The translations under genes and the position numbers were made by a program. A DNA stretch of 64,000 bases, from positions 6,755 to 70,754 of the forward strand of contig JAQBQI010000114.1 in NCBI GenBank assembly GCA_028287085.1, given 5' to 3'. Under the pieces are notes generated by a model, which was given only the letters and a program-made list of their open reading frames with translations, had not been told where the DNA came from and made no database searches. Shown in pieces: positions 1 to 64,000 of this stretch. Positions within the stretch are counted from its first letter, which is position 1. Each line of letters begins with the position of its first letter. The DNA comes from Myxococcaceae bacterium. Its GTDB lineage: Bacteria > Myxococcota_A > Polyangia > Polyangiales > Ga0077539.

Positions 1-327
1 CTGAAGGGGGAGGTCGGCTTCGATCACTACGAGGGTCGAAGTTGGCCCGGCTGGCACCATCACATGAGCGTCGTGCTCTGCGCGTACGCCGTGCTCGTCG
101 CCGAACGATGCATGGCTTTCCCCCCCGGAGCGGCCCGCGGTTCGGCCGCTCGTCCGAAGCGTCGATCGTCCCGCACGGCACGTGGCCGACTCGATCCCGT
201 CGCTGCGCCTCGCGTTCGCGAGGACGACGATCGCGCTCTGGCTCCCGCGGTGCCCGACCTGCGGGCACGACCTCGAACCTCACGCACCACACGCGCTGGA
301 AGCCCCAAACTCAACCTGACGCAGTAG
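1..327 (+). pseudogene. C-terminal fragment of a DDE transposase (IS701/IS4-like); the 5' part is outside the window
   Basis: Frame +1 is open from base 1: LKGEVGFDHYEGRSWPGWHHHMSVVLCAYAVLV. The HYEGRSW.GWHHH block is typical of IS701-type transposase C-termini. Stop TAG at 325-327. A CPxCG-like tail (PRCPTCGH) is readable only in another frame, which suggests decay. Confidence 0.5.
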
Positions 328-705
328 TGCTAGTCTCGCGACCGCATGAAGGTGTGGGGGTCGTAGCCGAACTTCGCCCGCGCTCGCGCGGTCGTGAACC
401 GCCATCGGATCTTGAGCGCGAGCCGGTTGGCCTCACGCTCCCACGCCTGTGCGCGCCGGCGCAGGGCGTCGAGCGTGGCGATGCGGTCGCGCCCCAGCGC
501 CTGTCGAGAGAACAGGCTGATCTCGATCTCGGCCTGGTTGAGCCAACTGCCGTGGGTCGGCGTGTAGTGGACCGTGAAGCGACGCCAGAGCCACGCGCCG
601 GCGCGCGGCCCGAACGTCGTGACGCACGCCTTCTCCGTGTGGGTACTGAGGTTGTCCACCACGAGGTCGATCGTGCGCGCTCGCGGGTACGCCGACGCGA
701 TCCGC

Positions 706-1867
706 TAAGCAGGACGGCAGAAGTTCTTTCCCACCCCCTCGGGTTGATCTGCGGCATCCTTCCGCTCGATGGGCCACGACGACCTGATTCGAGTGACCGC
801 CGCCCAACGCCGACGCCTCCAGGCGATCGTGCAGGGTTCGGTGGACGACGCCCGCGCTCGACTGCGCGCGACCGTGATCTTGATGAGTGCCGAGGGCAGC
901 GGCGGGGAGCTGATCGCGCGGACGCTCGGCGTGACCCGCCGCACGGTGACCAACACCCGCACGCGCTGGCGTGAGCGGGGCCTGGCGGGCCTGTCCGATC
1001 GCCCTCGCTCCGGGCGACCGCCCCTCGCGGACGCCTCCTACCGGGCGACCCTGCGACGCGTCGTCGAACGCGACCCGCGCACCTTGGGCTACGCCTTCGC
1101 GCGATGGACCGCACCACGCCTGGGGGCGCACATGGCGACGGTGTCGGGCGTGCGGCTCTCGACCTCGCAGCTGCTGCGGCTGCTGCACGGGCAGGAGTTC
1201 GTCTGGCGCCGCACCAAGCGCACCCTGCGCAACCTCCAGGATCCCACCGCGATCGCCCGCGCCCATCGTCAGCTCAAGCGCCTCAAAAGGGGGCCCTTGC
1301 GCCCGGCTGCCCGTACGAGCTCTGGTACTGCGACGGGGTGACCTTCTCGCTGCTGCCGCAGGTCACTCACGCGTGGAGGCGTCGCGGACGGCCGAAGCGC
1401 GTGAACACGCCCGGCAGCAACGTGCGCGTCTCCGTGTTCGGCGCCTACCGGTGGCCGGACGGCCCCTTCCGCTTCGCGTTGGATCGAGGCGGCGTGCGCA
1501 CGGACCTGTTCCTGCCGGTGCTGGAGACGCTTCGGCGGCGAGCGCGGCGGACGGGCCGATTCATCGTGTTGGTGAGCGACAACGGTTCGGCGCAGACCTC
1601 GAAGCGCTCGACGGTCGCGGTGTGGCGCGCGTTCCCAGGGGTCGTGATGATCTGGCTGCCGCCCTACTCCTCGGAGCAGCTCAACGACATCGAGAACCTC
1701 TGGCACCACCTCAAGGACGACTACTTCTCCGAGATGTTGGTCACGCAGCGCGAGGACTTCGCCGAGACGACGCGTCGGCTCCTCACGCGGATGACGAAGC
1801 CGCGCGGGTTGCGACAACTTCTCAAGCCACGGCGTCGGGTGGGAAAGAACTTCTGAGGTCCTGCTTA
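706..1867 (+). mobile_element. Intact-looking IS630-family insertion sequence nested inside the older IS630 copy
   Basis: The terminal inverted repeats are 708-734 (agcaggacggcagaagttctttcccac) and 1839-1865 (reverse complement agcaggacctcagaagttctttcccac), matching at 25 of 27 positions. TA dinucleotides flank them at 706-707 and 1866-1867, the IS630/Tc1 target duplication. Element size is ~1158 bp. Confidence 0.85.
769..1856 (+). CDS. IS630-family transposase, orfA/orfB joined by a putative -1 frameshift
   Basis: orfA (769-1341) is an HTH region (IARTLGVTRRTVTNTRTRWRERGLAGL, SGRPP). orfB (frame of 1104-1856) is the DDE part (ELWYCDGVTFSLLP..VSVFGAY..VLVSDNGSAQTS..WLPPYSSEQLNDIENLW). The frames overlap at the run ctcAAAAGggggc (1285-1289), where a -1 slip gives ..RLKKGALAPG... 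The fusion is ~360 aa, typical for IS630. Confidence 0.8.
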
Positions 1868-2717
1868 GAGCATCGCGGCGAACGCCGGCGACTTGCGGTC
1901 CGGGGTGGCCTCCAAGAAGTGGCGCCCGCGTTCGGCTCGACCGCACAGAACACGTTGGCCGTCCCGCAACGGATGTACTCGTAGTCCCGGCGCGCCGGCC
2001 GACCTGGCCTCGCAGGCTGAGGGCGACGGGCATGTTCCAGCAACTGGACCGGCCGCTCGTCGAGCGTCACCACCGGCTCGCACGGATCGAGCGGCCGCTC
2101 ATACAGGTCGAGGAGGTCCTCCATGCGCGCCACGAACGCCGGCGTGAGCGCGGGCACGCACAAACTTTTTCTCCCACCACGGCTTCAAGTCGTGGGTCTC
2201 CAGGAGGCGCCGCATGGTCTCGCGGCCGACCGCGGGGATGAGTTTGCGGCGGACCGCCTCGCGGGTGATCAGGCGAACGCTCCACCGCCGGAATCCTTCA
2301 GGAGGTGTCGCGCAGACCATCGCCACGATGGCCGTGGCCCGCCGCTCCGTGAGGCGGCGCGCTGCCCCCGGCCGCGGGGCCTCGAAGAGCGCTCGCTCCA
2401 AGCCGGCGGTGGCGTACCGGCGGGCGATCCGCCGGACCGTCTCGATGCTGACGACGACGGCATCGGCCACCGCGGTGGTGCCATCACCCCGGTCGAGCAG
2501 TTGGAGGACGCGGGCGTGCTTGAGGACACGGACGGCGGGGTGCCCCCGTCGCATCATCTCGTCCAACCGCGCTCGCTCCTTCGTCGAGAGTCAGACTCCC
2601 TGCGGCCCAGGCCGCGCTGTCTCTTGCGGGCTCATCCCCCAGAGAAACCACCCGAAAGCGCTTCGCGCAAGCGACTCCCGGCCACACCTTCACCCGGTCG
2701 GGGGACTAGGACGGGGG

Positions 2718-2745
2718 TTGACGTCCGCAAGGGGTCAGATACCCT
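2718..2745 (+). promoter_or_regulatory. Candidate sigma-70-type promoter that would give a leaderless transcript for the ATP-grasp cassette
   Basis: TTGACG (2718-2723), a 16-nt spacer, then TACCCT (2740-2745). The ATG of the small ORF at 2752 lies 6 nt after the -10 element and has no Shine-Dalgarno. Confidence 0.3.
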
Positions 2746-2751
2746 CACCTC

Positions 2752-2964
2752 ATGAGCACCGGCACGACCCCATCATTCATCACTCCGATCCTCAAACATG
2801 CAGTTCGCCCCATTCCCGTCACGAAATCGCCGTTTGTGTACGACGAGCAGATGGGACTCAGTCGCTGGTTCGACGGCGACATTGGAGAGCCGGCGGCGCT
2901 ACGTCCCGAGTGCGCCGTGTGGCTGAAAACGAAGGTGGGGCACCCGGGCGGCGGTGAGGACTAA
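2752..2964 (+). CDS. Small ORF (70 aa), candidate precursor peptide of the ATP-grasp maturase
   Basis: It sits directly upstream of the ATP-grasp gene, and its stop overlaps that gene's start (gacTAATGtcg). The C-terminal half is rich in Thr/Ser/Lys and Asp/Glu (..VTKSPFVYDEQMGLSRWFDGDIGE..WLKTKVGHPGGGED), the residue classes cross-linked in graspetides. Confidence 0.35.
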   Translation: MSTGTTPSFITPILKHAVRPIPVTKSPFVYDEQMGLSRWFDGDIGEPAALRPECAVWLKTKVGHPGGGED

Positions 2965-3959
2965 TGTCGTTGAAGCGGATCGTCCTTCTTACTTCGCAGA
3001 CGGACCTCGCCGCTGACCTTCTGCTATTGAAGCTCCGATCGAAGGGTGCCGCTGTTGTGCGACTCAATGCGGAAATGTTTCCGCTTGGCATTGAGGCTGA
3101 TTTCCGGGTCCGGGACAAGAGTTGGTCGTTTCGTATGGGTAGCGATGTCCTACGATCCGCTGACATTAGCGCTGTGTGGTTTCGACGGTGGCCCGATCTT
3201 CAGACAGCCGGAATCGCTCCTGACTGGAGGGCCATAGTATGTCGTGATTCGATGGCTTTCTTGGAAGGATGGTCGATGCTCTGTGATGTGTTTTGGCTGA
3301 ACCGTCCAGAACGCGTTCGGACTGGAGAGAACAAGCTTGTGCAACTTGTTTACGCGCAAGAGGCTGGATTCCGCGTTCCGGAGACAGTCGTTGCAAACAA
3401 TGCTGCCGTAGTGCGGGACGTGGTGTCTTCTGGGCGCATTGCCTTATTTAAGCCACTGCTCTCCTCAGCACTTCGTGATGAGACCGTTGTGCAAATGCTT
3501 CAGGCCACAAGATTAAGGGATGAGCATCTCGATGATGAGTCAATTCGGGCATGTCCTGCGATTTATCAGACGATTGTTCCAGGGCAAGAGTGGCGTCTAA
3601 CGATTGTCGGTGGTCAGGTGTTTCCTGCGAGAATTTGCTGGACTCGTTCAGACACGAGTGTTGATGTTCACGCTGCGCATCCCGAGTGCGTCAGTATCGT
3701 AAGAGGAACGGTTTCTGATGAGGTCCGTAGGCAATGTCTTACGTTAGTACGGATGCTAGGACTTCACTACGCTGCGATCGATGCGATAGAATATGAAGGA
3801 GAGATGTATTTCCTTGAGTTGAATCCCTCTGGGCAGTGGGGGTGGATCGAGCAGGCAACAAATTATCCGCTTACCGACGCGCTCGCGGATTTGCTCATTT
3901 CTTGCGGTCAGCCGAAGAATCTTTCGTTGGTGCCATCCGGTGGTGTCAATGCGGACTAA
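2964..3959 (+). CDS. ATP-grasp enzyme, MvdC/MvdD-type RiPP (graspetide) maturase-like
   Basis: 331 aa. The N-terminus IVLLTSQTDLAADLLLLKLRSKGAAVVRLNAEMFP matches the pre-ATP-grasp region of peptide maturases. ATP-grasp core motifs are present: ALFKPL, EWRLTIVGGQVF, HYAAIDAIEYEGEMYFLELNPSGQWGW. GC is lower than in the flanks. Confidence 0.75.
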   Translation: MSLKRIVLLTSQTDLAADLLLLKLRSKGAAVVRLNAEMFPLGIEADFRVRDKSWSFRMGSDVLRSADISAVWFRRWPDLQTAGIAPDWRAIVCRDSMAFLEGWSMLCDVFWLNRPERVRTGENKLVQLVYAQEAGFRVPETVVANNAAVVRDVVSSGRIALFKPLLSSALRDETVVQMLQATRLRDEHLDDESIRACPAIYQTIVPGQEWRLTIVGGQVFPARICWTRSDTSVDVHAAHPECVSIVRGTVSDEVRRQCLTLVRMLGLHYAAIDAIEYEGEMYFLELNPSGQWGWIEQATNYPLTDALADLLISCGQPKNLSLVPSGGVNAD

Positions 3960-4936
3960 TGGCTTATTCATGTCATTTGGATCAACCTCGCGCCTATGAA
4001 GGATTCGAGGTGGGTTTCCACGTACGCACGCCCGAGGGGTCTGGAATGAAAGAGTTTCTGCTTCGAGATTTGCTCACGATTCCGCGTCAGTCAGACACCG
4101 ATAGGTCGATTGATTTGGGATACGAAGAAATGAGGGCAAGGGTGACGGGGGAGGTGGGACAGAGCTCGGATTCAACGTCGGAGGATGTTGCCTTCGAGGT
4201 GGCAAAACGAGTTTACGATTTCGAGTTCTCTGGCCGCGAGCGCAGGGAGAGACAAGTCCCTATTTATTTTGCGGCGGTTGGGTTGGTGGGAACGTTCACG
4301 TCTGGAATTATGTTGCCGGTACTTGCTCGGGATGAATTTCACCTCGGTTCACTATGGCTGGGCGTGCTTGGCGCGATCTGGTTGACCGGGACGTCATTCT
4401 TGTTGAGGTCGATAACTCTTGCCCTTTCCAGTTTGGGAGGTCAGACGTTTTATAGCGTGCTCGGTCCCGAGGACGCGCTCGCACCTACGAAGCGCGCACT
4501 CGCTGGTAAGATGATCGAATACTCCATCAAAAACTACCCGATATTCAATCGTGATGCATCGCGCCTTGCGGCGGCGGCGAATGCTGTAAGGAACGCGTTC
4601 GTTCTTCTGTTCGTCGTTGGGCCTTTGGTTTTTTTGATCGCGCGGCACTTTCAGCACGATTACCAGCGGTCAAGTCATCCGGTCGGCAGCACCGCAACAG
4701 GGTCGCCGGAAGTGGATGTGAGAAGCGATGTTGGGCCCGGTGGACAGTCGAGTTTGTCGACCTCAACGGGTAATAGTAGTAGTCACGATATCTCACGGCC
4801 TGGTGCGAGGGTCGATGGGTCGGCACCGCAGGGAGATGTGCACTTCCAGAATGTGACTTCGGAGGAGCACCCCGCCGTCCATGAAGCGCTTGCTCCCACT
4901 GCTCACCCGCCGAACGACCCCCACGTCCAGGATTGA
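3959..4936 (+). CDS. Hypothetical integral membrane protein coupled to the ATP-grasp gene
   Basis: The start overlaps the upstream stop (TAATG at 3957-3961). There are three or four hydrophobic segments (VPIYFAAVGLVGTFTSGIMLPVLA, LWLGVLGAIWLTGTSFLLRSITLALSSL, AFVLLFVVGPLVFLIA) and a Ser/Gly/Pro-rich C-terminal tail. An alternative start is MKEFLL near 4046. Confidence 0.55.
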   Translation: MAYSCHLDQPRAYEGFEVGFHVRTPEGSGMKEFLLRDLLTIPRQSDTDRSIDLGYEEMRARVTGEVGQSSDSTSEDVAFEVAKRVYDFEFSGRERRERQVPIYFAAVGLVGTFTSGIMLPVLARDEFHLGSLWLGVLGAIWLTGTSFLLRSITLALSSLGGQTFYSVLGPEDALAPTKRALAGKMIEYSIKNYPIFNRDASRLAAAANAVRNAFVLLFVVGPLVFLIARHFQHDYQRSSHPVGSTATGSPEVDVRSDVGPGGQSSLSTSTGNSSSHDISRPGARVDGSAPQGDVHFQNVTSEEHPAVHEALAPTAHPPNDPHVQD

Positions 4937-5040
4937 CCTCTACCGCCGTAGACCAGAGTGCCTAGGGGGGTTCCTAGCTGAACCTGGCACGAACTTGCCC
5001 TCGCGCGGCTCGGCGGGAGACTTCCATCTGGAGCTCGACG

Positions 5041-5259
5041 ATGAGCCTCTACAGCATGGATCTCCGGGAACGCGTGGTCGCAGCCCATCAGGCCGGCGAA
5101 GGCTCGATCCGCGAGTTGGCGGACGTGTTCCACGTGGCCAAGAACACGATCGAGAACTGGCTCCGCCGGCTGCGTGAGACAGGCAACGTCGCGCCCCTCC
5201 CGCACGGAGGCGGGGTGGCTGCGACGATCCGAGGCGAGCGACTCGACACCCTCTGTTGA
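5041..5259 (+). pseudogene. IS630-family transposase N-terminal HTH remnant
   Basis: MSLYSMDLRERVVAAHQAGEGSIRELADVFHVAKNTIENWLRRLRETGNVAPLPHGGG is the typical IS630 orfA start. It is truncated after 72 aa. Homology-like text (..ELVGAL..) continues only in other frames up to ~5350. Confidence 0.6.
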
Positions 5260-5399
5260 TTGGTCGGCGAGCGCGACGCGAGGTGCTCTCTCGTGAACTG
5301 GTTGGGGCGCTCCGCGCAGCGCCTCATGGAGGGGCGAACGTAGCTATCGACAGGGGCGTTCGTTGCCTATACGATCATGGGCATGAGGTTGGGGGCGCG

Positions 5400-8201
5400 A
5401 TGAGTCTCGCTACGTGGAACGGTCGGTTGCACGACCGGTACGCCGCTCTGAAGAAGGCGCGCGGGGACAGTCCGGTGTTCGCGATCGAGCACGGGCTAAC
5501 CTTGACGGAGCTTGCCGAACTCAAGCGGGACGTGAGCAGGGAGGTCATCATGCACGCGGACTGGCTCCCGTGGATCGTGTACGCCACCGAGTACGGCTAC
5601 GAGTTTGGCAGACAGGGGCACGTCGGCGAATACTGGACCCGGTTCAAGCGTGGGATGCCGCGGTGGGGTGACACAAACGCCCAGCGGTCGTTGATTCGCG
5701 ACTTCTTCAAGGCATTCCACACCCGCTACGGCGGGATTTCGCCGCCGGCTGATCGGTTTCCTGGTGCTGGGCCGACCATTATCGGCTGGCCGATCACGAA
5801 TGCGCTGCTGCCCGCGGACATGCGGTTGCATTTCGCGCGCGCAATGCGCGAGTTCGTACAGGACACATCGGCGTACAGCGCCGCGCAACTCCTCGCAGAG
5901 CCGAGCGCGCTCGAGGGGCGGTTACTGGGGTACGTCGAGCACGGGCGTTTAGCTCACATCAGCGGTGAACCCGCACACGTATTGGGGCGCCTTGCGGCTG
6001 CATTGTTGGACCCCCGAGTAGAGGACGAGAGGTACGTCTCCCGCGCCACGGTTGAGCGCATCCTCGCTGACATCGCGAAGGTGGACGCTTACGTGACGGG
6101 CGCGATCGGGCGGATCCGCACGCACATCGATGGCGTCATCCGCAGCCCTCATGGGCTCACCGCGGGCAACCCGTCCTCATCGGCATCGTCGCAAGAGAGC
6201 GCAATTCGCGCCAACTATGAACTTCGTCAGTTGAGCGGTGAATGGGTCCCATACGTCTCGCTCCCGTCGCTGGAGTCTCTCTCCGAGGTGCCGCGTCTCG
6301 GTAACGACCTCCGGTCTGCTCGATGGCGAATCACGGGCGAGCAAACGTGGCGCCCGGCGGGGAGTGCGCTCGCGGCGCAACCGCCCCGACGACTCGCTTC
6401 GATCCAAGGCGGTCGGCAACTCCTCGAGTTGGACGCCGCAACCGACGCGCTGCGCCGAGTGATCGATCCGCTCATTACGCCACCGACCCCTTGGCTCTTC
6501 CGCATCGCGTCAGATGGCGTCGGTCGCCGAGCCACATCGCTTTCGTTCCCCGCTGAGTTTGTAGCCGTCGGGCCGCGGAGCAGCACTCTCCCGCAGGTGC
6601 CTGGCGCGGCGCGTGCGCGCGTCGCAGGCGGTGAGGGCATCGCGTTTAGAACACCAAGCGCGGTCGGTCCCGGGTGGGAGGCGCTCGCTCGCGCGCTGCG
6701 CGTCGACGTGACACAGCATTTCGAGGTGTGGCCAGCGGGCCGCGCCGCCGCGGAGTGGACAGACGGTCACGGCGTCTGGATTGACGGGGACACGCCACGG
6801 TTGGGAGTGTCCACATCACTCCCGCTGCAGGCCCTCGAGATGTCGATCGGCCCAGAGTCGATCCGCCTCGAATCTCCACCGCCTCGTAACACGCCACTGT
6901 TCCTGTCCCTCGGCCAACTACCGGTCGGAGAGTATCGGCTCCGGTTGAGCGGTTCCACCGCTGACGGGAAGACCCTCAACACCGAGTTGAACGTCACCGT
7001 GCGCCCGACGAGAGCCCCTGGCGCTCTCCTGGCGGCCCTCGGGGTCGTCGTCGAAGTCCAGCGCCGGAGCGTTGCAGACGTTGTGCAAGGTGCGTTGAAC
7101 GGAGACATTCTCCTCGTCGCACGCGGTCCCGTGGGTCATCCAGTCGAGGCGACCGTGTCGCTCGTTTCGGTTACCGAGGAGCGAACCGATCTCAACCTCA
7201 CCGACCTCGCGTTCCCTGTCACCGAGGCCGCCTGGACTCGGGCGCTAAGCACCGCGATGGAGCGTGAGGACGACAAGCATCGCCTTCAGGTCGCAGCGGG
7301 CACCGCAGTGCGCGTGGAACTGAGCATCGACGCCCTCGAGTTCGGCCTCCACCGACGGGTGTTTGAGCGGACGCGTCCGCCCTTCGCTTGGCGCCTCAGC
7401 GGTGAGAGGGTAGCCCTCGCGTTCGAGGGAGAGATCTCTGCCGACCTCGACGTGTCCCTGTCTGAGTTCGCAAATCCAGCGGCAGGACCCCGCCCTGTCA
7501 AACTCCCTTACGAACTCTCCGAGCAGGCCCTTGGAGGCATCTTCGTGGCGCGGGGTACGGGCCACACGGCGACTGTGGCGCTCGTCGCTCCACGGCCATT
7601 CTCGCGGTTTCCGATGCCTCGGCCCGTTCTCCCGTACGCTGGCCAGCGCTTCGAGGCGCTCCGAGCGCGAGCAGACGACGTCAGTCGCCTCATTGGGATC
7701 TCGCGGTTGTGGAGGAGCGCGGGCATCCCTGTTCAGTCGTCGGCGTTCGCGCAAGCGGCCGTCATGCAGGGACTCGGCAAACTCCTAGTGCGGATGCTCG
7801 CGGGTGATGACATCTACCAGTTCACTCGGTCGAGGAGCGACTTCGCGAGGCTTGTGCCAGTTGCTCGTGATCTGTTCGGCAGGCCCTCTGCCTTCGAGGA
7901 CATCACGACCAAGCAGGTCCGGTCCATCTGGGAACCCGCGGCGCGAGGAACCCGCGGCGCCACGCTCCGCGACGTCGCGGCGGCCATGGGCCGGCCGGTC
8001 GCCGCAGATGTCCGTCTGGGAGCGGAGGTTGCGGAGGCTGCGATCGCGCTGGCCGAAGATGCCGGCGCCTTCCTGACCGCTGTCGAGGAACCTGTCCTCG
8101 CGCGCGTACTTCCGACGTTCTGCGATCGCGGTGGCGTTGTCGCATTGACCATCGCCGTGTTCACGCGAGAGAACTACCGACCGGTGCCCCAATGCCGCTA
8201 G
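5400..8201 (+). CDS. Large hypothetical protein (933 aa), first gene of the helicase operon; possible DruH-like partner
   Basis: Long ORF with protein-like composition. The chosen start is ATG 5400 (MSLATWNGRLHDRYAALKK). The 3' end overlaps the next gene by 10 nt. I recognise no catalytic motif. The DruH analogy rests only on its size and its position upstream of a DruE-like helicase. Confidence 0.7.
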   Translation: MSLATWNGRLHDRYAALKKARGDSPVFAIEHGLTLTELAELKRDVSREVIMHADWLPWIVYATEYGYEFGRQGHVGEYWTRFKRGMPRWGDTNAQRSLIRDFFKAFHTRYGGISPPADRFPGAGPTIIGWPITNALLPADMRLHFARAMREFVQDTSAYSAAQLLAEPSALEGRLLGYVEHGRLAHISGEPAHVLGRLAAALLDPRVEDERYVSRATVERILADIAKVDAYVTGAIGRIRTHIDGVIRSPHGLTAGNPSSSASSQESAIRANYELRQLSGEWVPYVSLPSLESLSEVPRLGNDLRSARWRITGEQTWRPAGSALAAQPPRRLASIQGGRQLLELDAATDALRRVIDPLITPPTPWLFRIASDGVGRRATSLSFPAEFVAVGPRSSTLPQVPGAARARVAGGEGIAFRTPSAVGPGWEALARALRVDVTQHFEVWPAGRAAAEWTDGHGVWIDGDTPRLGVSTSLPLQALEMSIGPESIRLESPPPRNTPLFLSLGQLPVGEYRLRLSGSTADGKTLNTELNVTVRPTRAPGALLAALGVVVEVQRRSVADVVQGALNGDILLVARGPVGHPVEATVSLVSVTEERTDLNLTDLAFPVTEAAWTRALSTAMEREDDKHRLQVAAGTAVRVELSIDALEFGLHRRVFERTRPPFAWRLSGERVALAFEGEISADLDVSLSEFANPAAGPRPVKLPYELSEQALGGIFVARGTGHTATVALVAPRPFSRFPMPRPVLPYAGQRFEALRARADDVSRLIGISRLWRSAGIPVQSSAFAQAAVMQGLGKLLVRMLAGDDIYQFTRSRSDFARLVPVARDLFGRPSAFEDITTKQVRSIWEPAARGTRGATLRDVAAAMGRPVAADVRLGAEVAEAAIALAEDAGAFLTAVEEPVLARVLPTFCDRGGVVALTIAVFTRENYRPVPQCR

Positions 8202-9268
8202 CGCTACTTTCCAAGGACGATCTGCTCGTCGAACTCAACCTCGCCTATGCCGGGGCACCGAGCGACGAGGATCTTGCGCACCTATTGCGTGAGGCGGCCT
8301 CGCGTGTGGCACGGTTCAGACCCGCGGAACTCAGGCAGCGCGTGCTCCGGCCGATGCGGTCGGTCTGGGATGAGCGTGGAGAGGAGCTCCGCGAACGCCT
8401 CGATGACCTCATCGATGCGCTCGTGTCTTACGGTGACCTCCTTGAGGTCGCGGCTGATGAGTCCCTCGGCGGGAGATACCTGTGCGTCGCCCCGCCCGCG
8501 TTTGTGACCTTGGCGAGCGGCGCGATGGTCCTGCTTGGGGGGTTGCCGAATCGTCCGCTCCCGCTCCCGGACGTTCTCGTGGAGCAGGTCGAACGCAATG
8601 GGCACGCGCGGTTGCTCCGCAGCGATGGCGCGCGCGAATTTGAACGAATCGCGAGGAGCGATGGCTGGATCGCGATTCCAGAGACGGCTTGGCTCGCCGC
8701 GCCTCTCGTGGAGCCCTGCAGTGCCTACCGTGCCCGCTTCAACGTGGCTCTCGCCGAGAAGGCTCAGGGGACCGCGGCCGGCGTCGAGGACCTGGTGATG
8801 ATCCGCCCCGATCGACCCGCCGATTACTACCGCGGTCGGTGGGGCCCTACAAGCGGGCTCACCGGGAGGCTTCTGGGTCGGCGCGGGCAACGCTATGGCG
8901 CTGCGGCGTGGTGCTACGTCGAACTGGAGGCAGGGCTCGCGCGGCGGCTCGTTGACCTCCCCGACCGCGCGGGTGGTGACCCGAGAGATACCGCCGCTGA
9001 CCAGGCCTGGAGGCTACAAGCTGCGATCGATGCCGAGCGCCACCTGGCGCCGCGGTGGAGTGTGAAGCCTGACGGTGAGGGCTGGACGATCGGCGTTTCG
9101 ATGCCACCGCCCCGATGGGCAGAGCGGCGGTTTGCGGCGGTGGGCCGTCGCGTTCGGCGCCCCGGCGCTGTGGTGACGTACCTTGTCGCCGAGCGCGCCG
9201 ACGCATTTGCTGCCGCGGAGTTCTATGCGACCCGAATGTGGGCGCAGCCAACGGAGTCGTCACAATGA
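8192..9268 (+). CDS. Hypothetical protein (358 aa), second gene of the helicase operon
   Basis: ATG 8192 lies inside the upstream stop region, and the stop TGA forms an ATGA overlap with the helicase start at 9265. No recognisable motif. Confidence 0.65.
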   Translation: MPLALLSKDDLLVELNLAYAGAPSDEDLAHLLREAASRVARFRPAELRQRVLRPMRSVWDERGEELRERLDDLIDALVSYGDLLEVAADESLGGRYLCVAPPAFVTLASGAMVLLGGLPNRPLPLPDVLVEQVERNGHARLLRSDGAREFERIARSDGWIAIPETAWLAAPLVEPCSAYRARFNVALAEKAQGTAAGVEDLVMIRPDRPADYYRGRWGPTSGLTGRLLGRRGQRYGAAAWCYVELEAGLARRLVDLPDRAGGDPRDTAADQAWRLQAAIDAERHLAPRWSVKPDGEGWTIGVSMPPPRWAERRFAAVGRRVRRPGAVVTYLVAERADAFAAAEFYATRMWAQPTESSQ

Positions 9269-12200
9269 GCACGGTGAGCGAGACAGTCTCGGAGTTGCGC
9301 GGCGCGCTCGGTTCTTACATCGAGGCGACGTACCACATCAGCGAACCAACGCTCATAAGGCAGCGCAGTGAGATCCTCACGAAGGACGGTGTCATCGCCC
9401 AGATTCCGTTCGTGGAGAGCACACCGCGATATGAGGCCGGCGCGGCTCTGCGCACGCTCAGCATTGGGCCCGCGAGCAGGGCGATGTTGGAAACCCTGTC
9501 TAGGAAGCCGCTCGTGGTCCACGACCCTCCGTACAAGCACCAGACGCAGTCTCTTGAGGAGGTGGCGGCGGGGCGCAGTCTGGTCGTGATGACCGGTACG
9601 GGCTCCGGAAAGACGGAGTGCTTCCTACTACCGATTCTTAGCAAGTTGGCTGAAGAGGCGTCGGCCCGCGGCGTCGCATTTGGTCATGACCACGCCGTGC
9701 GGGCGCTCGTTCTTTACCCGATGAACGCGCTGGTCAACGATCAGCTGGGTCGACTGCGGTTGATGTTTGGAGACAGCCGCGTTGTTGACCAGTTCATGGC
9801 GTGGTCCGGGCGCCCCGTTCGTTTCGCACGCTACACGAGCCGCACGCCATATGCGGGTGAGCGTGGCAAAGAGGGCGGCAGTAGCGGGGCGGAGCGCGAT
9901 GGGGTGTACCTGAAGGCGATCCGCGAGTACTATGTGTCCCTGCTCCGAAAGGCCGACTTGGACCCGAGCGGCACCCAGGCGGCCTTGGTGGCTGAGTTGA
10001 AGAAGCGGGGCCGCTGGCCAGCGAAGCCGGACATCGGCGAGTGGTTCTACGGCGAACGGGACTGGCGCTCGAAGGATGAGAAATATGCTCCGGAGTGGCG
10101 GAAGCGTGGTGGCGACAAGGGCTACAAGCGCGCTGTAACGTTGCCCCGGGACAGCGAGCTGATCACGCGGCACGAGGTCCAGGCGACGCCGCCAGACGTC
10201 CTCGTGACGAACTACTCGATGCTCGAGTACATGCTGATGCGCCCGATCGAGCGCTCGATCTTCGACGCGACCCGCGGTTGGCTTGAGCGAAACCCGAAGG
10301 AGCGCTTTCTCCTGGTGATTGATGAGGCGCACCTCTACCGTGGCGCGGCCGGGGCGGAGGTCGCGCTCCTGATTCGGCGTCTGGGTGCGAGGCTCGGTAT
10401 TTCTGCGGACCGGCTCCAGGTCATTTGCACGAGCGCCAGCTTCGGAGACTCGAGCAGGGCTCCTGCGTTCGCGGCGGACCTCACGGGGAAGCGGCCGGAG
10501 GATTTCGTCCCTGTTACGGGTGTACTCGATAGGCGCCCTGGGGCCGCCGAAGGCGATGCCGCTGAGGCCGACCTGCTCGCGGGCATTCCTTGGCTTGCGG
10601 CGTGTGAAGGGGACGCGGCCGCGCGCTGGGCCGCCGTGGAGCCCCTGCTCAATGCCCGTGGTGTTAGCCGCCGAGACGACGTCGCAATCGCGCTATACGA
10701 GGCCCTTAGCTTGTTCGCTCCGATGAGCCTCCTCGTGAATGTGACGATGGCCGGAGCGCGTCACGTAAGCGGTCGACCCTTGCGCGCGTCGGGGGACGAC
10801 ACGGCAGCGCTCAGCCTCGCTGAGACGGTGTTCCCGACCGCACCAGAGCGCGTCGCCGAGCAGGCCGTGACCGCGCTCCTTGCGCTTGGAAGCCTCGCCA
10901 AGCGAGACGCGGACCACCCGGGCCTCCTGCCGTGCCGCGTGCACGCGTTCTTCCGTGGGCTGCCCGGACTCTGGGTTTGCATTGACCAGAGCTGCTCTGC
11001 GCTTGCGCCTGAGCTGCGAGGGGGGAGTTGCGGCCGACTCTTCGCGCAGCCGCGGGAGCGGTGCGACTGCGGCGCGAAGGTCCTGGAGTTGTTCACCTGC
11101 CGCGCCTGCGGCACGGCGTATGCGCGCGCCTACGTCCCCGACCTTGAGCGGCTCGAGTCACTGTGGGCGGAGCCGGGGGCATCCTTTATGGCCGCGCCGA
11201 ACGACGGTGACGACGGCGCTCCTGACGTCGAGGCCCTTGCGCCGTTGGACTTGCTCCTCTCGAGGCCAGACGATGATCGGTTGAAGGACGACGAGGACCC
11301 CGTTGAGTCGGTGGATATCGATTTGACGACCGGACGGATCAACGCGTTGCACCGCGGACCTCGGACCCGGACAGTATGGGTGCGCGCTGATCGTAGCCCC
11401 AAACCGGACCGCCCGAGGGGAGCCGGCCACGACGCGGCGGCAGCGCAAGGAAATTCGAGGAGTCTCGAGAAGGCCGGCCGAGGTCAGTTCGTTCCGTGCG
11501 GTTCTTGCGGCGAACGGATGCGAGGCGGTCGATCTACGGTTCAGGACCACCAGACCAAGGGCGATCAGCCCTTTCAGGCGGTTGTCAAACGGCAGATCGA
11601 GGTGCAGCCCGCAGATCCGCGGCGCCCCGCGACACCGTTCGCGCCGTTGCGGGGCAGGAAGGTTCTCCTGTTCTCTGACTCTAGGCCGACCGCGGCGCGG
11701 CTGGCGCCGAACCTCCAGAACTACGCCTACCGGGACCTGACCAAGGCGCTGCTTTTGGTGGGGTGGCGAGAGCTGGAGTCTCAACCTGCGAGCCAGTGGG
11801 ACCTGGACGACCTCTACCTCGCCCTCCTCGTGGGGGCGTCGTCGCTCGACGTACGGCTCCGCCCCGCGCTGGGGCGAGAGGAGTCCTTCAGCGGGCCCGA
11901 CGCGCTCCGGCGAGCGCGCGAGACCCGCCGCGACATGAAGGCCGAACTGAGGCGTCTGACTCCTCCTCTATCGGTCATGCGAGCGCTGATCGAGCCGCTG
12001 GCCGACCGGTACTATGGGTTCGAGGCGCTGGCGCTCGCATCGCTCGCGGAGGCAGAGCCCGAACGGAGCGCGATCCTGCAGCTGCCGGCCATCGCTGGCA
12101 TCGTGGACAACGATGATCAGCGGCTCGCGTTGGCGCGCGCGTGGATTCGTGCCTACGCCGCCCAGTGTGGCGTTGCCATCTCGCACACCCACGACACGCT

Positions 12201-15200
12201 CAAAGGCGACGAGGTGCGCCGACACAAGTCGGGCGACTTTGAGGCGCTCAAGGCACTCCTCCGCGACAAAGCCGCCATCAAGCAGTTCAAGGCCACCTGG
12301 CTGAAGCCACTCCTGCACACCTTCACGACGGACGGATACCTCGACGGCGGTCGACTGCGGCTCGACCTCTCGCTTGAGTGGGCCTACTGCGACCGCTGTC
12401 GGGCGACGCAGCGCCCATTCCCCGGCCTCGCCCGCTGCATCGCGTGCGGCGCCCATCGGGTTCGCGTGATTCAGCCCGACGCGGATCCGGTGTTTCGGGC
12501 GCGGAAGGACTACTATCGCAGGGACGCGCGCGCGGCGATGCTTCAGCGACGCTCGCCCGTCGCTCCCGTTGTCCGGGAGCATACGGCCCAGCTGGGCGCC
12601 GCGGACAAGAGCGACGCCTACTCGAAGGCGGAGGAGTACGAACTCCTCTTCCAAGACGTGGATCTCGGCGTCGATGACCGCGGTCAACCTCGAGTCGCAG
12701 TCGACGTTCTGTCGTGCACGACCACGATGGAGGTTGGCATCGACATCGGCACACTCTCGGGCGTAGCCCTCCGGAACATGCCGCCGGCCCGCGCCAACTA
12801 CCAGCAGCGCGCCGGTCGCGCAGGTCGCCGGGGAAACACCATCGCGACCGTCGTCGCATTCGGCAGCGCTGACAGCCACGACGAGCAGTACTTCACATAT
12901 CCGGCAGAGATGATCCGTGGCCCGGTGCGCGACCCGAGGATCACTCTCGACAATGCCGACATCGCGCGCCGCCACGTGACCGCCTTCGTGTTGCAGCGCT
13001 ACTTGCACGAGCAGGTACGCGACGCTCAGGCGAATCGACGCGGCCTGTTTTCGGTGCTCGGAACCGTCGGGCAGTTCCTGACGTCGCAGGCGCCTCCGAA
13101 CGCGAGGGACTTCGCTCAGTGGCTGCGCGGCTCGGAGGCCGCCCTCGTGCGCGAGTTGGAGGCCTGGCTCCCGACGGAGCTCTCTGGCCAGGAGCGGGCG
13201 GCGATCGTCTCGGGGCTGGCAGACGCCACCGTGGCCGCGGTCGACAAGGCGCTCGCCGGCGCGATGATGGACCCCACCGCGGCCTCCGCCCGACCGCTTG
13301 GAAGTGCTGCGGGTTCCGATGACGGCGAGGCCGACGACGAGGCGCAGGACCACCCCGCTGCCGAGGGCGACGCGCGAGACGGCGCCTCGCGGGCCGCGGA
13401 GAACCTGCTGGATCGCCTCCTCTACGGCGGCGCGCTGCCACGCTACGCTTTCCCCACCGACGTCGGCACGTTCCATGTCTTCAAGCATGATTCCCCGCCG
13501 TTCCGGCCTAAGTTCGAGCACGCGCCCTCGCAAGGCCTCCCGATTGCGCTCACCCAGTACGCGCCCGGGAAGCAGATCTGGGTCGACAATCGACTGTGGT
13601 TGTCCGGAGCGCTGTACTCTCCGTACACGCCGGAGCGCCCTGCGGCGTGGCAGAGGCGTCGGCTCTACTTCGAATGCTCGAATTGCCATTTCGCGACTAC
13701 GACGGAGTTCGACCTGCAGAAGCGGGGCAGCGTGGGCGAGTGCCCGGCGTGCCGCTCGCCCGACTCCTTCGGTCCCGGGCGCCTCTGGCTTCGGCCACCG
13801 GGGTTCGCACATCCTGTCGACGCTGCGCCGGGGACGACGCCCGACGACGAGCCGGCGGTGAGCTACGCCACCCGCGCCAAGCTCGTCGCGGGTGGTCCGC
13901 CCGATGAGTCGCGGTGGCGAGATTGTGTGCCGTCCGTTCGGGTCGCGCCGCTGCACGAGCATCTGTTGGTCACGAATACGGGACCGCGCGACAAGGGATA
14001 CGACTATTGCACTCGCTGCGGCCGGATCGAACCCTCCGCGGGTGAGACGAAGCTGACCCGCTCGTCCCACACGCGGCCTTACCCGTCGCGAGACCCGAGA
14101 TGCCCCGGGGGCGGCACCACGGATGGCATCGTCCTCGGCACAGACTTCATCAGCGACGTATCACTGTTCAGATTGAAGCTCGCCGACCCCGTCCGACTGC
14201 CGCCAGGAACGCACGCGGCCGAGGTCGCCCTTCGCACTCTGTCTGAGGCACTTTCACGGGCCGCGTGCTCCGTGCTCGAGGTCGAGCCGAACGAGTTGCA
14301 GGCCGAATTTCGGCCGGCGCTCTCCGCGGGCGGGTTCGACGGCTCGGAGGTCGAAATCTACCTCTACGACACGCTGGCCGGCGGAGCCGGCTTCTCGCGA
14401 CGTGCCGCTGAGTTCGGGGCGAAGCTGCTCGAGGAGGCGCTTTCACTCTTGGAGGAGTGCGCCGCTGGCGGCGGGTGCGACACCTCGTGCTATCAGTGCC
14501 TGCGAAGCTTCAAGAACAGGCGTGATCATCATCTGCTTGACCGCCAGGTCGGCGCCGCGCTTCTTCGCCACCTCCTGCGGGGCGAGCCTCCAACGGTGAA
14601 CGCCTCTAGGCGTGAACACTTGCTGAGCCAACTGCACGACGACCTGCGCAGGATCGGCGTGGACGCGAACCTGGAGCGGGGGCGCCTCTGCGTGCGCGCC
14701 AACGGCGCGCTGGTGGGCGTTGTGGACGTTCAGAGCGCGCTCACCCCATACGCGGTGCTGGACCAGACGGGCGGCAAGGTGGTGGGCATCAGCGAGCTCA
14801 TGCTGCGTCTCAACCTACCGCGCGCCTCGGAGCGCGTGCTCGAGGATCTCAGCGTAGCAGGCGGCGAGGTCCTCCTGGGGGCGGCCGCGGCGGTGCGCGC
14901 TCCGGCCGTCGACGTGGCCTGCCGATCTGTGGCCGACCTTCCGACCTTGCTCGACAAGGACGCCCCCGAGGGCGACCTTCTGCTGCGTGTCCCGCGAGCG
15001 ACGATCGGTGGCGAGCAGGCATTCCGGGCCGGAGAGATCCTTGTCATCGATCGATGCGACGCGGATCCAGTGAGCGCGATCCCAGCAAATGCCGACAAGG
15101 CCCTCCTGCTGCTTCGAACCACGGGCTCGTTCATGCGAACGGGGGAGCCTTGGACCATCGCTTTCTGCGAACTGCGCTCGCGCGCGGGGGAGTCGGTGGC

Positions 15201-15303
15201 CTACCTCAGGTACAGGTCGCGAGAGTCCGACGCGATCCCACAGTGGGCCTCGCTCGATGAGCTGCGCGTCGTCGGTGTCGTCCGGGGACGCTACGAGGGC
15301 TGA
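9265..15303 (+). CDS. Giant DEAD/DEAH-box helicase fused to a DUF1998-type zinc/Cys domain (DruE-like; DrmA+DrmB-like)
   Basis: Starts MSTVSETVSEL. Walker A is VVMTGTGSGKTECF (9589-9618). DEAH box is LLVIDEAHLY (10321-10332). TSAS motif III is present. Helicase-C motifs: VLLFSDSRPTAARL, YQQRAGRAGRRG. The DUF1998-like Cys clusters are CTRCGRIEP and GGCDTSCYQCLRSFKNRRDHHLLD (14476-14520). About 250 aa of unassigned C-terminal sequence follow. Confidence 0.85.
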   Translation: MSTVSETVSELRGALGSYIEATYHISEPTLIRQRSEILTKDGVIAQIPFVESTPRYEAGAALRTLSIGPASRAMLETLSRKPLVVHDPPYKHQTQSLEEVAAGRSLVVMTGTGSGKTECFLLPILSKLAEEASARGVAFGHDHAVRALVLYPMNALVNDQLGRLRLMFGDSRVVDQFMAWSGRPVRFARYTSRTPYAGERGKEGGSSGAERDGVYLKAIREYYVSLLRKADLDPSGTQAALVAELKKRGRWPAKPDIGEWFYGERDWRSKDEKYAPEWRKRGGDKGYKRAVTLPRDSELITRHEVQATPPDVLVTNYSMLEYMLMRPIERSIFDATRGWLERNPKERFLLVIDEAHLYRGAAGAEVALLIRRLGARLGISADRLQVICTSASFGDSSRAPAFAADLTGKRPEDFVPVTGVLDRRPGAAEGDAAEADLLAGIPWLAACEGDAAARWAAVEPLLNARGVSRRDDVAIALYEALSLFAPMSLLVNVTMAGARHVSGRPLRASGDDTAALSLAETVFPTAPERVAEQAVTALLALGSLAKRDADHPGLLPCRVHAFFRGLPGLWVCIDQSCSALAPELRGGSCGRLFAQPRERCDCGAKVLELFTCRACGTAYARAYVPDLERLESLWAEPGASFMAAPNDGDDGAPDVEALAPLDLLLSRPDDDRLKDDEDPVESVDIDLTTGRINALHRGPRTRTVWVRADRSPKPDRPRGAGHDAAAAQGNSRSLEKAGRGQFVPCGSCGERMRGGRSTVQDHQTKGDQPFQAVVKRQIEVQPADPRRPATPFAPLRGRKVLLFSDSRPTAARLAPNLQNYAYRDLTKALLLVGWRELESQPASQWDLDDLYLALLVGASSLDVRLRPALGREESFSGPDALRRARETRRDMKAELRRLTPPLSVMRALIEPLADRYYGFEALALASLAEAEPERSAILQLPAIAGIVDNDDQRLALARAWIRAYAAQCGVAISHTHDTLKGDEVRRHKSGDFEALKALLRDKAAIKQFKATWLKPLLHTFTTDGYLDGGRLRLDLSLEWAYCDRCRATQRPFPGLARCIACGAHRVRVIQPDADPVFRARKDYYRRDARAAMLQRRSPVAPVVREHTAQLGAADKSDAYSKAEEYELLFQDVDLGVDDRGQPRVAVDVLSCTTTMEVGIDIGTLSGVALRNMPPARANYQQRAGRAGRRGNTIATVVAFGSADSHDEQYFTYPAEMIRGPVRDPRITLDNADIARRHVTAFVLQRYLHEQVRDAQANRRGLFSVLGTVGQFLTSQAPPNARDFAQWLRGSEAALVRELEAWLPTELSGQERAAIVSGLADATVAAVDKALAGAMMDPTAASARPLGSAAGSDDGEADDEAQDHPAAEGDARDGASRAAENLLDRLLYGGALPRYAFPTDVGTFHVFKHDSPPFRPKFEHAPSQGLPIALTQYAPGKQIWVDNRLWLSGALYSPYTPERPAAWQRRRLYFECSNCHFATTTEFDLQKRGSVGECPACRSPDSFGPGRLWLRPPGFAHPVDAAPGTTPDDEPAVSYATRAKLVAGGPPDESRWRDCVPSVRVAPLHEHLLVTNTGPRDKGYDYCTRCGRIEPSAGETKLTRSSHTRPYPSRDPRCPGGGTTDGIVLGTDFISDVSLFRLKLADPVRLPPGTHAAEVALRTLSEALSRAACSVLEVEPNELQAEFRPALSAGGFDGSEVEIYLYDTLAGGAGFSRRAAEFGAKLLEEALSLLEECAAGGGCDTSCYQCLRSFKNRRDHHLLDRQVGAALLRHLLRGEPPTVNASRREHLLSQLHDDLRRIGVDANLERGRLCVRANGALVGVVDVQSALTPYAVLDQTGGKVVGISELMLRLNLPRASERVLEDLSVAGGEVLLGAAAAVRAPAVDVACRSVADLPTLLDKDAPEGDLLLRVPRATIGGEQAFRAGEILVIDRCDADPVSAIPANADKALLLLRTTGSFMRTGEPWTIAFCELRSRAGESVAYLRYRSRESDAIPQWASLDELRVVGVVRGRYEG

Positions 15304-17957
15304 TGGCAACTATTCGACCTGATGTCGATCCGGGAACGATTCGTCCACTCTCTGAGCAGGCGGTGCTCCTCGCGCTCCGGGACCAACTCCCGGACGACTT
15401 CCTCGTGGTGCACTCGTTTCCCTGGCTCAAGCCGATGAGCGGGTCGCTTCGCGAGGGCGAGGCAGACTTCGTCATCATCCACCGGCGCCTCGGGATGCTC
15501 GTGCTGGAGGTCAAGGGCGGCGACCTGTTGTTCGAGAGTCATCAGTGGTTTCGGCTCAAGGCGGGAGGTCGGGAGAGGGTCAAAAACCCGTACGAGCAGG
15601 CTCGCGATAACATGCACTCACTCGTCGAGTACGTCGCGCGTCGAACGCCCGCGCCGCTGCTCTACGGCTATGCCGTCGTCTTCCCCGACCACGTCGCGGA
15701 TGGCACCTGGCCCGCCGACGCCGAGGCCTCTGCGACCATGCTGAACGCCGACATGCCGAACTTGGGGGCGCGAGTCGTCGCCGCGATGGAGGCGTGGGCG
15801 CGGCGCAGGAGACAGCTGACTGACGCTGAGTTCCAGCAGGTCGTTGACGCGCTGCTCCCTCGGCTGCGGCTGCGTCGCCCGCTTGGGCCGTGGGCGATCC
15901 AGGCGTCCGCGCGCCTGCTTGAGGTAACGGCGGGCCAGGTGCGCGCGCTCGACGCGCCGTGGGCGAGAGAGCGCGTGCTCGTGGAAGGCCCGGCTGGCTC
16001 CGGGAAGACCTTCATCGCGATAGAGCGCGCGTTGCGCGCCGCGGGCGACGGGTCGGAGGTGCTCTTCGTCTGCTTCAATGGAGCGCTCGCTGCCTGGCTC
16101 CGTGAGCAGCTCGCCCAGGACGTCGGGCGGTCCGGAGCTGCGAAACGAATTTCAGTACACCACTTCCACGCGCTCGCGCGGAACATCGCCCTGCAGGGGG
16201 GCGTGCCGTTCGTCGTGCCCGAAGAGCCGGCTGCGAGGGCGCGCTTCTGGGCGGAGGAGGCCTCGGGGCGGCTCGAGCAAGCGATGGACTTCGTCGGGAT
16301 GCGGTTTGACGTGATCGTCGTCGACGAGGCACAGGACCTCCGCACCGAGTGGTGGTATGCGATCCTAGGACTACGGCGTTCAGAGCAAGAGTCGCCTGTT
16401 TGGGTGTTTCGGGACGATCACCAAGCGCTCTTCGGTACCCCACCGCAAATTCCGTTGGAGTTTGAGCGTCACGAGAGTCTGGAGGAGAACTGCAGGAACA
16501 CGCGAGCCATTGCGGCGGGTGCCTCATCGATTGGGGGGACAAGTGCGCCGGCACGGTTCGGAGCGCCGGACGGACGCACCATCGAGGTGATCGAGGCATC
16601 AGGTCTGAACCACCGGTCGCTAGCGACGGAAATTGTCGAGCGGCTCCTGCGCGAGGATGGCCTCCAACCCGGCCAGATCGTCCTCATCGGCCCGAGAGCC
16701 CTCGCCAACGGCTCCCTCAAGGGCGCCCGAGAACTCTCCGGCGTGCCTCTGACCGACGACGCGCGCGAGTGGCGGCTTGGGGGCCGGATTCTCGTGACGA
16801 CAGCGCGCAAGTTCAAGGGCCTCGAGGCTGACGTGGTCGTGCTCTACGACTTGGGCGGTCTCTCTGTCGGCGAGGGGGCCTTCACCCGCGCGGATCTCTA
16901 CGTAGCAATGACCAGGGCGCGCGCGCACTTGATCGCGGTCTCGCACGACAGATCGACGCTCGAGGTTTTGCGAGGCGCTCAGCGCGTCAGCGAGGAGGCC
17001 GAGGTCTACGAAGTGATGGCGGCAGCAGAGGCGCCAGGGCGACGCGCGGAGACGTCTGAGGCCGTTCTGCTCGATCGTGTGCCATACCCGTTGGCCGCGC
17101 TTCACCGGCTCTCTCGCTCGAGGCACGAGGCCAGCGCGAGGCTGTTCATGTCGCTGCGCTACGCTGAGGGAGTCGCGCGGTTTAGCGCTCTTGTGACTCT
17201 TGCCCAGAGCGCGACGAGCGGAGCGAATGCAGCCGAGGCCCGTCGGTGGCTCGGCCTCGCGGGCGACGGCACGTTCGCGAGTGCTCGCGCGCTGCTGGAG
17301 GAGGCGACCGAGTTCCTCGTGCGGAACAGGCTCGTGCCGCTGCTCGGCCCGGAGGCGGCGGAGCCGCGGCGTCGCCTGATACAGGCGTTTCGTGAGTTGG
17401 AGGCCGTATGCGTGCAGTTCGGCGGCGAGAGGCCCCGCGTCCCGGAGCAGGTGGCCGACGCGGCGCTTGCGGCCATGGAGCCTCATCTGTCGTTGGTTCG
17501 GGCGCATGCAACGACGTTCGAAGCCCTGCAACTCGGCTACTTCGACGGAACGACCTCCAACGGCGACGGCGTCCACTCGCACTTCTACCGAGCCCGCGGT
17601 GCGGTTGAGGTCGACGCGCCCGTTCGTGTGCAACTCCGAGTCGCGCCACCGCACCGCGTCGCCCTTCTCGTTGACACGCGCGATGGGCGCGCGCTGCCGC
17701 TGGCGCCGTTCGTACTCTTCACCACGCAGCAGGACGAACCGACGGACACCCTGATGTGGCTCGCCCGGCGCTCGGACGCGCGGCGGGGCGAGTGGGAGTA
17801 TCATCGCCCGGTGGGCGCACGGCGGCTCACCCAAAAACTTGCCGGGGTCGCGAGGGGACAGTCCGTTTTGATCGAGGAGTATGTGGGCAGGTTGTCTCAG
17901 TGGTTGGGGTTGCACCCTCTCGTGGCCGTTGGGGATCTGCCTCGCTTGTCGGCATAG
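15303..17957 (+). CDS. NERD-domain nuclease fused to a UvrD/SF1-like helicase (884 aa)
   Basis: The start overlaps the helicase stop (TGATG). The NERD-like N-terminus is LVVHSFPWL..EGEADFVIIHRRLGMLVLEVKGG. Walker A is VEGPAGSGKTF (15988-16014). Walker B is DVIVVDEAQDL. The UvrD_C-type end is TTARKFKGLEADVVVLYD..LYVAMTRARAHLI. About 320 aa at the C-terminus are unknown. Confidence 0.85.
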   Translation: MATIRPDVDPGTIRPLSEQAVLLALRDQLPDDFLVVHSFPWLKPMSGSLREGEADFVIIHRRLGMLVLEVKGGDLLFESHQWFRLKAGGRERVKNPYEQARDNMHSLVEYVARRTPAPLLYGYAVVFPDHVADGTWPADAEASATMLNADMPNLGARVVAAMEAWARRRRQLTDAEFQQVVDALLPRLRLRRPLGPWAIQASARLLEVTAGQVRALDAPWARERVLVEGPAGSGKTFIAIERALRAAGDGSEVLFVCFNGALAAWLREQLAQDVGRSGAAKRISVHHFHALARNIALQGGVPFVVPEEPAARARFWAEEASGRLEQAMDFVGMRFDVIVVDEAQDLRTEWWYAILGLRRSEQESPVWVFRDDHQALFGTPPQIPLEFERHESLEENCRNTRAIAAGASSIGGTSAPARFGAPDGRTIEVIEASGLNHRSLATEIVERLLREDGLQPGQIVLIGPRALANGSLKGARELSGVPLTDDAREWRLGGRILVTTARKFKGLEADVVVLYDLGGLSVGEGAFTRADLYVAMTRARAHLIAVSHDRSTLEVLRGAQRVSEEAEVYEVMAAAEAPGRRAETSEAVLLDRVPYPLAALHRLSRSRHEASARLFMSLRYAEGVARFSALVTLAQSATSGANAAEARRWLGLAGDGTFASARALLEEATEFLVRNRLVPLLGPEAAEPRRRLIQAFRELEAVCVQFGGERPRVPEQVADAALAAMEPHLSLVRAHATTFEALQLGYFDGTTSNGDGVHSHFYRARGAVEVDAPVRVQLRVAPPHRVALLVDTRDGRALPLAPFVLFTTQQDEPTDTLMWLARRSDARRGEWEYHRPVGARRLTQKLAGVARGQSVLIEEYVGRLSQWLGLHPLVAVGDLPRLSA

Positions 17958-18477
17958 TGACCCTGCTGGACAGGACCGACTCGATCGGCTGCTCGTGGGA
18001 GTTGGCGTGGATGGGGCACAAGGCGTCAGGCCACCTCGATGCACACGGACAGGAACGCTTCTGGCGCTGAGTTGGGTTGTCTATCGGTCGCAGAGAGCAG
18101 CGCCTGGACGCCTGCGCTATCGACCAACTCCGGCGGTTGGGACAAGAGGAGGTGATGCTGCTCGAACTTGGTGAGCGTGAGATCGTTGCGCTCGAATGGG
18201 GACGCAGTCGGTTGGCTTCGGCGAGGCGAGGATTTCTTCGGTGACGACGCCTCAGGGATTTGAGGGACGGCGTGCGAGACAGAGGCTCATTGCGGTATGA
18301 CGGACCTACAAGTCGCACCATGGGAACGCGTGCAGGCCAAAGTGCAGACCCTGTGGGATCGTCACTGGGCGTAGCCCGCGCGTTCTCTATACCGGCGGGA
18401 ACTACCGAGAACGTCGGTGGCTCACCAACGATCACGCTCTGTGCCACGTCGCGTTGCGCAACGATCTCCCGGGACGC

Positions 18478-19524
18478 CTAGCATGTCAGTTCGGCGGGTA
18501 AGGTGAATCGTCCGAGCGGTAGTCGGTACACGTCTCCCACGCCTCGGGTGTAGTCCTTGGGAGGCGCGAACGAACGAGGGGTAGGGTAGACGACCTGCAA
18601 ATCGCGCAGGAATCCACAGGCGATGCCGATGGCCAAGGACTGCATCTTGCTTCCTGTGGGCGAGATCACCAACTTCTCGCGCTGTCCGTGCTCCGCATAC
18701 ACGTCTAGGATCAAGTTGAGTGTCTCACGATAGTCCAGTGTGCTAACGTTGAACTCCTCCCGGGCGGGCAACGAGTCAACTCGGTTCAATTCGCGGATAA
18801 CGTCTCGGCGCCAAGCGTTCTGCGCGTCGGGAGGAGTGCCGTGAACGATCGTAAAATATGATGCCTGAATCTCCGAGCAGACCGCTGCGAGTTGAGTCGT
18901 GTTCCAAGAGGGGAAGGCGATGACGCGCATGGGTTGGCCCTGCATCGCGACGCTCGAGAGTTCGGGCACGATCGTGAGTCCGAATACGCCAGAGGAGACG
19001 AACATCGTCACGCCAACCAAGTCGGCGGACTCGGAGAGAGTCTTCTCGACCTGCTCGCGTGTCGGTGGGTAGTCGAACGCGCTGCAGTACAAAACTTCGC
19101 AGAGCGCCGAGCGGCCACCGCGCACGATCGACGACACGAGTTGGACAATGAGGAGGCGCGACATGCCAGAAAGGTCGATGTGGATGCGATCGGCGGAGGG
19201 CACCTGCGCGAGGATGCGCTCCGCCGTGCCCGCGGGGCGCTCTCGGTCGAACGGGACCGACTCGAGCGTCGCCTGCGCGGAGGCGCACAGGCTGGCGACC
19301 TCGGTTCCTCGGTTCTCTGGGATCTCCGGAAGGTATCCGATGCACAGGACGCGAAAGCCGTGGCAACCAGAACGGACGGCGCGTCGTAGCACCTCAATAG
19401 CGCGATCCTCGAATCCCGCGCACATCAAGAGCACATCACCTACGCCTAGCTTCGGCGCAATCCCCACGTGCAGTTCGGGCTGGGACAGCCGCCGGAGCCA
19501 CTCATCGACACGGCAGACTCGCAT
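18478..19524 (-). CDS. Hypothetical two-lobed Rossmann-like protein (348 aa), possibly CARF/DUF1887-like
   Basis: Starts 3 nt after the kinase stop. It shows alternating beta-alpha patterns (VLLMCAGFEDRA..; RIHIDLSGMSRLLIVQLV..; MRVIAFPSW..; KLVISPTGSKMQSLAIGIACGF). The last block resembles the TGGTK.MS ligand-binding motif of CARF-type folds, but the match is weak. Confidence 0.6.
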   Translation of the reverse strand: MRVCRVDEWLRRLSQPELHVGIAPKLGVGDVLLMCAGFEDRAIEVLRRAVRSGCHGFRVLCIGYLPEIPENRGTEVASLCASAQATLESVPFDRERPAGTAERILAQVPSADRIHIDLSGMSRLLIVQLVSSIVRGGRSALCEVLYCSAFDYPPTREQVEKTLSESADLVGVTMFVSSGVFGLTIVPELSSVAMQGQPMRVIAFPSWNTTQLAAVCSEIQASYFTIVHGTPPDAQNAWRRDVIRELNRVDSLPAREEFNVSTLDYRETLNLILDVYAEHGQREKLVISPTGSKMQSLAIGIACGFLRDLQVVYPTPRSFAPPKDYTRGVGDVYRLPLGRFTLPAELTC

Positions 19525-19527
19525 CCG

Positions 19528-22035
19528 CTACTCCTTGGGTGGGTCAACGAGCCCAAGCGAGAGTTGCTCTGACGGTGCGGCAGAGCCAGCGCTCTGCGGC
19601 TCACTCCTCTCACCTCTGTCACTCTTGAGCCGCTTCCTGCCCTCGAACACCTTTGGGTCGAGAAGGAGATCCTTGAAATCGTCGACGCTGAGTTCGAGAG
19701 AATCGCGACGACTGAACGTGAGGTTGAAGAACGGAATCAGAAACCTTCGTAGGTACAACCGAGGGACGACGTTGCCGCGCCGGCTCTTGCCGCGGACGTC
19801 CTCGATGAACACTGAGTAGCGGAGCAGGTCGTCGTAGACCTCCTTCGCCTTACCCGTCAGGTGGGGGTCCTCGTAAGGCTCGATGCGAGAGGCCTGGTGC
19901 GGAGGGCTTGAAGTCTCGTTCTTCGAGTCGCGGAACCGAAGGTAGGACGACGCGACGCTGCCGAAGGCCTCCACGATCTCGACCAGCGCTTGTCCCGTTG
20001 GGAGGGCGCGCAGGTTGCGAAGGAAATTGCCCGCCTCGGCGCGGATCGCCTTGTTCTGCGCCTCGGGGGAGACCGCAGGCACCTCGGCTCCGCCCCGCAA
20101 AGAATCCGGCCCGCCGGCTGATGCGACCATCTTCCCTACGAGTTCGATGAGGAAGTGGACGTCGCCGCTACACAACTCCCCCAGTGCGCGGCGGCCCCAG
20201 ATCTTTGGGTGCCTTCCATCTCTCAGCGATCTCGCGGTTTCGTTGTGCGGCACCGCGGTCGGCTCGTCTCCCACAAGGGACTCAAGGGAGGACACCGGGT
20301 AGTCTTTCGTGTATCGGAAGCGCCGGTTGAAGACGTCGTCGACAAAACGCAGCTTGTCGTCGCTCTCGGCGTTGATGAAGTCGATCCCCAGGTTAATGAG
20401 GCGAAATTCCCGGCCCTCCACGTAAGATTTGGTGTCAACGTCACTGCTCTCGTACGAGGCAGGGCTCTCGGTGGCCAGTTTGAAGAAGCATGCGGCGCTC
20501 CGCTGCATCAAGAGGCGGTTCAGGGTTCGTTGGAGGTCGCTGCTAATCTTGGGGGTCGAGTAGTCGTCGAAGAAGAAGAAGATCGGTCGCCCTGCGAGCG
20601 GCGACAATTGCTGAGCCAGCGTCGAACACACCGCCGGCAGGACACCCGGACCGAAGTACTGCCCGAAGGTATGAGTAAGATCGTCGACGAATCGCTGCTT
20701 CTTGGCGGCACGTTCGCGCTCTTGGCCAAGGGCGCGCTGGAGCGCGCCGAAGGAGTCCGCGCTCGGTTGCTGCGGCTTCTTGAGGCCGAGCACGGTCCAG
20801 AGCTCACGCGCTACCGAGGCCTCGTCACGCTGCCAAGCCGCTGGAAACCGTCGCGAGAGCCAGAGTCCGAGCGCCTCGAGGAGTTCGCGGACGAGCGTCG
20901 CCGTTACGAAGTGCAGAGGGACGTCGAGCGCCTCTGTGCGTGCGGGCAGCGCGTATCGCGGAAAATTGAAATACAAGTCGTCGCAACGATAGTAGATGCC
21001 GATGTATGAAATGGAGTCTGGTGCATCATCCTGCGTGTAGAAACGATGCTTCAGGCTGAGGCTTCGGAAGACTGTCGTCTTCCCGCACCCGCGCGGTCCC
21101 GTCAGTACGAGGTTGTTGGTCTCCTCGATGGCCCGCAGGCCGAGCATCTTGTCCGAGTACAGCTCTTTGAGGAGAGCGTGAGACTCCCCGATCTGCTCAC
21201 AGCTGAGGTAGTCGAACGGAGTACTGAGTGTGCGCCGAGCGACGCCCGCGGTGCGAACCGCGAAGGCCCGCTGCGCCTCGCGCAAGGACTCAAAGAGAAG
21301 GCGGGGATTGCGCGCCCGTTCGTCGTGCGCGGGGTCTCGCTCCAGCAGCCCCTTGGCCAAGAAGTCGTCGTTGAGGACGTCGAACATGTACCGGTCCTCG
21401 GGGGCGCATGACTGGTAGTCGACCCTGGTCAGGAGGTCACGTAACATGAGCGCGAGCTGATCGAAGTCGCCCAGGAGGGCTGCCCCCGTGGTGAGGGGAG
21501 CGACGCCAAAGTCGGTCACCCGGAACGCGTAGGGCGGCCCAACGAGCGAGGCCGACTTGTCCTCGACGAGCACGTTGCCGGAATGGAAGTCCCCGTGTTG
21601 AAGGGACAGGTCCTGCAATTCCCGCAGGAAATCCAGCATGTCCATGAAGAAGTCCAGCACAAAGGGAATCGTGACCGTACTCTTCTTCTGATACTCGCGC
21701 AGCGTTGACCCCCGAACCAGATCGGACAAGAGGAACACGCAGTCGCCGTCAGCGCAGGGCCAAGTACCCGTGCCATAAAACTTGACCACGCGGTTCGACG
21801 GCACTCGATTTGCGTTGAGGATCTCTTGCTGCCAAGTCGGAGGCTCGCGCTCGGCGCCGATTAGGTTAGCAACCGGGATCACCTTGCAGGCAATCTCCCG
21901 GGCGAGCGCGTCGGCGCGCGCCATGAAGACGTGGGCGTTGCAACCCGAGCCGAGTTTATCGACAATGACGTACTCGGGATGAGCCGGTACCGGCTGTCCG
22001 ATGAACTGCGCGGCTTCGGGTAGGTTTCTTCGCAT
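19528..22035 (-). CDS. Ser/Thr protein kinase fused to a P-loop ATPase (835 aa)
   Basis: The kinase motifs are intact: KLGSGCNAHVF (Gly loop), IACKVIP (Lys), HGDFHSGNVLV (catalytic loop), VTDFGVA (DFG). The C-terminal ATPase has LVLTGPRGCGKTTVF (Walker A) and PIFFFFDDYS (Walker B). A GGAG RBS precedes ATG 22035. Confidence 0.85.
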   Translation of the reverse strand: MRRNLPEAAQFIGQPVPAHPEYVIVDKLGSGCNAHVFMARADALAREIACKVIPVANLIGAEREPPTWQQEILNANRVPSNRVVKFYGTGTWPCADGDCVFLLSDLVRGSTLREYQKKSTVTIPFVLDFFMDMLDFLRELQDLSLQHGDFHSGNVLVEDKSASLVGPPYAFRVTDFGVAPLTTGAALLGDFDQLALMLRDLLTRVDYQSCAPEDRYMFDVLNDDFLAKGLLERDPAHDERARNPRLLFESLREAQRAFAVRTAGVARRTLSTPFDYLSCEQIGESHALLKELYSDKMLGLRAIEETNNLVLTGPRGCGKTTVFRSLSLKHRFYTQDDAPDSISYIGIYYRCDDLYFNFPRYALPARTEALDVPLHFVTATLVRELLEALGLWLSRRFPAAWQRDEASVARELWTVLGLKKPQQPSADSFGALQRALGQERERAAKKQRFVDDLTHTFGQYFGPGVLPAVCSTLAQQLSPLAGRPIFFFFDDYSTPKISSDLQRTLNRLLMQRSAACFFKLATESPASYESSDVDTKSYVEGREFRLINLGIDFINAESDDKLRFVDDVFNRRFRYTKDYPVSSLESLVGDEPTAVPHNETARSLRDGRHPKIWGRRALGELCSGDVHFLIELVGKMVASAGGPDSLRGGAEVPAVSPEAQNKAIRAEAGNFLRNLRALPTGQALVEIVEAFGSVASSYLRFRDSKNETSSPPHQASRIEPYEDPHLTGKAKEVYDDLLRYSVFIEDVRGKSRRGNVVPRLYLRRFLIPFFNLTFSRRDSLELSVDDFKDLLLDPKVFEGRKRLKSDRGERSEPQSAGSAAPSEQLSLGLVDPPKE

Positions 22036-22061
22036 CGGTAGCTCCGCTGCCGGGTCTCGCG

Positions 22062-23276
22062 TCAGAGCAAGACCGGCTGCATTGTCCGGTCAGACGCGGA
22101 ATTTCGGAATACGAGGACAGTCTCGCGCTTGGTGCCACGGAGGTCGCGGCGGGAGCGGCGGATGTCGGGGATGACATCGTGGATGACGCGCTCAAGACGG
22201 AACCCTGCGAGTTCGTGAGTGCTAGAGAAGAGCGAAGTAATGATGGACGAACTGTCGAGAACCTTCGAACCGCGGCTGGCCTCGCCGACCACTAGGATGA
22301 TGACGCCGCGCTCGGAGATGGCCGGGGCGATGCGCGTGAAGGTCTCCCGCATCAGCGCCCGGAACTGCACCTCTCGGGCCCGCTTGGGGATGTCTCGCTG
22401 TAGAGGGAGGGCACGTTCGAGGACCCACAGGCGGAGCCGATTGTCGCGAACATAATCGAGTTCGTTCATGTACGGCGGGCTGGTGATGACCGCGTCGACG
22501 GTGCCGGAAAGACGAAGATCGCGGCTGTCTCCGTGAACGACAACGGACGGCATTCGGCACTTGGGAGGCCGTCGGTAGGTTCGCCGGACCTTTGCTTCCA
22601 TCCGGCTAAGTACGTCGCGCTCCTTGTAAAGCTCGGGAAACTCCAAGGGCTCGAACAACTTGTCTCGGAGGTAAGGTACGAGGTGACTGCTAGGGAACGA
22701 CAGAAAGCCCGGGCGCTGGTGATGCAGGATGCCCAGCAGGCACGCCAGGAGGAACCAATCGGAGCGAGCGACGAGTTCGTCACGCAGCGCGAGGGCGTTG
22801 CGCAGGGTTTCCTTGTGGAAGAACGCCCGAACCCACTGCGGTACGGAGCGAAGATCCTGCGAAGGGATCCGCACACTCGCGGCCTCCCACCGGGCGGCGA
22901 GGCGGCGGAGTGCAACCGCTTCAGAGGACGGAGCCCGGAGCTTCGCGCGCGTCAGCAGTACACCATAGGGGTTGATGTCGTTGGCGATGACGCGACGTCC
23001 CAGTAATGATGCCTCGAGGGGAATCACACCCGACCCACAGAAGGGGTCGAGAACGCGCTGGCCAGGGTCCGTGAACTCCCTGATGAGGTAGCTCGCGATG
23101 GTCGTCTTGATCCGACCGATGTAGGGCGCCAGTTGGTGCAGCGTGCAATCGGTGGCAGTCGTGCACCCGGGCGACCAGGGGACCTCCTCGGGATGTCGAG
23201 GCGTTTCAATATCGCCGCCCGGCGAGGTGCCAGCAACTTCCGTAGGGGCCGCGCTCCGCTCGATGAACACACCCAC
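22062..23276 (-). CDS. DNA methyltransferase (N4-C or N6-A type; SPPY motif)
   Basis: Motif I is VLDPFCGSGVIPLEA and motif IV is VITSPPYMNELDY. The only upstream in-frame start is GTG 23276, 2 nt after the thyX stop, so the exact start is uncertain. Confidence 0.8.
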   Translation of the reverse strand: MGVFIERSAAPTEVAGTSPGGDIETPRHPEEVPWSPGCTTATDCTLHQLAPYIGRIKTTIASYLIREFTDPGQRVLDPFCGSGVIPLEASLLGRRVIANDINPYGVLLTRAKLRAPSSEAVALRRLAARWEAASVRIPSQDLRSVPQWVRAFFHKETLRNALALRDELVARSDWFLLACLLGILHHQRPGFLSFPSSHLVPYLRDKLFEPLEFPELYKERDVLSRMEAKVRRTYRRPPKCRMPSVVVHGDSRDLRLSGTVDAVITSPPYMNELDYVRDNRLRLWVLERALPLQRDIPKRAREVQFRALMRETFTRIAPAISERGVIILVVGEASRGSKVLDSSSIITSLFSSTHELAGFRLERVIHDVIPDIRRSRRDLRGTKRETVLVFRNSASDRTMQPVLL

Positions 23277-23278
23277 GG

Positions 23279-24214
23279 TTAGTCGCCCATTATCCGCGTC
23301 CAGGTGACACGCAAGCCGAGAAGGTCGAGTTTTTCCTCGAATTCATCGAGTTCGCGGCCCCGCTGCGTGCCCGAGGAACCTGCAGGGAGGACACCCTCCG
23401 CGATCGCGATCTCACGCACCTGGCCTGGCGAGTCGGTGAGCGCTCGGATGATGGCGATCTCGCTCCGCGTGAGCGAAAGTGCAGACAGGCGGTAGTCCAC
23501 AAACGCTTCCCACGCCATCGGGCACCACTGCTGGACGATCTGTTCTCCGATGACCTCAGCGTATGCGCGGATCTCGGCCTGTGCGTGCGGGTCCATTCGG
23601 AGCGCGAGGAAGTGGAGCAGGTTGTGCAGATCGACCTTCCAGTAGGCCTCGGTGTAGGTCGACAGAGGAAGATCCTTGCGCGCCTGTTCACGCGCGACCC
23701 CGAGGTCCAAGCGCTCCTCGTACGCGCGGCGCGCACGCTGCTGAAGTTCGTCCTCCTCCGCACTCAGCGCAGCGCCGGTTGCCGCGTCTAGGTACTCGCC
23801 GCTGCCCTGACGATTCTGGGCGGATTGGCGCCGCCACGCATCGGGCGCGGTCCGCTGGGCCGCGTCGATCGCGATGGAGTAGCGCGTTGAGTACTCGTTG
23901 ACGTTGGCGGTGCGATGGCGAATCCACTGGCGCCAGCAATCCATTGGCACCCGCACGTGGAGCTTGATCTCGCACATCTCCAGGGGCGTCGTGTGTCGGT
24001 GCCGCAGGAGGTACCGAATGAGGCCCTGATCCTCATGCACCTTCTTCGTTCCTTGGCCATAGGAAACTCGCGCCGCCTGCACAATGGATTCGTCGCCCCC
24101 CATGTAGTCAACGACCCTGACGAAGCCATCGTCGAGAACCGTGAGTCGCTTGCCAAGAATGCCGTCAAGAGCAGGAACGGTCACCCTGGCGATCTGGCCA
24201 TCGGGGTCGGTCAT
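23279..24214 (-). CDS. thyX: Flavin-dependent thymidylate synthase ThyX
   Basis: 311 aa. The ThyX signature RHRTANVNEYSTRYS is present, along with the conserved N-terminal block LDDGFVRVVDYMGGDESIVQAARVSYG..LIRYLLRHRHTTPLEM. By eye its GC is closer to the downstream MTase/kinase genes than to the ~70% GC flanks. Confidence 0.85.
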   Translation of the reverse strand: MTDPDGQIARVTVPALDGILGKRLTVLDDGFVRVVDYMGGDESIVQAARVSYGQGTKKVHEDQGLIRYLLRHRHTTPLEMCEIKLHVRVPMDCWRQWIRHRTANVNEYSTRYSIAIDAAQRTAPDAWRRQSAQNRQGSGEYLDAATGAALSAEEDELQQRARRAYEERLDLGVAREQARKDLPLSTYTEAYWKVDLHNLLHFLALRMDPHAQAEIRAYAEVIGEQIVQQWCPMAWEAFVDYRLSALSLTRSEIAIIRALTDSPGQVREIAIAEGVLPAGSSGTQRGRELDEFEEKLDLLGLRVTWTRIMGD

Positions 24215-24548
24215 TGGGTCGCCAGAAGGGTCCGAGGGCGTCCGATCTCCCGCGACGGCATCGGCGCCCAGGATCGCTGTTGCGAGCGCGACTCGAGCGC
24301 ACGCCGGTGCGCGGATCCGTGGCGTTGCCGATCTCTCGTGTGGGCGTTCACGGCGCGATCCTACTACAGGTGCCGGCGCCCGCTAGCGGGGTCGGTCCGC
24401 AGAGTAGAGTGGGGCGCCACCGCCTCGGTCCGTGATCTGTTGCGTCGACCCCTCGGCCGCGACGCGGACGCGGTCGATGTGCGGGCTCGATGAGGCGCAG
24501 GGAGGACGGACCGGCGCGCCTTGGCATCGGTCCAACGAGTCCCGCCCG

Positions 24549-26561
24549 TCAGCGTAGCGTCAGCTCGTCCGGCTCGTCAGCCCGACCGAGACGCGAGACG
24601 AGCAGCTCGTGCGGTCTCTTCCGTTCGGTGTCGACGAGCGCCTGGCCGTGGTCGACCCGCGACGCGAGCCACCGCGAGCGCCAGAATTCGGCGACCGCCT
24701 CGACGCCGTCGTCCCCGACCACCCGTGGCACTCGGGGGCTGACCCCCAGCAGAACGCGGCGCACACACTCGATGAGGGGTGCCACGTAGACGATCCTCGG
24801 CGAGCCGTGCTGGATGAGGTCGGCGTCAGAGAGGTTCAGAGCCACCGTCGCTTCCCGCAGCTCCCTCAGCTTCGCGCTCTGACCCTCGCCGAAGACGAAG
24901 TTCACGTTGCGGACGTCGCGGCGCTCCGCGGCGACCTCTGCAAGCACCTCCTCCGCCTCGACACTCAGATTCGTGGATCCGTGGCCGAGGCTCCGTCCCA
25001 CCTCCCGGAAGCCGAGCGGCGACGGCTGCTCCGCGAGCGTTCCCGCGGGGACCTTCACCCGGTTGTACTGCGAGGACCGCTCAGGGTAGAGGCTCGTCGT
25101 CGTGACCATCGCCAGCTCCGGCGAGCGTACCAGGGGGCGGCCGGCCATCTGGCTTGCGATCACGCTCGGCTCGTTCTGGTAGGCCTCCTTCACCGCGTCG
25201 CGGACGAAGGGTGTGAGCATCAGCATGCACGCCAGCTTCCCCGCCAGGAGCGGACCGTAGGGGGGAACGGCGCCGCAGGTCGCGATGTCCATGACCGAGG
25301 CCGCTGCGAAGTGCTGCTTGACCTGCCGGAGCGCGAGCGCCATCGCGTTCTTCGCGCGGGCGTCGAGTACGGCGTCTCGGAGTGGTGCGCGCATCGCCGC
25401 GAGCTCGTGATCCAACCTCAAGAGGATGCGCGCCGTGTTCGCGCGCTTCGCGCGGAAGAGCGGGGTACGCGCTGCGGCGATGAGCGCCGCGTGGTCGAAG
25501 GCGACCTTTCGGTCGACGGCGCTCGTGCGAAGCCCCTCCAGACGGGCCGCCTGAGCCACCTCCGCGATAGATCCCAGGTGTGCATCGAGCGCCGCGTCGC
25601 GGCGAGGCGGCGAGGCGCCATCGAAGCCGAGATCCTCCGTGTAGAGGTTGGCGAGGTCCTCGCGGACCCGTCGGCGCAGGGCGTCGAGGACCTCGTCGTC
25701 CGTGACCTCGCCCTGCTCGATCAGCGCGAGCAGTCCGTGGACGGTCCAGCCGATCCACTCGTCGCGGGCCGTCAGCTGAAGGACCGCGCTGCTGAGCGCG
25801 GTGATCGCCATGATCGGATGAAACGGCCGCGACGCGTCGCGGATCAGGAACGCGATGTGTCGGCCGGGCGGCCTGCGGTAGCGGCTGCTCCACGTGTATC
25901 GGAAATAGCGCCAGACGTGGAAGAGGTTGAGCCCGGTGTATGGATCGCGCGCGTTGGAGGTGGCGATCTGGATGTAGGGGCAGCACACCTTGCGCAGCGC
26001 TTCAGGGCGGGTCGCACGAGGCATCTCTGCGATCACCCGGAGGTCGTCCGCGATGCGCTTCCCGTCGGCGATCAAGTGGAGGACTGACTTGTGCCTCGCA
26101 CCACGCGACGGTCGCTCGATCTTCTCCACGAACCGCTGCACCGACTCAGATTGGAGCTGGTCGTCGCGCCCGTGCAGCAGCTGGCGGCGGACGAGTTGCT
26201 TCGCGGGCGTCGCGCCTCGTTGGTGGGGCCGCACCGAGATCGCGTCGCGGTGGACCCGCACGTGCCAGCCGAGATGGATCAGGTCGCGCAGGATCAGGAG
26301 CGATGCGAGGTACCGCTTCGGCATCGGGTCCGTGGCGCGCACGGTGCTGATCTCGTCGTCGAGCGAGGTGAGCCGCTCCACCTCGCTGCGGTTTCGAAGC
26401 AGCTCGGCGAGCCGCGACGTCGGTCGTTCCACCTCGACCTTCGGCGTGAACGGCCGCCAGCCGTCGCCCTCGTCTTCGGGTGGAGCGGCGACGTCCTCGT
26501 CGTCGGTCTCAATGGCTGCGTCCTGCACCGGCGCGTTCCTAGACCGGCGGGCCGTTGGCAC
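24549..26561 (-). CDS. DUF4338-like (DruA-like) protein, 670 aa; last gene of module X
   Basis: Blocks FHVWRYFRYTWSSRYRRPPGRHIAFLIRDASRPFHPIMAITALSSAVLQLTARDEWIGWT, CGAVPPYGPLLAGKLACML and TTTSLYPERSSQYNRV fit my recollection of the DUF4338 pattern (..RD.WIGW..). It is a clear paralog of the 35634-37739 product. Confidence 0.7.
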   Translation of the reverse strand: MPTARRSRNAPVQDAAIETDDEDVAAPPEDEGDGWRPFTPKVEVERPTSRLAELLRNRSEVERLTSLDDEISTVRATDPMPKRYLASLLILRDLIHLGWHVRVHRDAISVRPHQRGATPAKQLVRRQLLHGRDDQLQSESVQRFVEKIERPSRGARHKSVLHLIADGKRIADDLRVIAEMPRATRPEALRKVCCPYIQIATSNARDPYTGLNLFHVWRYFRYTWSSRYRRPPGRHIAFLIRDASRPFHPIMAITALSSAVLQLTARDEWIGWTVHGLLALIEQGEVTDDEVLDALRRRVREDLANLYTEDLGFDGASPPRRDAALDAHLGSIAEVAQAARLEGLRTSAVDRKVAFDHAALIAAARTPLFRAKRANTARILLRLDHELAAMRAPLRDAVLDARAKNAMALALRQVKQHFAAASVMDIATCGAVPPYGPLLAGKLACMLMLTPFVRDAVKEAYQNEPSVIASQMAGRPLVRSPELAMVTTTSLYPERSSQYNRVKVPAGTLAEQPSPLGFREVGRSLGHGSTNLSVEAEEVLAEVAAERRDVRNVNFVFGEGQSAKLRELREATVALNLSDADLIQHGSPRIVYVAPLIECVRRVLLGVSPRVPRVVGDDGVEAVAEFWRSRWLASRVDHGQALVDTERKRPHELLVSRLGRADEPDELTLR

Positions 26562-26582
26562 GCCACTTCCCGGAGCTCTTCG

Positions 26583-27668
26583 TCAGGGAGCGAGGGGCAG
26601 TCGTCTCCGCCCGTCTGTCTGTCGCACGGGGCAGATGCGGGTCAGGGCGCCTGGGCAGCGTCGGCATGCGTCCACCCCCTTGTGCATGCAGTCACCCGGC
26701 ATCGCGCGGCGGTTCGAAGCGCTCATGAAGAGGTACATGGCCTGTTGAACGACGCGGGGGTTGTTGCGCCGGAGTCCGCGCCGCAGCGAGGCGAGGTCGA
26801 TGCGCTCCGCGAGCCCCCGCACGAACGCGCGGCGGGCCTCGTACGATCGCGGCCCGCGGTAGGCGAGCGCCGTGAGGAAGAGGTCGACGTTGCTGTCGAT
26901 CACGATGAAGTGCCGCCAGTCCACGTCCGACCACACGGGGACGCCGGGGGTCATGTCGGGGTTGCTCACGATCGAGAGGAACATCGCCGCGATCTTCTCG
27001 CTGATGCGCCACGCCCGGGAGAGCGCCGCGACCAACGCCCGTGCGCGCGCGGCGCGCCCGCGAGTGCCCGCGCGAACGAGCGCGAGCAGCTCGGCGAGGT
27101 CGCGCGCGCCGCCCTCCCGCACCACGAGCGCCACGGACGTCGGCACCTTCCCGAAGTGCCCGTAGCGCCGCATGAGCACCGTGTGCCGCTTGAGGTGACA
27201 CTCGACCTCGGGGTTGGCGCCGCAGATCCCGCGCTTCGTGAGCGCGTGCTTCGTCAGGTCGCAGCGCACGCGCAGGGTCTCCGTGGTGCGCATGTGCTCG
27301 CAGCGCCCCTCATCCACCAGGGCGAGCAGGGGAGCCGACGCGCCGAGCTCGCCGGCGTCCTCGCGCGTCATGGAGCGGAGGATGCGGGTGATCTGGTTGT
27401 CCTGGCGGCGCTGGAACATCGTGACGGCCACGAGCAGCCGGAAGAGCGCCTCGCCGTCGTGCGCGACCAGCGCCTCGCGCGACACCGCGAACGCGCCAAC
27501 GCGTTTCGGGTTGCAGAACACCTGCGCCGTGCCCTGGTCGTCGGGCGAGCTGTGGTGCGTCGCAAGGTACCAGCGCACCGCTGCGCGGGCGACCTCCACC
27601 TGGCGTGACGTCGGGGTCGGCGCTGGGGCGCCGGCCCCGCCAGGAGCGTGGGTTCGGGGCGCCGTCAC
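26583..27668 (-). CDS. Endonuclease III/HhH-GPD-superfamily-like protein with a C-terminal 4-Cys (Fe-S type) loop
   Basis: There is an HhH-like segment WRISEKIAAMFLSIV followed by FIVIDSNVDLFLTAL (compare GIG.KTA..FL and VDTH..RV in Nth/MutY). The C-terminal cluster is CMHKGVDACRRCPGALTRIC. The proposed start is GTG 27668 in a GTGA overlap with the upstream stop; the ORF is open up to 27749. Confidence 0.45.
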   Translation of the reverse strand: MTAPRTHAPGGAGAPAPTPTSRQVEVARAAVRWYLATHHSSPDDQGTAQVFCNPKRVGAFAVSREALVAHDGEALFRLLVAVTMFQRRQDNQITRILRSMTREDAGELGASAPLLALVDEGRCEHMRTTETLRVRCDLTKHALTKRGICGANPEVECHLKRHTVLMRRYGHFGKVPTSVALVVREGGARDLAELLALVRAGTRGRAARARALVAALSRAWRISEKIAAMFLSIVSNPDMTPGVPVWSDVDWRHFIVIDSNVDLFLTALAYRGPRSYEARRAFVRGLAERIDLASLRRGLRRNNPRVVQQAMYLFMSASNRRAMPGDCMHKGVDACRRCPGALTRICPVRQTDGRRRLPLAP

Positions 27669-30600
27669 GTCGCGATGAGGTCCTTGAACGCGAGGTCGCG
27701 CACGGTGACGAGCCGATCGCGACATCCCTCGGTCGAGAGACCGCGGCACAGGCTGGTGTGCTTCGGCAGCGCGCCGATCTTCGCGGCGATGTTCACCGCT
27801 TCGTCGCGAGTGTTGAGGGAGAACAGCGACGAGAGGCTCTTCCGGTCGACGTTTGCCATCTGGTGGAGGATCCAGGTGCCGATGCTCGCCTTCAGTTCCT
27901 CGCCGCCCTGATCGAAGTGCGAGAGGAACTGCGTGGAGAGGATCACGCCGCAGCCGAACGACCGACCCTGCTGCAGGATGTATCGGAGGCTCTCGATGTT
28001 GAGGCTCAGGAAGTCGTCGGCCTCGTCGACGAGGATCATGCGACGGAGTTGGCGCAGCTCCTTACCGGGTGCCTCCCCGGGCGCGAGAGGCGCCTCCGCG
28101 CCTTGGAGCATCTGCCGGTAGAACGCGTTCATGAAGAACGCGATGATCGCGCGGATGGTCGGCCTCATGCCCGCGAGTGGTTGGAGGTCGATGACGTTGA
28201 TGCCGTCGAAGAGCGCGCCGATGTCGGCCTCCGGCGCCTCCTCGGCGAACACCCCGAGGTCGACGAGTTCGCTAAGCAGCGACTGCGGAGAGCCGGCGGC
28301 GAGGTCGCGCTTTGTGAGGAGATCGAGGAGGTCCTTGATGGTCGGGAAGGGCCTCGTGAAGGTCTTCGGGTCAGCGGCGTCGATGCCGGCGTCGGCGAGG
28401 CACGCCTGCACGCCCTTGACGATCTGATCGCGCTGCACGCGGCCGATGCGGGGCTCGATCGCGAGCAGCGTGTCCGCGAACGAGTACACCATCCGCGTGA
28501 GGTCCTGCCTGTTCTGCGGGGCGCTGGGGCGGAGCGGGTTCAGCGGCAGGCCCTCGGGCGGCAACACTGTCGCGCCGATCCGCCGCGGGAAGTCGTCGCG
28601 GGTATTGAGGCCGTAGTCGCCCTTGTAGTCGAACACGAGCACCCCGGGCGGCTTGCCTCCGGGGTTGAACTCCGCTTGTCCGACGAGCTGCGCGATCAGA
28701 GACTTCGTGAGCTGCGTCTTGCCGGTACCCATCGTGCCCGTGATCCCCACGTTGTAGTGGTTCACTCGGTCGACGCGGTTTGGTGTCCAGATCGCTGGGG
28801 TCATAGCGCCGGGTTGCAGGACGTCGCCGATGCGGACGACGATCCCCTCGTCGCTTCGGCGCGACGCGCCGGGCTTAGGCTGCGCTGGCGGCGTTCCGTC
28901 CTGTACGGGCGGAGTGTTCGCGGCCGAGGGCGCTGCGGTCGGCGCTGCGGCCGGCAGGGGAGGATCGACCGCACGCGCGGCCGTCGACGCGAGCGGAGCG
29001 GTCGTCGTAGGCGGCTGAGTGCGGGTTACGCCACCGCTCGCGACCGCGCGCGGCTCGGCGGGGCCCTGCGACGGCCCGGCACCCTGCGGCTTGCGCCGGA
29101 CTCGCGGAGTCGGGCCACCGAGGTCGAGGGGAGGCATGATGAAGAAGCGCACCAACACGGCTTCGCCCGGGACCGGCTCACCCTGAACGTCGAGCATGGG
29201 GTGCGACTCCTCGAAGCGCGTGTCTTCGGTCCACGGGGCTTCGGGGACGATCCAGCACTCGACGACGAGGGGCGGGCACTCGCGCTCCTGAAGCCGTCGG
29301 TCGAAGTCGGTGAGCACGGCGCGCCACTCTGACGCGAGCCGCTGCCTGCTCGCCTCCATCCAGGCGACGCGCTGGAGGGCTGTCTTCGGCTCCGCGTTCG
29401 CGGGTGCGGCGAAGCAGGCGCGCACTCGCGCGGCGGCGACCCGCGCCTGCGTCGACAAGTGCTCCCGCGCGGCCGGTGTCGCGAAGGTCGCGTTCTTCTG
29501 GCGCGCCTTCAACTCGACGACGCGCAGGGGCCCGAGCGCGGCGCGGTCGCGGTCCGCGGCCTCGACGAGGACGAGGTCGGCCCGGGAGCGGTCGACGTTG
29601 AAGTGCCGCTGAACCGCGCGCGCCCAGCGGTGCCCCTCGGGACAATCGAGGCTGAGCGGCAGCGTGGGGTTCGCGTCGCCCGCCCGGGCCTCCACGAACG
29701 CGCGGGTCAGCGCGATCTGTCCGCGGAGGTGGCGCTCGTCGAGCCCCTCGAGGAGGTCCGCCAGCAACGAGCGGCACGAGTACAGCGACAGCACCGCCGC
29801 GCGCATTCGCTCGACGTTGAGCCCCTTCGCGCTCGTCGTCACCCGCTCAAGTGCGGCGCCGAGGTCCCGGCGGAGCGCGCCGCCATCGCAGATCACCGCC
29901 GCGACGTGGCCGTCGACCTCGCCGTAGCTCACGAGGCTCGTGTCCGCGGTCGGCTTCACAGGCCAGCCGCCGCGGGCGACCAGGGCGCGTACGATGGCCC
30001 CCCCGATGTCAGCCGGGCGCGTCGACGGGTCGAGCCCGGTTGGCTTGCGGGCGAGATCGAGCCCGTCCAGGAGGGCGTCGTACGAGTCGAGCGATGACAC
30101 GCCTCGCACGCAGATCGCGGCGACGTTGCCGTTCGGGCCGGGCACGTACGAGAGCGGCAGGCCTCCGCCCCTCCCTCCCGTGTCCTCGGCCAGCCGGGCG
30201 TACGGCGTGTCGACCGCATGGATCGCGAGGTGGCAGAGTTCGTCGTCCGCGAGCTCCGTGGCGCGCCGGGGGAGGCCGAGGCTGACCCCGTCGCCGCGCG
30301 TCGCCTCGAGGGCTTCCCGCGCCGTCACCGAGAGGTCGGCCGGGTCCGGCCGCCGCCACGCCTCGGCGCGTTTCGCGTCGGTGAATGTCGCGCGCACTTC
30401 GAGGTGCAGCCCCTCGCCGACGTCGGCGTCGTCCTCGAAGCGACGCCGCGCTTCGACGCAGAGCGCGTCGATCGCCGCCGTCGCGTCCGGTAGGTCGACG
30501 AGCTCGACGGAAACGGACGAGGCGAGGCGTCTCGGGGCAAGCATCGCCCACAGCGCTCCGAGCCCCTGCCGGACCGCGAGCGCGACGCCGCGCGCAGACG

Positions 30601-32362
30601 GCCACGCGCGTGTCGACAGGGCGTAGACGTCCGCGATGTTGTCCGGAAGCAGCGTCTGGGGGTGGTCGTAGACCAGCGCGAGGCGCGGCGGCATCGCGGG
30701 CGGCTCGACTCCGTTCTTCAACCACAGGAGCGCCCTGACGACGCGGAAGGGGTGGAGAGGGAGGAGGCGCGCCGCGGTCGCGGTGGCACCCTCCGCGGCG
30801 AAGGCGAGGTCGAGGTTCGCGAGCCACTCGACCACCCGCTGCGACGGCGCCCCGCTCGGGTACACGGCGTTGATGAGCGATTGGTACGCGTCGACATAGG
30901 CCGACGCGCGATCCGGCAGCCGCCCTACGACGACGAGGGGGTGCGCGTCGAGCAGTGCAAGCGCGAGCATGACCCCCGCCTCGGGCCCGGACTCGCCCTC
31001 GCCGAGCGTCGCGTCCGGCTCGGACTGCATCATCCCGATCGTCGCGCTCACGAGGTCCGCGCGGGCGGCCAGGAAGCGATCAATCGGGTTTCGCAGCGCG
31101 GCGAGGTGCGCGGCCTCGGTCTCGATCCCGCTGTCGCGCCCGCGGAGCTTGGCGGTCGGAATGCGCCGCGTCGCCCTCAGTTGTGCGGTGTCGGACACCT
31201 CAATGCAGTCGCCGAAGCGGACCTGCCGAATCAGGAGTTCGGGGTCCTTGGAGGACAGCAGCGCGCGCAGCAGTCCGCGGGGCGTCGCCGGGCGCAGGAC
31301 GACTGAGACGCCGCCGTCGGTCTCCACGGAGAACGTCGGGTCGTCGTCGTCGGCCTCGCCGAGTTCGCCGGCGACTCGTCCGCTCTGGAAGGCATCGGGG
31401 AGGTCGTCGAGGAGAGCCTCGTCGGTGTACCCCTCCGAGCGGGGCTCCTCGCCTTCGTCGCCTCCGGGCTCCTCGCCTTCGTCCGCGGGCAGTGCCAGCG
31501 CTCGCTCGCCGGCGCGGAGGAGACGAGCGAACTCCACGGTGATCCCGCAGAGCTCGCCGGCATCCTCGGAGACGCCGGTAGCGAACTTGTAGGCGGCGTG
31601 CGCGAGTCGGGCCGCCTCCTTGATGGGGTCGTCGACGTCGGGCAGCAGCGCGCCGGCCAACGTCCGCTCCACGGCTGCGGTCTCCTCGCCGCTCAACGCG
31701 CTCAGCCGCTGCATCACGCGCTTGATCGCCCCCGCCGCCTTAACGCCGCGGAGCAGGTCGAGCTCACGTGCCGGCGTCGGCCCGGGGAGCGCTTTCGGCT
31801 GCCGCGCCGGGACGAGCCCCAGTAGCGGCAGCGCTCGCGCCTCGCTCGTGCTGCGCGCGAGCTCCGCGTATCGCGCGAGCGTGGTCACGCTCGTGTCCGC
31901 GACGCGCGTCCGCACCAGCCGGGCCCTGCGCGACGCGAGGTCCGCGAGCATCTGCCAGCCCGCGGACGCGGCGTACGCCTCCGCCACCTTCTCGGGCGTC
32001 ACCTCGGTGAGCACGTTCAGGCCCGCCTCCCCGGGCGTGGAGTCGGTGTTGAGGTACACGAGGAAGCCGATCGTCTCGCCCTCTTCCGCGCGCGCGTTCC
32101 GGAGGCGGGTGGCCTCCGCGGCCGCGGCGTGCGGTTCGAGCACGATCACCTGCGGCGGCAGCTCGACGCCGGGGCGCTTCGAAGATCCAATGATGAAGCG
32201 GGCACCGCTGCATCGCGGCTCGCGCGCCAGCTCGACCGCGGCGCGCACGCATTCGTCGAGGTGATCCTCGGTCGGAAACGCATGCGAGCGCAGACCGAAG
32301 TCGGTCGCGCGGAGCTCGTCGACGCAGACCTTGAGCGCGCGGAAGATGACGTCTTCGATCAT
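27665..32362 (-). CDS. Giant protein (1565 aa), DptH/DndH-like: N-terminal unknown domains, PD-(D/E)xK-like segment, Pro/Ala-rich linker, C-terminal HerA/FtsK-type ATPase
   Basis: Walker A is NVGITGTMGTGKTQL (28721-28750). Walker B is RRMILVDEADDF. Then GCGVILSTQF. A possible nuclease motif is RADLVLVEAAD..LRVVELKAR. The start forms an ATGA overlap with the upstream gene. Its size and its position after a P-loop protein and a ~470-aa protein match DptH. Confidence 0.75.
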   Translation of the reverse strand: MIEDVIFRALKVCVDELRATDFGLRSHAFPTEDHLDECVRAAVELAREPRCSGARFIIGSSKRPGVELPPQVIVLEPHAAAAEATRLRNARAEEGETIGFLVYLNTDSTPGEAGLNVLTEVTPEKVAEAYAASAGWQMLADLASRRARLVRTRVADTSVTTLARYAELARSTSEARALPLLGLVPARQPKALPGPTPARELDLLRGVKAAGAIKRVMQRLSALSGEETAAVERTLAGALLPDVDDPIKEAARLAHAAYKFATGVSEDAGELCGITVEFARLLRAGERALALPADEGEEPGGDEGEEPRSEGYTDEALLDDLPDAFQSGRVAGELGEADDDDPTFSVETDGGVSVVLRPATPRGLLRALLSSKDPELLIRQVRFGDCIEVSDTAQLRATRRIPTAKLRGRDSGIETEAAHLAALRNPIDRFLAARADLVSATIGMMQSEPDATLGEGESGPEAGVMLALALLDAHPLVVVGRLPDRASAYVDAYQSLINAVYPSGAPSQRVVEWLANLDLAFAAEGATATAARLLPLHPFRVVRALLWLKNGVEPPAMPPRLALVYDHPQTLLPDNIADVYALSTRAWPSARGVALAVRQGLGALWAMLAPRRLASSVSVELVDLPDATAAIDALCVEARRRFEDDADVGEGLHLEVRATFTDAKRAEAWRRPDPADLSVTAREALEATRGDGVSLGLPRRATELADDELCHLAIHAVDTPYARLAEDTGGRGGGLPLSYVPGPNGNVAAICVRGVSSLDSYDALLDGLDLARKPTGLDPSTRPADIGGAIVRALVARGGWPVKPTADTSLVSYGEVDGHVAAVICDGGALRRDLGAALERVTTSAKGLNVERMRAAVLSLYSCRSLLADLLEGLDERHLRGQIALTRAFVEARAGDANPTLPLSLDCPEGHRWARAVQRHFNVDRSRADLVLVEAADRDRAALGPLRVVELKARQKNATFATPAAREHLSTQARVAAARVRACFAAPANAEPKTALQRVAWMEASRQRLASEWRAVLTDFDRRLQERECPPLVVECWIVPEAPWTEDTRFEESHPMLDVQGEPVPGEAVLVRFFIMPPLDLGGPTPRVRRKPQGAGPSQGPAEPRAVASGGVTRTQPPTTTAPLASTAARAVDPPLPAAAPTAAPSAANTPPVQDGTPPAQPKPGASRRSDEGIVVRIGDVLQPGAMTPAIWTPNRVDRVNHYNVGITGTMGTGKTQLTKSLIAQLVGQAEFNPGGKPPGVLVFDYKGDYGLNTRDDFPRRIGATVLPPEGLPLNPLRPSAPQNRQDLTRMVYSFADTLLAIEPRIGRVQRDQIVKGVQACLADAGIDAADPKTFTRPFPTIKDLLDLLTKRDLAAGSPQSLLSELVDLGVFAEEAPEADIGALFDGINVIDLQPLAGMRPTIRAIIAFFMNAFYRQMLQGAEAPLAPGEAPGKELRQLRRMILVDEADDFLSLNIESLRYILQQGRSFGCGVILSTQFLSHFDQGGEELKASIGTWILHQMANVDRKSLSSLFSLNTRDEAVNIAAKIGALPKHTSLCRGLSTEGCRDRLVTVRDLAFKDLIAT

Positions 32363-33768
32363 TGGAGGCCCCCGTCGACCAGCACGACGTTGTCCGACTC
32401 CCGGCGCGCCAGTCCGAGCGTGACGAGGTGCTCGCGGTTAGCGCGGCCGACCTCGCGCAGCGTCGACGCCACGCCCCCGATCCCGAGGCGCCGCTCCGTG
32501 TCGTGCTCGTTCGGCCCCCCAAGCACGAGCCCCAGGCCCTCCGCCCGCGCGGCGAACTCGGGCCAGGGGACCGCGTGGCCGGGGTCGACGAGCGCGTGCG
32601 TGAGCGTCACGAGTTGACGCGGGCCCGGCTTGAAGTAGCGCTTGGCCCCGCCGCGCGCGTCGAGCGGGAACAGCCACCCGCCTGCAGCGCCCAGGTGGAG
32701 CGCGTGCGTGCTCGGCGAGTAGCGGTTGGCGTCGCCCCCTTTCTTGAGCGTCAGCCGCTCCTCCGCCGCGGTGTTGAGCGCGGCGCACGCGCGCTGCAGC
32801 GACTCCTGCGCGCGGGAGACCGCCTGCGCCATCGACGCCGCCTGGTCCGGCGGGCTCACGCAGAGCAGCAGCCGCCCCTCTCCCGCGTCGGGCCGCCAGC
32901 GCAGCAGCCGGACGCAGAGTACCAGGGTGGCGAGGTCGATCATCGCGGTGAGCGTCTCCGACTTCGACGCGCCGAAGCGGTGCCACTCGATCAACCGGCG
33001 CGCGAGCGTGCCGACCGTTTTGGACCACTGCGCCCAGCCGTCGCCGCTCGGCACCGGGAACGCCCCGACGAACTCGTCGGGCGAAAGCGGAGGGGCGGGC
33101 GATGTCGCCGAGCCGATGCCGAGCGCCACGGCGAGCGCAGAGTGCGGGTCATCGCTGCTGCAAGCGAGGTCGTAGAGGCCCGCGAGCGCGCGACAGCCGT
33201 CGGGCGTCGCGCTGAGCATGCCGAGGAATGTCGGCGCGTGCATTCCGCCGAGGGTGTGAGGGTCGTTGAATCCCACGAACGCGAGGCCGGGCGTCGTCGG
33301 GTCTGCAGCCCCGGAGACGGCCACCTTCCCGTCAGCGTTGAGGGCCGCAGCAACTGTGGCGTGCATGGCCGGGGTCAGCGCAAATCCTTCCTCGCTCGCG
33401 AAGTGGTCGCGCACGTGCGCCCGCCCGCGCTTCAGGAACTTCGGGTCGGCGGCGTGCGGTGGCGCGTCCAGGCGCAGTGGGCCGTCCTTCGTGCGCGTGA
33501 CGCAGAGAGCGCGCGCCTCGTCGCTAAGTTTCCAAGCCCCGGCGCCGAAGCGAGCGTCGAGCGCCTGCTTCACGGCGCCGACGTACGCCCGCAACGGCTG
33601 GTCCGTCGCGAGAAGGTGCGCCCACGGTGGGGCCGCGCCCGGCAGCAACCGGAGGAGTTGCATGACGCCGTTCGCGATGTGCACCGCGCGCACGTTGGAC
33701 GTCTGCACGAAGATCCCCCACGCGTCGTACTGCAACTTCTCCGGGGTCGCCCCGCCCTCACTCGCCAT
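32359..33768 (-). CDS. Hypothetical protein (469 aa), DptG/DndG-like by position and size
   Basis: It overlaps both neighbours (11 nt and 4 nt). It is a paralog of 39339-40787. The shared layout is a hydrophobic helix block, then ..LLLCVSPPDQ.. versus ..LVLALSPEQE.., then C-terminal ..GLARRESDNVVLVDGG versus ..GVARRLPDSGAEVGG. Confidence 0.65.
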   Translation of the reverse strand: MASEGGATPEKLQYDAWGIFVQTSNVRAVHIANGVMQLLRLLPGAAPPWAHLLATDQPLRAYVGAVKQALDARFGAGAWKLSDEARALCVTRTKDGPLRLDAPPHAADPKFLKRGRAHVRDHFASEEGFALTPAMHATVAAALNADGKVAVSGAADPTTPGLAFVGFNDPHTLGGMHAPTFLGMLSATPDGCRALAGLYDLACSSDDPHSALAVALGIGSATSPAPPLSPDEFVGAFPVPSGDGWAQWSKTVGTLARRLIEWHRFGASKSETLTAMIDLATLVLCVRLLRWRPDAGEGRLLLCVSPPDQAASMAQAVSRAQESLQRACAALNTAAEERLTLKKGGDANRYSPSTHALHLGAAGGWLFPLDARGGAKRYFKPGPRQLVTLTHALVDPGHAVPWPEFAARAEGLGLVLGGPNEHDTERRLGIGGVASTLREVGRANREHLVTLGLARRESDNVVLVDGGLQ

Positions 33769-35386
33769 CGGCGTTCTCCCATCGCACGCGAGTCTTGTTG
33801 CCGCTGCTCAGTTCGTCCGCCTGCACGGACAGCGGCGTCTGGTCGCCCGGGCGGGCGATCCGCACGCCGTCGCCGTGGGACACCGAGGGCGCTCGCGAGA
33901 GCCAACGCCGGAGCGTCAGCGCCTCGGACGGAGTGAGGTCGCCGCGCGCCCGCGCGTCGTCGTCGTAGAGCGCGCGGAAGAGGCGCGGCGTGACGCGAAG
34001 GGCGTCGTGCGCCGGCGCCGCGCCCGGCCGCTCAAAGCGGAGCCAGACGTACGGGGCGCGCCACACACCCTTGAGCGCCTCCGCCCCCGAGGGGTGGCAC
34101 CGAGGCAGCGCGATGCGGAGCGCGGCCGTGTCGACCGCGGTGCTCGCCACCGACGCGGCGCCCCCCTCCGCGCCCTGGTCGGTGCGCGCGCGGAGAGAGT
34201 CGTAGCAGAGCGTCTGCCACGCGGGGAACCACGTCCCAGCGCGCCACAGTTGGAGGGTCGCGTACACGCCGTCGAGGAGTTTCTTCGTAATGGCGCGCAT
34301 GTCGCCGACCCACCCCTCCGGCCGCTCCTGGAGGCGGTGCAACAGTTGGGCGTACGAGTCGTTGCTCGCCGCAGGTTGCAGCGCGGGGTCGTGCACCACG
34401 AGGGAGCGGACGACCGCCGCCCCCTCCCACTCGAAGGTCGGGTCGTCGGAGAGCGCTGCCAATCCGGGGAGGGCGCGCGCCCGCTGGGGGGCGGCGCCGA
34501 GGAGGACCTCTCGGCAGATGTGAGGGTGCGGGACGAGCGCTGGGTCGACCGCGGCGAGCGCGACGTCGAACTCTGCGGAGGCCCCTTTGTAATCGAAGAG
34601 GCGGGCGCCGACGGCGTCTCGGATCGACGGCGGTTCCGCGGAGTTCGCGCCGCGGCCGCCCGTGATGAGGAAGGCGATCAGCGACCACAGGTGGCGCATC
34701 GTGAGGTGCCCACCGCGCGACGCGACCTCCCCAAGGACGCGCTCGATCCAGCGCCGCACGTGGGGCGTGCGCAGTGCCTCCAGCGCGCACTCCGCGCACG
34801 CCCGCGCCCCGGGCGAAGTCCCCGAGAGGTCGACCGCGAGCGCCTTGTCGATCATCGCGTTGATTATCGATGGTGTGGAGGAGTCCAGCAGGCCGAGGTC
34901 CACGACGGCGACCTCGCCCGCAACGGCGTCGTCCCAGCGCGCGCGGAGTTGCGACTGCTCGACGGCGACGCGGACCAACCGCGCGAGGTCGTCGCCGCCG
35001 TCGCGCACCTGCGCGTGGAGGCGCTCCAACTGCCCGCGGTTAATCGCGAGGAGCAGGCGCTCGCCGCGCGCGAGCGCGGCCCGCAGATCGCCCGCGAGCG
35101 CCACGACGGGGTCTGCGCTCGCCGAGCGCGAGAGCGCCGCGGAGGCGTCGTAGATCGGGCGCAGGTTGCGGAGGTTCGCGGCGAGTACCGCGAAGGTCTT
35201 CCCGTCGCCCGCGTTGCCGGTCAGCACGACGTGCCGCGGGGCGACATCCGCATCGACCCGCTCGATGAAGCGCGCGAGCGGCGTCTCGACTCGTAGGGCC
35301 TCCCGGTGCGTCCGCGAGAGGTTCTCGACGACCGAGGCGTGCCCCCGATAGAGGTCAATCAGCAACTGGTACGTGAACGCTGTCAT
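33758..35386 (-). CDS. P-loop NTPase (542 aa), DptF/DndF-like; first gene of module X
   Basis: The N-terminus is MTAFTYQLLIDLYRG..RHVVLTGNAGDGKTF, with Walker A at ~35190-35230. It is a paralog of 37736-39346. Confidence 0.75.
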   Translation of the reverse strand: MTAFTYQLLIDLYRGHASVVENLSRTHREALRVETPLARFIERVDADVAPRHVVLTGNAGDGKTFAVLAANLRNLRPIYDASAALSRSASADPVVALAGDLRAALARGERLLLAINRGQLERLHAQVRDGGDDLARLVRVAVEQSQLRARWDDAVAGEVAVVDLGLLDSSTPSIINAMIDKALAVDLSGTSPGARACAECALEALRTPHVRRWIERVLGEVASRGGHLTMRHLWSLIAFLITGGRGANSAEPPSIRDAVGARLFDYKGASAEFDVALAAVDPALVPHPHICREVLLGAAPQRARALPGLAALSDDPTFEWEGAAVVRSLVVHDPALQPAASNDSYAQLLHRLQERPEGWVGDMRAITKKLLDGVYATLQLWRAGTWFPAWQTLCYDSLRARTDQGAEGGAASVASTAVDTAALRIALPRCHPSGAEALKGVWRAPYVWLRFERPGAAPAHDALRVTPRLFRALYDDDARARGDLTPSEALTLRRWLSRAPSVSHGDGVRIARPGDQTPLSVQADELSSGNKTRVRWENADGE

Positions 35387-35394
35387 CGGTGGCG

Positions 35395-35417
35395 CCCGCT
35401 CCCGCTCCCGCTCCCGC
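35395..35417. repeat. Tandem hexamer (CCCGCT)x3.8 immediately upstream of the module X start codon
   Basis: The sequence reads cccgct cccgct cccgct cccgc. On the minus strand this is GGGAGC repeats, that is, three consecutive GGAG Shine-Dalgarno-like motifs 9-30 nt upstream of ATG 35386. Confidence 0.8.
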
Positions 35418-35451
35418 GATTTCTCTTGCCAACAGTGGCCGGGCAGCTACC

Positions 35452-35474
35452 ATCGCCGATTCGCAGAGACTAGA
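35452..35474. promoter_or_regulatory. Palindrome in the divergent intergenic region (candidate operator)
   Basis: CGCAGAGA (35452-35459), the 7-nt spacer ctagagt, then TCTCTGCG (35467-35474). The arms are perfect 8-bp inverted repeats, located between the two divergent operons. Confidence 0.4.
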
Positions 35475-35633
35475 GTTCTCTGCGGGGACGGGTGCGCATT
35501 GTTCGCCGAAACCGTTGATTTTAGCGGTAGATCCACACACATCCCGGTCCAGGTCCGCGGACATAGGCTGACCAGGACTGTTCTTGAGATCGCGCGCGCC
35601 CTCCATCGCGGGGACTGGGATCGCGCGCGACGG

Positions 35634-37739
35634 ATGCAGCGCGCGCTCTCGGAGATCCTCGAGAGCGCGGAGGGCGAGCACGAGGAAGCCCGAGGCGAGA
35701 TCTACGCGTCGACCCTCCGCGCGAAGGCGCTTGGCACGGTGCTCGTCGACCTCGCGACGAGCGGGTGGCACATCAGCGTCGACGAAGGCAAGGTCTACGT
35801 CAGCGCCCCCTTGTGGTCCGCCGGCGCTTCCGGGCTCTCGCCCGAGGAGGTGCGCGCGGAGAAGGAGCGCGCGCGCGGGGCGATGCAGGCGCGGGTCCAA
35901 GACGAGATCGAGTCGGAGTCGACGCGCAGATTCATCCTCGACATGGAGCGCGCGGTGCGTGTGGAGGGCGGGGTGCGCTCGATCCGCTCTCTCCTCGCCG
36001 ACGGACCCTCGCTCGCGGCCGCCCTCCAGGAGCGCAGCGCTGAGGCGATCCGGCCCTACCTCCAGGTGGCCGACGGGGCCGCGGGGCGCGACCCGGAGAC
36101 GGGCCTGCGCCTCACTGACGTCTTCCGCTACATGAAGCTGTTCTGGTCCTTTCCGATGAAGTCGCCGCCGGGGAGGACGACGCCGTTCCTCGTTCGCGAC
36201 GCGGGGCAGCCGGGGCACCCGGTCTGCGGGCTGATCGCGATCGCGAGCCCGGTCCCTCGCCTCACGCCGCGAGACGCGGCGCTCGGCTGGACGCCCGCCT
36301 GGTTGGAGGCCGTCGTCCGCGCCCTGCAGTTCTCCGCTGCCGACCCGGCGCTGCAGGTCAGCGCCGTGCTGGCCCAGGCGCACGTCAGCGAGCGCGGAGG
36401 TCTCGACCCGTCGTCGCTCGTCGAGGACCTCTGCGCGCTGCTGCGCTTGCCGACGAGCCGCGCCCTTGAGGGCCTCGTCTCGGAGCTTCGAGCGCTCAGC
36501 GCCAAGGCGTGTCGCGAGCGCGCCGACGCGGCGCTCGGGGCCATCCTGAGCGACCTCCGCGGGGAGGTGGTCGATGCGCTCGGTGCGATCTCGTTCAAGG
36601 GCCTTGGCGTCAGCCGCGTCGATGCGCTGGCGAACCCCGCGGAGTCCGCCTCACGCATCGAGGCCATGAAGGCGGGGGCGTACAAACGCTGGCACGACTC
36701 CCGGCGCGTCGGCGCGGTGCGGACCCCGAACAAGCGGATCGACAAGGGCGCCGTCGAGGCGGCCCGGACGATGCGCGACGCCGAGCACGACCCGCTCTAC
36801 ATGAAGAAGCGCGTCACGCAGGCCGCGGCGCTCTTGCGGGCCTGGGAGGGGATCGCCCCGCGTGAGGGCGAGGTCAGTGCCGAGCGCCTGTTTGAACTCG
36901 CGCTCGGCCCCTCGCCCCGCGCGTCGCACCGGCTCTCGGGCGGCAACGGCGTCGCGCGCGGCCTCCGCGCCGCCTTGCTCCAGCGGCAGAACCGTTTCGT
37001 CGCGGCGCAGGTCGCCGACGTCTGCGTCTGCGGCGCGGTCCCCCCGTACGGGCCGCTGCTCGGGGGAAAACTGGCCGCTCTCATCGCGCTATCGCGCGAC
37101 GTCGCGGGCGCGTACCACGAGCGCTACGACGGCAAGGCCTCGGAGATCACCTCGCAGATGGCGGCGCGGCCCGTGAGCCGCCCCGCGGACCTGCTCGCGC
37201 TCACGACGACGAGCTTCTACGGCGTCGGGTCTTCGCAGTACGAGCGCCTCGCGCTGACCGCCGCGGGCGGCGACGTGCGGTGGAGGTTCGTCGGGTACAG
37301 CCGCGGCCACGGCACGCTTCACTTCTCCGCCGAGACCGTCGAGGCCATAGACCGCCTGCTGCAACTCGAGACGGGGCGTCGGCTCATCACGAGCCGCTTC
37401 GGCGAGGGTCCGTCCGAGCGCCTGCGCAAGATTCGCGACGGCCTCGAGCGGCTCGGCGTGAACCCCAACGTACTGCTCCAGCACGGGATGTGGCGGCTGG
37501 TGTACGTCGCGGAGCTCGCGCCCTCGGCGTGCCGCCCTGGGGGGCGCGGGGACGCCCCGCCGTGGCGCGCCGCGGGCCCATCCGTGGACGAGGTCGCGCG
37601 GCAGTGGCGCGCGCGCTGGTTGGGCCGTCGGCTCGCGAGCGCGCCCGCGTTGGTCGACGAGGTCGCGCGCTTCTCGCGCGACGACGCGATGATTGGCAAC
37701 CGCTTGCGGCGCGAGCCGCAGAGGGTGGGGAGATCTTGA
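35634..37739 (+). CDS. DUF4338-like (DruA-like) protein (~701 aa); first gene of module Y
   Basis: Blocks DVFRYMKLFWSFPMKSPPGRTTPFLVRDAGQPGHPVCGLIAIASPVPRLTPRDAALGWT, CGAVPPYGPLLGGKLAALI and TTTSFYGVGSSQYERL are present. The start is uncertain: the first ATG in frame is 35634, and the ORF is open from 35373. Confidence 0.7.
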   Translation: MQRALSEILESAEGEHEEARGEIYASTLRAKALGTVLVDLATSGWHISVDEGKVYVSAPLWSAGASGLSPEEVRAEKERARGAMQARVQDEIESESTRRFILDMERAVRVEGGVRSIRSLLADGPSLAAALQERSAEAIRPYLQVADGAAGRDPETGLRLTDVFRYMKLFWSFPMKSPPGRTTPFLVRDAGQPGHPVCGLIAIASPVPRLTPRDAALGWTPAWLEAVVRALQFSAADPALQVSAVLAQAHVSERGGLDPSSLVEDLCALLRLPTSRALEGLVSELRALSAKACRERADAALGAILSDLRGEVVDALGAISFKGLGVSRVDALANPAESASRIEAMKAGAYKRWHDSRRVGAVRTPNKRIDKGAVEAARTMRDAEHDPLYMKKRVTQAAALLRAWEGIAPREGEVSAERLFELALGPSPRASHRLSGGNGVARGLRAALLQRQNRFVAAQVADVCVCGAVPPYGPLLGGKLAALIALSRDVAGAYHERYDGKASEITSQMAARPVSRPADLLALTTTSFYGVGSSQYERLALTAAGGDVRWRFVGYSRGHGTLHFSAETVEAIDRLLQLETGRRLITSRFGEGPSERLRKIRDGLERLGVNPNVLLQHGMWRLVYVAELAPSACRPGGRGDAPPWRAAGPSVDEVARQWRARWLGRRLASAPALVDEVARFSRDDAMIGNRLRREPQRVGRS

Positions 37740-39346
37740 GCTACGACCTGCTGCTGAGCCTGTACTACGCGGACGCCTCGAACGCGGACCTCACTACCCA
37801 GGAGGAGCGCGAGCTCCTGCACGTGCGCACGCCCGTCGAGGGGCGCATCACGGCGGCGATCCGGGACGGCTTCGACGTCGTCCTCACCGGCAACCCCGGA
37901 GACGGCAAGTCGCACCTCGTCCGCACGCTCGGCGAGCGCGGCGATCTCGTCGGCGCGGAGGTGCTCCTCGACCTCTCCGCCATCCCGACGGGCGACGCGA
38001 TCGCCCGGTGGAAGGCGTGCCGCGCCGCCAAGCGAAGGTTCGTCATGTGCGCGAACGAGGGGCCCCTGCGCTCGTTCAACGAGGTCGCGAGCGCGGACGA
38101 GGCGCTGAACGCCTCCGCCTGGGAGCTCCGCCAGCAGCTCGCGCACCGCGTCGAGTCCGGCGAGGTGCCGACCAGGCCGGCCCGCGCGCTGCTCATCAAC
38201 CTCGCGGACCGAAACGTCTTGAGCGAGCCCCTGATCGCGGACGCGGTCGCGCGGGTGTGTCGCGACGCGTTCGTGCCCGACGTCGGCGTGTTCTCTGCGG
38301 AGTGCTCCGCAGCGCGGAACATGTTGCTCCTCCAACAGGACGCCCCCCGGCGGCGCTTCGCGCAGCTGCTCGCGCTGGCAGGCACGCGCCGCGGCGAGCA
38401 CGTGACGTTCCGCCGGCTCTGGCAGGCGATCTCGCTCGGCGTGACGGGCGGTAGGACGGTCGCGAAGCTGAAGGACGAGTCGAAGAACGACGCGGACGGG
38501 CCGCTCGGCGCGTCGCCCATCGACAACCTCGCCCGTCGTGCGGGGCGCGGCGTGCTTGTCGAGGCCGTGCGCCGGTTCGCGGACCCCGCGTGTTTCACCG
38601 ACCCCGACCTCGACGAGAGCCTCTGGCACACGGGGGCGCCGCCTAGCGGCGAATGGCTCTGCGAGGAGCCGAGCGCGGAGCACCCCGCGACGATGTGGGC
38701 GATGGGTCGCCGCGACGACGCGATCGACCAACTCAAGCGCTTGAAGCGCCTCGTCGCGCTGGCGCATGAGCGCGGCGACGAGCTGGTGCGGGCGATGACG
38801 CGCGCGACGGCGCGCCCGAGCGCGGTCGAGCCGCGCGCCCTCCTCGACGTCTCCCTCAGGGGGATCCGCCGGCTCTACTTGTCGCAGAGGGAGGACGCGA
38901 ACGCGCCGGAGTGGCTGCGCAGCGGGCTCCCGCTGTGGGTCGGATTCAGCTACGAGCAGGCGCCCGTCGAAGAGCGCCCCCATGTCGCGGTCGTTTCGCT
39001 CCCCGAGGACGAGTTCGAGCTCGTCCAGCCGACGCGCCCGGAGTGGCTCGGCGACGCGCTCGGGCCGCTCCCCGAGCGTGCGTGGCTGCGGCATAGGCGG
39101 TCCTCGACCCTGCTCCGCATCGATCCCGAGATGCTCGCGGCTCTGAAGGCGGCGACGGAGAGCTCGGGGCCACTGCCGATACCGGAGCCCGTCCACCGCT
39201 TCCTCGCGCAGCTCGCGGGCTGGGATGAGCTCCACGGCGAGCGGCCCCTCGGCGACGAGGCGTTCGCGGTGCTCTCGCGCCCGCGCGGCGAGCTCGAGGT
39301 CGACGGTCGCGTGCGGCTGCGCGTGGAAGGGGCGAGCTATGTCTAA
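37736..39346 (+). CDS. P-loop NTPase (536 aa), DptF/DndF-like; module Y
   Basis: A TTG start forms a TTGA overlap with the upstream stop. The N-terminus is (M)SYDLLLSLYYAD..FDVVLTGNPGDGKSH, with Walker A at 37885-37914. It aligns by eye to the start of the 33758-35386 product. Confidence 0.7.
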   Translation: MSYDLLLSLYYADASNADLTTQEERELLHVRTPVEGRITAAIRDGFDVVLTGNPGDGKSHLVRTLGERGDLVGAEVLLDLSAIPTGDAIARWKACRAAKRRFVMCANEGPLRSFNEVASADEALNASAWELRQQLAHRVESGEVPTRPARALLINLADRNVLSEPLIADAVARVCRDAFVPDVGVFSAECSAARNMLLLQQDAPRRRFAQLLALAGTRRGEHVTFRRLWQAISLGVTGGRTVAKLKDESKNDADGPLGASPIDNLARRAGRGVLVEAVRRFADPACFTDPDLDESLWHTGAPPSGEWLCEEPSAEHPATMWAMGRRDDAIDQLKRLKRLVALAHERGDELVRAMTRATARPSAVEPRALLDVSLRGIRRLYLSQREDANAPEWLRSGLPLWVGFSYEQAPVEERPHVAVVSLPEDEFELVQPTRPEWLGDALGPLPERAWLRHRRSSTLLRIDPEMLAALKAATESSGPLPIPEPVHRFLAQLAGWDELHGERPLGDEAFAVLSRPRGELEVDGRVRLRVEGASYV

Positions 39347-40787
39347 CCGCAGGAAGGTGGAGTACGCGAGCCTGCAGCGCGTGCTCATGACGGCCGAGGG
39401 GGACAAGCCGGGGGTGTTCGAGGAGCTGCTCGGGTTCCGGCCGTCCACTGCGAGCTTCAAGGGCGTGCACCTGATGAACGACCTCGCGCAGACGGTCCTC
39501 GGGGGCGCTCCTGCGCACGGCGGGAACTTCCTCTGCAAGGTCATCCGCCCTGACGCGGACGCGGCGGAACGCACCGGCGAGGCCGCCATGCGGAAGGACA
39601 AGGAGTTCAGCGCGCCGTTCGGTCGGGCCTTCCCGAAGGAGCTCGGTCCCAAGCGCGTGCGCGCGCTGCGATGCGCGGCGCAGCTCGTGACGAACTTCGA
39701 CGGGGGTCTCTACAAGGCCGGCGACAGCATGGCGAGCGGGCTCGTGACGCACAGGTCCCTGCTGGGGTTCGAGGGGTTTCGGCGCCTCAAGATCGGCCAG
39801 TACCTCGCGCAGACGCTCGCGGAGGACGGCCGCGCACGGCTCCGGTCGCTCTTCGTCGAGGACGGCGACCCGATCACTCGGGCGCTGCGCCCCCTGCTGC
39901 TCGATGCGCCGCTGGTCGACAAGGTCGCGCGGGCGGACCTGCCCGCCCCGGCCGCGTTCGACCTCGCGCTCGGACGGGGGCTCTCGACGCTGCTGGGCCA
40001 AGGGCTCAGCAAGCCCGTCGCGCTCCGCCTGCTCGCCCTCGCGGCGAGCCTGGGCGTGATCTTGAAGGTCATCGGCGTCGGCCGGGAGGGCGGCCGCCCC
40101 CTCGTGCTCGCGCTCTCGCCCGAGCAGGAGGGCCCGGTGATGTTGCTCCGAGAGGAGGCCGTGATCTCCCTCGAGCGCGGCTTCGAGGAGTTCTACGGCG
40201 CCGTCGCGGCGCGCCTGCCAGCGCACCCGGAAGGCCCCGGGATTTGGCAGCGCTCGAAGTCGGGCGGCCTTGAGTTCGAGGTGACGGGCGGCCTGCCCCT
40301 CGAGGAGGTCGCGGTAGAGATCCTCAACGCGGCGCGGAAGCTCGCCTTCAAGTCGAAGGGCGACGACGCGCAGGACGCCGCGGACGGCGCCGGGCAGACC
40401 GAGCGCGCGATCTACTGGCCCGAGCGCTTCGTCTACGGGCTCGGCCGCAGGACCGGGTGCGTGCTCCCGCGCGGGAACAAGGCGGGATGGGGCAAGCGTC
40501 TTGCGCTGACGCCAGAGCACGTCGAGGCGCTGGTGCTCATGGTCGTGCCCCGCGGCGAGACGATGCTGTGGAAGGACTTCTGGCGCGTCGTGCGGGACCG
40601 CTTCGGCGTCGTGGTCGGGGCGAACGCGTCCGCCGACGCGCGCGAGCTGCGCCAATCGGGCGTACCCCACCTCAACGTGCAGCACCTCGCTGCGAACGCG
40701 GACGCGCTCCTGGCACAGGCCGTCCGACGCGGCGTCGCGCGGCGCCTCCCTGACAGCGGCGCCGAGGTCGGAGGGACCCTCTCATGA
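39339..40787 (+). CDS. Hypothetical protein (482 aa), DptG/DndG-like by position; module Y
   Basis: ATG 39339 overlaps the upstream stop by 8 nt, and the 3' end forms an ATGA overlap with the next gene. It is a paralog of 32359-33768. Confidence 0.65.
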   Translation: MSNRRKVEYASLQRVLMTAEGDKPGVFEELLGFRPSTASFKGVHLMNDLAQTVLGGAPAHGGNFLCKVIRPDADAAERTGEAAMRKDKEFSAPFGRAFPKELGPKRVRALRCAAQLVTNFDGGLYKAGDSMASGLVTHRSLLGFEGFRRLKIGQYLAQTLAEDGRARLRSLFVEDGDPITRALRPLLLDAPLVDKVARADLPAPAAFDLALGRGLSTLLGQGLSKPVALRLLALAASLGVILKVIGVGREGGRPLVLALSPEQEGPVMLLREEAVISLERGFEEFYGAVAARLPAHPEGPGIWQRSKSGGLEFEVTGGLPLEEVAVEILNAARKLAFKSKGDDAQDAADGAGQTERAIYWPERFVYGLGRRTGCVLPRGNKAGWGKRLALTPEHVEALVLMVVPRGETMLWKDFWRVVRDRFGVVVGANASADARELRQSGVPHLNVQHLAANADALLAQAVRRGVARRLPDSGAEVGGTLS

Positions 40788-43700
40788 AGACCGCGGAGCT
40801 CATCGCGTTCGGAATCCGGGACGCGCTGCGCGCGTCCCCGAGGACCATCGGCGCGCACCTCAGCCCGATCGGCCTCTCGCCCGAGGACGTCGTCGCCGCG
40901 CTGCGCCTCGTCCGCAAGCGCCTCGGGTCCGGCCATTACCTCGTCGGCTCGGCTCCCGACATGCCCGACATCAGCGAGGACAGGCTGTTCTGCGCGCGCG
41001 ACGAGCGCGCGGCGGAGCGGGCCACCTTCTGGCGCAACCGCGTCCGCGTCGGCGATGGCGAGCGGCTCGTGTACGTGAGCGTCGAGGAGCACGGCAAGGC
41101 GAGCGGCCTGCTCGACTGCCTGGAGCCGGTGAGCGAGGAGCAGATCGCGGAGGCGTTCCTGAGCTGGTGCGACGACGAGGAGAGTGGGCTGCCCGCGGGT
41201 ACCGCCGCCGCGCTGCGGCAGGGCCGGGTCGTCGAGGGCGTGCAGCTCGAAGACCTCTGCGCGTTCGCGACTGCCTTCGAGCGGGACCCCGCCCGAGCCC
41301 GCAAGCCGTGGGAGGTGATCGGCAAGCATCTGCCACTCCTCTCGCTCGCGCGCGACTCCGCCCTCGGGGGCGACGACACCGCGGAGCGCCTTCGCAACAA
41401 TGCGAAGCTCGTGCGGGCGCTCGCGTCAGGCGAGGACCGCAGGCGGAGCACGGAGGGCGCGCTCGTCGAGGTCGAGGCGAAGCTGGTCAAGGCGTTCAAC
41501 GCGGGCGAAGACCTGCGGTCCGCGCTGGGGACGATCGACCTGGGTAGCCTGGAGACGTCTGGCATCGCACCGAAAGGGTCGAAGGGCGGGCCGCGCGCGG
41601 GCGGCAAGGGCGGCAAGGGCGGCAAGGGCGCGCCCGAGAAGAAAGGCAAGAAGGGTAGGCCGGAGCCCTCCAAGGGCGGCAAGCCGGGCCGCACGCCTCC
41701 CGAACCGGTCGTGGGCCAGAACGGCGCGTCGAAGCCGTCCGAAGGGGCCAACGGCGGGAAGCGCCCCGGTGGCGATGGAACAGAGCTCACCGCGCCGAAG
41801 GGCGGCCAGACGGGCTCCCAGCGTCCGCGCGCCGTCACAGCGCCGGCGCTCTCGCAGGGCGTCGAACTCCTCCTCGCCGCCCTGCTGGGCGGCGACGGCG
41901 CGCCAGTCGAAGCTAAGGTCCGTGCGGGCGCTAGGCAGGCGCTCGTCGCGCCCCCGAGGCAGACCGAGGCGCGACGCGGGGACATCGCCGCTGCGGAGGC
42001 GGAGCTCGCTGCGCCCCTCGCGGCGTGGCGGCAAGCGCGCGTGCAGCTCGTCTCTCAGGCGTCGGGGCTACGCGCGCAGAGCGTGACAGTGTCTGCCGCG
42101 CTCGTCGGCGCGCTGCCGCGACTGCTCGCGGACGGGGGCTGCGCTGCCGCGTTCGAGACCTTCGCGCACGCGACCGTAGCCCTGTACCTGGCCGCCCAGG
42201 ACGCATCGGAGCGCGCGATGCGCGAGGTGCTGGCGCTCGACACGGCCGCGGTGCGCGACGCCGACGGGGTCTCCGTGAGGGTGATCGGGCCGCTCCATCT
42301 GCTGTGGTTCGGTCAGGCGTTGGAGCGCAGCCGTCTGGAGTCGGAGGCGGCGTCCCTCAGCGAGACGGCGCGACGGGCGCTGGTGCGCGCGCGCTCCGCG
42401 GGTCCCACGTCGCCCGCTGAGTTCCCCGAAGGGGAGGGCGCCGACCTCGCACTCTCCCGTCCGGAGGACGGCCTGATCGTGTTCGAACGCGTCCCGGAGG
42501 TGGTCGAGCGCGCATCCCTTTCCGCCCTCGGCTCGCTGCTCGTGCGTCGGTACCTCGCGCTCGCGCCGCACGCGTCGCTCGGGTGTCGCGTCGCGTTCGA
42601 AGGGGAGGGCGCCGAGAGCTTCATCGACGGCGTGGCCGAGCACCTCATGAGCGACGACGGCCAGACGTCAGTCGAGGTGCTGTGCGAGCGCCCCCCGTCC
42701 CTCCGCGACGGCTCGGACGCCCTGCTGCTCGTCGGCCAAGGGCGCATCCGCCTCGGCTCGATCCCGATGCGACAGGAGGGTCTCGCGCAGGCGCGTCCGC
42801 ACATTGCGGTGCGGGTCCCGTCCAGTCGTCCGAGCCTGAGCGAGTCAGAGCCGTCTTCGATGGCGGTGCAGTCCATGGCCCCCGCGGTGTCTCCCGCGCG
42901 CACGCGCTTCGAGCTCCGCGAGCGGAGTCTTCGCATCGTGACCTCCGTGGAGGGCGTCGCGCACCTGGAGGCCTTCGAGGCGCTCCACGCGGCGGCGCGC
43001 GGGCGCAGGGCAACACGGGCGTTCGTGCTCGACGCGTCCGGCCTCGCGCTCCGGAGCGAGGTCGACGTGAGCCGCGGCGCGAGCGCGACGTGGCACGTGG
43101 TGATCGCGCCGAGCCTCGGGAACCGACCTCCCATGGGCGCGTTCCTACTCGCGCACGAGCGCATCGACGACCGCGCCGTCTGTGCGGTTCTCTCGCGCGA
43201 GGTCCGCGTTGCGATGCGGGCGGTCCAAGACGGTCTCGCAAGGGCAGGCCTCAACGAGGAGCAGCCCAAGCGCCTGAAGCCGATCGCAATGAAGCTCGCG
43301 CAGACCTGCGGCGGGGGGCTTCTCTCCTTGCGGAAGGACAACGTCGAACTCCTCGCAGGAGCGCTACTCTCGCTCGAACTGTCGCGCCGCATCGAGGGCC
43401 GCGGGGTCGTGGTGCCCGTCAGCGGACGCGGCTACGAAGCGCTCACCGGGGACGACCAGGATGGCATCGGGATGCAGGCCGCGTTCGGGATCGCCGACGG
43501 CACACTCCGCATCCTCGTGGGCGTCGCCACGCTCGACGCGAGCCTCGACATCGACCTCTCGGTCCCGCAGGTCGGCGGCGCCGTAGGGGCGCGGCTGCAC
43601 GCCGTCGTGTCGTCGCTGCAGGCGCTGCGGGGCGAGGACCTGCTGGCGCGGGCGGCACGCGACGCGGTCGGGTGGCTCGTGTGGCCAACCTTCGCAGGCA

Positions 43701-43903
43701 TGGAGGCGGCGGAGCGGCCGAGCGAACTCATCGCGGCCCTCTCGGACTGGGCGTCGGTGAAGGACGTCCGGATCGAGGTGCATGCCCTGCTGCCGCCCAG
43801 CGTCGTTGTTCCGAAGGGCAGACCGCCCAAGGTGTCGCGGTGTCCGTTCACCGCGTCGGTGATCGATGTCGCGCTGATCAAGCGGCTGCTGCTGTCGGCG
43901 TGA
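40784..43903 (+). CDS. Large protein (1039 aa) homologous to the N-terminal two-thirds of the DptH-like giant but without any ATPase motif
   Basis: The N-terminal block ..DERAAERATFWRNRVRVGDGERLVYVSVEE..GLLDCLEPVSEEQIAEAF.. aligns by eye with ..PHAAAAEATRLRNARAEEGETIGFLVYLN..GLNVLTEVTPEKVAEAY.. of 27665-32362. It contains a Lys/Gly-rich low-complexity linker. No GxxxxGK[ST] motif occurs anywhere in the protein. Confidence 0.7.
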   Translation: MKTAELIAFGIRDALRASPRTIGAHLSPIGLSPEDVVAALRLVRKRLGSGHYLVGSAPDMPDISEDRLFCARDERAAERATFWRNRVRVGDGERLVYVSVEEHGKASGLLDCLEPVSEEQIAEAFLSWCDDEESGLPAGTAAALRQGRVVEGVQLEDLCAFATAFERDPARARKPWEVIGKHLPLLSLARDSALGGDDTAERLRNNAKLVRALASGEDRRRSTEGALVEVEAKLVKAFNAGEDLRSALGTIDLGSLETSGIAPKGSKGGPRAGGKGGKGGKGAPEKKGKKGRPEPSKGGKPGRTPPEPVVGQNGASKPSEGANGGKRPGGDGTELTAPKGGQTGSQRPRAVTAPALSQGVELLLAALLGGDGAPVEAKVRAGARQALVAPPRQTEARRGDIAAAEAELAAPLAAWRQARVQLVSQASGLRAQSVTVSAALVGALPRLLADGGCAAAFETFAHATVALYLAAQDASERAMREVLALDTAAVRDADGVSVRVIGPLHLLWFGQALERSRLESEAASLSETARRALVRARSAGPTSPAEFPEGEGADLALSRPEDGLIVFERVPEVVERASLSALGSLLVRRYLALAPHASLGCRVAFEGEGAESFIDGVAEHLMSDDGQTSVEVLCERPPSLRDGSDALLLVGQGRIRLGSIPMRQEGLAQARPHIAVRVPSSRPSLSESEPSSMAVQSMAPAVSPARTRFELRERSLRIVTSVEGVAHLEAFEALHAAARGRRATRAFVLDASGLALRSEVDVSRGASATWHVVIAPSLGNRPPMGAFLLAHERIDDRAVCAVLSREVRVAMRAVQDGLARAGLNEEQPKRLKPIAMKLAQTCGGGLLSLRKDNVELLAGALLSLELSRRIEGRGVVVPVSGRGYEALTGDDQDGIGMQAAFGIADGTLRILVGVATLDASLDIDLSVPQVGGAVGARLHAVVSSLQALRGEDLLARAARDAVGWLVWPTFAGMEAAERPSELIAALSDWASVKDVRIEVHALLPPSVVVPKGRPPKVSRCPFTASVIDVALIKRLLLSA
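41600..41626 (+). repeat. Tandem 9-bp repeat (GGCGGCAAG)x3 encoding (GGK)3 within a Lys/Gly-rich linker
   Basis: The sequence reads ggcggcaag ggcggcaag ggcggcaag. The surrounding protein is GSKGGPRAGGKGGKGGKGAPEKKGKKGRPEPSKGGKPGRTPP (about 41570-41720). Confidence 0.85.
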
Positions 43904-44145
43904 TCAACGCAGGAAGTGCTCCCAGCGAGGTGGCTACCTGCTGACGCTCCCGACGACCTGCTCGGCGAGCGACCCACCATCGACAACAACACCTGCCCTG
44001 AAGAAACACGACCGGAAGAAGTAGTTGATGCGACTCAAAGTTCCGAAGGAACCGTCAGAAGTGGAGGTCGGCCGTGGTCTCCATTCAACACCCCGACGTG
44101 AGAACCCTGGACGCCGGGGCGACCTCTGAGCGCGCGAGACGCAGG

Positions 44146-44484
44146 ATGGTGATTGTCAAGGAGACCGAGATCTGGCTCCTTGAGCACCTGGAAGAGGGTC
44201 CGCTCCCGGCGGCGGCCTGGGTCCGCGTCTATGCCATCGGATGCAAGATCGCGGACCCGCACCCGGAGGACCAGATCCCTGGCTCGCCAGACGAGAAGCG
44301 ACAGTCGTTCTACGACGCGTTCTCACGCCACGTCGGGCCGTACGACGGCTCGAACGATCGCGTCGTCGTGGCGCACCTCGTCGGTCCGCCAGAGAAGGGT
44401 GAGGAGGTCTCGCATCGGCGTGGCGATGGTACCTCCGCGGCGCGTGCGGCGCACTCGATGCGCGCATGGGGAGGGAGCGTCTGA
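44146..44484 (+). CDS. Small hypothetical protein (112 aa)
   Basis: MVIVKETEIWLLEHLEEGPLPAAAWVRVYAIGCKIADPHPEDQ.. has a protein-like N-terminal half, but the tail is Arg/Ala/Gly-rich. No RBS and no motif. Confidence 0.3.
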   Translation: MVIVKETEIWLLEHLEEGPLPAAAWVRVYAIGCKIADPHPEDQIPGSPDEKRQSFYDAFSRHVGPYDGSNDRVVVAHLVGPPEKGEEVSHRRGDGTSAARAAHSMRAWGGSV

Positions 44485-44619
44485 CGCGTCGACGGGGATC
44501 CCTACGAGGTCTCGAAGGACGACCGGTGTCGGCCGACGCTGTAGCGGCGACTCTCTTTCACTCGCCCAGCCCCGCGTCGAGGCTAGGTTCTGATGTGATA
44601 GTGCGGCGAACGGCCAGAC

Positions 44620-45447
44620 GTGCTTCTGTGCGGGTCCATGGACCGCTCGGCGTTACATCGACAGAGCCTCTTCAACTCTGGGGAGCGGCGCGAGGATCGC
44701 TCGTTTGCGACCTGGATGGCGATGGACTTCGGTCGACTTCTCGGCCAGTTCGGGATCTTCGGGCCCTATTGGTGCGCCACGAACCTGCAACGCGACGAGG
44801 TGTTCAGCGCCGTAGGCTGCGGCGATATCGATGCCCTGTTCGGACCGCTCCACGATCGGAGCTGGCAAGGAGCAACTGACTTTGTCGCCGCGTGCGAGAT
44901 CAAGGCATCCAAGTTTGACGGCGACCGTGGACTCAAGCGAACGCTGGAGAACCAGGGGCAAAAGATTGTCGAACAGCTTCGCCTGTTGGTCGATCGCGGA
45001 ATCGACCGCACCGCGTTCTTTCACCTGATCGTTACCAATCCGCGCGAAGTCCCGGGAGCTGGTCGCTGGAGTGTGTCCGGCCACGACTCCATGGCGGCGG
45101 TCGACGCGGCAAGGAAACGGCTGTTCAATCCGAGCGAGCTGCCGGGATGCGGATACTTTCGGACCTCGATTGCCGCGCTCCCTGGCGTTCCCGAGTATAT
45201 AGAAGGTGGTGCGGGTTGGTTCGATATCGTCGAATACGCGACGGACCATCCGTCGGCACGAGCGCCACAACCATGGCGCGAGACGCTGCGGTCTCTGCTC
45301 GATTCATTAGGTGATCCTGAGTTCTCTCCGTGCTTCATTCGGCGATGCGACAAATGTGACCAGCTGTATCAGCACCCGTGTTCGATCGGAGATCATCGCG
45401 AGGTCGAGCGGAGCCACGAGTTCAACTGCAACCGCGGGACGCGCTGA
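44620..45447 (+). CDS. Hypothetical protein with a PD-(D/E)xK-like nuclease motif and a C-terminal Cys/His cluster
   Basis: GCGDIDALFGP..(about 20 aa)..FVAACEIKASKF fits D...E.K. The C-terminus is CFIRRCDKCDQLYQHPCSIGDH. GC is lower than in the flanks. The start may be GTG 44620 or ATG 44638. Confidence 0.5.
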   Translation: MLLCGSMDRSALHRQSLFNSGERREDRSFATWMAMDFGRLLGQFGIFGPYWCATNLQRDEVFSAVGCGDIDALFGPLHDRSWQGATDFVAACEIKASKFDGDRGLKRTLENQGQKIVEQLRLLVDRGIDRTAFFHLIVTNPREVPGAGRWSVSGHDSMAAVDAARKRLFNPSELPGCGYFRTSIAALPGVPEYIEGGAGWFDIVEYATDHPSARAPQPWRETLRSLLDSLGDPEFSPCFIRRCDKCDQLYQHPCSIGDHREVERSHEFNCNRGTR

Positions 45448-45635
45448 ACCTGGCCAACCTATGGCGTCTGTCTACGCGGTACCGTGGTCGGCCCATACTT
45501 CAGTACCTGGGAGTTCCGACTGAGAATGCAAACACACGTCCAGGTGAAACGGGCACGCATCACGAGGGCGATTCGCCGAGGTCGGCTGGCGATGGGCGGC
45601 GGCCACTGTCGTTACCTGCACATTCGGTCGGGGCA

Positions 45636-46679
45636 TCAAGCGGCTGCGACCAACCTGTATTGGTCGTCAAGGTCTTCGGTACGAGGAGTTGTCGGGGATT
45701 CCCGCGTCGCAGAAGCAGACTCCTTGGCCGCCATCGGCACGGGGGCGAACGCGGGCGGCTTCTTACCGACCGCATCGAGCACGTCCTGGGGCACGGTCAC
45801 GGCGAGGCGGTGGACGGCCTCCCGACGGCGGGTGTCGACGAGGTGAAGGTAGCCGCGGGTCGTGTTCAGATCCGAGTGGCGGAGCAACTCGGCGACGGTC
45901 GCGAGGTCGGTGCCCGTCGTGAGGGCGAGCGTCGCGGCCGAGTGCCGGAGGGTGTGAGGGGTCACCTTCTTCGCCGTGCCCATCGAGGCGCGGAGTTTCA
46001 CGAACCAGTTCTCGACTGTCCGCGCCGCGAGCCGTTTGCGCCGCGCGGAGAGGAAGAGCGCCGGCTCCCCGACTGATGCCCGAGTTCCTCGCGCCCGTAG
46101 CCAGGCGGTGAGGAGCGTCACGGCAGGGACGTTCAGCGGGAGGTCATGGACCGTGCCTCCCTTCCCGTGGACCGAGAGCAGGGTGCCCGTCACGAGGTCG
46201 ACCTGCGAGAGATCGAGCCCGACGAGTTCGTGGACCCGGAGGCCTGTCTGGGAGAGCAGGCCGAGGATCGCGAGGATCTGGGGGCCTTCCCCTGCTGGCG
46301 GGCGTTCCGCGGCGGCTCGGAAGAGCTGCCGGAGTTCGTCCGCGCCCAGGAACGGAGGGTCTCGTGGGACTTTCCTGGTGAACCGGACCCCTTCGGTCGG
46401 GTTGGTTCCCCAGGTCTTCTCTCGGACGGCGACCTTCGCAAGGGATCTGAGCGCCGCGAGTTCCTGGTTCCGTGCGCTGGCGGCCCGACGGGCGCCGTCT
46501 CGCCGCGGCCGGGCGAGAAAGGTCTCGACAGCGACTGTGGTGGGCGCCGACCCGGAGAGTGTGCCGAGGAAGGCGCCCGCGATCTTGACGTAGGTCTGGA
46601 TGGTGCGAGCGGCGCGCTGGTCGCTCTGGAGGTTGGCCCGAAGGGCTGCGAGGTGATCCGACATCGTGAGGGTGATCAT
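45636..46679 (-). CDS. Tyrosine recombinase/integrase (XerC/D-like, 347 aa)
   Basis: There is an N-terminal SAM-like core-binding region (RTIQTYVKIAGAFL). The catalytic C-terminus reads GLRVHELVGL..HGKGG..HTLRHSAATLALTTGTDLATVAELLRHSDLNTTRGYLH. Confidence 0.85.
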   Translation of the reverse strand: MITLTMSDHLAALRANLQSDQRAARTIQTYVKIAGAFLGTLSGSAPTTVAVETFLARPRRDGARRAASARNQELAALRSLAKVAVREKTWGTNPTEGVRFTRKVPRDPPFLGADELRQLFRAAAERPPAGEGPQILAILGLLSQTGLRVHELVGLDLSQVDLVTGTLLSVHGKGGTVHDLPLNVPAVTLLTAWLRARGTRASVGEPALFLSARRKRLAARTVENWFVKLRASMGTAKKVTPHTLRHSAATLALTTGTDLATVAELLRHSDLNTTRGYLHLVDTRRREAVHRLAVTVPQDVLDAVGKKPPAFAPVPMAAKESASATRESPTTPRTEDLDDQYRLVAAA

Positions 46680-47095
46680 GCCGAACGAGCGCTCGGGCTC
46701 TGACGTTGTTCGTCGGCCTTTCTGCGTCGGTCAGAGAGGATCGGCACGGCAGTGATCGGAACGTGCCAGAGCGCGGTCCGGACATTCGTGAACTTCCCCC
46801 TGCGATCTTGCCGCGACGGCCCATGTTTAGTGTGGGTTATGCCGATATTGAGCCAGGGTAGACGCGCTGTGTCAATGTCAGTTGTCAACAATCAGTGGAC
46901 GTCTGCGGCCAATACAGGTTGGTCGCAATCTCCGACGCAAGCCAAGGCCTCCATGAGGCATGGACGCCGACCACGACAACACGCACCCCGACGGGTGCGT
47001 GTTCTGTCTCCGAGACGGGGAGTTCGACGAGCAGAGCTCGCGAAGGTGGTCACCTGGACCGGGGACAGCAGTCTCCACGACAGACGGAGCAGCGA

Positions 47096-49327
47096 ATGAT
47101 TCAGCGTGTGGCAGCCCTCGTGGTTCTCGGTCTTCTGATGGCGTGCAGTGGTGGCACGGCGACTGTTGACGCCGGAACCCAGATCCTTGGCGACAGCACG
47201 GTCGCGATGGATATCCTTGGGATGTCGGATGGCCCTTCAGACGAAGGCGGCAACGACAGCCCTCCCGCAGCGTGTTCGCCCGCGGACTGCAATGACGGCA
47301 TCAGCTGCACGAATGACCTGTGCGTGCAGGGCGCCTGCACGCACACGGCGGTTCCTTCCCTCTGTCCCGCAGGAGCCTCGTGCGATCTTCGTCTCGGATG
47401 TCAGATGGGGGCACCGTGCGGCGCCGACCGCGACTGCATAGACACGAACCCCTGCACGGTGAACGAGCGCTGCGACGCGAGCTCCCGGACCTGTCGCTTC
47501 GATACGCTCGATGGCGATGGCGACGGGCACGCACCGCGGGTCTGTGGCGGCGACGACTGCGACGACGCCCGGGCGGAAGTCCAGCCCACGAGCCGGGAGG
47601 CGTGCAACGGCCGTGACGACAACTGCAACGGGCAGGTCGACGAGGCGGCCGCCGTGGAGTCGTGCGCGACGCCGGGCACGCGAAGCGAACTCTACCGCTG
47701 CACAAGTGGCACCTGCAGTTGTCGACCGGAGAACCTCTGCCTCGGCGACTGCACCGACCTCACGAACAGCCGCTACCACTGCGGAGGCTGCGGCAGGGCG
47801 TGCCCGATGCGCGCGGACTGCGCCGATAGCCATTGCGTCTGCCCGGCCCCGACCTCCACGCTCTGCGGGTCGGAGTGCGTCAACACGCAGACCGACGCGA
47901 TGAACTGCGGGTCGTGCGGACACGCGTGCCCTGCGGTGACGGGAACGGCGGCTTGCGTGGGAGGCGTTTGCGTCTGCCCGGCACATGAGCGCGCTTGCGG
48001 TTCGGCCTGCGTCGCACTGGAGCGTTCGGAGACGAACTGTGGGGCCTGCGGGACCAGTTGCACGCCAGGTACGACCTGCGTCGGAAGTGCGTGTCGCTCG
48101 CTGTGGTCGCAGGCATTTCCCGCGGCGCTTCGATTCGCGGACGACCCGCCGCGAAGTCGGAACGCAGAGGGTACGGCGGTGGCCACCGACGCCTCGGGCA
48201 ACATCTATATCACGGGCTACTTCCAGGGCAGCATCGACTTCGGTGGCGGCCTCATCCAAAGCTCGAGCGGGGGCGATCAGAGGACGAACGTGGGCTTCGT
48301 CGCGAGCTTCACCTCACAGGGGATCTACCGCTGGGCCACAAGCCTGAGTGGGCAGGGAGCTGTCAGCGGACTCGCGATCTCGGTCAACCGTGCGGGCGAC
48401 GTGGTCGTGGGAGGAAGTTACGCCTACGGGTTCTATCCCGTGGCCAGGGCCGGGCTCAACGGCATGTTCCTCATGAGCTTCGCGCCTGATGGCACCACGC
48501 GCTGGGCGCACGCCTACCCGATGGTGAGCTTCTATGGCATGGCTCTCACCCACGATGCGGCCGGGGCCTTCTATGCCGTGACGGCCTACCGCGGTTCCAC
48601 GAACTTCGGCGGTGTCGACATCGAAGCCACGGACGGCCCCAACACGGTCCTCCTCAGCCTGACCGCGATGGGTACTCACCGCTGGTCGCGTCGTGTGGAT
48701 CTCACCTCGGGCTACCGCCTCTCGCTCGCAGCGGACGCGGGCGGGACGCTCTACCTCGGAACGATCATCGGGTCGTCCATGGTGCTTCGAAGCTTCACGA
48801 ACGTCGGAGAGACGCGGTGGGCGAGGAGCTACGGTTCCACCGCATCCGACGATCGCCTTGGTGTCGACGTGGACTCGACCGGAAACGTCTTCGTCACGGG
48901 GACGATCACCGAACCACTCCCGATCGCCGGCACGACGCTGATGCCGGTGGGGGGATTCGGTGTCGAGAACGTCTTCGTCCTCGCGCTCACCGCCGAGGGC
49001 ACCGCCCGCTGGGCTCGGTCGTATCCGAACCTCGACACGACGGCGCCGAGCGTCGACCCCCGCGGGAATGTTCGCGCCGCCGTCCAACGGACTGCGGTGT
49101 ACCCGTCGGACTTCGGCGGAGGGGCGTTGAGGGAGGGGAGCGATTGGATTCTGAGCCTGACCGGAGCGGGGGAGTATCGCTGGAGCCGTGCCATTACCCC
49201 AGTTCCTGCCGGTTCTCTCGCGGTCTCTCAGATGAACGCGGTCGCCAGTGACGCCACCGGTGCGCTCGTTGTCGTGGGCACGCGCGGTGCGGACAGCGTG
49301 CTCTTGATGCGATACGCGGTGGAGTGA
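47096..49327 (+). CDS. Secreted lipoprotein with Cys-rich repeats (MopE-like metal-binding-type motif, CGxCG repeats) and beta-propeller-type repeats
   Basis: The signal peptide and lipobox are MIQRVAALVVLGLLMAC. It contains DGDGHAPRVCGGDDCDDARAEVQPTSREACNGRDDNCNGQVDE and three NCG.CG..C.....C....C.C units. Repeated ..D..GN.(Y/F).TG.. blocks follow (ATDASGNIYITGYF, VDSTGNVFVTGTI). Confidence 0.8.
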   Translation: MIQRVAALVVLGLLMACSGGTATVDAGTQILGDSTVAMDILGMSDGPSDEGGNDSPPAACSPADCNDGISCTNDLCVQGACTHTAVPSLCPAGASCDLRLGCQMGAPCGADRDCIDTNPCTVNERCDASSRTCRFDTLDGDGDGHAPRVCGGDDCDDARAEVQPTSREACNGRDDNCNGQVDEAAAVESCATPGTRSELYRCTSGTCSCRPENLCLGDCTDLTNSRYHCGGCGRACPMRADCADSHCVCPAPTSTLCGSECVNTQTDAMNCGSCGHACPAVTGTAACVGGVCVCPAHERACGSACVALERSETNCGACGTSCTPGTTCVGSACRSLWSQAFPAALRFADDPPRSRNAEGTAVATDASGNIYITGYFQGSIDFGGGLIQSSSGGDQRTNVGFVASFTSQGIYRWATSLSGQGAVSGLAISVNRAGDVVVGGSYAYGFYPVARAGLNGMFLMSFAPDGTTRWAHAYPMVSFYGMALTHDAAGAFYAVTAYRGSTNFGGVDIEATDGPNTVLLSLTAMGTHRWSRRVDLTSGYRLSLAADAGGTLYLGTIIGSSMVLRSFTNVGETRWARSYGSTASDDRLGVDVDSTGNVFVTGTITEPLPIAGTTLMPVGGFGVENVFVLALTAEGTARWARSYPNLDTTAPSVDPRGNVRAAVQRTAVYPSDFGGGALREGSDWILSLTGAGEYRWSRAITPVPAGSLAVSQMNAVASDATGALVVVGTRGADSVLLMRYAVE

Positions 49328-49361
49328 GGCGGCGACCGGCGCCGACCCGTCATGAAAAGAA

Positions 49362-49391
49362 GCGCCCGGTCTCCTGAGCTGGAGCCGGGCG
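49362..49391. terminator. GC-rich hairpin between convergent genes (candidate bidirectional terminator)
   Basis: The stem is gcgcccggtctcc (49362-49374), the loop is tgagct, and the other arm is ggagccgggcg (49381-49391), with one bulged base. It lies 35 nt after the lipoprotein stop and 14 nt before the DUF932 stop. There is no clear U-tract. Confidence 0.45.
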
Positions 49392-49404
49392 TAGAGGGAA
49401 GGGG

Positions 49405-50469
49405 TCAGCTGGGCGTGGCGGCGAGGTAGTCCCCGGCGAGGCGCTCCATGGCGAATCGCACGTCGGGGTCCTTGTTCGTCTCGTGGGCGACGAGGGTGAT
49501 GGCCTGCACCACGCCGAAGCGCGAGAGATCACCATCCCGGAGCACGACCCGCTGGGCCTCTTCGAGGAGGGCCTTCGGCACTTCCGCCGAGTCGCCCAGG
49601 ATCGCGGCTACGGCGTCGTCGGGGTGGGGGACGGGCGTCCGCTTCGCCGACTGCATCCAGGCGAAGGCCGCGGCCCAGCGCTCGGGGAGCCGACCCACGG
49701 CGATCACGAGCGCGGCCGCGAGCTGGTCGTCCTCGATCGCACGGTGGGTGCGGTAGAGCGAGCGCTTGCCGCCGACGCGGACCATGAGCCCGTTCAGGCA
49801 GACCAACCGCATCCAGTGGTCGTCGAGCGAGAGCGCCGAGGCACCGACCTCGGAGTTTCGCAGGTGGAACCCGGGGTGGAGGAGTTCACCGTCGAGGTCG
49901 AAGGCCTCGACGTGGACGGCGGTGTAGTGCGTCGTCGAGTCGGTGAACACCACCGAGCTGAAGCGGTACTCGTCGAGGAGCCCCCGCATCATGGTGTTCA
50001 TCCGCTCGAAGATGCGCGCGTCGTCGATCGGCGTGAACGTCGGCGCGAGGAAGGCCCGGGCGACCCCGTCGGCCTGCCCGTCGCGGTCGGCCCAGGCGCG
50101 GATCTTCTTCTCACCCGGCGTGCGCTGGAATCGGCGGTTCACCTCCTCGGCCCGCTCCTCGCCCGACGCGCTCTGGAACCATCGGTCCCAGCGGAGGCCG
50201 AGCATCGAAGCGAGGCCGCGCCGTGCGTGCGGGTTCAGGCGGTAGCAGAGCGCGCCGGGGAGGGTGATGTTCCCCGCGGGCGTCATGCGGAGGTCGGCGA
50301 CGTGCACCACCTGGTCGGGCAGCATCTCGCCGGAGCGATGCATGACGTCCTGGTACACGTCCGCGAAGGAGCGGCCCCGGACCGCGGTCGGCGGTGGTGG
50401 GGGTGGCGGCGCCGGCGGGGGCGCCACCGCGAGTGCGACGGCGGGAACGGTCGAAATGCGTGCGTTCAT
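49405..50469 (-). CDS. DUF932-family protein (mobile-element associated), 354 aa
   Basis: Starts MNARISTV, preceded by a GAGG RBS. The characteristic core is HPGFHLRNSEVGASALSLDDHWMRLVCLNGLMV. The ORF is open further upstream to 50868, but that extension is Arg/Pro/Ser-rich junk. Confidence 0.65.
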   Translation of the reverse strand: MNARISTVPAVALAVAPPPAPPPPPPPTAVRGRSFADVYQDVMHRSGEMLPDQVVHVADLRMTPAGNITLPGALCYRLNPHARRGLASMLGLRWDRWFQSASGEERAEEVNRRFQRTPGEKKIRAWADRDGQADGVARAFLAPTFTPIDDARIFERMNTMMRGLLDEYRFSSVVFTDSTTHYTAVHVEAFDLDGELLHPGFHLRNSEVGASALSLDDHWMRLVCLNGLMVRVGGKRSLYRTHRAIEDDQLAAALVIAVGRLPERWAAAFAWMQSAKRTPVPHPDDAVAAILGDSAEVPKALLEEAQRVVLRDGDLSRFGVVQAITLVAHETNKDPDVRFAMERLAGDYLAATPS

Positions 50470-50614
50470 GGAGACCTCGGTTTCTCGAAGGAAGCGCGTG
50501 CCTTCTGCACCATGCAGGGTGGGCGCTTCTGTCGAGGAAGGAGGTGGAGAACGCGCAGGCGGAGGGCATGCGGTTCTCCCAAGAGGGAGAGGGAAGGGGT
50601 TGAAGGCGCGGCGG

Positions 50615-51613
50615 TCAGGGGCGCTCGTGGACGACGTTGAAACGGCGGATGAAGCTCCGCAGCGTCGAGCGGGCGACGCCGAGGCGGCGGGCCGTGGCGG
50701 AGATGCTGCCGTGGTCGGCTTCGAGCATCCCGGCCACCATCGTCGCGTGCGCTCCGTCGAGCGTCTCCCGGCGTGCGCTGGGCTCGTCCTCCAGGGCCTC
50801 CTTGATGTGACGGCCCGTGAGGACGGGCGATGCGGCTTGGATTGCGGCCCGGTGCAGCACGTTCGCAAGCTGACGACAGTTGCCCGGCCAGCCGTAGTCC
50901 ATGAGCGCCTGGACCGCGGTCGGGTCGAGCGCGCGTTGACCCACCTCGGGCCCGAGGCGTTTGAGGAAGTGAGGGCCGAGGTCGATCACGTCCCGGATGC
51001 GGTGACGGAGTGGAGGCAGACGGACGACGAGGGTGTTGAGGCGGAAGAAGAGGTCCTCGCGGAAGCGCCTCAGCCGAACGAGTGCGCCGAGGTCCCGGTG
51101 GGTCGCGACCACGAGGCGGACGTCCACGGCCTTTTCGCGCTCGCCGCCGACGGGGCGCACCGTGCGGGCCTCCAGGACGCGCAGGAGCGCCGCCTGGGTG
51201 TCGGGCATGAGCTCGCCGACCTCGTCGAGGAAGAGCGTCCCCCGGTCGGCCTGCTCGAAGAGACCGCGGTGCCGGGCGTGGGCGCCGGTGAAGGCGCCCC
51301 GTTCGTGGCCGAAGAGCTCGGTCGACAGCAGGCCGGGCGAGGTCGCAGCCATGTTTGCCGCGACGAGGGGGCCTCGCCTTGCTCGCGGTGAGAGCGCGTG
51401 GAGGGCGCGGGCCACGAGCTCTTTGCCGGTGCCCGTCTCGCCCGCGATGAGCACCGTGGCCGAGGTGGGGCCGTAGCGACGGAGGCCGTCACGCACGCGG
51501 ATCATGGCGGGGCTTCGGCCGAGGAGGCCCAGGCCGTCGATCGGATCGGGCGCCGGCTCCACGTCGAGATCGTGTGTCCGGTCTAGCGGGCCGGGCTGTG
51601 TGGTCTGTTCCAT
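50615..51613 (-). CDS. Sigma-54-dependent transcriptional activator (bEBP) without an N-terminal sensor domain
   Basis: An AAGGAG RBS precedes ATG 51613. The AAA+ core is LIAGETGTGKELVARALH, ELFGHERGAFTGA (GAFTGA loop), GTLFLDEVGEL. The C-terminal Fis-type HTH is ISATARRLGVARSTLRSFIRRF. Confidence 0.85.
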   Translation of the reverse strand: MEQTTQPGPLDRTHDLDVEPAPDPIDGLGLLGRSPAMIRVRDGLRRYGPTSATVLIAGETGTGKELVARALHALSPRARRGPLVAANMAATSPGLLSTELFGHERGAFTGAHARHRGLFEQADRGTLFLDEVGELMPDTQAALLRVLEARTVRPVGGEREKAVDVRLVVATHRDLGALVRLRRFREDLFFRLNTLVVRLPPLRHRIRDVIDLGPHFLKRLGPEVGQRALDPTAVQALMDYGWPGNCRQLANVLHRAAIQAASPVLTGRHIKEALEDEPSARRETLDGAHATMVAGMLEADHGSISATARRLGVARSTLRSFIRRFNVVHERP

Positions 51614-51787
51614 GGACTCTCCTTCTTCGGGGCGAGAGGAAGGAGCGGGATGCTCCCGCTGGCTCACCACGAAGAGGTCGAGGAAGAACGATGGGTGCGC
51701 CCCGCTCCCGTGCCGTCGCTGCTTCTCGATGACGGTACTGGCGGAGGCGACGATCGAGGGGAGGGGGAAGATCGACCGGCCTCCCGA

Positions 51788-53083
51788 TCACCGAAGGGGG
51801 AGCTGGTTCGCGATGTCGGCCTCGACGCAAGGACGCGGCCTTCCGTACCGCTCCTGTGAGGCGAGACGGATGGTTGTCGCTCGGGCGCTACGGGCCTCGA
51901 CCGTGAGTGGAGGAAGGGTGAGCGCCGTGAAGGGCCGGCTCATGCTGCCGTCCACGCCCAGGCGGAGCGCGATCTGGTGCGGCGCGAGGCGGGTGAGGTC
52001 GTCCGCGCTGAACTCGGGCCTGAACTCCCGGCCGAGAGTCTCCGCGTCCTCGGCCCCGAGCTGGAAGGCGATGAGGGTCCCGACGTTCCCCATCACCGCC
52101 CGCCGAAGGTCGTCGTCGAGCTGCCCGAGGTACTGATGGGCAAGGACGAGCCCGAGCCGATACTTCCGCGCCTCCGCGAGCAGCTGACCGAATGATGGCG
52201 TCGTGAATGACGCGAACTCGTCGATGTAAAGCGTGAACGGCCGCCGCGCCTCGATGGGCTGGTCCGCCCGGCCGTAGGCGGCGAGCTGGAAGCGCGTGAG
52301 GAGGATGGAACCGAGAAGAGCGGAGGCGTCCTCGCCGATGCGCCCCTTCGAAAGGTTCGCGATGAAGATCCTCCCGGCGTTCATGGCCTCGGCGCAGGAG
52401 AGGGTGCTCGTGTGCTGGCCTACGATGTTGCGGAGCAGCGGGTTCGTCAGCACCGCCGCGACCTTGTTCTGCGCAGGGCTCACGACCTCGGCGAGGAACG
52501 CCTTTGGGTAGGCCATGAACTCGTGCGTCCAGTAGAAGCGCACGACCGGATCCCGCAGCTGGGACGTCACCCGGGCCCGGTAGCGCTCGTCGCCGAGCAT
52601 GCGCATCACCCCGAGAAGAGTCGAGCCACGGACCTCGAGCAGGGCGAACAGCGTGTTGCGCAGGACGCTCTCCAGGCGGGGTCCCCAGAAGTCTGCGAAG
52701 ACCTTGCGGAAGACCGAGAGGATGGCGGAGACCACGAGCGGCCGGTGCCTGAGCTCCCCGTGCTCCAAGAGGTTCAGGCCCACGGGGTGCTCGATATCGG
52801 CTGGGTCGAAGAGCACGACCTCGTTGGTTCGATGCCGAGGAACCAAGTCGAGGACGCGCTCGGCGAGATCGCCGTGCGGATCGAGGAGTCCGATGCCGTG
52901 GCCTGCCCGGACCTGGGCCACGATCAGGCGCTCGAGGACTGTGGACTTTCCGGTGCCGGTCCGGCCGATCGCGTAGAGGTGTCGAGAGAGGTCGGCGGGC
53001 CGGATACCAAACACCCGCCCCCGTTGGTGGCGGTGGTCGACCGCCGCGAAAAGAAGCGGGTGTTCGTGGGGGTGGATGGACAT
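51788..53083 (-). CDS. Conjugative coupling-protein-like ATPase (TraD/TrwB/VirD4-type P-loop, no TM region), 431 aa
   Basis: The start MSIHPHEHP is chosen at ATG 53083. Walker A is YAIGRTGTGKSTVLE. Walker B region is FTLYIDEFASF. Then LAEARKYRLGLVLAHQYLGQL, typical of TraG/TraD-family C-terminal modules. Confidence 0.6.
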   Translation of the reverse strand: MSIHPHEHPLLFAAVDHRHQRGRVFGIRPADLSRHLYAIGRTGTGKSTVLERLIVAQVRAGHGIGLLDPHGDLAERVLDLVPRHRTNEVVLFDPADIEHPVGLNLLEHGELRHRPLVVSAILSVFRKVFADFWGPRLESVLRNTLFALLEVRGSTLLGVMRMLGDERYRARVTSQLRDPVVRFYWTHEFMAYPKAFLAEVVSPAQNKVAAVLTNPLLRNIVGQHTSTLSCAEAMNAGRIFIANLSKGRIGEDASALLGSILLTRFQLAAYGRADQPIEARRPFTLYIDEFASFTTPSFGQLLAEARKYRLGLVLAHQYLGQLDDDLRRAVMGNVGTLIAFQLGAEDAETLGREFRPEFSADDLTRLAPHQIALRLGVDGSMSRPFTALTLPPLTVEARSARATTIRLASQERYGRPRPCVEADIANQLPLR

Positions 53084-53386
53084 GAGCGTGGGCTGCCGCC
53101 CTCCGGCATGGCGCCCTCGGCGGTGGACTGCCCCGCGAGGGCGGCCACCTCCGCTCCGGGCAGCCGAAGACGGAAACGACCGGGCGTGTGGTGGCGCCGG
53201 GTCGCCCGGAGGGCGGCCCGCGGACTGCGTCGTGCCGGGAGGGACATCGCGGATCCTGGCGGAGGTGGTCCCTTCGTCGATGGCGCGGCGTGGGCGAGTA
53301 GCCGACGCGCCGACGGGCATCACGACGGGGTCCCTGCGTGGCAGCTGGGAGGACGACGCGCGCCGGCCGACGTCCTCAGGCCGCGG

Positions 53387-54250
53387 TCAATCCTCCAGGC
53401 ACTCCTCCTCGCACTCCTCGTCGGCGCCGGAGTCGTCTACCCCGTCGTCTTCGTAGGGAGGCGGGGCCGGGTCGGCCGGGCGTCGGGATACGACGGGCGG
53501 TGAGGCGGGGACGGGCGGCGCAGGCTCGCTGGGGACGGTCTCGGCGAACCACGTGCGCAGGGCGCGATCCATGGCAGGGCGCAGCGAGGTCAGGGGCGCC
53601 CAGACGCCGCGGCCGTCGGGGACCGTCGTCCCGCTCACGACCGCGACGACGGCGCCTCCAGCGTCGAGCAACGGGCCGCCGCTGTCGCCGTGCGCGAGCA
53701 GGTTCGGTTGAGAGCGGGCGAAGAACGGCATGTCGAAGCGCCGACGCCCCGTGCTGCGGCCGTCGTGCGACGTCTGGCCGTAGCCGAAGGCGGTCACGTT
53801 GGCCTCATCTCGCGGGGCGCGCGTCGCGATCGGCGCCGGCCGCGCGAGCTCCGCGGGGACGGGCTCGGCGAGCTGCGCGAGCGCCACGTCCGAGGTGCCA
53901 GGCCGGCTGTGCGCACACCAAACCTGCTGGATGTGGAACACGCGCGGGCGGCCGTCTTCGGACTGGACCTCGAACGATGCGGCCAGAGCGCCGTCGCGGC
54001 AGTAGTCCAGGCAGTGGGCGGCGGTGATGACGAGGTCAGGGCGCTGCAGCAGCGTTCCTGTACAGGCGGAGATGACGCGGGCGCCCGGGTAGCCGATCCG
54101 CACGAGGCCGACCTCCCGGTGCTCGGACGTCTCCGTGCCTCGCAAGAGCAGGGGGTCGATGCGGGTCGAGAGGCCGAGTGGATCTCCGCGCGTCGTGCCC
54201 GTGACGGCGAGGACTGCCAGCCCGGTCGCGAGTCTTGAACCCAGGTGCAT
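53387..54250 (-). CDS. Secreted trypsin-like (S1) serine protease with an acidic Cys-containing tail
   Basis: The signal-like N-terminus is MHLGSRLATGLAVLAVTG. The catalytic triad context is VITAAHC, SDVALAQL, GDSGGPLL. The C-terminal tail is PPPYEDDGVDDSGADEECEEECLED. Confidence 0.8.
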   Translation of the reverse strand: MHLGSRLATGLAVLAVTGTTRGDPLGLSTRIDPLLLRGTETSEHREVGLVRIGYPGARVISACTGTLLQRPDLVITAAHCLDYCRDGALAASFEVQSEDGRPRVFHIQQVWCAHSRPGTSDVALAQLAEPVPAELARPAPIATRAPRDEANVTAFGYGQTSHDGRSTGRRRFDMPFFARSQPNLLAHGDSGGPLLDAGGAVVAVVSGTTVPDGRGVWAPLTSLRPAMDRALRTWFAETVPSEPAPPVPASPPVVSRRPADPAPPPYEDDGVDDSGADEECEEECLED

Positions 54251-54402
54251 GGCGGTGACTCCGAGGTGAGGGACCTCAGCAGTGTGGTGCAGATCGCCCC
54301 GCTCGCAAGGCGAGGTCGAGCCAGGGACCCGCGGGGCGACCTACGCTGCGCGAGGAGATCGACGCGAGGCGCCTCCGACTTCATCGCCGCGAACCCAGGT
54401 CG

Positions 54403-55263
54403 CTACGCCACCGTGCGCGGCATCAGCTGCTCGAACAGCGGGTGGTGCAGGTCGTCGTGACCGGCCACCTGCCAGACCGGCGCGAGCAGGCGCCCGGGGT
54501 CGTCGACGGTGACGTCCGCGCCCAGGGCAAACCAGAGGAGACGGGAGCCGCGGTTCTCCGTCGCCACGAGCGCCGCTTCCCGCAAACGGGCGAGGCGGGT
54601 CGTGGTCGACGTGACGGTGATCACCCGGAAGCTTCGGAGACCGAAGCGGCGCACGGGACCACCCTCGCGCCACCACGCGTCGTATCCACGGAACTTGCGG
54701 CACATGCGCTCGACGGGGACCGTCCCCTGGTCCTGCTCCAGCAAGAGGCCGGTCGCGTATCCGCCGACCTCGACGACGGCGAGCCCATCGGCCACGAGCG
54801 GGACCCGCAGGGGTCTGCCGCGCTCTGCTAGATGAGTCACGTCGGCGATCTTTGTGCGGGCTGTCTCCCAGCGGAGGAGGCGGAGCCGTCCCAGCTCGTG
54901 GAGGCGTTCGAGCACGAGCGCGAAGCTGTTTCGGGCGAGGTCGTGGGCGAGTGGGAAGAGGGAGCGACGTGGAGAGGGGATGGTCGCGGGCTCCGCGTCC
55001 GTAGCATCCCCCAGGAGTTCGGCCCCCCGGCGCGTGAGGGCGTAGGCGACGGGAACGGGGTCACCGCGTAGGTTCGGAGGTGGGGCAAGGCGCAGGAGGA
55101 GACCTTCGAGTGCGAGGGCATCGAGCGGGGCGGTGACGTCCACCGGAGGGAGGTCCAGGCGGGCGGCGAGTTGGAAGGCGGAGAGCATCTCGTGACGGGC
55201 GATCAGGGCGAAGGCGGCGATGAGCCACGCCGGCCGTGGGTGAAGCAGTGAGTCTTGAAACAT
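54403..55263 (-). CDS. Replication-relaxation (Replic_Relax)-family-like protein, 286 aa
   Basis: The N-terminal winged-helix-like region is AAFALIARHEMLSAFQLAARL..LEGLLLRL. The C-terminal region, ..ADGLAVVEVGGYATGLLLEQDQGT..KFRGY.., resembles the family found on actinobacterial and myxobacterial mobile elements. The assignment rests on pattern memory only. Confidence 0.45.
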   Translation of the reverse strand: MFQDSLLHPRPAWLIAAFALIARHEMLSAFQLAARLDLPPVDVTAPLDALALEGLLLRLAPPPNLRGDPVPVAYALTRRGAELLGDATDAEPATIPSPRRSLFPLAHDLARNSFALVLERLHELGRLRLLRWETARTKIADVTHLAERGRPLRVPLVADGLAVVEVGGYATGLLLEQDQGTVPVERMCRKFRGYDAWWREGGPVRRFGLRSFRVITVTSTTTRLARLREAALVATENRGSRLLWFALGADVTVDDPGRLLAPVWQVAGHDDLHHPLFEQLMPRTVA

Positions 55264-55699
55264 AGGAGCGGGGTGGGATGGCGATCGTCGTCATGGAAGC
55301 GACGGCGAGGGCGACAAGATCGAGGGGGGTCTGGGGGTCGAGCGCACGGACCTCGGGGTACTGCCGCTGGAGTTCGGCCTGCGAGGGCGCCTGCGACGGG
55401 AGCATCGAGAGGACTGCCCCGGAAGGGGTGACCACTGGCAAGCCCGCGCGGAGTCCGATCGCGCGCAGTGTCTGGGATACAGACAGTCGGTTAGGTCCGG
55501 CGAGGCCGAGCTCGACCACTGCGCTCGGGTGGGTCTTGAGCACGAGGCGGTGGAGAGCGAGGCGAAGACCGACGCCGACACCGAGGGTGCCGAGCCCGCG
55601 CACCTCCCACGCGTCGACGACAACGTAGTGCAGACGACGGTGGCGGAGGCGGACCGCGAGCAGGCGAGGCTCGCGGCGGGGTGGATAGGGTTCGAGCAT
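55061..55699 (-). CDS. Hypothetical protein; the last ~65 codons overlap the next gene
   Basis: The N-terminal 140 aa look protein-like (RLLAVRLRHRRLHYVVVDAWEVRGLGTLG..VVELGLAGPNRLSVSQTLRAIGLRAGLPVV). They loosely recall the RNase-H/RuvC-like layout of the 56553-57167 product. The tail beyond ~55263 is Arg/Pro-rich and overlaps 54403-55263 by 203 nt. Confidence 0.35.
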   Translation of the reverse strand: MLEPYPPRREPRLLAVRLRHRRLHYVVVDAWEVRGLGTLGVGVGLRLALHRLVLKTHPSAVVELGLAGPNRLSVSQTLRAIGLRAGLPVVTPSGAVLSMLPSQAPSQAELQRQYPEVRALDPQTPLDLVALAVASMTTIAIPPRSYVSRLTASPTAGVAHRRLRPDRPSRDALRLPTRRPPGPPSGGRHRPARCPRTRRSPPAPCPTSEPTR

Positions 55700-55711
55700 A
55701 GGGGAGGGGGG

Positions 55712-56230
55712 TTACGTCGCGGTCGCGTCGCTCGCGTTCGACGAACTCAGGCGACGACGAACAGCGGCGGTGAAGTAGGCGGCGCGGCTCCGACGAATCC
55801 GTGCCGCGGGGATGGTGAGGGTCTCGTCGAGCGCCGCGCTGAGAACCCAGGCCGGAGAGGTCTCGACCAGCTGCTCGAGCGCTGGGAGGTTCCGCGCGTC
55901 GTCGAGCACCTCGGCGAGGAACCGGGCAGACGGGCGTCCCTCCGGTTCGCGGCCCGCCTCCCCTCGGACCCCACCGACGTCGTTCCGAACGATCGTTCGT
56001 TCTGTTGTTTCAGGGATCGTTTCGATCGATCGTTCGGGCACCCCCTCCGTAGGTTCCCCCGAAGCATGGGTGGGAGAACCGTCGGGCGAGGACGCGAAAA
56101 CGAGCGCCGCGAGGATGGCGCGCAGTGGCTCGCGCGGCTGGTGGAGGGCCGCGGCAAGGGCGACGAGTGGCAACCGCCGGGCGCGGGTGCCGAGGTGGAG
56201 GGTAATCTCCACATCGAGCATTGAGGTCAT
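55712..56230 (-). CDS. Hypothetical protein (172 aa) of the mobile-element operon
   Basis: ORF in the same direction, with a 4-nt overlap with the upstream gene (56227-56230). No motif recognised. Confidence 0.4.
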   Translation of the reverse strand: MTSMLDVEITLHLGTRARRLPLVALAAALHQPREPLRAILAALVFASSPDGSPTHASGEPTEGVPERSIETIPETTERTIVRNDVGGVRGEAGREPEGRPSARFLAEVLDDARNLPALEQLVETSPAWVLSAALDETLTIPAARIRRSRAAYFTAAVRRRLSSSNASDATAT

Positions 56231-56556
56231 ACCGAGCGTTCGACCGGCAGGTCATCCGGCGGCTCCGATTCGCGGACGAACACGGTCCCGATCTCGATGC
56301 CGAGCAGGTCGCCCCGTCGGACGAAGGTCAGGATAAGACGATGCCGGTTTAGCCGCAGGAGCGCTTCGTCGACGATGGGGGTCGTGAGCCGGAGCCCGGC
56401 CGCGAGGCGTTCAAGCGTGACCCACGCCCTCGCCGTCGTCGGACAGGCGTGGGGCATGAGGGCGACGAGCACTTGCAGGTCGATTGCTGAGAGGACCGAG
56501 AGCACCTGCAGGAGTGCGCCTCGGCGGAGGACGATGGTAGGGCGAAGGGAGCTCAT
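56227..56556 (-). CDS. Hypothetical small protein (109 aa), possibly winged-helix
   Basis: It has 4-nt overlaps on both sides. The composition is helix-rich (LLQVLSVLSAIDLQVLVALM..LERLAAGLRL..VDEALLRLNRHRLI). Confidence 0.4.
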   Translation of the reverse strand: MSSLRPTIVLRRGALLQVLSVLSAIDLQVLVALMPHACPTTARAWVTLERLAAGLRLTTPIVDEALLRLNRHRLILTFVRRGDLLGIEIGTVFVRESEPPDDLPVERSV

Positions 56557-57167
56557 AGGTCGGGGTGCTGACGCCGCTCGGCCTCGGCGATGAGGGAGGC
56601 GTAGTCGCCGACGTTGTGCCGCACGAGGGCGAACGCCTGGCGAGGGTGACGCTCGGCGAACTCATGGAGACCGAGCGCCACGGCATGGATGGCCCGGCGC
56701 CAGTAGAACGCTCGCTCCACGTGGCGCTCGATCCCCGTCACGACGCGGCAGGCGAGTTCTGGGAAGAAACCCCGCGCGATCTGGTCCCCGAGCTCGCCCT
56801 TCCGCGAACGTCCTCGCGTTGCACACAGCACGCGGCGGGCGGGGTCGACGGAACGCGTCACGACGCGGACCCGGGCCCTGCGAAGGTGCCGACGAACTTC
56901 CGCGAGCACGTCCCGCTGGGCAGGCCCCGCCTGCGACGCAACGCCGAGGACGACGAGGGCGGGACGGAAGCGACGGAGCGCGCGGCGGATGCGAGCGATG
57001 AGGCGCTCGACCCGGGCGCGCCCCGCCTGGGTATGGTGAAGATCGAAGACGCCGAAGCTCCCTGGGGCGAGCCCCCACCGATCCAGCGCGACGTGGCCAG
57101 TGTTGTTGAGATTGAGAACGAAGACGAGGAGGCGGGTCGGATCAGCGAATGAGGCTGGACTCGACAT
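56553..57167 (-). CDS. Hypothetical protein (204 aa), first gene of the mobile-element minus-strand operon
   Basis: RLLVFVLNLNNTGHVALD..ALVVLGV..VRVVTRSV.. suggests an RNase-H-like alpha/beta pattern. No firm family assignment. Confidence 0.45.
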   Translation of the reverse strand: MSSPASFADPTRLLVFVLNLNNTGHVALDRWGLAPGSFGVFDLHHTQAGRARVERLIARIRRALRRFRPALVVLGVASQAGPAQRDVLAEVRRHLRRARVRVVTRSVDPARRVLCATRGRSRKGELGDQIARGFFPELACRVVTGIERHVERAFYWRRAIHAVALGLHEFAERHPRQAFALVRHNVGDYASLIAEAERRQHPDL

Positions 57168-57393
57168 AACGAGTGTGATGGCCTCGCCTTGACAGATTCA
57201 CGGCTACCCCCATAAGGTAGCGGACCGCCAGGCTTGGCGCGTAGGGGTTACGTCCGCTCCGGGAAGAGCTGCCAGGCACGATCCCGGAGAGAAAGGGTGA
57301 GTTAGTCCCCCTATGATAGCCGAGTCTTGGCGGTCGTACGGAGGGGGAAGGGGTGGTGTCCTTCGAAGATATCCGCAGGACAGGTGCGGAAAG

Positions 57394-57436
57394 ACAAGCA
57401 GGCGCGAGATTCCACAGGGGTCTCGCGCCTGCTTGT
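57394..57436. promoter_or_regulatory. Perfect 16-bp inverted repeat with 11-nt loop (candidate oriT or regulatory hairpin)
   Basis: The arms are acaagcaggcgcgaga (57394-57409) and tctcgcgcctgcttgt (57421-57436), with the loop ttccacagggg between them. It lies in the lower-GC gap between the divergent minus operon and the excisionase/integrase pair. Confidence 0.55.
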
Positions 57437-57557
57437 GTTCGTCCCCCTCCTCGCGACCAAGATCGAAAGGAACAAGCTGTACGTCGTGGAGCATCCGTCG
57501 CCCCCAGCGACTGGAGTTATCCACGGCGTTCTATTCTATTATTTCACCATCTGCCAT

Positions 57558-57866
57558 ATGATGAATATGTCCGATCCGGCGCGGAATGCCTCCGCCTCTG
57601 CCCCGGCCGCCCCTTCACAACCACAGCATATGCCCAAACATCTTCTCAGTCCGCGAGAAGAGGCAGAGTTTCTCGACCCCAAAGGGGTCGCAACTCTCCT
57701 TGGAATCTCGCGGTTGAGTGTCTATCGACTGATCGAACGCAGGCTCGTCCCCTCGTACCGGATCTTCCGGTGCGTCCGCTTCCGGAAGGAGGACATCCTC
57801 GCGTTCGTCGCACGCCAACGAACCCCGGTTGTGAGCCCGCCATCGTATGGCTGCTCGCAAGATTGA
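57558..57866 (+). CDS. Excisionase-family helix-turn-helix DNA-binding protein
   Basis: ..LDPKGVATLLGISRLSVYRLIERRLVPSYRIFRCVRFRKEDILAFV.. is the MerR-like excisionase HTH pattern. It overlaps the integrase start by 20 nt. The start could be ATG 57558 or the later MPKHLL. Confidence 0.65.
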   Translation: MMNMSDPARNASASAPAAPSQPQHMPKHLLSPREEAEFLDPKGVATLLGISRLSVYRLIERRLVPSYRIFRCVRFRKEDILAFVARQRTPVVSPPSYGCSQD

Positions 57867-58989
57867 CGGCTGGTGGTACGCGGACTTCCGAGTGCGTGGT
57901 GCCCGCTACCGCAAGCGCAGCCCGGTAAACACCAAGGCGGAAGCTGAGAACTACGAGCGCTGGCTACGCGCGGAACTCGTACAGCACGACTCCCTCGACC
58001 ATCTTGAAGCCGCGGAACGCGCGAAGACCGCGCCGCCACCTACGTTCGCGGAGTTCTCCGAGCGCTGGCTCACCAACTATGTAGACCTGCACAACAGACC
58101 TCTGGAGCGACGCAAGAAGCGAGGGGTTCTTCGCCGCAACCTCCTGCCCGCCTTCGGCTCCATGGGCCTCAACGAGATCGGCGCCGCTGAGATCGACGCG
58201 TTCGCGTCGCAGCAACGCGTGCGTGGCTACAAAGCCAAGACCGTGAACAATCGGCTGTCGATGCTCCGCACGTGTCTATCTACGGCCGTCGAATGGAAAG
58301 AGCTCGACGAGATACCGAGGGTCAAGTTCCTCACGACGCCACCGCCCGAGACAAGGTTCGTGAGTGAGGACGACGCGGACCGCCTCCTTGCGGCTTGTGC
58401 CGAGCCCTGGCGCTCCCTGGTTCTCACCGCACTCCGTACGGGGCTCCGGTTCAACGAGCTCATCGCGCTTGAGTGGGACGCGGTGGACCTCGAACATGCA
58501 AAGCTGCAAGTGCTGCGCGGCGAGGTCCACGGCCATGTCGACGCGCCGAAGAACAACCGATTTCGGCCCATGCACCTGACCTCGGATGTGGTCGCGGCGT
58601 TCCGCGCTCTACCGCGAGTCCACGAACGAGTCTTCACGTATCAGGGACGGAGCATCAAGTACACGAACGCCTACAAGAAGATCACGAAGGCCTGCAAGCT
58701 GGCCGGTATCCCGCACACGAGCTGGCATCTCTTGCGCCATACGTTCGCGACACGACTCTACGAAAAGGGAGCTCACCTCAAGTCCATACAGGACCTCCTT
58801 GGTCACTCCACCATCACCATGACGGAACGCTACACGCACACGGTTTCATCCGTCCTGCGCGCGACCGTGAGCCTGCTCGAACCGGCGCCCGAGAGCGGTT
58901 GGGCAGCCAGTGGGCAGCCGCCCGCCCGGCCATCGCTCCACGAGGAGCGAACGGGCCTCACGAGGGGCGAGCATTCTCCGCTCCATTAA
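57847..58989 (+). CDS. Tyrosine integrase (phage-integrase family, 380 aa)
   Basis: The N-terminal arm-binding type start is KIDGWWYADFRVRGARYRKRS. The catalytic region reads GLRFNELIALEW..KNNRFRPMHL..SWHLLRHTFATRLYEKGAHLKSIQDLLGHSTITMTERYTH. Confidence 0.9.
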   Translation: MAARKIDGWWYADFRVRGARYRKRSPVNTKAEAENYERWLRAELVQHDSLDHLEAAERAKTAPPPTFAEFSERWLTNYVDLHNRPLERRKKRGVLRRNLLPAFGSMGLNEIGAAEIDAFASQQRVRGYKAKTVNNRLSMLRTCLSTAVEWKELDEIPRVKFLTTPPPETRFVSEDDADRLLAACAEPWRSLVLTALRTGLRFNELIALEWDAVDLEHAKLQVLRGEVHGHVDAPKNNRFRPMHLTSDVVAAFRALPRVHERVFTYQGRSIKYTNAYKKITKACKLAGIPHTSWHLLRHTFATRLYEKGAHLKSIQDLLGHSTITMTERYTHTVSSVLRATVSLLEPAPESGWAASGQPPARPSLHEERTGLTRGEHSPLH

Positions 58990-59015
58990 CGCAAAAACGT
59001 CGCGCATTCGCACGA

Positions 59016-59048
59016 CGCCTCTGCATGGAGCGGGTAGAGGGAGTCGAA
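59016..59048 (-). other. tRNA 3'-end-like fragment (T-arm + acceptor strand + CCA), candidate att site of the integrase
   Basis: The minus-strand reading is GTGGGTGGTTCGACTCCCTCTACCCGCTCCA. It has the T-loop TTCGACT, a T-stem with one mismatch, a 7-nt acceptor 3' strand and a terminal TCCA. It lies 27 nt after the integrase stop. No matching 5' acceptor strand, D-arm or anticodon arm could be folded from the adjacent sequence. Confidence 0.5.
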
Positions 59049-59207
59049 CCACCCACCAGTTCTCAATGCCTCAAGGAAAATCGCTGAAAATGCAGAGATA
59101 TCATGCCCTCCGTCGAGCGGGATATCTACCTAAGTCACCAGTTTTGGGCAGCATGTGGGCAGCGGATCGGATGAGAATATATTACAGGTTCTGTTGAAAG
59201 TCGGTGG

Positions 59208-59233
59208 CTCCCGCCCCTCGTGGCGGGAGTTTT
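59208..59233 (+). terminator. Rho-independent-type terminator hairpin
   Basis: The perfect 8-bp stem is ctcccgcc (59208-59215) and ggcgggag (59222-59229), with the loop cctcgt, followed by TTTT (59230-59233). Confidence 0.55.
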
Positions 59234-59363
59234 CGTAGCGATGAACTGGAGAGCGTCGTCGCGTGCGGCCACTGCCATCGAGTGCCAGCCGAAGATGGGG
59301 CGCTCGCGGGTCGTCATTGAGAGTGAGAAAGACTCTATGAGGTTGACGTCGGGAACGCCAAGG

Positions 59364-62300
59364 TTACTCCGCCAGGAGACTCCACGCCCTTGGGCCGAGC
59401 AGCGGCGCGGTCGCACGTACTGCGCTGATGATCCGACGGGTCGACTCATCCTCGTTGGCGGCCGGTTTGATGGAATCAATCACGCGTTCAGCGTCGTCCA
59501 ACTCGCCGGCGGCGAGGTGAATCACGGCCAACTCAAGAAGGAGATGCCGCCGTTCCCCCGACTGCGGATGATCAAGGACAGCATGATAGTAAAAATCTCT
59601 CAACTGAGGCAGGTCAGAAGCGCGTCTCGCCGCGGCACGAAGGCGCGCACGCGACTCGGCCTGCGAGGGATCGGCGACCATCGCCCAGCCCAAGTCCGCC
59701 ATCGCTTGAGCATGAGAACCGCGAAGTTCGGAGAGCATACCCGCAAAGTTCAGTACGCGGGCCGAGAGGGCACCCTCGGGATGGGATCGGTGACGGTCGA
59801 CGTCACAAAGCTTGACCATTCGGCCAACGACTTCAATGAAGAGGGGCTGGTCCGCAGACTCCGCCTGTAGTGCCGTAAATACTTTCCGGCTTTTGAACAC
59901 GTCTATAAGGTCCCAGAGGCTCTCCTCTTCGGTCATGGAGAAGCTTGCGATACGGATGTGAATGCGTGCGAAAGCCGTCTCGTCCTTCGCGTCGTTCCGC
60001 AAGACAAGGGCAATCCTGCGCATCCGCTCGCGGACTGACAACTCGTGGTTCATCGGCTGGACTTGTGCGACCTCCCTGAGTGCGGCCCAGGTCGATTCAT
60101 CTGGCGAACTTCTCCCGTCAACGTCCCGATACGGGGGCAGCGTGTTCCTGGAATCTCTCCGCGCATAAGCGTGTTGGTAGAGCATCGCGGCGCGGGGAAA
60201 ATCACGAAGCACGGACAGGGCGATGTCGGCGGCGTGCAGGAAATGGCCGCTGGCCGTGCGGGGATCCGTCGCCACATTGCCAGCCTTAATCAACCGCGAG
60301 AGCTCCCGCACCTGATCGCCGTCCACCGGTCCCTCGCACTCCTGCCTCGCAGGCAGGGCGGGAATGGCCTGCCTCGCAGGCGAGGGCAGCCGAGTCGCCT
60401 TCTTGGATAATCTCTCGACGATCAGCTGGAAATCCAGATAGAGAGAGGCGTGTGTGACCGCGCACCTCGCATGGAAAGCGCGAGCCAGCTCTTCAGCCTC
60501 GCCCTCCCCGTGGGCCAAATTGACCAGCGTCTCCACTGCCCTCCAAGTCGACGCGGGAGACAGAGCCTTGAGCGCATCGACCTTGCCAATCCACGTCTCC
60601 GCGCTCTTTTTGACGATCGGCTTCGCGCTCGCCGCTCCGATCGCCTGCCTTGTCGTGGACGGCGAGCGCTCAGCACGGGTCCGCGTTGGGTTGGGCTCCG
60701 TGGACGTCGACCGAGATGGTGAGGTCACTGGGCCCATCAGTTCAAGGAAGCGACGGTACAGCGCTGGGTCGGCGTCCGCGCAGCATGTTCGGAAGGCGAT
60801 CTGGAGAGGTTGCAACGCACCACGTGCTCTGGCGCGTTCGACGGTTCGGCGTAGCACCTCCTCCCTCCTCTCATTCGAAAGTTCGAGGATTGCGAGGGCG
60901 GTGTCCTTCCAAGTGAGCGCGCCGGGAACTTCGTCTGCTGGACGCTCCCGAGGGGTGGCTCCGAGGGCGGGCGATTCCTTGGCCTGTAGCGTCCCAGCGG
61001 TGGCTCCACTTCCGGCCTGAGCGGTCTGCGCTTCCTGTCCCGGTCCGGCGGTTGAGGGCGAACGCTTGGCCGCGCTCGAAGTCGGGGCTAGGTCGGTTCG
61101 GGTGCGGCTGACCAACGGCTGGACATCGGACCCTCGGACACGAGCGGGTTGGTGGGGCCTTGAATCGGCTCCTGATCGTGCGCGAATCTCGGTGGCGGCC
61201 AGCTGGTTCGGCGGTAGGGCTGGCGTACTCGCCTGCGAACTCGGTCGCGCGCCAACGAGTCGCGCCCGCGGACGGAGTCTGCTCAAAAGCTCGTTCGCGG
61301 CGGCGTGACGCTGATCCAGCTTCAGGATCTCCTCACACCATGAGATGGCGCCGGTAGGCGAGTGCAGGCGGTCCTGGAACAGTACCGCCATCTCCCACAG
61401 CAAGGGGATGCGAGCTGCCCCGACCTCGCATTCGAGGCGGTACCGCTTGCTAGAGAGGAGTGAGTGCCAATCCTGCCGCGCCTCTACCAGCTGCTCGAAA
61501 ACGCGCCGAACTTGGGAGAGTGAGGGGTCCCATTGGAGGAGGGGACGAATCGCTAGCAGGGGATCCTCCGCGTTCGCGATGCTCGAGGTACCCCTCTCGA
61601 CGGTGCGGTCGATGTGGCCCGCGAGGTCAACGGTCGCAGCGCCGAGTTGCACCGCCTCGCGGTAGCTTGCGAACGCCTCGGGCAGGCGGCCCAGTCGCTC
61701 CTCGAGCTCACCGAGTTCGATCAAAAGGAGGACGCGACCTGGGTCGGCGGGGTCGGCCTGGAGAACCGTCCGGAGCAAGTCGCGTCGTAGCGCGTGTTCG
61801 TTCGTAGCGCGCAGGCGGGCCAAGGCGGCATTAACGAGCGGCCGGGGCGCAGGGACGCTCGCGAGCTCCTGGAGCACATCGCGCAGCCGGACCGCGCCTC
61901 CGCCGGGGGCCTTCGGACCCATAGCGAGTGCCTGATCGAGTACCTGCTCGAGTGCCAGTTGCCGTAGTTCCTCGCGCAGGGTGGCATCGAGCGCGACCTC
62001 CGTCGCCAGCCGCAGCCGAAGGCCCGAGGAGTGATGTCTCGTGAGCGCGTCCATGGCGACTCCAAGTTCGCCCGTGACGTCGATGAAGATACGCAGGAAG
62101 CGCACCATCATCGTCTGGTCCCCGGCAGCGCTCGCCGTGCGGCAGTAGTGCTCCAGTAGGGCGTCTCGCAGGGGTGCTACGGGCGCCACGAGTTCGATCA
62201 ATGCCTTGGGCGTCGGCTGGAGCGCGAGCGCGAGCGGCAGCACCTCGGTGGCCGGCAACAACACCCGAACGCGTGCGGCGATGCTCACCGCGGTGTGGAG

Positions 62301-63686
62301 GGCCTGCCAGCGAAGCTTGTGGGAACGTCGACCGTCGGAGGCGACCGCGATGGAAGCCAGAATGCGAGGAGGACCGTCGGGCAGGTCGGAAAACCAATTC
62401 TCGCTCGGCGCGTCCTCAGGGGACGCAAACTGAGCGGCGACGAGGTTAGCAATGTCCGGGCGATTGGGGTCCAGCGCCAACAGCGCCGCCCACGCCTCCC
62501 GGGCAAGACCAGGGGACTGGCCATCGGTGGCGCGTCTCCCCGCTTCCTCCAGCAACTCGAGCCGCTCTCGGAGCGCGACGTCAATCGATCGGCTGCGCGT
62601 GAGCAACCTCGAAAGCAGCGGGCCGGTCGCTCCCGTCGCGCGATAGTGGTCGATCGTGGCCCGCTGTACGGAGTCCGAAGAGGGGTCGGCCGCCTCCGCG
62701 AAGTTCAGCAACCGTTCGACGAGGTGTGGGCCCATGCCAGCGGATCCCATCGCTTCGGCGAGTCCAAGCGCGACCGGAACGATCTCGCTCGGCTCGTTCC
62801 GCCTCCGACTGTCGAGAACGTTCATGAGTTGGGAGAGGACGGATTGCCAGTCTCTCAGTTCGTGCGCCAGTTCGGCCAGCTCGTGGATGCGCCCCTCGTC
62901 GAAGGGGCCCCACTCCAAGGCGCGCGACTTGGCCCCGAAAACGGCGTAGGCCTCGCCGCTGAGCTGTGGGGGCCTCGGGAGGTTCTCGTAGAATGCGTCG
63001 AGCAGCTGGCGCGTGTCGTGGAGGCCGACGCGCACGCCATATTTGCGGCGGCCGTCCCTCGCCGCGTCCCACGAGAACGACGTGTCGAGAATCCTTCTGC
63101 GAAGTTCGTCGACAGTCCAGAGCGCCGTCATGCGGTCGACGAGCGCCCGAGACGGAGTCCCGAGCTCCTGCGCCTCCAGCCACCGCCAGTTCCGGTCCGG
63201 CGCGATGAAGAGCGCGCTCGTGCTGTCGAGGAAGCCCTTCAGCTTGATGGAGAAGTCGGACTCGACGACTCCCTTGAGAACGCCCCGCCTGTTCTTCTCA
63301 TTCTGAAAGCTCCCGGTAACCCAGATGACGCCGGCACGGAGCGCCCCCGGGTAGGGGGCGGTGTGGTCGGCGTCGCTTCCGAGCAGCGCAAGCAACGCTG
63401 CGAGCTGCCCCGACGCGCCCTTGAGCAGGTCGGGACGATCCTTGTACTCTTCCGAGATGCTCCAGTCCTCGTTGGAGAACGTGTCATCCATGAAGAACCG
63501 CGCGTGCGAGGCGATCTTGTTCAGGTGGAGGTTCTTCAGGATCGTGGCGTTCTTCACTGCCGCGAATCCACTCGCCTCCGTAGTCCCGGCCCGGATCCGA
63601 ACGACTGCGGCTTCGTCACACCCGTCGTCGGCGGCTCGCGAAAGGACGAGAGGAAAGCCGAGCCGCGGTTCCTTGGGAAACGCCAT
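59364..63686 (-). CDS. Giant protein (1440 aa): N-terminal Lon-protease (S16) catalytic-domain-like region followed by long helical/TPR-like repeats
   Basis: The N-terminal ~190 aa follow the Lon_C pattern: ..LKGASGQLAALLALLG.. (compare GPSAG.A...AL.S with the catalytic Ser), ..GVIWVTGSF....GVLKGVV..SIKLKGF.. (compare AMTGEI..G.V..IGG...K..AA with the catalytic Lys), and ..ALFIAPDRN (compare VIIP..N). The remainder is helix-repeat rich (..YREAVQLGAATVDLAGH.., ..LLELAVIHLAAGELDDAERVIDS..). I found no Walker A motif. Confidence 0.7.
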   Translation of the reverse strand: MAFPKEPRLGFPLVLSRAADDGCDEAAVVRIRAGTTEASGFAAVKNATILKNLHLNKIASHARFFMDDTFSNEDWSISEEYKDRPDLLKGASGQLAALLALLGSDADHTAPYPGALRAGVIWVTGSFQNEKNRRGVLKGVVESDFSIKLKGFLDSTSALFIAPDRNWRWLEAQELGTPSRALVDRMTALWTVDELRRRILDTSFSWDAARDGRRKYGVRVGLHDTRQLLDAFYENLPRPPQLSGEAYAVFGAKSRALEWGPFDEGRIHELAELAHELRDWQSVLSQLMNVLDSRRRNEPSEIVPVALGLAEAMGSAGMGPHLVERLLNFAEAADPSSDSVQRATIDHYRATGATGPLLSRLLTRSRSIDVALRERLELLEEAGRRATDGQSPGLAREAWAALLALDPNRPDIANLVAAQFASPEDAPSENWFSDLPDGPPRILASIAVASDGRRSHKLRWQALHTAVSIAARVRVLLPATEVLPLALALQPTPKALIELVAPVAPLRDALLEHYCRTASAAGDQTMMVRFLRIFIDVTGELGVAMDALTRHHSSGLRLRLATEVALDATLREELRQLALEQVLDQALAMGPKAPGGGAVRLRDVLQELASVPAPRPLVNAALARLRATNEHALRRDLLRTVLQADPADPGRVLLLIELGELEERLGRLPEAFASYREAVQLGAATVDLAGHIDRTVERGTSSIANAEDPLLAIRPLLQWDPSLSQVRRVFEQLVEARQDWHSLLSSKRYRLECEVGAARIPLLWEMAVLFQDRLHSPTGAISWCEEILKLDQRHAAANELLSRLRPRARLVGARPSSQASTPALPPNQLAATEIRARSGADSRPHQPARVRGSDVQPLVSRTRTDLAPTSSAAKRSPSTAGPGQEAQTAQAGSGATAGTLQAKESPALGATPRERPADEVPGALTWKDTALAILELSNERREEVLRRTVERARARGALQPLQIAFRTCCADADPALYRRFLELMGPVTSPSRSTSTEPNPTRTRAERSPSTTRQAIGAASAKPIVKKSAETWIGKVDALKALSPASTWRAVETLVNLAHGEGEAEELARAFHARCAVTHASLYLDFQLIVERLSKKATRLPSPARQAIPALPARQECEGPVDGDQVRELSRLIKAGNVATDPRTASGHFLHAADIALSVLRDFPRAAMLYQHAYARRDSRNTLPPYRDVDGRSSPDESTWAALREVAQVQPMNHELSVRERMRRIALVLRNDAKDETAFARIHIRIASFSMTEEESLWDLIDVFKSRKVFTALQAESADQPLFIEVVGRMVKLCDVDRHRSHPEGALSARVLNFAGMLSELRGSHAQAMADLGWAMVADPSQAESRARLRAAARRASDLPQLRDFYYHAVLDHPQSGERRHLLLELAVIHLAAGELDDAERVIDSIKPAANEDESTRRIISAVRATAPLLGPRAWSLLAE

Positions 63687-63694
63687 GGCGAACC

Positions 63695-64000
63695 CTACTC
63701 CGCGACTACTTCGATGCGGCTCAATTTCAAGGGGTCAAACCCCAGCCGCCTGGTCATGATATCGTAGCGTCTCAACCCTTGCTCGGCCGCGGGAGCGCCG
63801 AGTTCGAACCACGATGGCCGCAGGGACCGGTCCGTCGGGATGAGGCACACCCAGAACGTGCAAGTCGTCTCCGGCTGAACGGACCACGCCAGCGTCACGC
63901 CCTCGGAATGGTAGCGAAACTCAATCCGAATCTGCCCCGATTCGTCCCCACACGTCCACGGGACGACGAGTCGATAGGGCTCTCTGGTCGTTGCGCGCTC
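63695..64000 (-). CDS. Partial hypothetical protein (C-terminal ~100 aa; the 5' end is beyond the window) immediately upstream of the Lon-like/TPR gene
   Basis: The minus-strand frame is open from the window edge: ..EPYRLVVPWTCGDESGQIRIEFRYHSEGVTLAWSVQPETTCTFWVCLIPTDRSLRPSWFELGAP..LKLSRIEVVAE. The stop is 8 nt before ATG 63686, which suggests co-transcription. Confidence 0.5.
   Translation of the reverse strand, partial: ERATTREPYRLVVPWTCGDESGQIRIEFRYHSEGVTLAWSVQPETTCTFWVCLIPTDRSLRPSWFELGAPAAEQGLRRYDIMTRRLGFDPLKLSRIEVVAE

Follow-up and report, generated by a model that had tools for sequence, protein, structure and literature searches.

Druantia type I is composed of DruA, DruB, DruC, DruD and DruE (Doron et al. 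2018), and it showed the broadest activity of any system in one screen of 263 coliphages (bioRxiv 10.1101/2024.04.14.589459). Among the named Druantia types, DruD is confined to type I, which also has a reported link to m6A. Type III is the only Druantia whose mechanism has been studied. Its DruE differs from that of the other types in having a dimerisation domain as well as PLD-like nuclease domains (PMC12458937; 10.64898/2026.05.12.722862), and is a 3′-5′ helicase whose loading sites on phage DNA are free ends or ssDNA–dsDNA junctions (10.64898/2026.05.12.722862; 10.64898/2026.05.13.724313); the Vsr-like nuclease of type I DruE is predicted to be inactive (PMC12458937). Here we examine a 64,000-nt stretch of DNA from a Myxococcaceae bacterium (the window), in which four overlapping genes encode a protein termed X, DruD, DruE, and a fusion of a NERD nuclease with a UvrD-like helicase (Table 1). 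We read this locus, with moderate confidence, as an anti-phage Druantia belonging to the type I lineage: a form not described before, which branched off early and would employ the NERD-helicase as its cutting arm.

Comparison with canonical type I, exemplified by Ralstonia solanacearum pUW163a (L086), reveals a shared DruD and type I-clade DruE, with DruD directly 5′ of DruE and overlapping it; the window also encodes a DruA (DUF4338/PF14236), whose membership in the system is uncertain. Unlike type I, however, the window carries neither DruB nor DruC, but one unrelated X of a ~950-aa type instead; its DruA is a long form encoded outside the operon, and its DruE is tailed and coupled to a NERD-UvrD gene. 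A homologous DruE helicase is shared with type III, but there is no DruH, and the score of DruE3 models is roughly a third of that for DruE1. Since gene 2 encodes DruD, the DruE of gene 3 falls in the type I clade, and a DruA lies downstream, the locus is type I-like rather than a DruH-DruE type III. The window also differs from PADLOC Druantia type IV (DruE, DruF and DruL). ARMADA type II (Bell et al. 2025, PMC12458937) resembles the window in having a YprA-family helicase of the same larger clade as DruE, and in an operon whose last gene joins a UvrD/GajB-like SF1 helicase to a nuclease-type domain; in contrast, it has a BrxHII-like helicase, a PglX methyltransferase and a RelE-like (not NERD) fused domain, and lacks DruA, DruD and X. 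DISARM consists of DrmA and DrmB with DrmC (PLD) and either a methyltransferase or the SNF2 protein DrmD. The first-pass annotation had argued against DISARM, and in agreement only weak DrmA matches were obtained, via the shared helicase core (2.8e-13). It had also reported no accompanying methyltransferase, PLD or SNF2 gene: this holds within positions 5400-17957, but a DNA methyltransferase gene lies further downstream, whereas neither SNF2 nor PLD genes occur among the window ORFs examined (all large ORFs to ~44 kb and a selection beyond). A Druantia architecture with NERD like that of the window is not described in the literature searched. Of the earlier proposal of an undescribed Druantia-related variant with its own effector, the kinship with Druantia, the integral NERD-UvrD and the unnamed combination stand, but not the subtype.

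Organisation of the operon and its first three genes

The coordinates of the four overlapping genes and all three junctions, as first proposed, were borne out by reading the sequence. Genes 1 and 2 overlap by 10 nt at 8192-8201 (ATGCCGCTAG), genes 2 and 3 share ATGA at 9265-9268, and genes 3 and 4 meet at TGATG (15301-15305) with a 1-nt stop/start overlap; all three junctions constitute translational coupling. The motif GAGG is positioned just 5′ of the gene 1 ATG, and the promoter-like site upstream, a consensus match alone, occurs once compared to 0.0 expected in shuffles.

Table 1. Positions of the operon, its parts and selected downstream genes, numbered from the first letter of the window
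Feature	Position	Strand	Description
Promoter-like site TCGACA-17-TACGAT	5347-5375	+	sigma-70-like; ~25 nt 5′ of gene 1
Gene 1, X	5400-8201	+	933 aa from ATG; ORF open from 5256
Gene 2, DruD	8192-9268	+	358 aa
Gene 3, DruE	9265-15303	+	2012 aa from ATG at 9265
DruE C-terminal tail	14848-15300	+	aa ~1862-2012, ~150 aa
Gene 4, NERD-UvrD	15303-17957	+	884 aa
Gene 4 N-terminal part	15303-17021	+	NERD (PD-(D/E)xK) aa 17-127; UvrD-like SF1 helicase aa ~209-550
Gene 4 C-terminal domain	17022-17957	+	from Met574, ~310 aa
N6/N4 DNA methyltransferase gene	22062-23276	-	outside the four-gene stretch
DruA, long form	24549-26561	-	670 aa; PADLOC DruA1 PDLC00001 2.1e-131; Pfam PF14236 1.2e-28
win388	26583-27749	-	388 aa; homologue of the 351-aa gene next to family B DruA

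X is identical to the NCBI MAG protein JWM10_716 (Myxococcaceae bacterium). Gene 1 matched nothing in Pfam or NCBIfam and, alone, no PADLOC model at E ≤ 10, DruH included; extending the search to 51 family members (gene 1 and 50 relatives) likewise gave no Pfam or PADLOC match. Canonical DruB and DruC, used as positive controls, were readily assigned by PADLOC (PDLC00005, 4e-203, and PDLC00006, 2e-257, respectively). X shows no detectable relation to DruB or DruC, with hhalign probabilities below 1% (0.3% and 0.1%, respectively, with BLASTP likewise finding no relation) and no PADLOC DruB or DruC match among the 51 members, nor to DruH, with 0/51 members matching any PADLOC model. Comparison of an X profile with PDB sequences, which do include the DruE-like helicase entries 9tu7 and 9wae, yielded noise only (best E 0.015, an unrelated human protein). 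A profile search for further homologues returned the same 6 proteins, and the AF2 model from a 6-sequence alignment had a pLDDT of 41.8, too low for fold comparison. Nonetheless, an X homologue (23-30% identity) lies directly 5′ of DruD in ~75/80 GTDB loci (best 80 of 160), and, judged by this synteny, X occupies the DruB/DruC position and accompanies DruD and DruE as a conserved component in 80+ genomes.

Gene 2, previously taken for an insertion between DruH and DruE, is actually DruD, matched over its full length (PADLOC DruD1 PDLC00010, 7e-73, residues 15-355 of 358) and 31-38% identical to DruD across 80 loci (best 80 of 160, GTDB). For gene 3, the helicase and DUF1998 content suggested at first was confirmed by Pfam matches to DEAD/DEAH, Helicase_C and MZB (formerly DUF1998). 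PADLOC assigned it to DruE1 (PDLC00013, E = 0, 1807 bits, residues 2-1861), as opposed to 364-573 bits for DruE3 models and ≤625 bits for non-type-I DruE models in general. By these profile matches, gene 3 belongs to the type I clade and encodes an SF2 helicase of the YprA/MrfA family that carries an MZB/DUF1998 zinc cluster.

Related loci, the DruE tail and the NERD-helicase

Related loci were inspected as the best 80 of 160 from GTDB and the best 80 of 530+ from metagenomes. Family A, for which no name was found in the literature searched, has the layout [HATPase_c_3]-DruA-X-DruD-DruE-[PDDEXK_1], and includes Nitrosococcus watsonii pNWAT01 (L085) and Myxococcaceae GXIMD 01537 (L016). Its X, DruD and DruE are orthologous to those of the window, in the same order and with the same overlaps. 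X-DruD-DruE is syntenic in 80+ genomes, and occurs in ~75/80 species-level genomes (best 80 of 160) spanning Acidobacteriota, Chloroflexota, Gemmatimonadota, Myxococcota, Actinomycetota and Gammaproteobacteria. The window DruE is 47-52% identical to family A DruE, and in a simple neighbour-joining tree rooted on canonical type I it forms the sister branch to all 25 family A sequences (100/100 bootstraps), with B1, a form of family B, as the next outgroup. Family A differs from the window in its tailless DruE, in a DruA that is usually upstream with an HATPase partner, and in what follows DruE, which is either a 410-aa Cas4-like PD-(D/E)xK gene or nothing. A PDDEXK_1 gene is found directly 3′ of DruE, the position of gene 4, in ~45/80 family A loci, compared to 0/80 with a NERD-helicase (both best 80 of 160).

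Family B, with the layout DruE(~2060-2100)-NERD/UvrD(~578)-DruD-like, convergent with SNF2-X-like-[351 aa]-DruA, is represented by a Leisingera sp. S132 plasmid (L087), Burkholderia vietnamiensis (L091/92) and Paracoccus versutus pTAV4 (L088). It shares with the window a NERD-UvrD coupled to a tailed DruE, together with homologues of X, DruD, DruA and the 388-aa protein. The X relationship is evident from comparison with the family B 1000-aa protein (hhalign probability 100%, E 1.8e-41), and that of the DruD-like protein with DruD from hhalign (E 1.5e-8). The presence of X, DruD and DruA homologues suggests that family B is the same kind of machine. The two nevertheless differ in gene order, in the SNF2 helicase of family B, and in the strong divergence of its X and DruD from those of the window. 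Specifically, in the B1 form the SNF2 helicase and X-like gene are convergent with the DruE operon, whereas X in the window lies 5′ of DruD, as in family A. All four protein families of the operon thus co-occur in family B loci in another order. Of the synteny raised in the first-pass annotation, that of the first three genes is widespread, but none of the other loci inspected (best 80 of 160 GTDB, best 80 of 530+ metagenome) has all four genes in this exact order.

Alignments with family A DruE end at aa ~1862 of the window DruE, whereas family B DruE aligns to aa 2004-2010. The C-terminal tail so delimited has no counterpart in family A or canonical DruE, and is found in DruEs preceding NERD-helicase genes, where the DruE ORFs comprise 1986-2229 codons in 39/41 loci, compared to 1843-1860 aa for family A DruE. 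No family A-type DruE other than that of the window has a tail (best 80 of 160 GTDB loci), and the match of the window tail to family B tails is moderately supported (hhalign E 1.7e-4, probability 49%).

The NERD and SF1 helicase domains initially recognised in gene 4 were matched in Pfam (NERD, 1.6e-11; UvrD-helicase; UvrD_C_2), and PADLOC matched RTasNERD-Hel (1.5e-43). A suggested resemblance to Nhi was not upheld, as no Nhi model is among the PADLOC matches of gene 4; a family B homologue aligned with Nhi over ~50 P-loop residues only (1.8e-5). Residues 1-565 are 41-47% identical to the ~578-aa family B NERD-helicases. D55, E69, K71, the Walker A motif GxGKT (232-236) and DEAQD (341-345) do not vary among 27 homologues and, by this conservation, the NERD catalytic residues and helicase motifs of gene 4 are intact. 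DruE lies directly 5′ of NERD-UvrD in 8/8 individually annotated contexts (6 distinct), and in ~60 of the best 80 of 530+ metagenome loci, corresponding to every one with upstream DNA; the DruE stop is 0-5 nt from the NERD-UvrD start in most related loci. Insofar as gene 4 homologues are always coupled to DruE where upstream DNA is present, genomic context identifies NERD-UvrD as an integral DruE partner, not a chance neighbour.

Beyond this shared part, gene 4 possesses a C-terminal domain for which phmmer returned 56 matches from 1.84 billion representatives. A Pkinase domain was present in 9/10 tested proteins carrying this domain family, which, by these annotations, is otherwise fused to Ser/Thr kinases. 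Family B NERD-helicases (555-586 aa) do not have the domain, and no other NERD-helicase was found with it among 78 metagenome loci, none of which exceeds 586 aa. The AF2 model of the domain (pLDDT 85.5, pTM 0.86) consists of a helical bundle and a beta domain, with no fold match in the PDB. The family motif R-N-x-x-x-H is replaced in gene 4, with C703 for R and G708 for H. The possibility that gene 4 is a NERD-helicase/DruD-like fusion was rejected on comparison of the C-terminal domain with the family B 333-aa gene.

DruA, the surrounding genes and competing explanations

The long DruA is convergent with the operon and 6.6 kb from gene 4, with a lower-GC cassette of four unrelated genes between them. 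It adjoins a Dnd/Ssp FGH-like triplet, and a second DruA at 35373-37739 in the window has a similar setting. DruA is probably the fifth component of the system, although the gap and cassette, the Dnd/Ssp FGH-like neighbours, and the likewise placed second DruA render its membership uncertain. Convergent DruA also occurs in L015, L041, L048, L065, L071 and L076-L079 (best 80 of 160 GTDB loci). The adjacent win388 gene has no Pfam or PADLOC match, and is 52.5% identical to L093 18834-19889; its homologues adjoin DruA or an HATPase gene in L114, L118, L143, L148 and L150. It is a probable accessory protein by this association, and was ruled out as a second DruD, to which it is unrelated. The HATPase_c_3 partner of long DruA, present in most relatives, was not found in the window (tblastn, E<1e-5). 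The surroundings are those of a defence island, with DndH-like, CARF/kinase and methyltransferase genes, integrases and IS elements, and IS630 fragments and low-GC genes are located directly 5′ of the operon.

An alternative is a recent chimera, in which a family A system gained the DruE 3′ end, NERD-helicase, DruA and 388-aa gene from family B by recombination instead of retaining them from a common ancestor. Such an origin is in keeping with a window DruA that is more similar to its family B counterpart (42% identity, 448 bits) than to that of family A (35%, 305 bits), with the family B affinity of win388, with closest gene 4 homologues in B1 loci, and with IS630 fragments and integrases that mark the region as mobile. 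However, no recombination breakpoint was seen in the per-100-aa identity profile of DruE: the protein is family A-like throughout the part it shares, and its tail, with only 23-27% identity to those of family B, stands no nearer to that family than the remainder does. The identity of gene 4 to any family B NERD-helicase, only 41-47%, implies that any transfer was ancient, and the basal position of DruE relative to family A fits retention. We therefore regard a recent chimera as rather unlikely. As neither the four-gene order nor the 884-aa fusion occurs in any other locus inspected, the arrangement could also be a one-off rearrangement, or the gene 4 fusion an error of MAG assembly.

Alternatively, the locus may be a decaying or non-functional remnant, broken by insertions and without parts that its relatives need, given the cassette that cuts off DruA, the missing HATPase_c_3 gene, the IS630 fragments and low-GC genes directly upstream, and the family motif lost from the gene 4 C-terminal domain. 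This is improbable for four long and intact ORFs with their catalytic motifs kept and their junctions coupled, and several family A loci likewise have no HATPase gene or a convergent DruA. Chance adjacency of a Druantia-like trio and an independent single-gene NERD-helicase defence would be consistent with the existence of single-gene nuclease-helicase defences, with best PADLOC models for gene 4 that derive from other contexts (a DRT-associated NERD-helicase, candidate C3a187), and with a four-gene order unique among the loci inspected; it is nonetheless highly improbable considering the 1-nt overlap of genes 3 and 4, homologues that directly follow DruE in every context with upstream DNA, and a DruE tail that co-varies with the NERD-helicase. 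Finally, the type III-like layout initially proposed, a DruH-DruE pair interrupted by a 358-aa gene and extended by an Nhi-like effector, has in its favour a ~930-aa protein 5′ of a DruE-like helicase and the absence of DruB and DruC, but is scarcely credible with DruD as gene 2, DruE1 at 1807 compared to 573 bits for DruE3, DruA present, no relation of X to DruH, and no Nhi match for gene 4.

Proposed mechanism and implications

In the favoured reading of a type I-lineage Druantia, DruE would engage and unwind invading DNA, by analogy with type III DruE, whose domains differ. Because the Vsr-like nuclease of type I DruE is predicted to be inactive, cleavage may be delegated in trans to gene 4, whose PD-(D/E)xK nuclease and SF1 helicase would cut the DNA, and which probably docks on the ~150-aa DruE tail. 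Sensing or licensing roles are presumed for the other subunits, X, DruD, DruA and the 388-aa protein. The C-terminal domain of gene 4 may have been borrowed from defence-type Ser/Thr kinases; as it lacks the R..H motif of its family, a supplementary role in sensing or regulation is most likely. In later family A, the arm would have been replaced by the Cas4-like PD-(D/E)xK protein at the same position, with loss of the tail.

More tentatively, a large unnamed type I-like branch may ancestrally have used the tailed DruE with NERD-UvrD as its effector module, with the window transitional before the Cas4-like swap; gene 4 would in addition have captured a degenerate domain of defence kinases, HEPN-like in its R-x4-H motif, possibly as a new trigger input. 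That branch would encompass hundreds of loci with a core of DruA, X, DruD and DruE, and no DruB or DruC. An unrelated X that fills the DruB/DruC place in many phyla indicates that DruB and DruC are not universal, narrowing the core to DruA, DruD and DruE. A separate gene right after druE, encoding either NERD-UvrD or a Cas4-like PD-(D/E)xK protein, may supply the cutting activity, with the DruE tail as a candidate docking element. If the module is indeed ancestral, type I-like Druantia would be two-helicase machines with exchangeable trans-acting nucleases.

Gene identities and subtype

The first-pass annotation described four overlapping genes, correctly as it turned out, since all three junctions are as reported: g1/g2 share a 10-nt overlap (ATGCCGCTAG), g2/g3 overlap at ATGA, and g3/g4 at TGATG. 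A promoter-like site and GAGG lie upstream of the g1 ATG, GC over the GC-rich locus is 0.65–0.70, and the g1 and g4 proteins match NCBI entries JWM10_716 and JWM10_719 exactly, which identifies the source as a Myxococcaceae MAG. Pfam supports the earlier domain calls, with DEAD, Helicase_C and MZB/DUF1998 in g3, and NERD and UvrD in g4. Within PADLOC, g2 is DruD (DruD1, 7e-73, full length) and g3 a type I-clade DruE (DruE1, 1807 bits, residues 2–1861; DruE2, DruE3 and DruE4, ≤625 bits), while no Pfam, NCBIfam or PADLOC model matches g1, termed X, at thresholds as lax as E≤10. To our knowledge DruD occurs, among named Druantia types, only in type I; the 358-aa protein is therefore not, as had been proposed, inserted within a DruH–DruE pair.

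The locus is best filed as a variant inside the type I lineage. Strict type I membership fails, as the locus lacks DruB and DruC. Type III was rejected, as DruH is missing and the DruE is of the wrong clade. The annotation had argued against DISARM, whose membership the locus indeed fails; it had also compared g4 with single-gene Nhi, which was likewise rejected on membership. ArmD of ARMADA type II offers the nearest parallel to the terminal SF1 helicase-nuclease.

The left edge of the operon borders foreign DNA (window 1–5200), and two tyrosine integrases are consistent with a mobile defence island. Between g4 and DruA lies a four-gene cassette of lower GC (0.61–0.63), which could represent either an independent defence module or inserted DNA. 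Two divergent modules each combine DruA with Dnd/Ssp FGH-like genes, an association of which we know no prior description. Because both DruA paralogues adjoin such triplets, membership of the long-form DruA in the system is uncertain.

Features of the window
Feature	Coordinates	Strand	Details
IS630-family transposase fragments	~330-2570	both	
MvdD-like ATP-grasp gene	2964-3959		GC 0.52-0.56, much lower
Membrane protein gene	3836-4936		GC 0.52-0.56, much lower
g1 (X)	5400-8201	+	933 aa ORF
g2 (DruD)	8192-9268	+	358 aa ORF
g3 (DruE)	9265-15303	+	2012 aa ORF
g4 (NERD-UvrD)	15303-17957	+	884 aa ORF
Cassette: CARF-like protein	within 18478-24214	-	348 aa
Cassette: Ser/Thr kinase + ORC/Cdc6-like AAA ATPase fusion	within 18478-24214	-	835 aa; PADLOC CARF_STK_AAA 4e-23
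Cassette: N6/N4 DNA methyltransferase	within 18478-24214	-	404 aa
Cassette: ThyX	within 18478-24214	-	311 aa
DruA, long form (DruA-1)	24549-26561	-	PADLOC DruA1 2.1e-131; Pfam PF14236; convergent with operon
388-aa protein gene	26583-27749	-	adjoins DruA
Minus module	27665-35386	-	SspF-like 542 aa, 469-aa protein, DndH-like 1565 aa, then 388-aa protein, DruA-1
Plus module	35373-43903	+	second DruA (788 aa, PADLOC 2e-106), SspF-like 536 aa, SspG-like 520 aa, 1039-aa protein
Tyrosine integrase	45636-46679	-	
Tyrosine integrase	57847-58989	+	

Related loci and origin of the window arrangement

A DruD alignment was scanned against one genome per GTDB species, yielding 160 relatives, of which the best 80 were inspected. 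These define family A, loci with DruA, X, DruD and DruE. Among the 80, X (~950–1000 aa, 23–30% identity) lies directly upstream of DruD in ~75 with a similarly short overlap, DruE (47–52% identity, 1843–1860 aa) follows DruD in virtually all, and a 410-aa PDDEXK_1 gene (Cas4-like; weak PADLOC DruK) stands immediately 3′ of DruE in ~45; none has a g4 homologue. Most carry DruA in one of two arrangements: a long form accompanied by a HATPase_c_3 gene, located either upstream or, in convergent orientation, downstream; or a short form immediately 5′ of X. RefSeq annotation of plasmid pNWAT01 from Nitrosococcus watsonii shows the family A layout. The HATPase_c_3 gene (MORC-like; weak PADLOC MzaB) pairs with long DruA in most relatives (L001, L002, L009 and many loci of both families), unlike the window, where it is absent. 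Family A sequences are clearly covered by the PADLOC DruA1, DruD1 and DruE1 models. X was rejected as DruB or DruC: profile–profile probabilities are <1%, and 0/51 X proteins match any PADLOC or Pfam model, whereas DruB and DruC of the canonical five-gene Druantia on Ralstonia pUW163a and P. putida pKF715A match theirs at 1e-203 to 1e-272.

Residues 1–565 of g4 have 1459 homologues, the best 120 all ~575–585 aa and 41–47% identical. In 8/8 individually annotated contexts, representing 6 distinct loci, the gene lies directly 3′ of a DruE-like helicase (~2050–2105 aa), split in one context and cut by a contig end in another. The contexts comprise plasmids of Leisingera and Paracoccus, a Burkholderia vietnamiensis locus, two loci from metagenomes together with their near-duplicates, and the loci of the two nearest homologues. 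A metagenome scan centred on the NERD-helicase found 530+ relatives, 80 of which were kept; DruE is directly upstream in every kept locus with upstream DNA (~60), and 0–5 nt separate DruE stop and NERD-helicase start in most. This pairing with a C-terminally extended (tailed) DruE defines family B. Its usual layout, B1, is DruE–NERD/UvrD–333 aa, convergent with SNF2–~1000 aa–[351 aa]–DruA; the smaller form, B2, has DruE–NERD/UvrD with HATPase–DruA nearby. By hhalign, the B1 ~1000-aa protein is homologous to X (probability 100%, E 1.8e-41, 743 columns) and the 333-aa protein to DruD (95.5%, E 1.5e-8); family B is therefore the same kind of machine as family A, plus two more helicases. No description of either family was found in the literature searched.

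By sequence and gene order, the window X, DruD and DruE belong to family A. Alignments to the window DruE stop at residue ~1862 for family A and canonical sequences, whereas those of family B reach 2004–2010. Lengths separate cleanly, with DruE spanning 1986–2229 codons in 39/41 NERD-linked ORFs versus the shorter family A range. The isolated tail (aa ~1862–2012) matches family B tails only moderately (hhalign E 1.7e-4, probability 49%), window DruA is 42% identical to family B versus 35% to family A, and the 388-aa protein is 52.5% identical to the family B 351-aa gene product. In a simple neighbour-joining tree (47 DruE sequences, 1749 columns, rooted on canonical type I), window DruE branches as sister to the full set of 25 family A sequences (100/100 bootstraps), with B1, a haloarchaeal form and B2 as successive outgroups. 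The simplest reading is retention, with tailed DruE and NERD-UvrD ancestral to the whole branch. An ancient chimera is a less likely but possible origin of the same locus; no identity breakpoint was seen within window DruE. Under retention, crown family A would have taken a Cas4-like nuclease in place of NERD-UvrD and lost the tail, and the window would be the earliest family A branch, keeping the older arrangement.

A haloarchaeal Druantia-like locus on a Natrialbaceae archaeon plasmid (L090) encodes DruA (705 aa, opposite strand), 413-aa and 608-aa proteins and DruE (1807 aa). The 608-aa protein matches the DruD model weakly (7e-6), and this variant may represent an alternative filling of the DruB/C/D positions.

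The C-terminal domain of g4

Besides g4, no NERD-helicase exceeded 586 aa among the best 120 of 1459 homologues or the 80 of 530+ metagenome loci. Residues ~574–884 belong to a ~290-aa domain family with 56 matches among 1.84 billion representatives and no Pfam model. The domain adjoins a Ser/Thr kinase domain in 9/10 proteins tested, usually N-terminal to it, and accompanies a STAND-type NTPase in the other. Among homologues of window 17022–17954 (P0127–P0181), the adjoining kinases resemble PD-T4-6 defence kinases. A confident AF2 model (17 sequences; pLDDT 85.5, pTM 0.86) places a helical bundle before a beta domain, with no PDB counterpart by Foldseek and no PDB sequence by profile. The family motif R-N-x-x-x-H is lost in g4 (C703 for R, G708 for H); its shape recalls the HEPN R-x4-H signature, by which the g4 copy would be catalytically dead. 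Met574 lies 22 residues ahead of a conserved PYP motif, the same spacing as in free-standing homologues; hence the domain originally stood as its own ORF or formed the N-terminus of a protein. The 884-aa form may stem from a genuine gene fusion or from an assembly error in the MAG.

Proposed mechanism

Type III DruE is a helicase loading at DNA ends or ssDNA–dsDNA junctions, and the two 2026 preprints describing it disagree on its nuclease activity (10.64898/2026.05.12.722862; 10.64898/2026.05.13.724313). DruE of types I and II is predicted to bear an inactivated Vsr-like nuclease domain (Bell et al., PMC12458937). Immediately 3′ of druE lies a PD-(D/E)xK nuclease gene, whose product is Cas4-like in family A; its counterpart in family B and in the window is NERD-UvrD. 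The catalytic D/E/K and Walker motifs of NERD-UvrD proteins are invariant. We infer that DruE would find and open invading DNA, and that the NERD-UvrD protein encoded by the coupled gene would dock on the DruE tail and degrade this DNA; licensing or targeting of the complex would fall to X, DruD, DruA and the 388-aa protein. The degradation arm is proposed because the nuclease gene directly follows druE, its catalytic residues are invariant and the type I DruE nuclease is predicted inactive.

Type I Druantia has been linked to m6A changes, with no known methylase (10.1101/2024.04.14.589459). In the window, the N6/N4 methyltransferase gene lies 4 kb away from the operon. DNA methyltransferase genes also occur just 5′ of DruE in some family B loci, encoding a C5 methylase and an MmeI-like enzyme (L093 1–3489; L095 1–4038). 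The family B methyltransferases may bear on the methylation association reported for type I Druantia.

Follow-up and report, generated by a model that had tools for sequence, protein, structure and literature searches.

BREX type 2, also known as Pgl, is composed of the PglX methylase, the PglW kinase, the ORC-Cdc6-like ATPase PglY/BrxC and PglZ (PMC12839542). In MADS, an eight-gene system, methylase, kinase and ATPase genes are likewise found in one defence locus, and Stk2 and PD-T4-6 are single-gene kinases that are triggered by phage proteins. In PADLOC-DB, the CARF6 family is covered by models PDLC01910-01925, which we take to derive from the CARF/SAVED classification of Makarova et al. 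2020. These entries, including the fused CARF-STK-AAA form, are domain-family models and not a defined or tested system.

Here we describe a four-gene cluster from a 64-kb stretch of DNA of a Myxococcaceae bacterium (the window, in the following, is this whole stretch), in which thyX is followed by genes encoding a putative DNA methyltransferase (MTase), a kinase::ATPase fusion and a 348-aa protein that belongs, together with the fusion, to the PADLOC CARF6/CARF-STK-AAA family. A full-text literature search, outside the scope of which the 2020 CARF classification lay, found no published account of this module, and neither the BREX-diversity paper (PMC12839542) nor the Domainator paper covers it.

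Results

Organization and base composition of the locus

An initial annotation, made from the sequence alone, had placed the four genes at 18478-24214 with spacings of 2, 26 and 3 nt, and the recomputed gaps were identical, with all four ORFs intact (Table 1). The overall GC content of the cluster genes is 0.62-0.636, whereas that of the flanks is 0.69-0.73 in the DruA and Dnd-like genes on one side and 0.67-0.68 in the DruD/E and NERD helicase genes on the other. The GC3 value of thyX (0.772) lies among those of the three other cluster genes (0.753, 0.780 and 0.754) and not near that of the adjacent upstream DruA gene (0.872). Because measured GC and GC3 agree in this respect, the likeness of thyX to the MTase and kinase genes, previously judged by eye, holds.

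Table 1. Features of the four-gene cluster and its borders (positions in the window)
Feature	Position	Strand	Remarks
CARF6 protein gene	18478-19524	minus	348 aa; intact ORF
Kinase::ATPase fusion gene	19528-22035	minus	835 aa; intact ORF
C-terminal region of the fusion (aa 701-835 and stop codon)	19528..19935	minus	highly conserved
ORC/Cdc6-like ATPase domain of the 835-aa fusion	19936..21138	minus	Pfam PF24389, 2.3e-37
Hanks-type Ser/Thr kinase domain (aa 1-290 of the 835-aa fusion)	21166..22035	minus	Pfam Pkinase, 2.4e-09
MTase gene	22062-23276	minus	404 aa; GTG start; intact ORF
thyX	23279-24214	minus	311 aa, long form; intact ORF
15-nt direct repeat, copy 1 (CGATCTCCCGGGACG)	18462..18476	+	2 nt past the stop codon of the last gene; tentative
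15-nt direct repeat, copy 2 (CGATCTCCCGCGACG)	24243..24257	+	29 nt upstream of the thyX start codon; tentative

The neighbours of the block in the window are DruA, DruD, DruE, a NERD-UvrD helicase and a DndH-like ATPase, so placed that Druantia genes stand on both sides of it. We rejected the idea that the block belongs to the Druantia genes around it, since the module has no Dru genes beside it elsewhere: tblastn with the DruA, DruD and DruE of the window gave no match in 80 loci, and the druA-E co-occurrence expected of Druantia type I was not found.

The 15-nt repeat, which was spotted post hoc, occurs just twice in the 64-kb window, once on either side of the four genes; it was absent from every other locus checked, and no comparable bracketing repeats were found at loci L081, L083 and L086. 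Promoter and terminator scans gave chance-level results. The window is free of tRNA genes, which leaves no basis for inferring an att site from one.

Predicted proteins of the cluster

The domain calls of the initial annotation (a flavin-dependent thymidylate synthase, an SPPY-type MTase, a kinase fused to a P-loop ATPase and a two-lobed, weakly CARF-like protein) agreed with the profile and structure searches, and the motifs that it had quoted (SPPY, the kinase residues, GPRGCGKT, the DD of Walker B and PTGSKMQ) were all found in the proteins and are conserved among their homologues. ThyX scored 185.7 bits against NCBIfam TIGR02170 (cut-off, 87.9) and matched Pfam Thy1 (PF02511) at 1.9e-52 and PDB 6j61 at 1.5e-70; its RHRTANVNEYSTRY motif is intact, and the sequence RHRTANVNEYS fits the pattern RHR(X)7S. 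ThyX is thus canonical in motifs and scores and is predicted to be a thymidylate synthase. Its relatives at 65-71% identity sit in ordinary core contexts, and no sequence feature was found that separates the ThyX of the window from housekeeping ThyX. The C-terminal extension was considered as a module-specific feature but dismissed, since many unlinked ThyX proteins likewise have the long form (~305-320 aa).

The MTase carries motif I (DPFCGSG, at aa 77) and a catalytic (D/N/S)PP(Y/F)-type motif IV (SPPY, at aa 266), as an amino-MTase does, and matches N6_N4_Mtase (PF01555; 1.7e-11) and UPF0020 (PF01170; 8.3e-12) with 45.0 and 45.7 bits, above the Pfam cut-offs, as well as PADLOC MTase_II (PDLC03325; 4.6e-25). 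The segment TSPPYMNxLDYxRDNRLRLW is kept in 76 of 77 homologues, as is SPPY itself. Conservation of the MTase is rather uniform: distant members share ~43-46% identity, and no target-recognition region stands out as clearly hypervariable, which is unusual for specificity diversification of the restriction-modification (R-M) type. RNA m2G methylases figure among the nearest matches of the enzyme in Pfam and NCBIfam, so we can only infer that DNA is the substrate, from the SPPY motif, the MTase_II matches and the Dcm-type methylase and Vsr in the corresponding slot of a sister system described below. The enzyme is presumed to be a self-marking DNA MTase.

In the kinase domain of the fusion protein, K51, E71, H147-G-D149, N154 and D175-F-G are invariant among 20 diverse homologues, which gives the full catalytic set of Hanks-type kinases (Lys, Glu, (H/Y)xD, Asn and DFG) on a bilobal fold. 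PknB and Stk1 were the top matches in both PDB sequence and Foldseek searches (TM ~0.6 across the whole domain), and PknI was also among the Foldseek matches. The domain looks active and is presumed to act as the effector or signal output. The P-loop part can now be identified as ORC-CDC6-like: it scored 129.4 bits against PF24389 (cut-off, 27), homologues of the fusion protein all keep Walker A (G313PRGCGKT) and Walker B (D490D491) unchanged, and the domain was modelled with good confidence. The C-terminal region contains the conserved sequences PPHQASRIEPYEDP ... RYSVFIEDVRGKSRRG.VVPRLYLRRFLIP and many invariant columns at aa 704-798, with pLDDT values below 50 at aa 704-722 and 736-835. When the complete 835-aa model was submitted to Foldseek, kinase matches dominated the results and nothing emerged on this region, which may form a winged helix or bind a partner, a role that we only infer.

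The 348-aa protein matches the PADLOC CARF6 model PDLC01917 over its full length (aa 29-335; 1.7e-13, 48 bits) and also residues 891-1179 of the 1187-aa fused model PDLC01925 ('CARF_STK_AAA'), which is covered by the kinase-ATPase and the 348-aa protein together. Its AF2 model (pLDDT, 88.8; pTM, 0.91) consists of two Rossmann-like lobes, and Foldseek matched these to the CARF domains of Csm6, Cam1, Can2, Card1, Csa3 and Cad1 with probabilities of 0.97-1.0. The motifs CAGFEDR, DxSGMSR and PTGSKMQ are invariant in the family. By hhalign, the family of the window protein aligned at 97% with a strong CARF6 member from locus L090, which itself matches PDLC01917 at 1.7e-80 (268 bits); the window protein is thus a divergent member of CARF6. 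This tandem CARF6 protein is presumed to be a nucleotide-ligand sensor or regulator that is bound to the kinase-ATPase. No cyclase or other ligand-generating enzyme was linked to the CARF6 genes among the conserved neighbours in the loci examined.

Conservation and genomic context of the three-gene operon

Relatives are encoded by 121 species-level genomes from many bacterial phyla, and 80 independent loci among them were fetched for comparison of gene order. The order MTase, kinase::ATPase, CARF6 recurs in essentially every locus with enough flanking sequence; in 73 of the 80 loci the MTase gene directly precedes the kinase gene, and in 77 the CARF6 gene directly follows the kinase::ATPase gene. 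Clustering of the ORFs of these loci yielded only three universal families (in 80, 77 and 73 loci) and no fourth conserved gene. Such a shared arrangement is far beyond chance. Pairwise identities co-vary strongly between MTase and kinase (r=0.91) and between CARF6 and kinase (r=0.90). Searches turned up more than 600 homologues of the kinase-ATPase along with 1020 CARF6-like cluster representatives, and in some organisms the two proteins are joined in a single polypeptide, as in the fused kinase-ATPase-CARF form of PADLOC. The segment 18478-23276 therefore represents a single copy of a three-gene operon that is widespread and horizontally mobile. Cultured carriers are Sorangium sp. So ce296 and Citreicoccus inhibens M34.

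The operon is often flanked by defence genes or mobile elements, such as DUF1156/DUF499, ArdA and ParDE at one locus, an integrase, an OLD-like ATPase, a relaxase and AbiE at another, and IS elements near further loci. AbiU, Hma, type III R-M and DISARM genes are present among 117 flanking ORFs of 17 loci. The module itself contains no nuclease or other obvious DNA-destroying activity. The three-gene module is probably anti-phage.

A sister system at L090 has the order Vsr, Dcm-type C5 MTase, HD-CE protein, ORC-CDC6-like ATPase and CARF6. Since a bona fide DNA methylase occupies the MTase slot there, together with Vsr, the sister system argues that this slot serves DNA marking. The exchange of the kinase for HD-CE defines a larger family that is built on a core of ATPase and CARF6.

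Linkage of thyX to the operon

The four-gene order, with thyX first, was found in 10 loci (the window, L081, L083-L088, L004 and L005) from at least two phyla; those placed in the kinase tree form one clade there, and thyX was missing from ~65 of ~70 loci with readable flanks. In the ThyX tree the linked sequences cluster, and two cluster members that had previously been unexamined then proved to be linked as well. Pairwise identities of ThyX and kinase correlate (r=0.67), and the thyX-MTase junction is a 2-4-nt gap or a 4-16-nt overlap in 6 of the 8 loci with called or listed genes. Among 11 examined loci with an MTase of the window type, 10 carry thyX, which is absent where that MTase was replaced. 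The neighbourhoods of the thyX-bearing loci vary (DruA, an AEP-like primase/Mom, DUF499, an integrase, IS110, or metabolic genes at L084 and L087), and one four-gene copy sits inside an integrase/relaxase element. Because thyX is coupled to the MTase gene, co-diverges with the module, occurs in varied neighbourhoods and is absent where the MTase subtype was swapped, it belongs to the mobile unit here, as the initial annotation had proposed; in the lineage of this copy, a canonical thyX now heads the operon and is co-transcribed and co-inherited with it. The further suggestion that thyX feeds a DNA modification through pyrimidine C5 chemistry found no support, as most loci do without the gene, ThyX is canonical, and an SPPY exocyclic-amine MTase shares no chemistry with the C5 methylation of dUMP; a DNA-modification role for thyX is unsupported.

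Independent adjacency of thyX was seen in other clades (L059 and L055) and beside the HD-CE sister system at L090; ~0.04 adjacent loci would be expected by chance. A P4-type (tyrosine) integrase directly adjoins thyX at L055 and L086, a different, HD-CE-type CARF6 system lies downstream of thyX at L090, and folC/trmB lie upstream of it at L084, so the association could partly reflect a recombination or integration hotspot. At L087 the block stands between ordinary metabolic genes, with an amidohydrolase gene upstream of thyX. When the 7-kb regions upstream of thyX from 13 loci were compared by tblastx, without a positive control, no match was obtained at 1e-10, even for amidohydrolase-carrying pairs; the claim that the upstream contexts differ rests on gene annotations and not on this comparison. 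The best 120 relatives of the window ThyX include no Myxococcus-type ThyX.

Discussion

We favour, with a probability of roughly 0.55, a methylation-gated defence with a kinase effector, in which thyX is a captured ordinary dTMP gene. The SPPY MTase would mark host DNA, as in restriction-modification or BREX, and the ORC/Cdc6-like AAA+ module with the conserved C-terminal region would spend ATP on engaging DNA and thereby detect unmarked or foreign DNA. Tandem CARF6 would form a complex with the ATPase and gate it through a nucleotide-type ligand held between the two lobes. As the output, the Hanks-type kinase might phosphorylate host or phage proteins so that infection is blocked, in the manner of Stk2, by an abortive or arresting response. 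The kinase would occupy an exchangeable effector slot, given that the sister system keeps ATPase and CARF6 and has a separate HD-CE protein instead, with a Dcm-type C5 methylase and Vsr in its methylase slot. ThyX most likely supplies ordinary dTMP; its gene was probably acquired from a host chromosome in a single capture, and the core mechanism would have no need of it. We propose that thyX has been retained because it heads the operon, because it benefits the carrying element, or both.

The position of thyX admits other readings. That it is a working part, coupling thymidylate or pyrimidine metabolism to immunity, seems unlikely to us, whether CARF6 were to sense a pyrimidine-derived nucleotide, the kinase to regulate ThyX and starve the phage of dTTP, or ThyX to buffer the host against a phage attack on its dTMP supply: the translationally coupled junctions, the retention across at least 10 loci and at least two phyla, the absence of thyX where the window-type MTase was replaced, and the independent adjacencies, including that to the sister system, in excess of chance would all suit such a role, but the great majority of loci lack thyX, the enzyme is canonical and 65-71% identical to relatives in core contexts, and its promoter-proximal position and the adjoining integrases provide neutral explanations. 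Decidedly unlikely, in our view, is the more specific proposal that the thyX clade is a subtype in which CARF6 senses a pyrimidine or nucleotide-pool signal without cyclase-made cyclic oligoadenylate (cOA) and gates a DNA-scanning ATPase, with a kinase that targets ThyX or replication proteins. At the opposite end, thyX might be a host housekeeping gene beside an integration or recombination hotspot for defence cassettes, so that its linkage would mean nothing for the module. The metabolic genes upstream at L084 and L087, the CARF6 system with an unrelated effector downstream at L090 and the tyrosine integrases speak for it; this reading, too, is an unlikely one, however, in view of the defence or mobile genes upstream of thyX in the window and at L081, L083, L086 and L088, its 4-nt overlap with a DUF499 gene at one locus, the location of the integrase in a relaxase-bearing element at another, and the differing annotated upstream genes, together with co-divergence with the kinase, a GC3 that fits the module and the lack of Myxococcus-type ThyX among the best 120 relatives.

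Other explanations concern the module as a whole. A kinase effector activated by cOA, acting in trans for type III CRISPR or CBASS with the MTase being incidental, would agree with the CARF fold, the CARF-like loop motifs and the place of the family in the CARF classification of PADLOC, yet it is quite improbable, since Cas10, a CD-NTase or another cyclase was never a conserved neighbour in ~90 loci, nor was Cas10 or CD-NTase among the top PADLOC families of the 117 flanking ORFs; and the MTase, being present in essentially all loci and co-diverging with the kinase, is not incidental. We regard as very improbable a module for replication or epigenetic control of mobile elements, made up of an ORC/Cdc6-like initiator, a methylase (cf. 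Dam and CcrM), a regulatory kinase and a dTMP gene. The ancestry of the ATPase, the occurrence of thyX and an AEP-like primase nearby in Sorangium and the many loci on mobile elements are in its favour, but the module also occupies many chromosomal sites without further replication genes, including sites between metabolic genes, the flanks are dominated by defence systems, and the swap of kinase for HD-CE is the effector-slot pattern of conflict systems. Finally, a reading of the cluster as a divergent form of BREX type 2 (Pgl) or of MADS is scarcely credible in spite of the similar parts list and of weak PADLOC matches to mad6 (kinase, 3.6e-13), mad2 (MTase, 1.3e-11) and mad8 (P-loop part). 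Neither the window nor the conserved neighbours in 80 loci include PglZ, BrxC/PglY, a large PglX-type MTase, mad1, mad3, mad4, mad5 or mad7; no PglZ, BrxC or PglX match was found in the four proteins or the flanking ORFs; NCBIfam MAD6 scored 30.9 bits against a cut-off of 460; and the partial mad2, mad6 and mad8 matches, which were the only ones to the mad1-8 set, are confined to generic kinase, SAM-binding and P-loop segments.

If the module is defensive, it would be a compact, very widespread three-gene system, with at least 121 species-level genomes in many phyla, that unites epigenetic self-marking, a BREX-like ORC/Cdc6-like ATPase and a cyclase-less CARF sensor with a kinase instead of a nuclease as its readout. 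As such, it would offer a small, tractable model of how BREX-like, nuclease-free methylation systems stop phage, and of what CARF domains sense beyond CRISPR and CBASS. That thyX, a gene with a housekeeping role elsewhere, has been stably captured at the head of a putative defence operon is unusual, and either shows in a clean form how a metabolic gene hitchhikes on defence islands or hints that nucleotide metabolism and immunity are connected; were thyX wired into immunity, the clade would exemplify the use of a cyclase-independent CARF sensor within methylation-based defence.

Comparison with known systems

The initial annotation had noted a resemblance to Pgl while setting the cluster apart from BREX, and the profile searches bore out this distinction and extended it to MADS: they tied the proteins to the CARF6 domain models of PADLOC and not to Pgl or MADS models. 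Its claim of novelty must be moderated, in that the association of kinase-ATPase and CARF6 already exists as PADLOC HMMs ('CARF6--CARF_STK_AAA'). What goes beyond those models and was worked out here is the MTase as an obligatory partner, the sister variant with HD-CE and the clade that carries thyX.

With BREX type 2/Pgl the module shares a DNA methylase, a Hanks-type kinase, an AAA+ ATPase of the ORC/Cdc6 clade and the lack of a classical restriction nuclease. It is without PglZ, BrxB/iSTAND, BrxD and BrxHI and has CARF6 in addition, its MTase is a 400-aa SPPY enzyme whereas PglX has 1200 aa, and its kinase is fused directly to the ATPase, whereas that of BREX type 2/Pgl is fused to NERD and wHTH modules. 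The likeness to MADS lies in the methylase, kinase and ATPase genes of one defence locus and in weak HMM similarity to mad2, mad6 and mad8; however, the module has three genes instead of eight, lacks nuclease components and includes CARF6, which is absent from MADS. An active-looking eukaryotic-like Ser/Thr kinase as the likely output recalls Stk2 and PD-T4-6, and PD-T4-6 models match the kinase domain at 1e-9 to 1e-13, but, unlike these single-gene kinases, that of the module forms one chain with an AAA+ ATPase and essentially always comes with an MTase and CARF6. Each lobe of the CARF6 protein resembles the CARF effectors of type III CRISPR (Csm6, Can2, Card1, Cam1, Cad1 and Csa3) in structure and in the positions of the loop motifs, whereas the chain differs from them in having two CARF-like lobes, no fused effector and no linkage to Cas10 or a cyclase. 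The window ThyX, for its part, matches canonical ThyX (PDB 6j61; T. maritima 1O26) over the full length, with RHR(X)7S and the substrate-binding residues kept, and differs only in its location, as the first gene of a putative defence operon on mobile DNA.

Architecture of the four-gene block and its surroundings

The initial annotation described four tightly packed minus-strand genes, and this was confirmed: the ORFs are intact and separated by gaps of only 3, 26 and 2 nt. The resemblance in GC content noted by eye between thyX and the rest of the block also holds. All four genes have a GC content of 0.62-0.636, as against 0.69-0.73 for the genes on the right (DruA, Dnd-like) and 0.67-0.68 for those on the left (DruD, DruE, NERD helicase), and the GC3 of thyX (0.772) lies among those of the other three genes (0.753, 0.780 and 0.754), whereas that of the neighbouring DruA is 0.872. 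The 64 kb contain just two copies of a 15-nt direct repeat, CGATCTCCCG(G/C)GACG (14/15 identical), one lying 2 nt past the final stop codon and the other 29 nt ahead of the thyX start. Noticed post hoc, these repeats would bound a 5.8-kb insert consisting of exactly the four block genes and may be an insertion scar; the repeat was absent from the other loci, and no such bracketing was seen at those checked.

Features of the window and of the comparison loci
Feature	Sequence	Position	Strand	Remarks
ATP-grasp RiPP maturase	window	2964-3959	+	TIGR04187, 9.5e-56; microviridin/graspetide type
981-aa ORF	window	5256-8201	+	directly upstream of DruD; unmatched in Pfam, PADLOC and NCBIfam
DruD	window	8192-9268	+	converges on block from left; GC3 0.74-0.80 with DruE
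DruE	window	9115-15303	+	converges on block from left; GC3 0.74-0.80 with DruD
NERD-UvrD helicase	window	15303-17957	+	PADLOC RTasNERD-Hel, 1.5e-43
15-nt repeat, first copy	window	18462-18476
CARF6 protein, 348 aa	window	18478-19524	-	intact ORF
Kinase-ATPase, 835 aa	window	19528-22035	-	intact ORF
C-terminal region of kinase-ATPase	window	19528-19935	-	aa 701-835
SPPY MTase, 404 aa	window	22062-23276	-	intact ORF
ThyX, 311 aa	window	23279-24214	-	intact ORF
15-nt repeat, second copy	window	24243-24257
DruA	window	24549-26561	-	upstream of block, same strand; GC3 0.87
DndH-like ATPase	window	27665-32362	-	upstream of block, same strand
Two overlapping ORFs	window	32359-33768, 33758-35386	-	precede DndH-like gene; no matches
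Tyrosine integrase, P4 type	L086	6656-7852		adjoins thyX
Tyrosine integrase, P4 type	L055	15544-16896		adjoins thyX
HD-CE system	L090	7001-13987
Decaying operon	L064	10001-19779

The block lies within a defence island. On either side of it stand Druantia type I genes, in two separate and converging parts: DruA lies ~9 kb from DruD/DruE, and no DruB or DruC was recognised. The NERD and UvrD-like helicase, whose ORF begins at the final base of that of DruE, apparently shares a transcript with DruE and is possibly a Druantia accessory. When the DruA, DruD and DruE of the window were used as tblastn queries, no match was found at the 80 loci of the genome scan, which makes the block a neighbour of Druantia and not a member. 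Farther upstream, the C-terminal 380 aa of a 1565-aa ATPase match DndH (3.4e-78) and, more weakly, mad8. Together with the two ORFs preceding it, this gene may form a divergent DndFGH-like restriction module (27665-35386), and no dndA-E genes were seen near it. At the other end of the window, the ATP-grasp maturase gene has a strikingly low GC of 0.53 (GC3 0.52) against the 68% GC of the window.

Proteins encoded by the block

ThyX matched Pfam Thy1 (1.9e-52), TIGR02170 (185.7 bits against a cut-off of 87.9) and PDB 6j61 (1.5e-70) and contains the RHR(X)7S motif; judged from its sequence, it is a canonical flavin-dependent thymidylate synthase. In the 404-aa methyltransferase (MTase), motif I (DPFCGSG) precedes motif IV (SPPY), indicating a SAM-dependent amino-methyltransferase. 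Residues 1-290 of the 835-aa protein form an entire Hanks kinase fold, whose catalytic residues were invariant in 20 diverse homologues, and are followed by an ORC-CDC6-like AAA+ ATPase (PF24389, 2.3e-37) whose Walker A and B motifs are likewise invariant. The C-terminal ~130 aa are among the most conserved stretches of the protein and could not be placed by AlphaFold (pLDDT <50); they might need a partner, CARF6 or DNA, in order to fold.

No Pfam match was obtained for the 348-aa protein, which aligned over its full length with the PADLOC CARF6 model PDLC01917 (1.7e-13). Its AlphaFold model (pLDDT 88.8, pTM 0.91) has two Rossmann-like lobes, each with an invariant CARF-like loop (DxSGMSR and PTGSKMQ), and Foldseek retrieved the CARF domains of Csm6, Cam1, Can2, Card1, Csa3 and Cad1. 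The 835-aa and 348-aa proteins jointly span the 1187-aa fused PADLOC model 'CARF6--CARF_STK_AAA'; the kinase-ATPase and CARF6 are therefore a single polypeptide in some organisms.

Conservation of the three-gene operon and an HD-CE sister system

The kinase-ATPase has hundreds of full-length homologues with 42-85% identity. When one genome per species was scanned, 121 relatives came to light. The 80 loci fetched from among these represent Acidobacteriota, Myxococcota, Verrucomicrobiota, Planctomycetota, Nitrospirota and several proteobacterial classes, as well as Chloroflexota, Actinomycetota, Clostridia, Spirochaetia and candidate phyla. By tblastn and ORF clustering, the order MTase, kinase-ATPase, CARF6 was observed at essentially every locus with enough sequence, and no fourth conserved gene was detected at the fetched loci. 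The three proteins diverge in step, their pairwise identities being correlated (r=0.90-0.91). The CARF6-like family comprises 1020 representatives at 50% clustering, nearly all of them stand-alone proteins of ~350 aa. The operon flanks are heterogeneous and rich in defence and mobile genes, such as DUF1156/DUF499, ArdA and ParDE, or an integrase, OLD-like ATPase, relaxase and AbiE, or IS elements; AbiU, Hma, type III R-M and DISARM genes were present among 117 flanking ORFs from 17 loci, and at least one operon lies between metabolic genes. One locus, L064, is a decaying copy: its kinase-ATPase gene is broken after about residue 549 by an insertion of ~7 kb that precedes the CARF6 gene. It carries a window-type MTase (73% identity) and no thyX.

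At L090, encountered in the survey of thyX contexts, thyX precedes a tightly spaced gene set (4-nt overlaps or gaps) whose products are, in order, Vsr, a C5 DNA methylase of the Dcm type, an HD-CE protein (PF24391), an ORC-CDC6-like ATPase of 612 aa that lacks a kinase, and a protein of 327 aa. The last is a strong CARF6 member (PDLC01917, 1.7e-80) and a remote homologue of the 348-aa protein of the window (hhalign 97%, E 1.3e-10). Comparison of the two gene sets thus defines an invariant core of ATPase, CARF6 and methylase, in which the kinase occupies an exchangeable effector slot. The strongest argument at hand for DNA marking by the SPPY enzyme is that, at L090, the methylase slot is filled by an enzyme that is clearly a DNA methylase. 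This HD-CE sister system is new in this analysis.

Linkage of thyX to the operon

Most loci lack thyX. Among ~70 with readable flanks, it was found upstream only at L004, L005 and L059 and downstream only at L055. With the exception of L059 and L055, every thyX-positive locus with an assignable position in the kinase tree belongs to one clade, which comprises the window, Sorangium sp. So ce296 (L081), L083-L086, Citreicoccus inhibens (L004) and L005; L087 and L088, fetched after the tree, are thyX-linked and have kinases 68-73% identical to those of L084/L086. Throughout this clade thyX heads the operon, and in 6 of the 8 loci with called or listed genes its junction is either a gap of 2-4 nt or an overlap of 4-16 nt. 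The genes upstream of it vary: DruA in the window, an AEP-like primase and Mom in Sorangium, a DUF499 gene with a 4-nt overlap (L083), a tyrosine integrase whose element encodes a relaxase as well (L086), IS110 and an HTH gene (L088), and metabolic genes (L084, L087). A tblastx comparison of 13 upstream regions gave zero matches, a result that, having been run without a control, adds nothing to these annotations. In the ThyX tree, operon-linked sequences cluster, and two previously untested members of the cluster proved to be linked; in the other part of the tree, three of four tested members were in ordinary core contexts without the system, the fourth being L090. Identities of ThyX and the kinase correlate (r=0.67).

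A nested subclade (L001-L003 and L082) has kinases ~80% identical to that of the window (70-81% for kinase and CARF6), lacks thyX, and carries an MTase just 43-46% identical to the window's, ~300-480 nt upstream of the kinase gene. Here thyX appears to have been lost with the window-type MTase, the operon head having been swapped as a unit.

We also considered that part of the linkage is an integration-hotspot effect. At two unrelated loci (L086 and L055) thyX is adjoined by tyrosine integrases of P4 type that share a three-domain architecture, a hint that genomic islands may integrate at or near thyX, and the CARF6 system beside thyX at L090 is of a different kind. On these two observations we keep the hotspot explanation in consideration. 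Outside the clade there are three independent adjacencies (L059, L055 and L090), above the ~0.04 expected by chance in ~65 loci by our own estimate (3 kb of ~5 Mb each). Within the clade, thyX was probably captured once and then moved with the module. First-gene position, varied upstream genes, joint loss with the window-type MTase, co-divergence and ThyX-tree grouping bear out the proposal, made in the initial annotation from GC alone, that thyX is part of the acquired block, and this single-origin, co-inherited subtype is new in this analysis. The suggestion that thyX feeds a DNA modification found no support: ThyX is canonical, the core plainly works without it elsewhere and SPPY chemistry is unrelated to dUMP methylation.

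Proposed mechanism and comparison with known systems

The conserved operon, the intact kinase, ATPase and MTase motifs, the CARF-like fold, the ATPase-CARF6 fusion in some lineages, the defence and mobile context and the exchange of effectors are established here, and the module is a widespread, uncharacterised candidate for a methylation-associated defence system. In the model that we propose, the MTase would mark self DNA. Interrogation of DNA would fall to the ORC/Cdc6-like ATPase and its conserved C-terminus, perhaps a winged helix, and CARF6 would tune the ATPase by way of a nucleotide that it binds. When unmarked DNA is detected, the kinase would be freed to act on host or phage proteins, leading to growth arrest or abortive infection. 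The model is weakened because the module contains no nuclease and the MTase family alignment shows no obviously hypervariable recognition region.

In the literature searched, which stopped short of the 2020 CARF classification, no published description of the module was found; that classification probably mentions the kinase-ATPase fusion. The systems nearest in their working are BREX type 2/Pgl and MADS, both of which likewise combine a methylase, a kinase and an ATPase without a classical restriction enzyme. Profile searches upheld the initial exclusion of BREX/Pgl, since the module has no PglZ, BrxC or PglX, and MADS did not fit either (MAD6 model, 30.9 versus a cut-off of 460). The claim of novelty is narrowed by the CARF6 family, to which the module belongs, being already modelled in PADLOC, as a domain classification that is neither a named nor a tested system.

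What the first reader, a model, noticed from the sequence alone, without database searches (positions are those of the whole stretch)
26583..32362. Module X-specific additions: a HerA/FtsK ATPase domain on the giant protein and an embedded endonuclease-III-like Fe-S protein
Only the minus-strand module carries two extra parts. The first is a C-terminal ATPase on the giant protein (GITGTMGTGKTQ, MILVDEADDF), preceded by a ~120-aa Pro/Ala/Thr-rich linker. The second is a 361-aa protein with a GTGA-coupled start, an HhH-like segment (WRISEKIAAMFL), a VIDSN..LF segment and a terminal C-x7-C-x2-C-x7-C loop, which recalls Nth/MutY-type DNA glycosylases. A glycosylase-fold protein inside a DptFGH-like operon, directly upstream of DUF4338, would be consistent with base excision or base exchange chemistry. 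Dpd systems, for comparison, use a transglycosylase (DpdA), which is a different fold. The alternative is a role in sensing a modified base. This would be unusual for Dnd-type restriction modules.
Basis: partly seen in the sequence, partly recalled or inferred. Interest (0 to 1): 0.6.

Follow-up and report, generated by a model that had tools for sequence, protein, structure and literature searches.

The report
Endonuclease-III-like Fe-S protein partnered with DruA
A previously unannotated 361-residue protein in a myxobacterial phage-defence island is a divergent relative of the DNA-repair enzyme endonuclease III that keeps its catalytic residues. It always sits beside the Druantia gene druA, which suggests that base excision is part of how this poorly understood defence system works.

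Summary
The 361-aa ORF (27668..26583, minus strand) starts at a GTG that overlaps the giant gene's TGA. It belongs to a compact family with no annotation and no Pfam, NCBIfam or PADLOC hit.

Three lines of evidence place it in the HhH-GPD superfamily, Nth/MutY branch. A profile-profile comparison with endonuclease III gives 85-90% probability (P about 2-6e-6; reversed control 0.66). Foldseek hits on a model with pLDDT 90 are mainly OGG1, MutY, MagIII, QNG1 and a viral EndoIII. The invariant residues K225, D258 and C327/C335/C338/C346 align with Nth K120, D138 and its Fe-S loop. A second invariant four-Cys site lies in an insertion.

The giant protein's C-terminal ATPase is not an addition. It is the canonical DndH HerA/FtsK domain. 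The plus-strand copy is the deviant one.

The constant partner of the Nth-like protein is DruA (8 of 8 long contexts), often with DruB-E, and not the DndFGH-like trio. The window also carries DruD and DruE.

The most likely role is a Lys/Asp glycosylase-lyase that interrogates or nicks invader DNA. This is a new variant of a known kind.

The parts
26583..27668 (-). Gene for the 361-aa Nth/MutY-like HhH-GPD Fe-S protein ('X'). Its start is translationally coupled (GTGA) to the giant gene.
   Evidence: ORF and junction. AF2 model pLDDT 90. Foldseek top hits OGG1, QNG1, MutY, MagIII; viral EndoIII at probability 1.00. hhalign against an Nth profile, Prob 85-90%, P 2e-6 to 6e-6.
26976..27023 (-). 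Helix-hairpin-helix segment (aa 216-231). It contains invariant K225 (codon 26994-26996), which aligns with the Nth Schiff-base lysine K120.
26895..26897 (-). Codon of invariant D258 in the VIDSNV motif, aligned with the Nth catalytic D138 (VDTHI).
26631..26690 (-). C-terminal C327-x7-C335-x2-C338-x7-C346 loop, aligned with the Nth [4Fe-4S] cluster loop C187/C194/C197/C203.
27198..27302 (-). Second invariant four-Cys site (C123, C136, C149, C157; C-x12-C-x12-C-x7-C). It lies in an insertion with a predicted beta-hairpin that Nth lacks. The bound metal is unknown.
27665..32362 (-). Giant 1565-aa DndH-like protein.
   Evidence: Only 7 relatives found, none named.
27674..28801 (-). C-terminal HerA/FtsK-type ATPase of the giant protein (aa 1188-1563; Walker A at 28712-28747, Walker B at 28010-28039). 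This is the canonical DndH C-terminal domain.
   Evidence: PADLOC DndH E 3e-78, matching HMM positions 1323-1686 of 1686. Pfam TrwB_AAD_bind and DUF87. Literature.
28847..29125 (-). Pro/Ala/Thr/Gly-rich linker (about aa 1080-1172) between the nuclease-like region and the ATPase.
29507..29578 (-). Restriction-endonuclease-like D929...E950-L-K952 motif, invariant in 7 homologues (inferred PD-(D/E)xK).
   Evidence: The fold was not confirmed.
32359..33768 (-). 469-aa protein in the DndG/SspG position. It has no family hit.
   Evidence: The positional equivalent in L091 hits SspG (E 4e-12).
33758..35386 (-). 542-aa P-loop protein, DndF/SspF-like (GNAGDGKT).
   Evidence: PADLOC SspF E 1e-7.
24549..26561 (-). 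DruA (DUF4338; GNAT-like according to the literature), 21 nt downstream of X. This is the partner found in every long context.
   Evidence: PADLOC DruA1 E 2e-131. Pfam DruA. Contexts. GNAT assignment.
5256..17957 (+). The rest of a type I Druantia: a 981-aa protein of DruB/C size, DruD (8192-9268), DruE (9115-15303), and a NERD/UvrD helicase (15303-17957).
35373..43903 (+). Divergent second module: DruA paralogue, DndF-like, SspG-like, and a 1039-aa giant without ATPase. It has no X gene.

Best explanation
The 361-aa protein is a divergent member of the HhH-GPD DNA-glycosylase superfamily, closest to the endonuclease III/MutY branch that binds a [4Fe-4S] cluster. It keeps the helix-hairpin-helix lysine and the catalytic aspartate. 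It therefore most likely flips a base out of duplex DNA, cuts the N-glycosidic bond, and nicks the strand by beta-elimination through a Lys225 Schiff base.

It is not a housekeeping repair enzyme. It is a dedicated component of a phage-defence system built around DruA. In some loci it occurs in a cassette of DruA (free or fused to DndF), DndG-like, DndH-like and X. In others it sits directly beside DruA in a type I Druantia operon (DruA-E).

Inferred mechanism: X interrogates incoming DNA for a base state that marks it as foreign, either a phage-type modified base or the absence of a host mark. It converts that base into an abasic site or nick. These lesions then serve as damage or loading sites for the motor-nucleases encoded alongside it, namely DndH (REase-like motif plus HerA/FtsK translocase) and DruE (helicase).

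Shown here: fold and family, conservation of the catalytic and Cys residues, and conserved gene linkage. Inferred: enzymatic activity, substrate, metal content, and the hand-over to DndH and DruE.
For: Fold and family:
- The AF2 model has pLDDT 90.1 and pTM 0.89.
- Foldseek against the PDB: ranks 1-26 are all OGG1 or the OGG-like queuine-salvage enzyme, with MutY and MagIII further down (probability up to 0.99, E >= 0.05).
- Foldseek against BFVD: the top hit is a viral Endonuclease III (probability 1.00, TM 0.62 on the target).
- hhalign of the family alignment against a 3- or 83-sequence Nth profile gives Prob 89.6 and 85.4%, P 1.9e-6 and 5.8e-6. The reversed-profile control gives P 0.66.
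- The alignment extends over Nth residues 14-211 and includes the LFRLLVAxxMFQRRQD / PFELLIAVLLSAQATD helix.
- In a profile search of PDB sequences, human NTHL1 is among the five best hits, with collinear matches to the Asp motif and the Cys loop, although it is not significant (E about 4).
- HhH-GPD (PF00730) is the only Pfam family hit by more than one member.

Catalytic residues: K225, D258, C338 and C346 are invariant and C327 and C335 nearly invariant in 30 sequences at 23-67% identity to the window protein.

Gene linkage: DruA lies within four genes (about 7 kb) in 8 of 8 contexts of at least 20 kb (window). DruB, C, D and E were identified beside it.

Precedent: the bifunctional Lys/Asp HhH glycosylase Dag1 defends against phages with modified DNA (10.1101/2025.10.29.685425).
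Against: - No sequence library assigns the family. Pfam, NCBIfam, PADLOC and a PDB phmmer search all give nothing significant.
- Foldseek E-values are weak (>= 0.01) and TM-scores are only 0.3-0.6.
- The Lys-to-Asp spacing is 33 residues, against 18 in Nth, because of a conserved 15-residue loop.
- Activity, substrate and metal content are untested.
- HhH-fold domains in defence can be catalytically dead sensors (END nucleases) or DNA-modifying transferases (AADT).
- E. coli type I Druantia works without such a gene (my knowledge of the published DruABCDE operon; not checked here), so X is an accessory and not a core part.
- Distant family members sit in other contexts, for example next to an HmaA-like helicase.
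Confidence: 0.6

Rival explanations
1. X is a non-catalytic reader. It uses the glycosylase fold only to flip and recognise modified or unmodified bases, and so directs or licenses the neighbouring nuclease-motor proteins, as proposed for the inactivated EndoIII domain of END nucleases.
For: END nucleases use an EndoIII/OGG1-like domain as a modification sensor (PMC12191111). X is always encoded with large nuclease or motor proteins that could supply the cutting.
Against: END domains have lost the catalytic residues. In X, the Lys and Asp equivalents are invariant across the whole family, which is hard to explain without catalysis.
Confidence: 0.15
2. X is a DNA base-modifying transferase and not an excision enzyme, like the phage amino-acid:DNA transferases (aGPT-Pplase/AADT), which also have a glycosylase-like HhH fold. 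It would work with the GNAT-like DruA to place a host 'self' mark on DNA.
For: The second-best BFVD structural hit is an AADT-domain protein (probability 0.92), and an aGPT-Pplase also appears. AADT acts with a P-loop kinase and, in phage PaMx11, with an acetyltransferase and an FAD enzyme (PMC8989533). Here X sits with a P-loop DndF-like protein and GNAT-like DruA. Type I Druantia is reported to produce a sequence-specific SMRT 'm6A' signal despite lacking a methylase domain (10.1101/2024.04.14.589459).
Against: X is closer to EndoIII than to AADT in both fold searches. It aligns with Nth through the Lys, the Asp and the Fe-S loop. The E. coli system that gave the SMRT signal has no X gene (my knowledge; not checked). 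The ThyX gene nearby is not conserved next to DruA in a close relative.
Confidence: 0.12
3. X is an ordinary base-excision-repair paralogue that happens to lie in the island.
For: It belongs to a repair-enzyme superfamily.
Against: It does not reach any Nth, MutY or HhH-GPD model threshold. The family is small, with 207 representatives at E <= 0.001 among 1.84 billion 50%-identity cluster representatives. It is next to DruA in 8 of 8 long contexts. Its start is coupled to the DndH-like gene.
Confidence: 0.03
4. The Cys loop is a zinc ribbon of an unrelated fold, and the HhH resemblance is coincidental.
For: No significant single-sequence or HMMER match to any glycosylase. Metal identity is untested.
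Against: The profile-profile alignment is collinear through three independent landmarks, with P about 2-6e-6 against 0.66 for the reversed control. Independent fold searches in two libraries return HhH-GPD enzymes first.
Confidence: 0.03

Closest known systems
Endonuclease III (Nth) / MutY branch of the HhH-GPD superfamily
   Same: Same overall helical fold. Shared features are the HhH motif with the nucleophilic Lys, the catalytic Asp in a V-D-(T/S)-(H/N)-V motif, the N-terminal 'LLxAxxxxQxxD' helix, and a C-terminal four-Cys cluster loop.
   Different: About 150 residues longer. It has an insertion carrying a second invariant Cys4 site and an RYGxFGK motif, a 15-residue conserved loop between the Lys and the Asp, and Cys spacing of x7/x2/x7 instead of x6/x2/x5. 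It falls below all curated model thresholds and is encoded in defence operons, not as a housekeeping gene.
Defence-associated HhH glycosylases (Dag1, Dag2 and related integron families)
   Same: HhH-superfamily proteins that are unrecognisable by sequence and located in defence loci. Dag1 uses a Lys/Asp pair, is bifunctional, and destroys modified phage DNA.
   Different: In that study the Dag proteins were tested individually, and no Fe-S cluster is mentioned in the text searched. X is always part of multi-gene systems with DruA and has two Cys4 sites.
END nucleases (inactivated EndoIII domain fused to a PLD nuclease)
   Same: An EndoIII/OGG1-like module coupled to a nuclease for defence.
   Different: In END nucleases the module is fused and catalytically dead. 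X is a separate protein with its catalytic residues intact.
Druantia type I (DruABCDE)
   Same: DruA, DruD and DruE are all in the window with strong scores. In relatives, X sits inside or beside DruA-B-C-D-E operons.
   Different: The published type I gene set has no glycosylase-like gene. Here DruA is also duplicated and joined to DndFGH-like trios, 9 kb from DruD and DruE and on the other strand.
DndFGH / SspFGH restriction modules
   Same: Gene order of P-loop F, then G, then giant H. The H C-terminus is a canonical DndH HerA/FtsK ATPase. The Dnd literature notes DUF4338/GNAT fused to DndF.
   Different: The first ~1170 residues of H match no DndH model, and G has no hit. No dnd or ssp modification genes were identified among the ORFs I scanned. 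X has not been described as a Dnd component in the literature I searched (one search found no mention of glycosylase).
Phage amino-acid:DNA transferases (aGPT-Pplase/AADT)
   Same: HhH glycosylase-like fold acting on bases in polymeric DNA. It appears among the structural hits and works with a kinase and an acetyltransferase.
   Different: The structural match is weaker than to EndoIII. I could not check whether AADTs have an Fe-S loop. Their chemistry is substitution at 5-hmdU and not excision.

Membership tests
HhH-GPD superfamily (Nth/MutY branch) | Helix-hairpin-helix motif followed by a loop and an invariant catalytic Asp | tested here: met
   hhalign pairs RV(S/G)xK(I/L)A with GVGRKTA and VVIDSNV with IAVDTHI. 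D258 is invariant. The loop is 15 residues longer than in Nth.
HhH-GPD superfamily (Nth/MutY branch) | Two-domain all-helical glycosylase fold | tested here: met
HhH-GPD superfamily (Nth/MutY branch) | Score above the curated Pfam PF00730 or NCBIfam Nth thresholds | tested here: not met
   No hit at E <= 0.01. Two of 30 members reach PF00730 at E >= 0.074. This is therefore a distant superfamily relative and not a member of the curated Nth family.
HhH-GPD superfamily (Nth/MutY branch) | Four-Cys [4Fe-4S] cluster loop at the C-terminus | tested here: met
   C327, C335, C338 and C346 align with Nth C187, C194, C197 and C203. Spacing varies from x4-7/x2/x5-7 across the family. Actual metal binding cannot be tested here.
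HhH-GPD superfamily (Nth/MutY branch) | Nucleophilic Lys in the HhH (bifunctional glycosylase/lyase subclass) | tested here: met
   K225 is invariant and aligns with Nth K120.
HhH-GPD superfamily (Nth/MutY branch) | Base-excision or AP-lyase activity | not testable with these tools
   Requires biochemistry.
DndH/DptH | C-terminal HerA/FtsK-clade ATPase | tested here: met
   Seven PADLOC DndH models match aa 1167-1563 against their C-terminal ends (best E 3e-78). Walker A and B motifs are present.
DndH/DptH | Active REase domain before the ATPase | tested here: inconclusive
   A D929...E950-x-K952 motif is invariant in 7 homologues. The structure model was too poor (pLDDT 61) and Foldseek was uninformative.
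DndH/DptH | N-terminal inactive SF2, beta-sandwich, TRD and inactive methylase domains | tested here: inconclusive
   No DndH model aligns to aa 1-1166. The model was low-confidence.
DndFGH/SspFGH operon | Adjacent DndF (P-loop) and DndG genes | tested here: inconclusive
   F has weak SspF hits limited to the P-loop region (E 1e-7). G has none. The positional equivalent in a related locus hits SspG at 4e-12.
Druantia type I | DruA (DUF4338) | tested here: met
   PADLOC DruA1 E 2e-131, with a second copy at 2e-106.
Druantia type I | DruE (large DUF1998/MZB helicase) and DruD | tested here: met
   DruE1 scores 1808 bits and DruD has E 7e-73, at 8192-15303.
Druantia type I | DruB and DruC | tested here: inconclusive
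   The 981-aa ORF at 5256-8201 in that position has no hit. A 954-aa equivalent occurs in a related locus. Separate DruB and DruC were recognised in L091.

The most novel reading that the evidence does not exclude
X and the GNAT-like DruA together form the missing epigenetic module of type I Druantia and of the related DruA-DndFGH cassettes. In this reading a glycosylase-fold Fe-S enzyme and an acyltransferase either write a non-methyl base mark on host DNA, or excise bases that lack it. This would explain how a system without a methyltransferase domain marks self DNA. It would make this a base-excision 'restriction glycosylase' coupled to HerA/FtsK and YprA-type motors.
Probability: 0.13. Interest if true: 0.85.

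Novelty: new variant of a known kind. Interest (0 to 1): 0.6.

Why it matters
The mechanism of type I Druantia, and the role of DruA in particular, is unknown. One preprint reports host DNA marking by a system that has no methylase domain.

A conserved, catalytically intact endonuclease-III-like Fe-S protein tied to DruA gives a concrete and testable entry point. The available tests are base-excision assays, Schiff-base trapping, and K225/D258 mutants.

The finding also links three systems that are usually treated separately: Druantia, DndFGH-type HerA/FtsK modules, and defence glycosylases.

Finally, it adds an unannotated family (207 representatives at E <= 0.001 among the 50%-identity cluster representatives, mainly Myxococcota and metagenomes) that current defence-finding model sets miss.

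Tried and rejected
- Single-sequence and HMMER-profile searches of Pfam, NCBIfam, PADLOC and PDB sequences gave nothing significant for X. The RSC8 hit is a short repeat-inflated match and was discarded.
- A viral-contig scan for Nth relatives found none.
- tblastn of X against plasmids and phages found nothing.
- The 359-aa gene next to X in L091 is not a paralogue.
- The N-terminal 1074 aa of the giant protein were modelled from 7 sequences. The model had pLDDT 61 and the Foldseek hits were meaningless, so the DndH-like N-terminal architecture stays unproven.
- BLASTP between the two modules shows clear homology only for DruA (33% identity) and weak homology for the F proteins (27%, E 2e-7). 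The G and H proteins are not detectably similar.
- I considered that ThyX belongs to the system and rejected it. It is separated by 335 nt, lies in a lower-GC block, and is absent next to DruA in a close relative.
- The geometry of the two Cys4 sites could not be checked, because model coordinates are not exposed.


Full report
**Observation**

The window is a high-GC (0.70-0.73) stretch of a Myxococcaceae MAG. On the minus strand, tightly packed ORFs run as follows:
- 35386..33758, 542 aa, a P-loop protein with GNAGDGKT
- 33768..32359, 469 aa
- 32362..27665, 1565 aa
- 27668..26583, 361 aa
- 26561..24549, 670 aa

The 361-aa ORF starts at a GTG that overlaps the giant gene's TGA (GTGA). NCBI's annotation gives the same product.

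Walker A is at aa 1206-1217 and Walker B at aa 1442-1451 of the giant protein. A P/A/T/G-rich linker covers about aa 1080-1172. In the small protein, WRISEKIAAMFL is at aa 220-231, VIDSN at aa 256-260, and the Cys loop is C327-x7-C335-x2-C338-x7-C346.

A tblastn and a family-HMM scan of the whole window find only one copy of each feature. The plus-strand 1039-aa giant has no Walker A motif.

**The giant protein's ATPase**

Seven PADLOC DndH models match aa 1167-1563, each through its own C-terminal end (best E 3e-78). Pfam gives TrwB/HerA-type hits.

Rakesh, Aravind and Krishnan (PMC10853773) describe a HerA/FtsK ATPase as the constant C-terminal domain of DndH, preceded by a REase domain. The ATPase is therefore the canonical state, and the ATPase-less plus-strand giant is the deviant.

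A D929...E950-L-K952 motif is invariant in the 7 detectable homologues, which fits a REase. No DndH model aligns to the first ~1170 residues. My model of that part was too poor (pLDDT 61) to test the fold.

The F protein has weak SspF hits, and the G protein has none.

**The 361-aa protein (X)**

No Pfam, NCBIfam, PADLOC or PDB-sequence hit was found. The protein has more than 540 relatives, all unnamed. Only 207 representatives score E <= 0.001 among the 1.84 billion 50%-identity cluster representatives, so the family is compact and orphan.

Across 30 members at 23-67% identity to the window protein, the invariant residues are Q86, D90, C123, C136, C149, C157, K225, D258, P304, C338 and C346. 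C327 and C335 are nearly invariant.

AlphaFold2 with a 34-sequence alignment gives pLDDT 90.1 and pTM 0.89, almost entirely helical.

Fold searches:
- Against the PDB, Foldseek ranks 1-26 are OGG1 or the OGG-like queuine-salvage enzyme, with MutY and MagIII below. Probability reaches 0.99, but E is at least 0.05 and TM is 0.3-0.55.
- Against BFVD, the best hit is a viral Endonuclease III (probability 1.00, E 0.011, TM 0.62 on the target).

To test homology by profile, I verified my recalled E. coli Nth sequence against 2ABK. I took two further EndoIII sequences from the PDB alignments and fetched 80 genomic Nth genes.

hhalign of the X family against these Nth profiles gives Prob 89.6% and 85.4%, with P 1.9e-6 and 5.8e-6. 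The reversed-profile control gives P 0.66. The alignment pairs:
- K225 with Nth K120 (RVxxKIA with GVGRKTA)
- D258 with D138 (VVIDSNV with IAVDTHI)
- the four C-terminal Cys with C187, C194, C197 and C203

With a lower alignment threshold, the match extends over Nth residues 14-211. It then pairs LFRLLVAxxMFQRRQD with PFELLIAVLLSAQATD.

Weak supporting signals:
- NTHL1 is among the five best PDB hits of the HMMER profile, with collinear Asp-motif and Cys-loop segments (E about 4).
- PF00730 is the only Pfam family hit by more than one member.

X is a distant Nth/MutY-like HhH-GPD protein with the bifunctional Lys/Asp signature.

Three features are new relative to Nth:
- a second invariant Cys4 site (C-x12-C-x12-C-x7-C) with a predicted beta-hairpin, inside an insertion
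- a conserved RYGxFGK motif
- a 15-residue conserved loop between the Lys and the Asp

**Context**

The gene downstream of X is DruA (PADLOC E 2e-131). The window also holds DruD, DruE (1808 bits) and a NERD/UvrD helicase at 5.2-18 kb. A second DruA heads the plus-strand module.

In every relative with at least 20 kb of context, X lies within four genes (about 7 kb) of DruA:

| Source | Arrangement |
|---|---|
| Myxococcus virescens | HATPase - DruA - X - ... - DruE |
| Metagenome contig | X beside HATPase - DruA - 954 aa - DruD-size protein - DruE |
| Polyangium | DruE - SNF2 - ... - PDDEXK - X - DruA |
| Plesiocystis | DruA::F fusion - G - H - X, next to a DruE-like gene |
| Metagenome contigs L091/L092 | DruA::F - SspG-like - H - 359 aa - X, beside DruB-C-D-E |
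| Metagenome contig L095 | DruA::F - G - H - X as a self-contained cassette |
| A close relative | Same order as the window |

X therefore tracks DruA, with or without the DndFGH-like trio. The trio with an ATPase-bearing H plus X is a recurrent cassette and not a one-off. A distant family member lies beside an HmaA-like SNF2 helicase.

**Literature**

- DUF4338 is described as a GNAT-like domain that is sometimes fused to DndF. That paper does not mention a glycosylase or Druantia.
- HhH-superfamily glycosylases with a Lys/Asp pair (the Dag families) defend against phages with modified DNA.
- END nucleases use a dead EndoIII domain as a sensor of hypermodified DNA.
- One preprint reports that type I Druantia produces a sequence-specific 'm6A' SMRT signal although it lacks a methylase domain (cited again).
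- Phage amino-acid:DNA transferases share the glycosylase-like HhH fold and act with a kinase and an acetyltransferase. One of them is X's second-best viral structural hit.
- I found no paper that describes this family or a glycosylase-like component of Druantia I or DndFGH.

**Interpretation**

The best-supported reading has two parts. The fold assignment, confidence about 0.9, is that X is an Fe-S HhH-GPD enzyme. The functional assignment, about 0.6 overall, is that X is a dedicated base-excision/AP-lyase component of DruA-centred defence systems, creating abasic sites or nicks on DNA recognised as foreign.

The hand-over of those lesions to DndH (REase plus HerA/FtsK) and DruE is inference.

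The rivals are a non-catalytic reader, an AADT-like modifying transferase working with DruA, a stray repair paralogue, and an unrelated zinc fold. Their weights are given separately.

The principle (a glycosylase fold in defence) is known. What is new is the family, its second Cys4 site, and its obligate pairing with DruA inside Druantia I and DndFGH-like systems. I therefore class it as a new variant of a known kind.

Noticed in passing
window 18478-24214 (minus strand): A tightly packed operon (gaps of 3, 27 and 4 nt) in a lower-GC block (0.62-0.64). It encodes a bona fide ThyX (TIGR02170, E 8e-55) with a C-terminal extension, an SPPY DNA methyltransferase (mad2-like), an 835-aa Ser/Thr-kinase plus ORC/CDC6-like ATPase, and a CARF6-like 348-aa protein. 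A thymidylate synthase inside a defence-type operon is odd. It is not next to DruA in a close relative.
   Followed up: partly
window 5256-17957 (plus strand): The rest of a type I Druantia: a 981-aa protein of DruB/C size with no family hit, DruD, DruE, then a NERD/UvrD helicase. It is encoded about 9 kb from its presumed DruA and on the opposite strand. A 954-aa equivalent of the 981-aa protein occurs in a related metagenomic locus.
   Followed up: partly
window 35373-43903 (plus strand): A second, highly diverged DruA - F - G - H module. The DruA copies are 33% identical, the F proteins 27%, and G and H are not detectably similar. Its 1039-aa 'H' lacks any ATPase and carries a Lys/Gly-rich low-complexity stretch (GGKGGKGGKGAPEKKGKKG). 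The two modules diverge from about 35.37 kb, where the longest ORFs even overlap.
   Followed up: partly
L003/L004 (Myxococcus virescens) and the context: A GHKL-type HATPase_c protein (about 520-535 aa) immediately precedes DruA in Druantia I operons that carry X. It may be another undescribed accessory.
   Followed up: no
L001 390-3947; L091 18411-21059; L095 135-3809: DruA is fused to the DndF-like protein in single 1185-1263-aa polypeptides. In the window the two are separate genes at opposite ends of the cassette.
   Followed up: partly
L090 2-3571: A distant X relative (about 30% identity) lies divergently next to an HmaA-like SNF2 helicase (PADLOC E 4e-151). The family may also serve Hma-type systems.
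   Followed up: no
window 45636-46679 (minus strand): A tyrosine-recombinase (phage integrase) gene at the edge of the high-GC defence block. This suggests the island is or was mobile. An integrase also lies near the cassette in L095.
   Followed up: no
window 2964-3959: An ATP-grasp protein with an MvdD-type pre-ATP-grasp domain lies upstream of the Druantia genes. It probably belongs to an unrelated peptide-modification locus.
   Followed up: no
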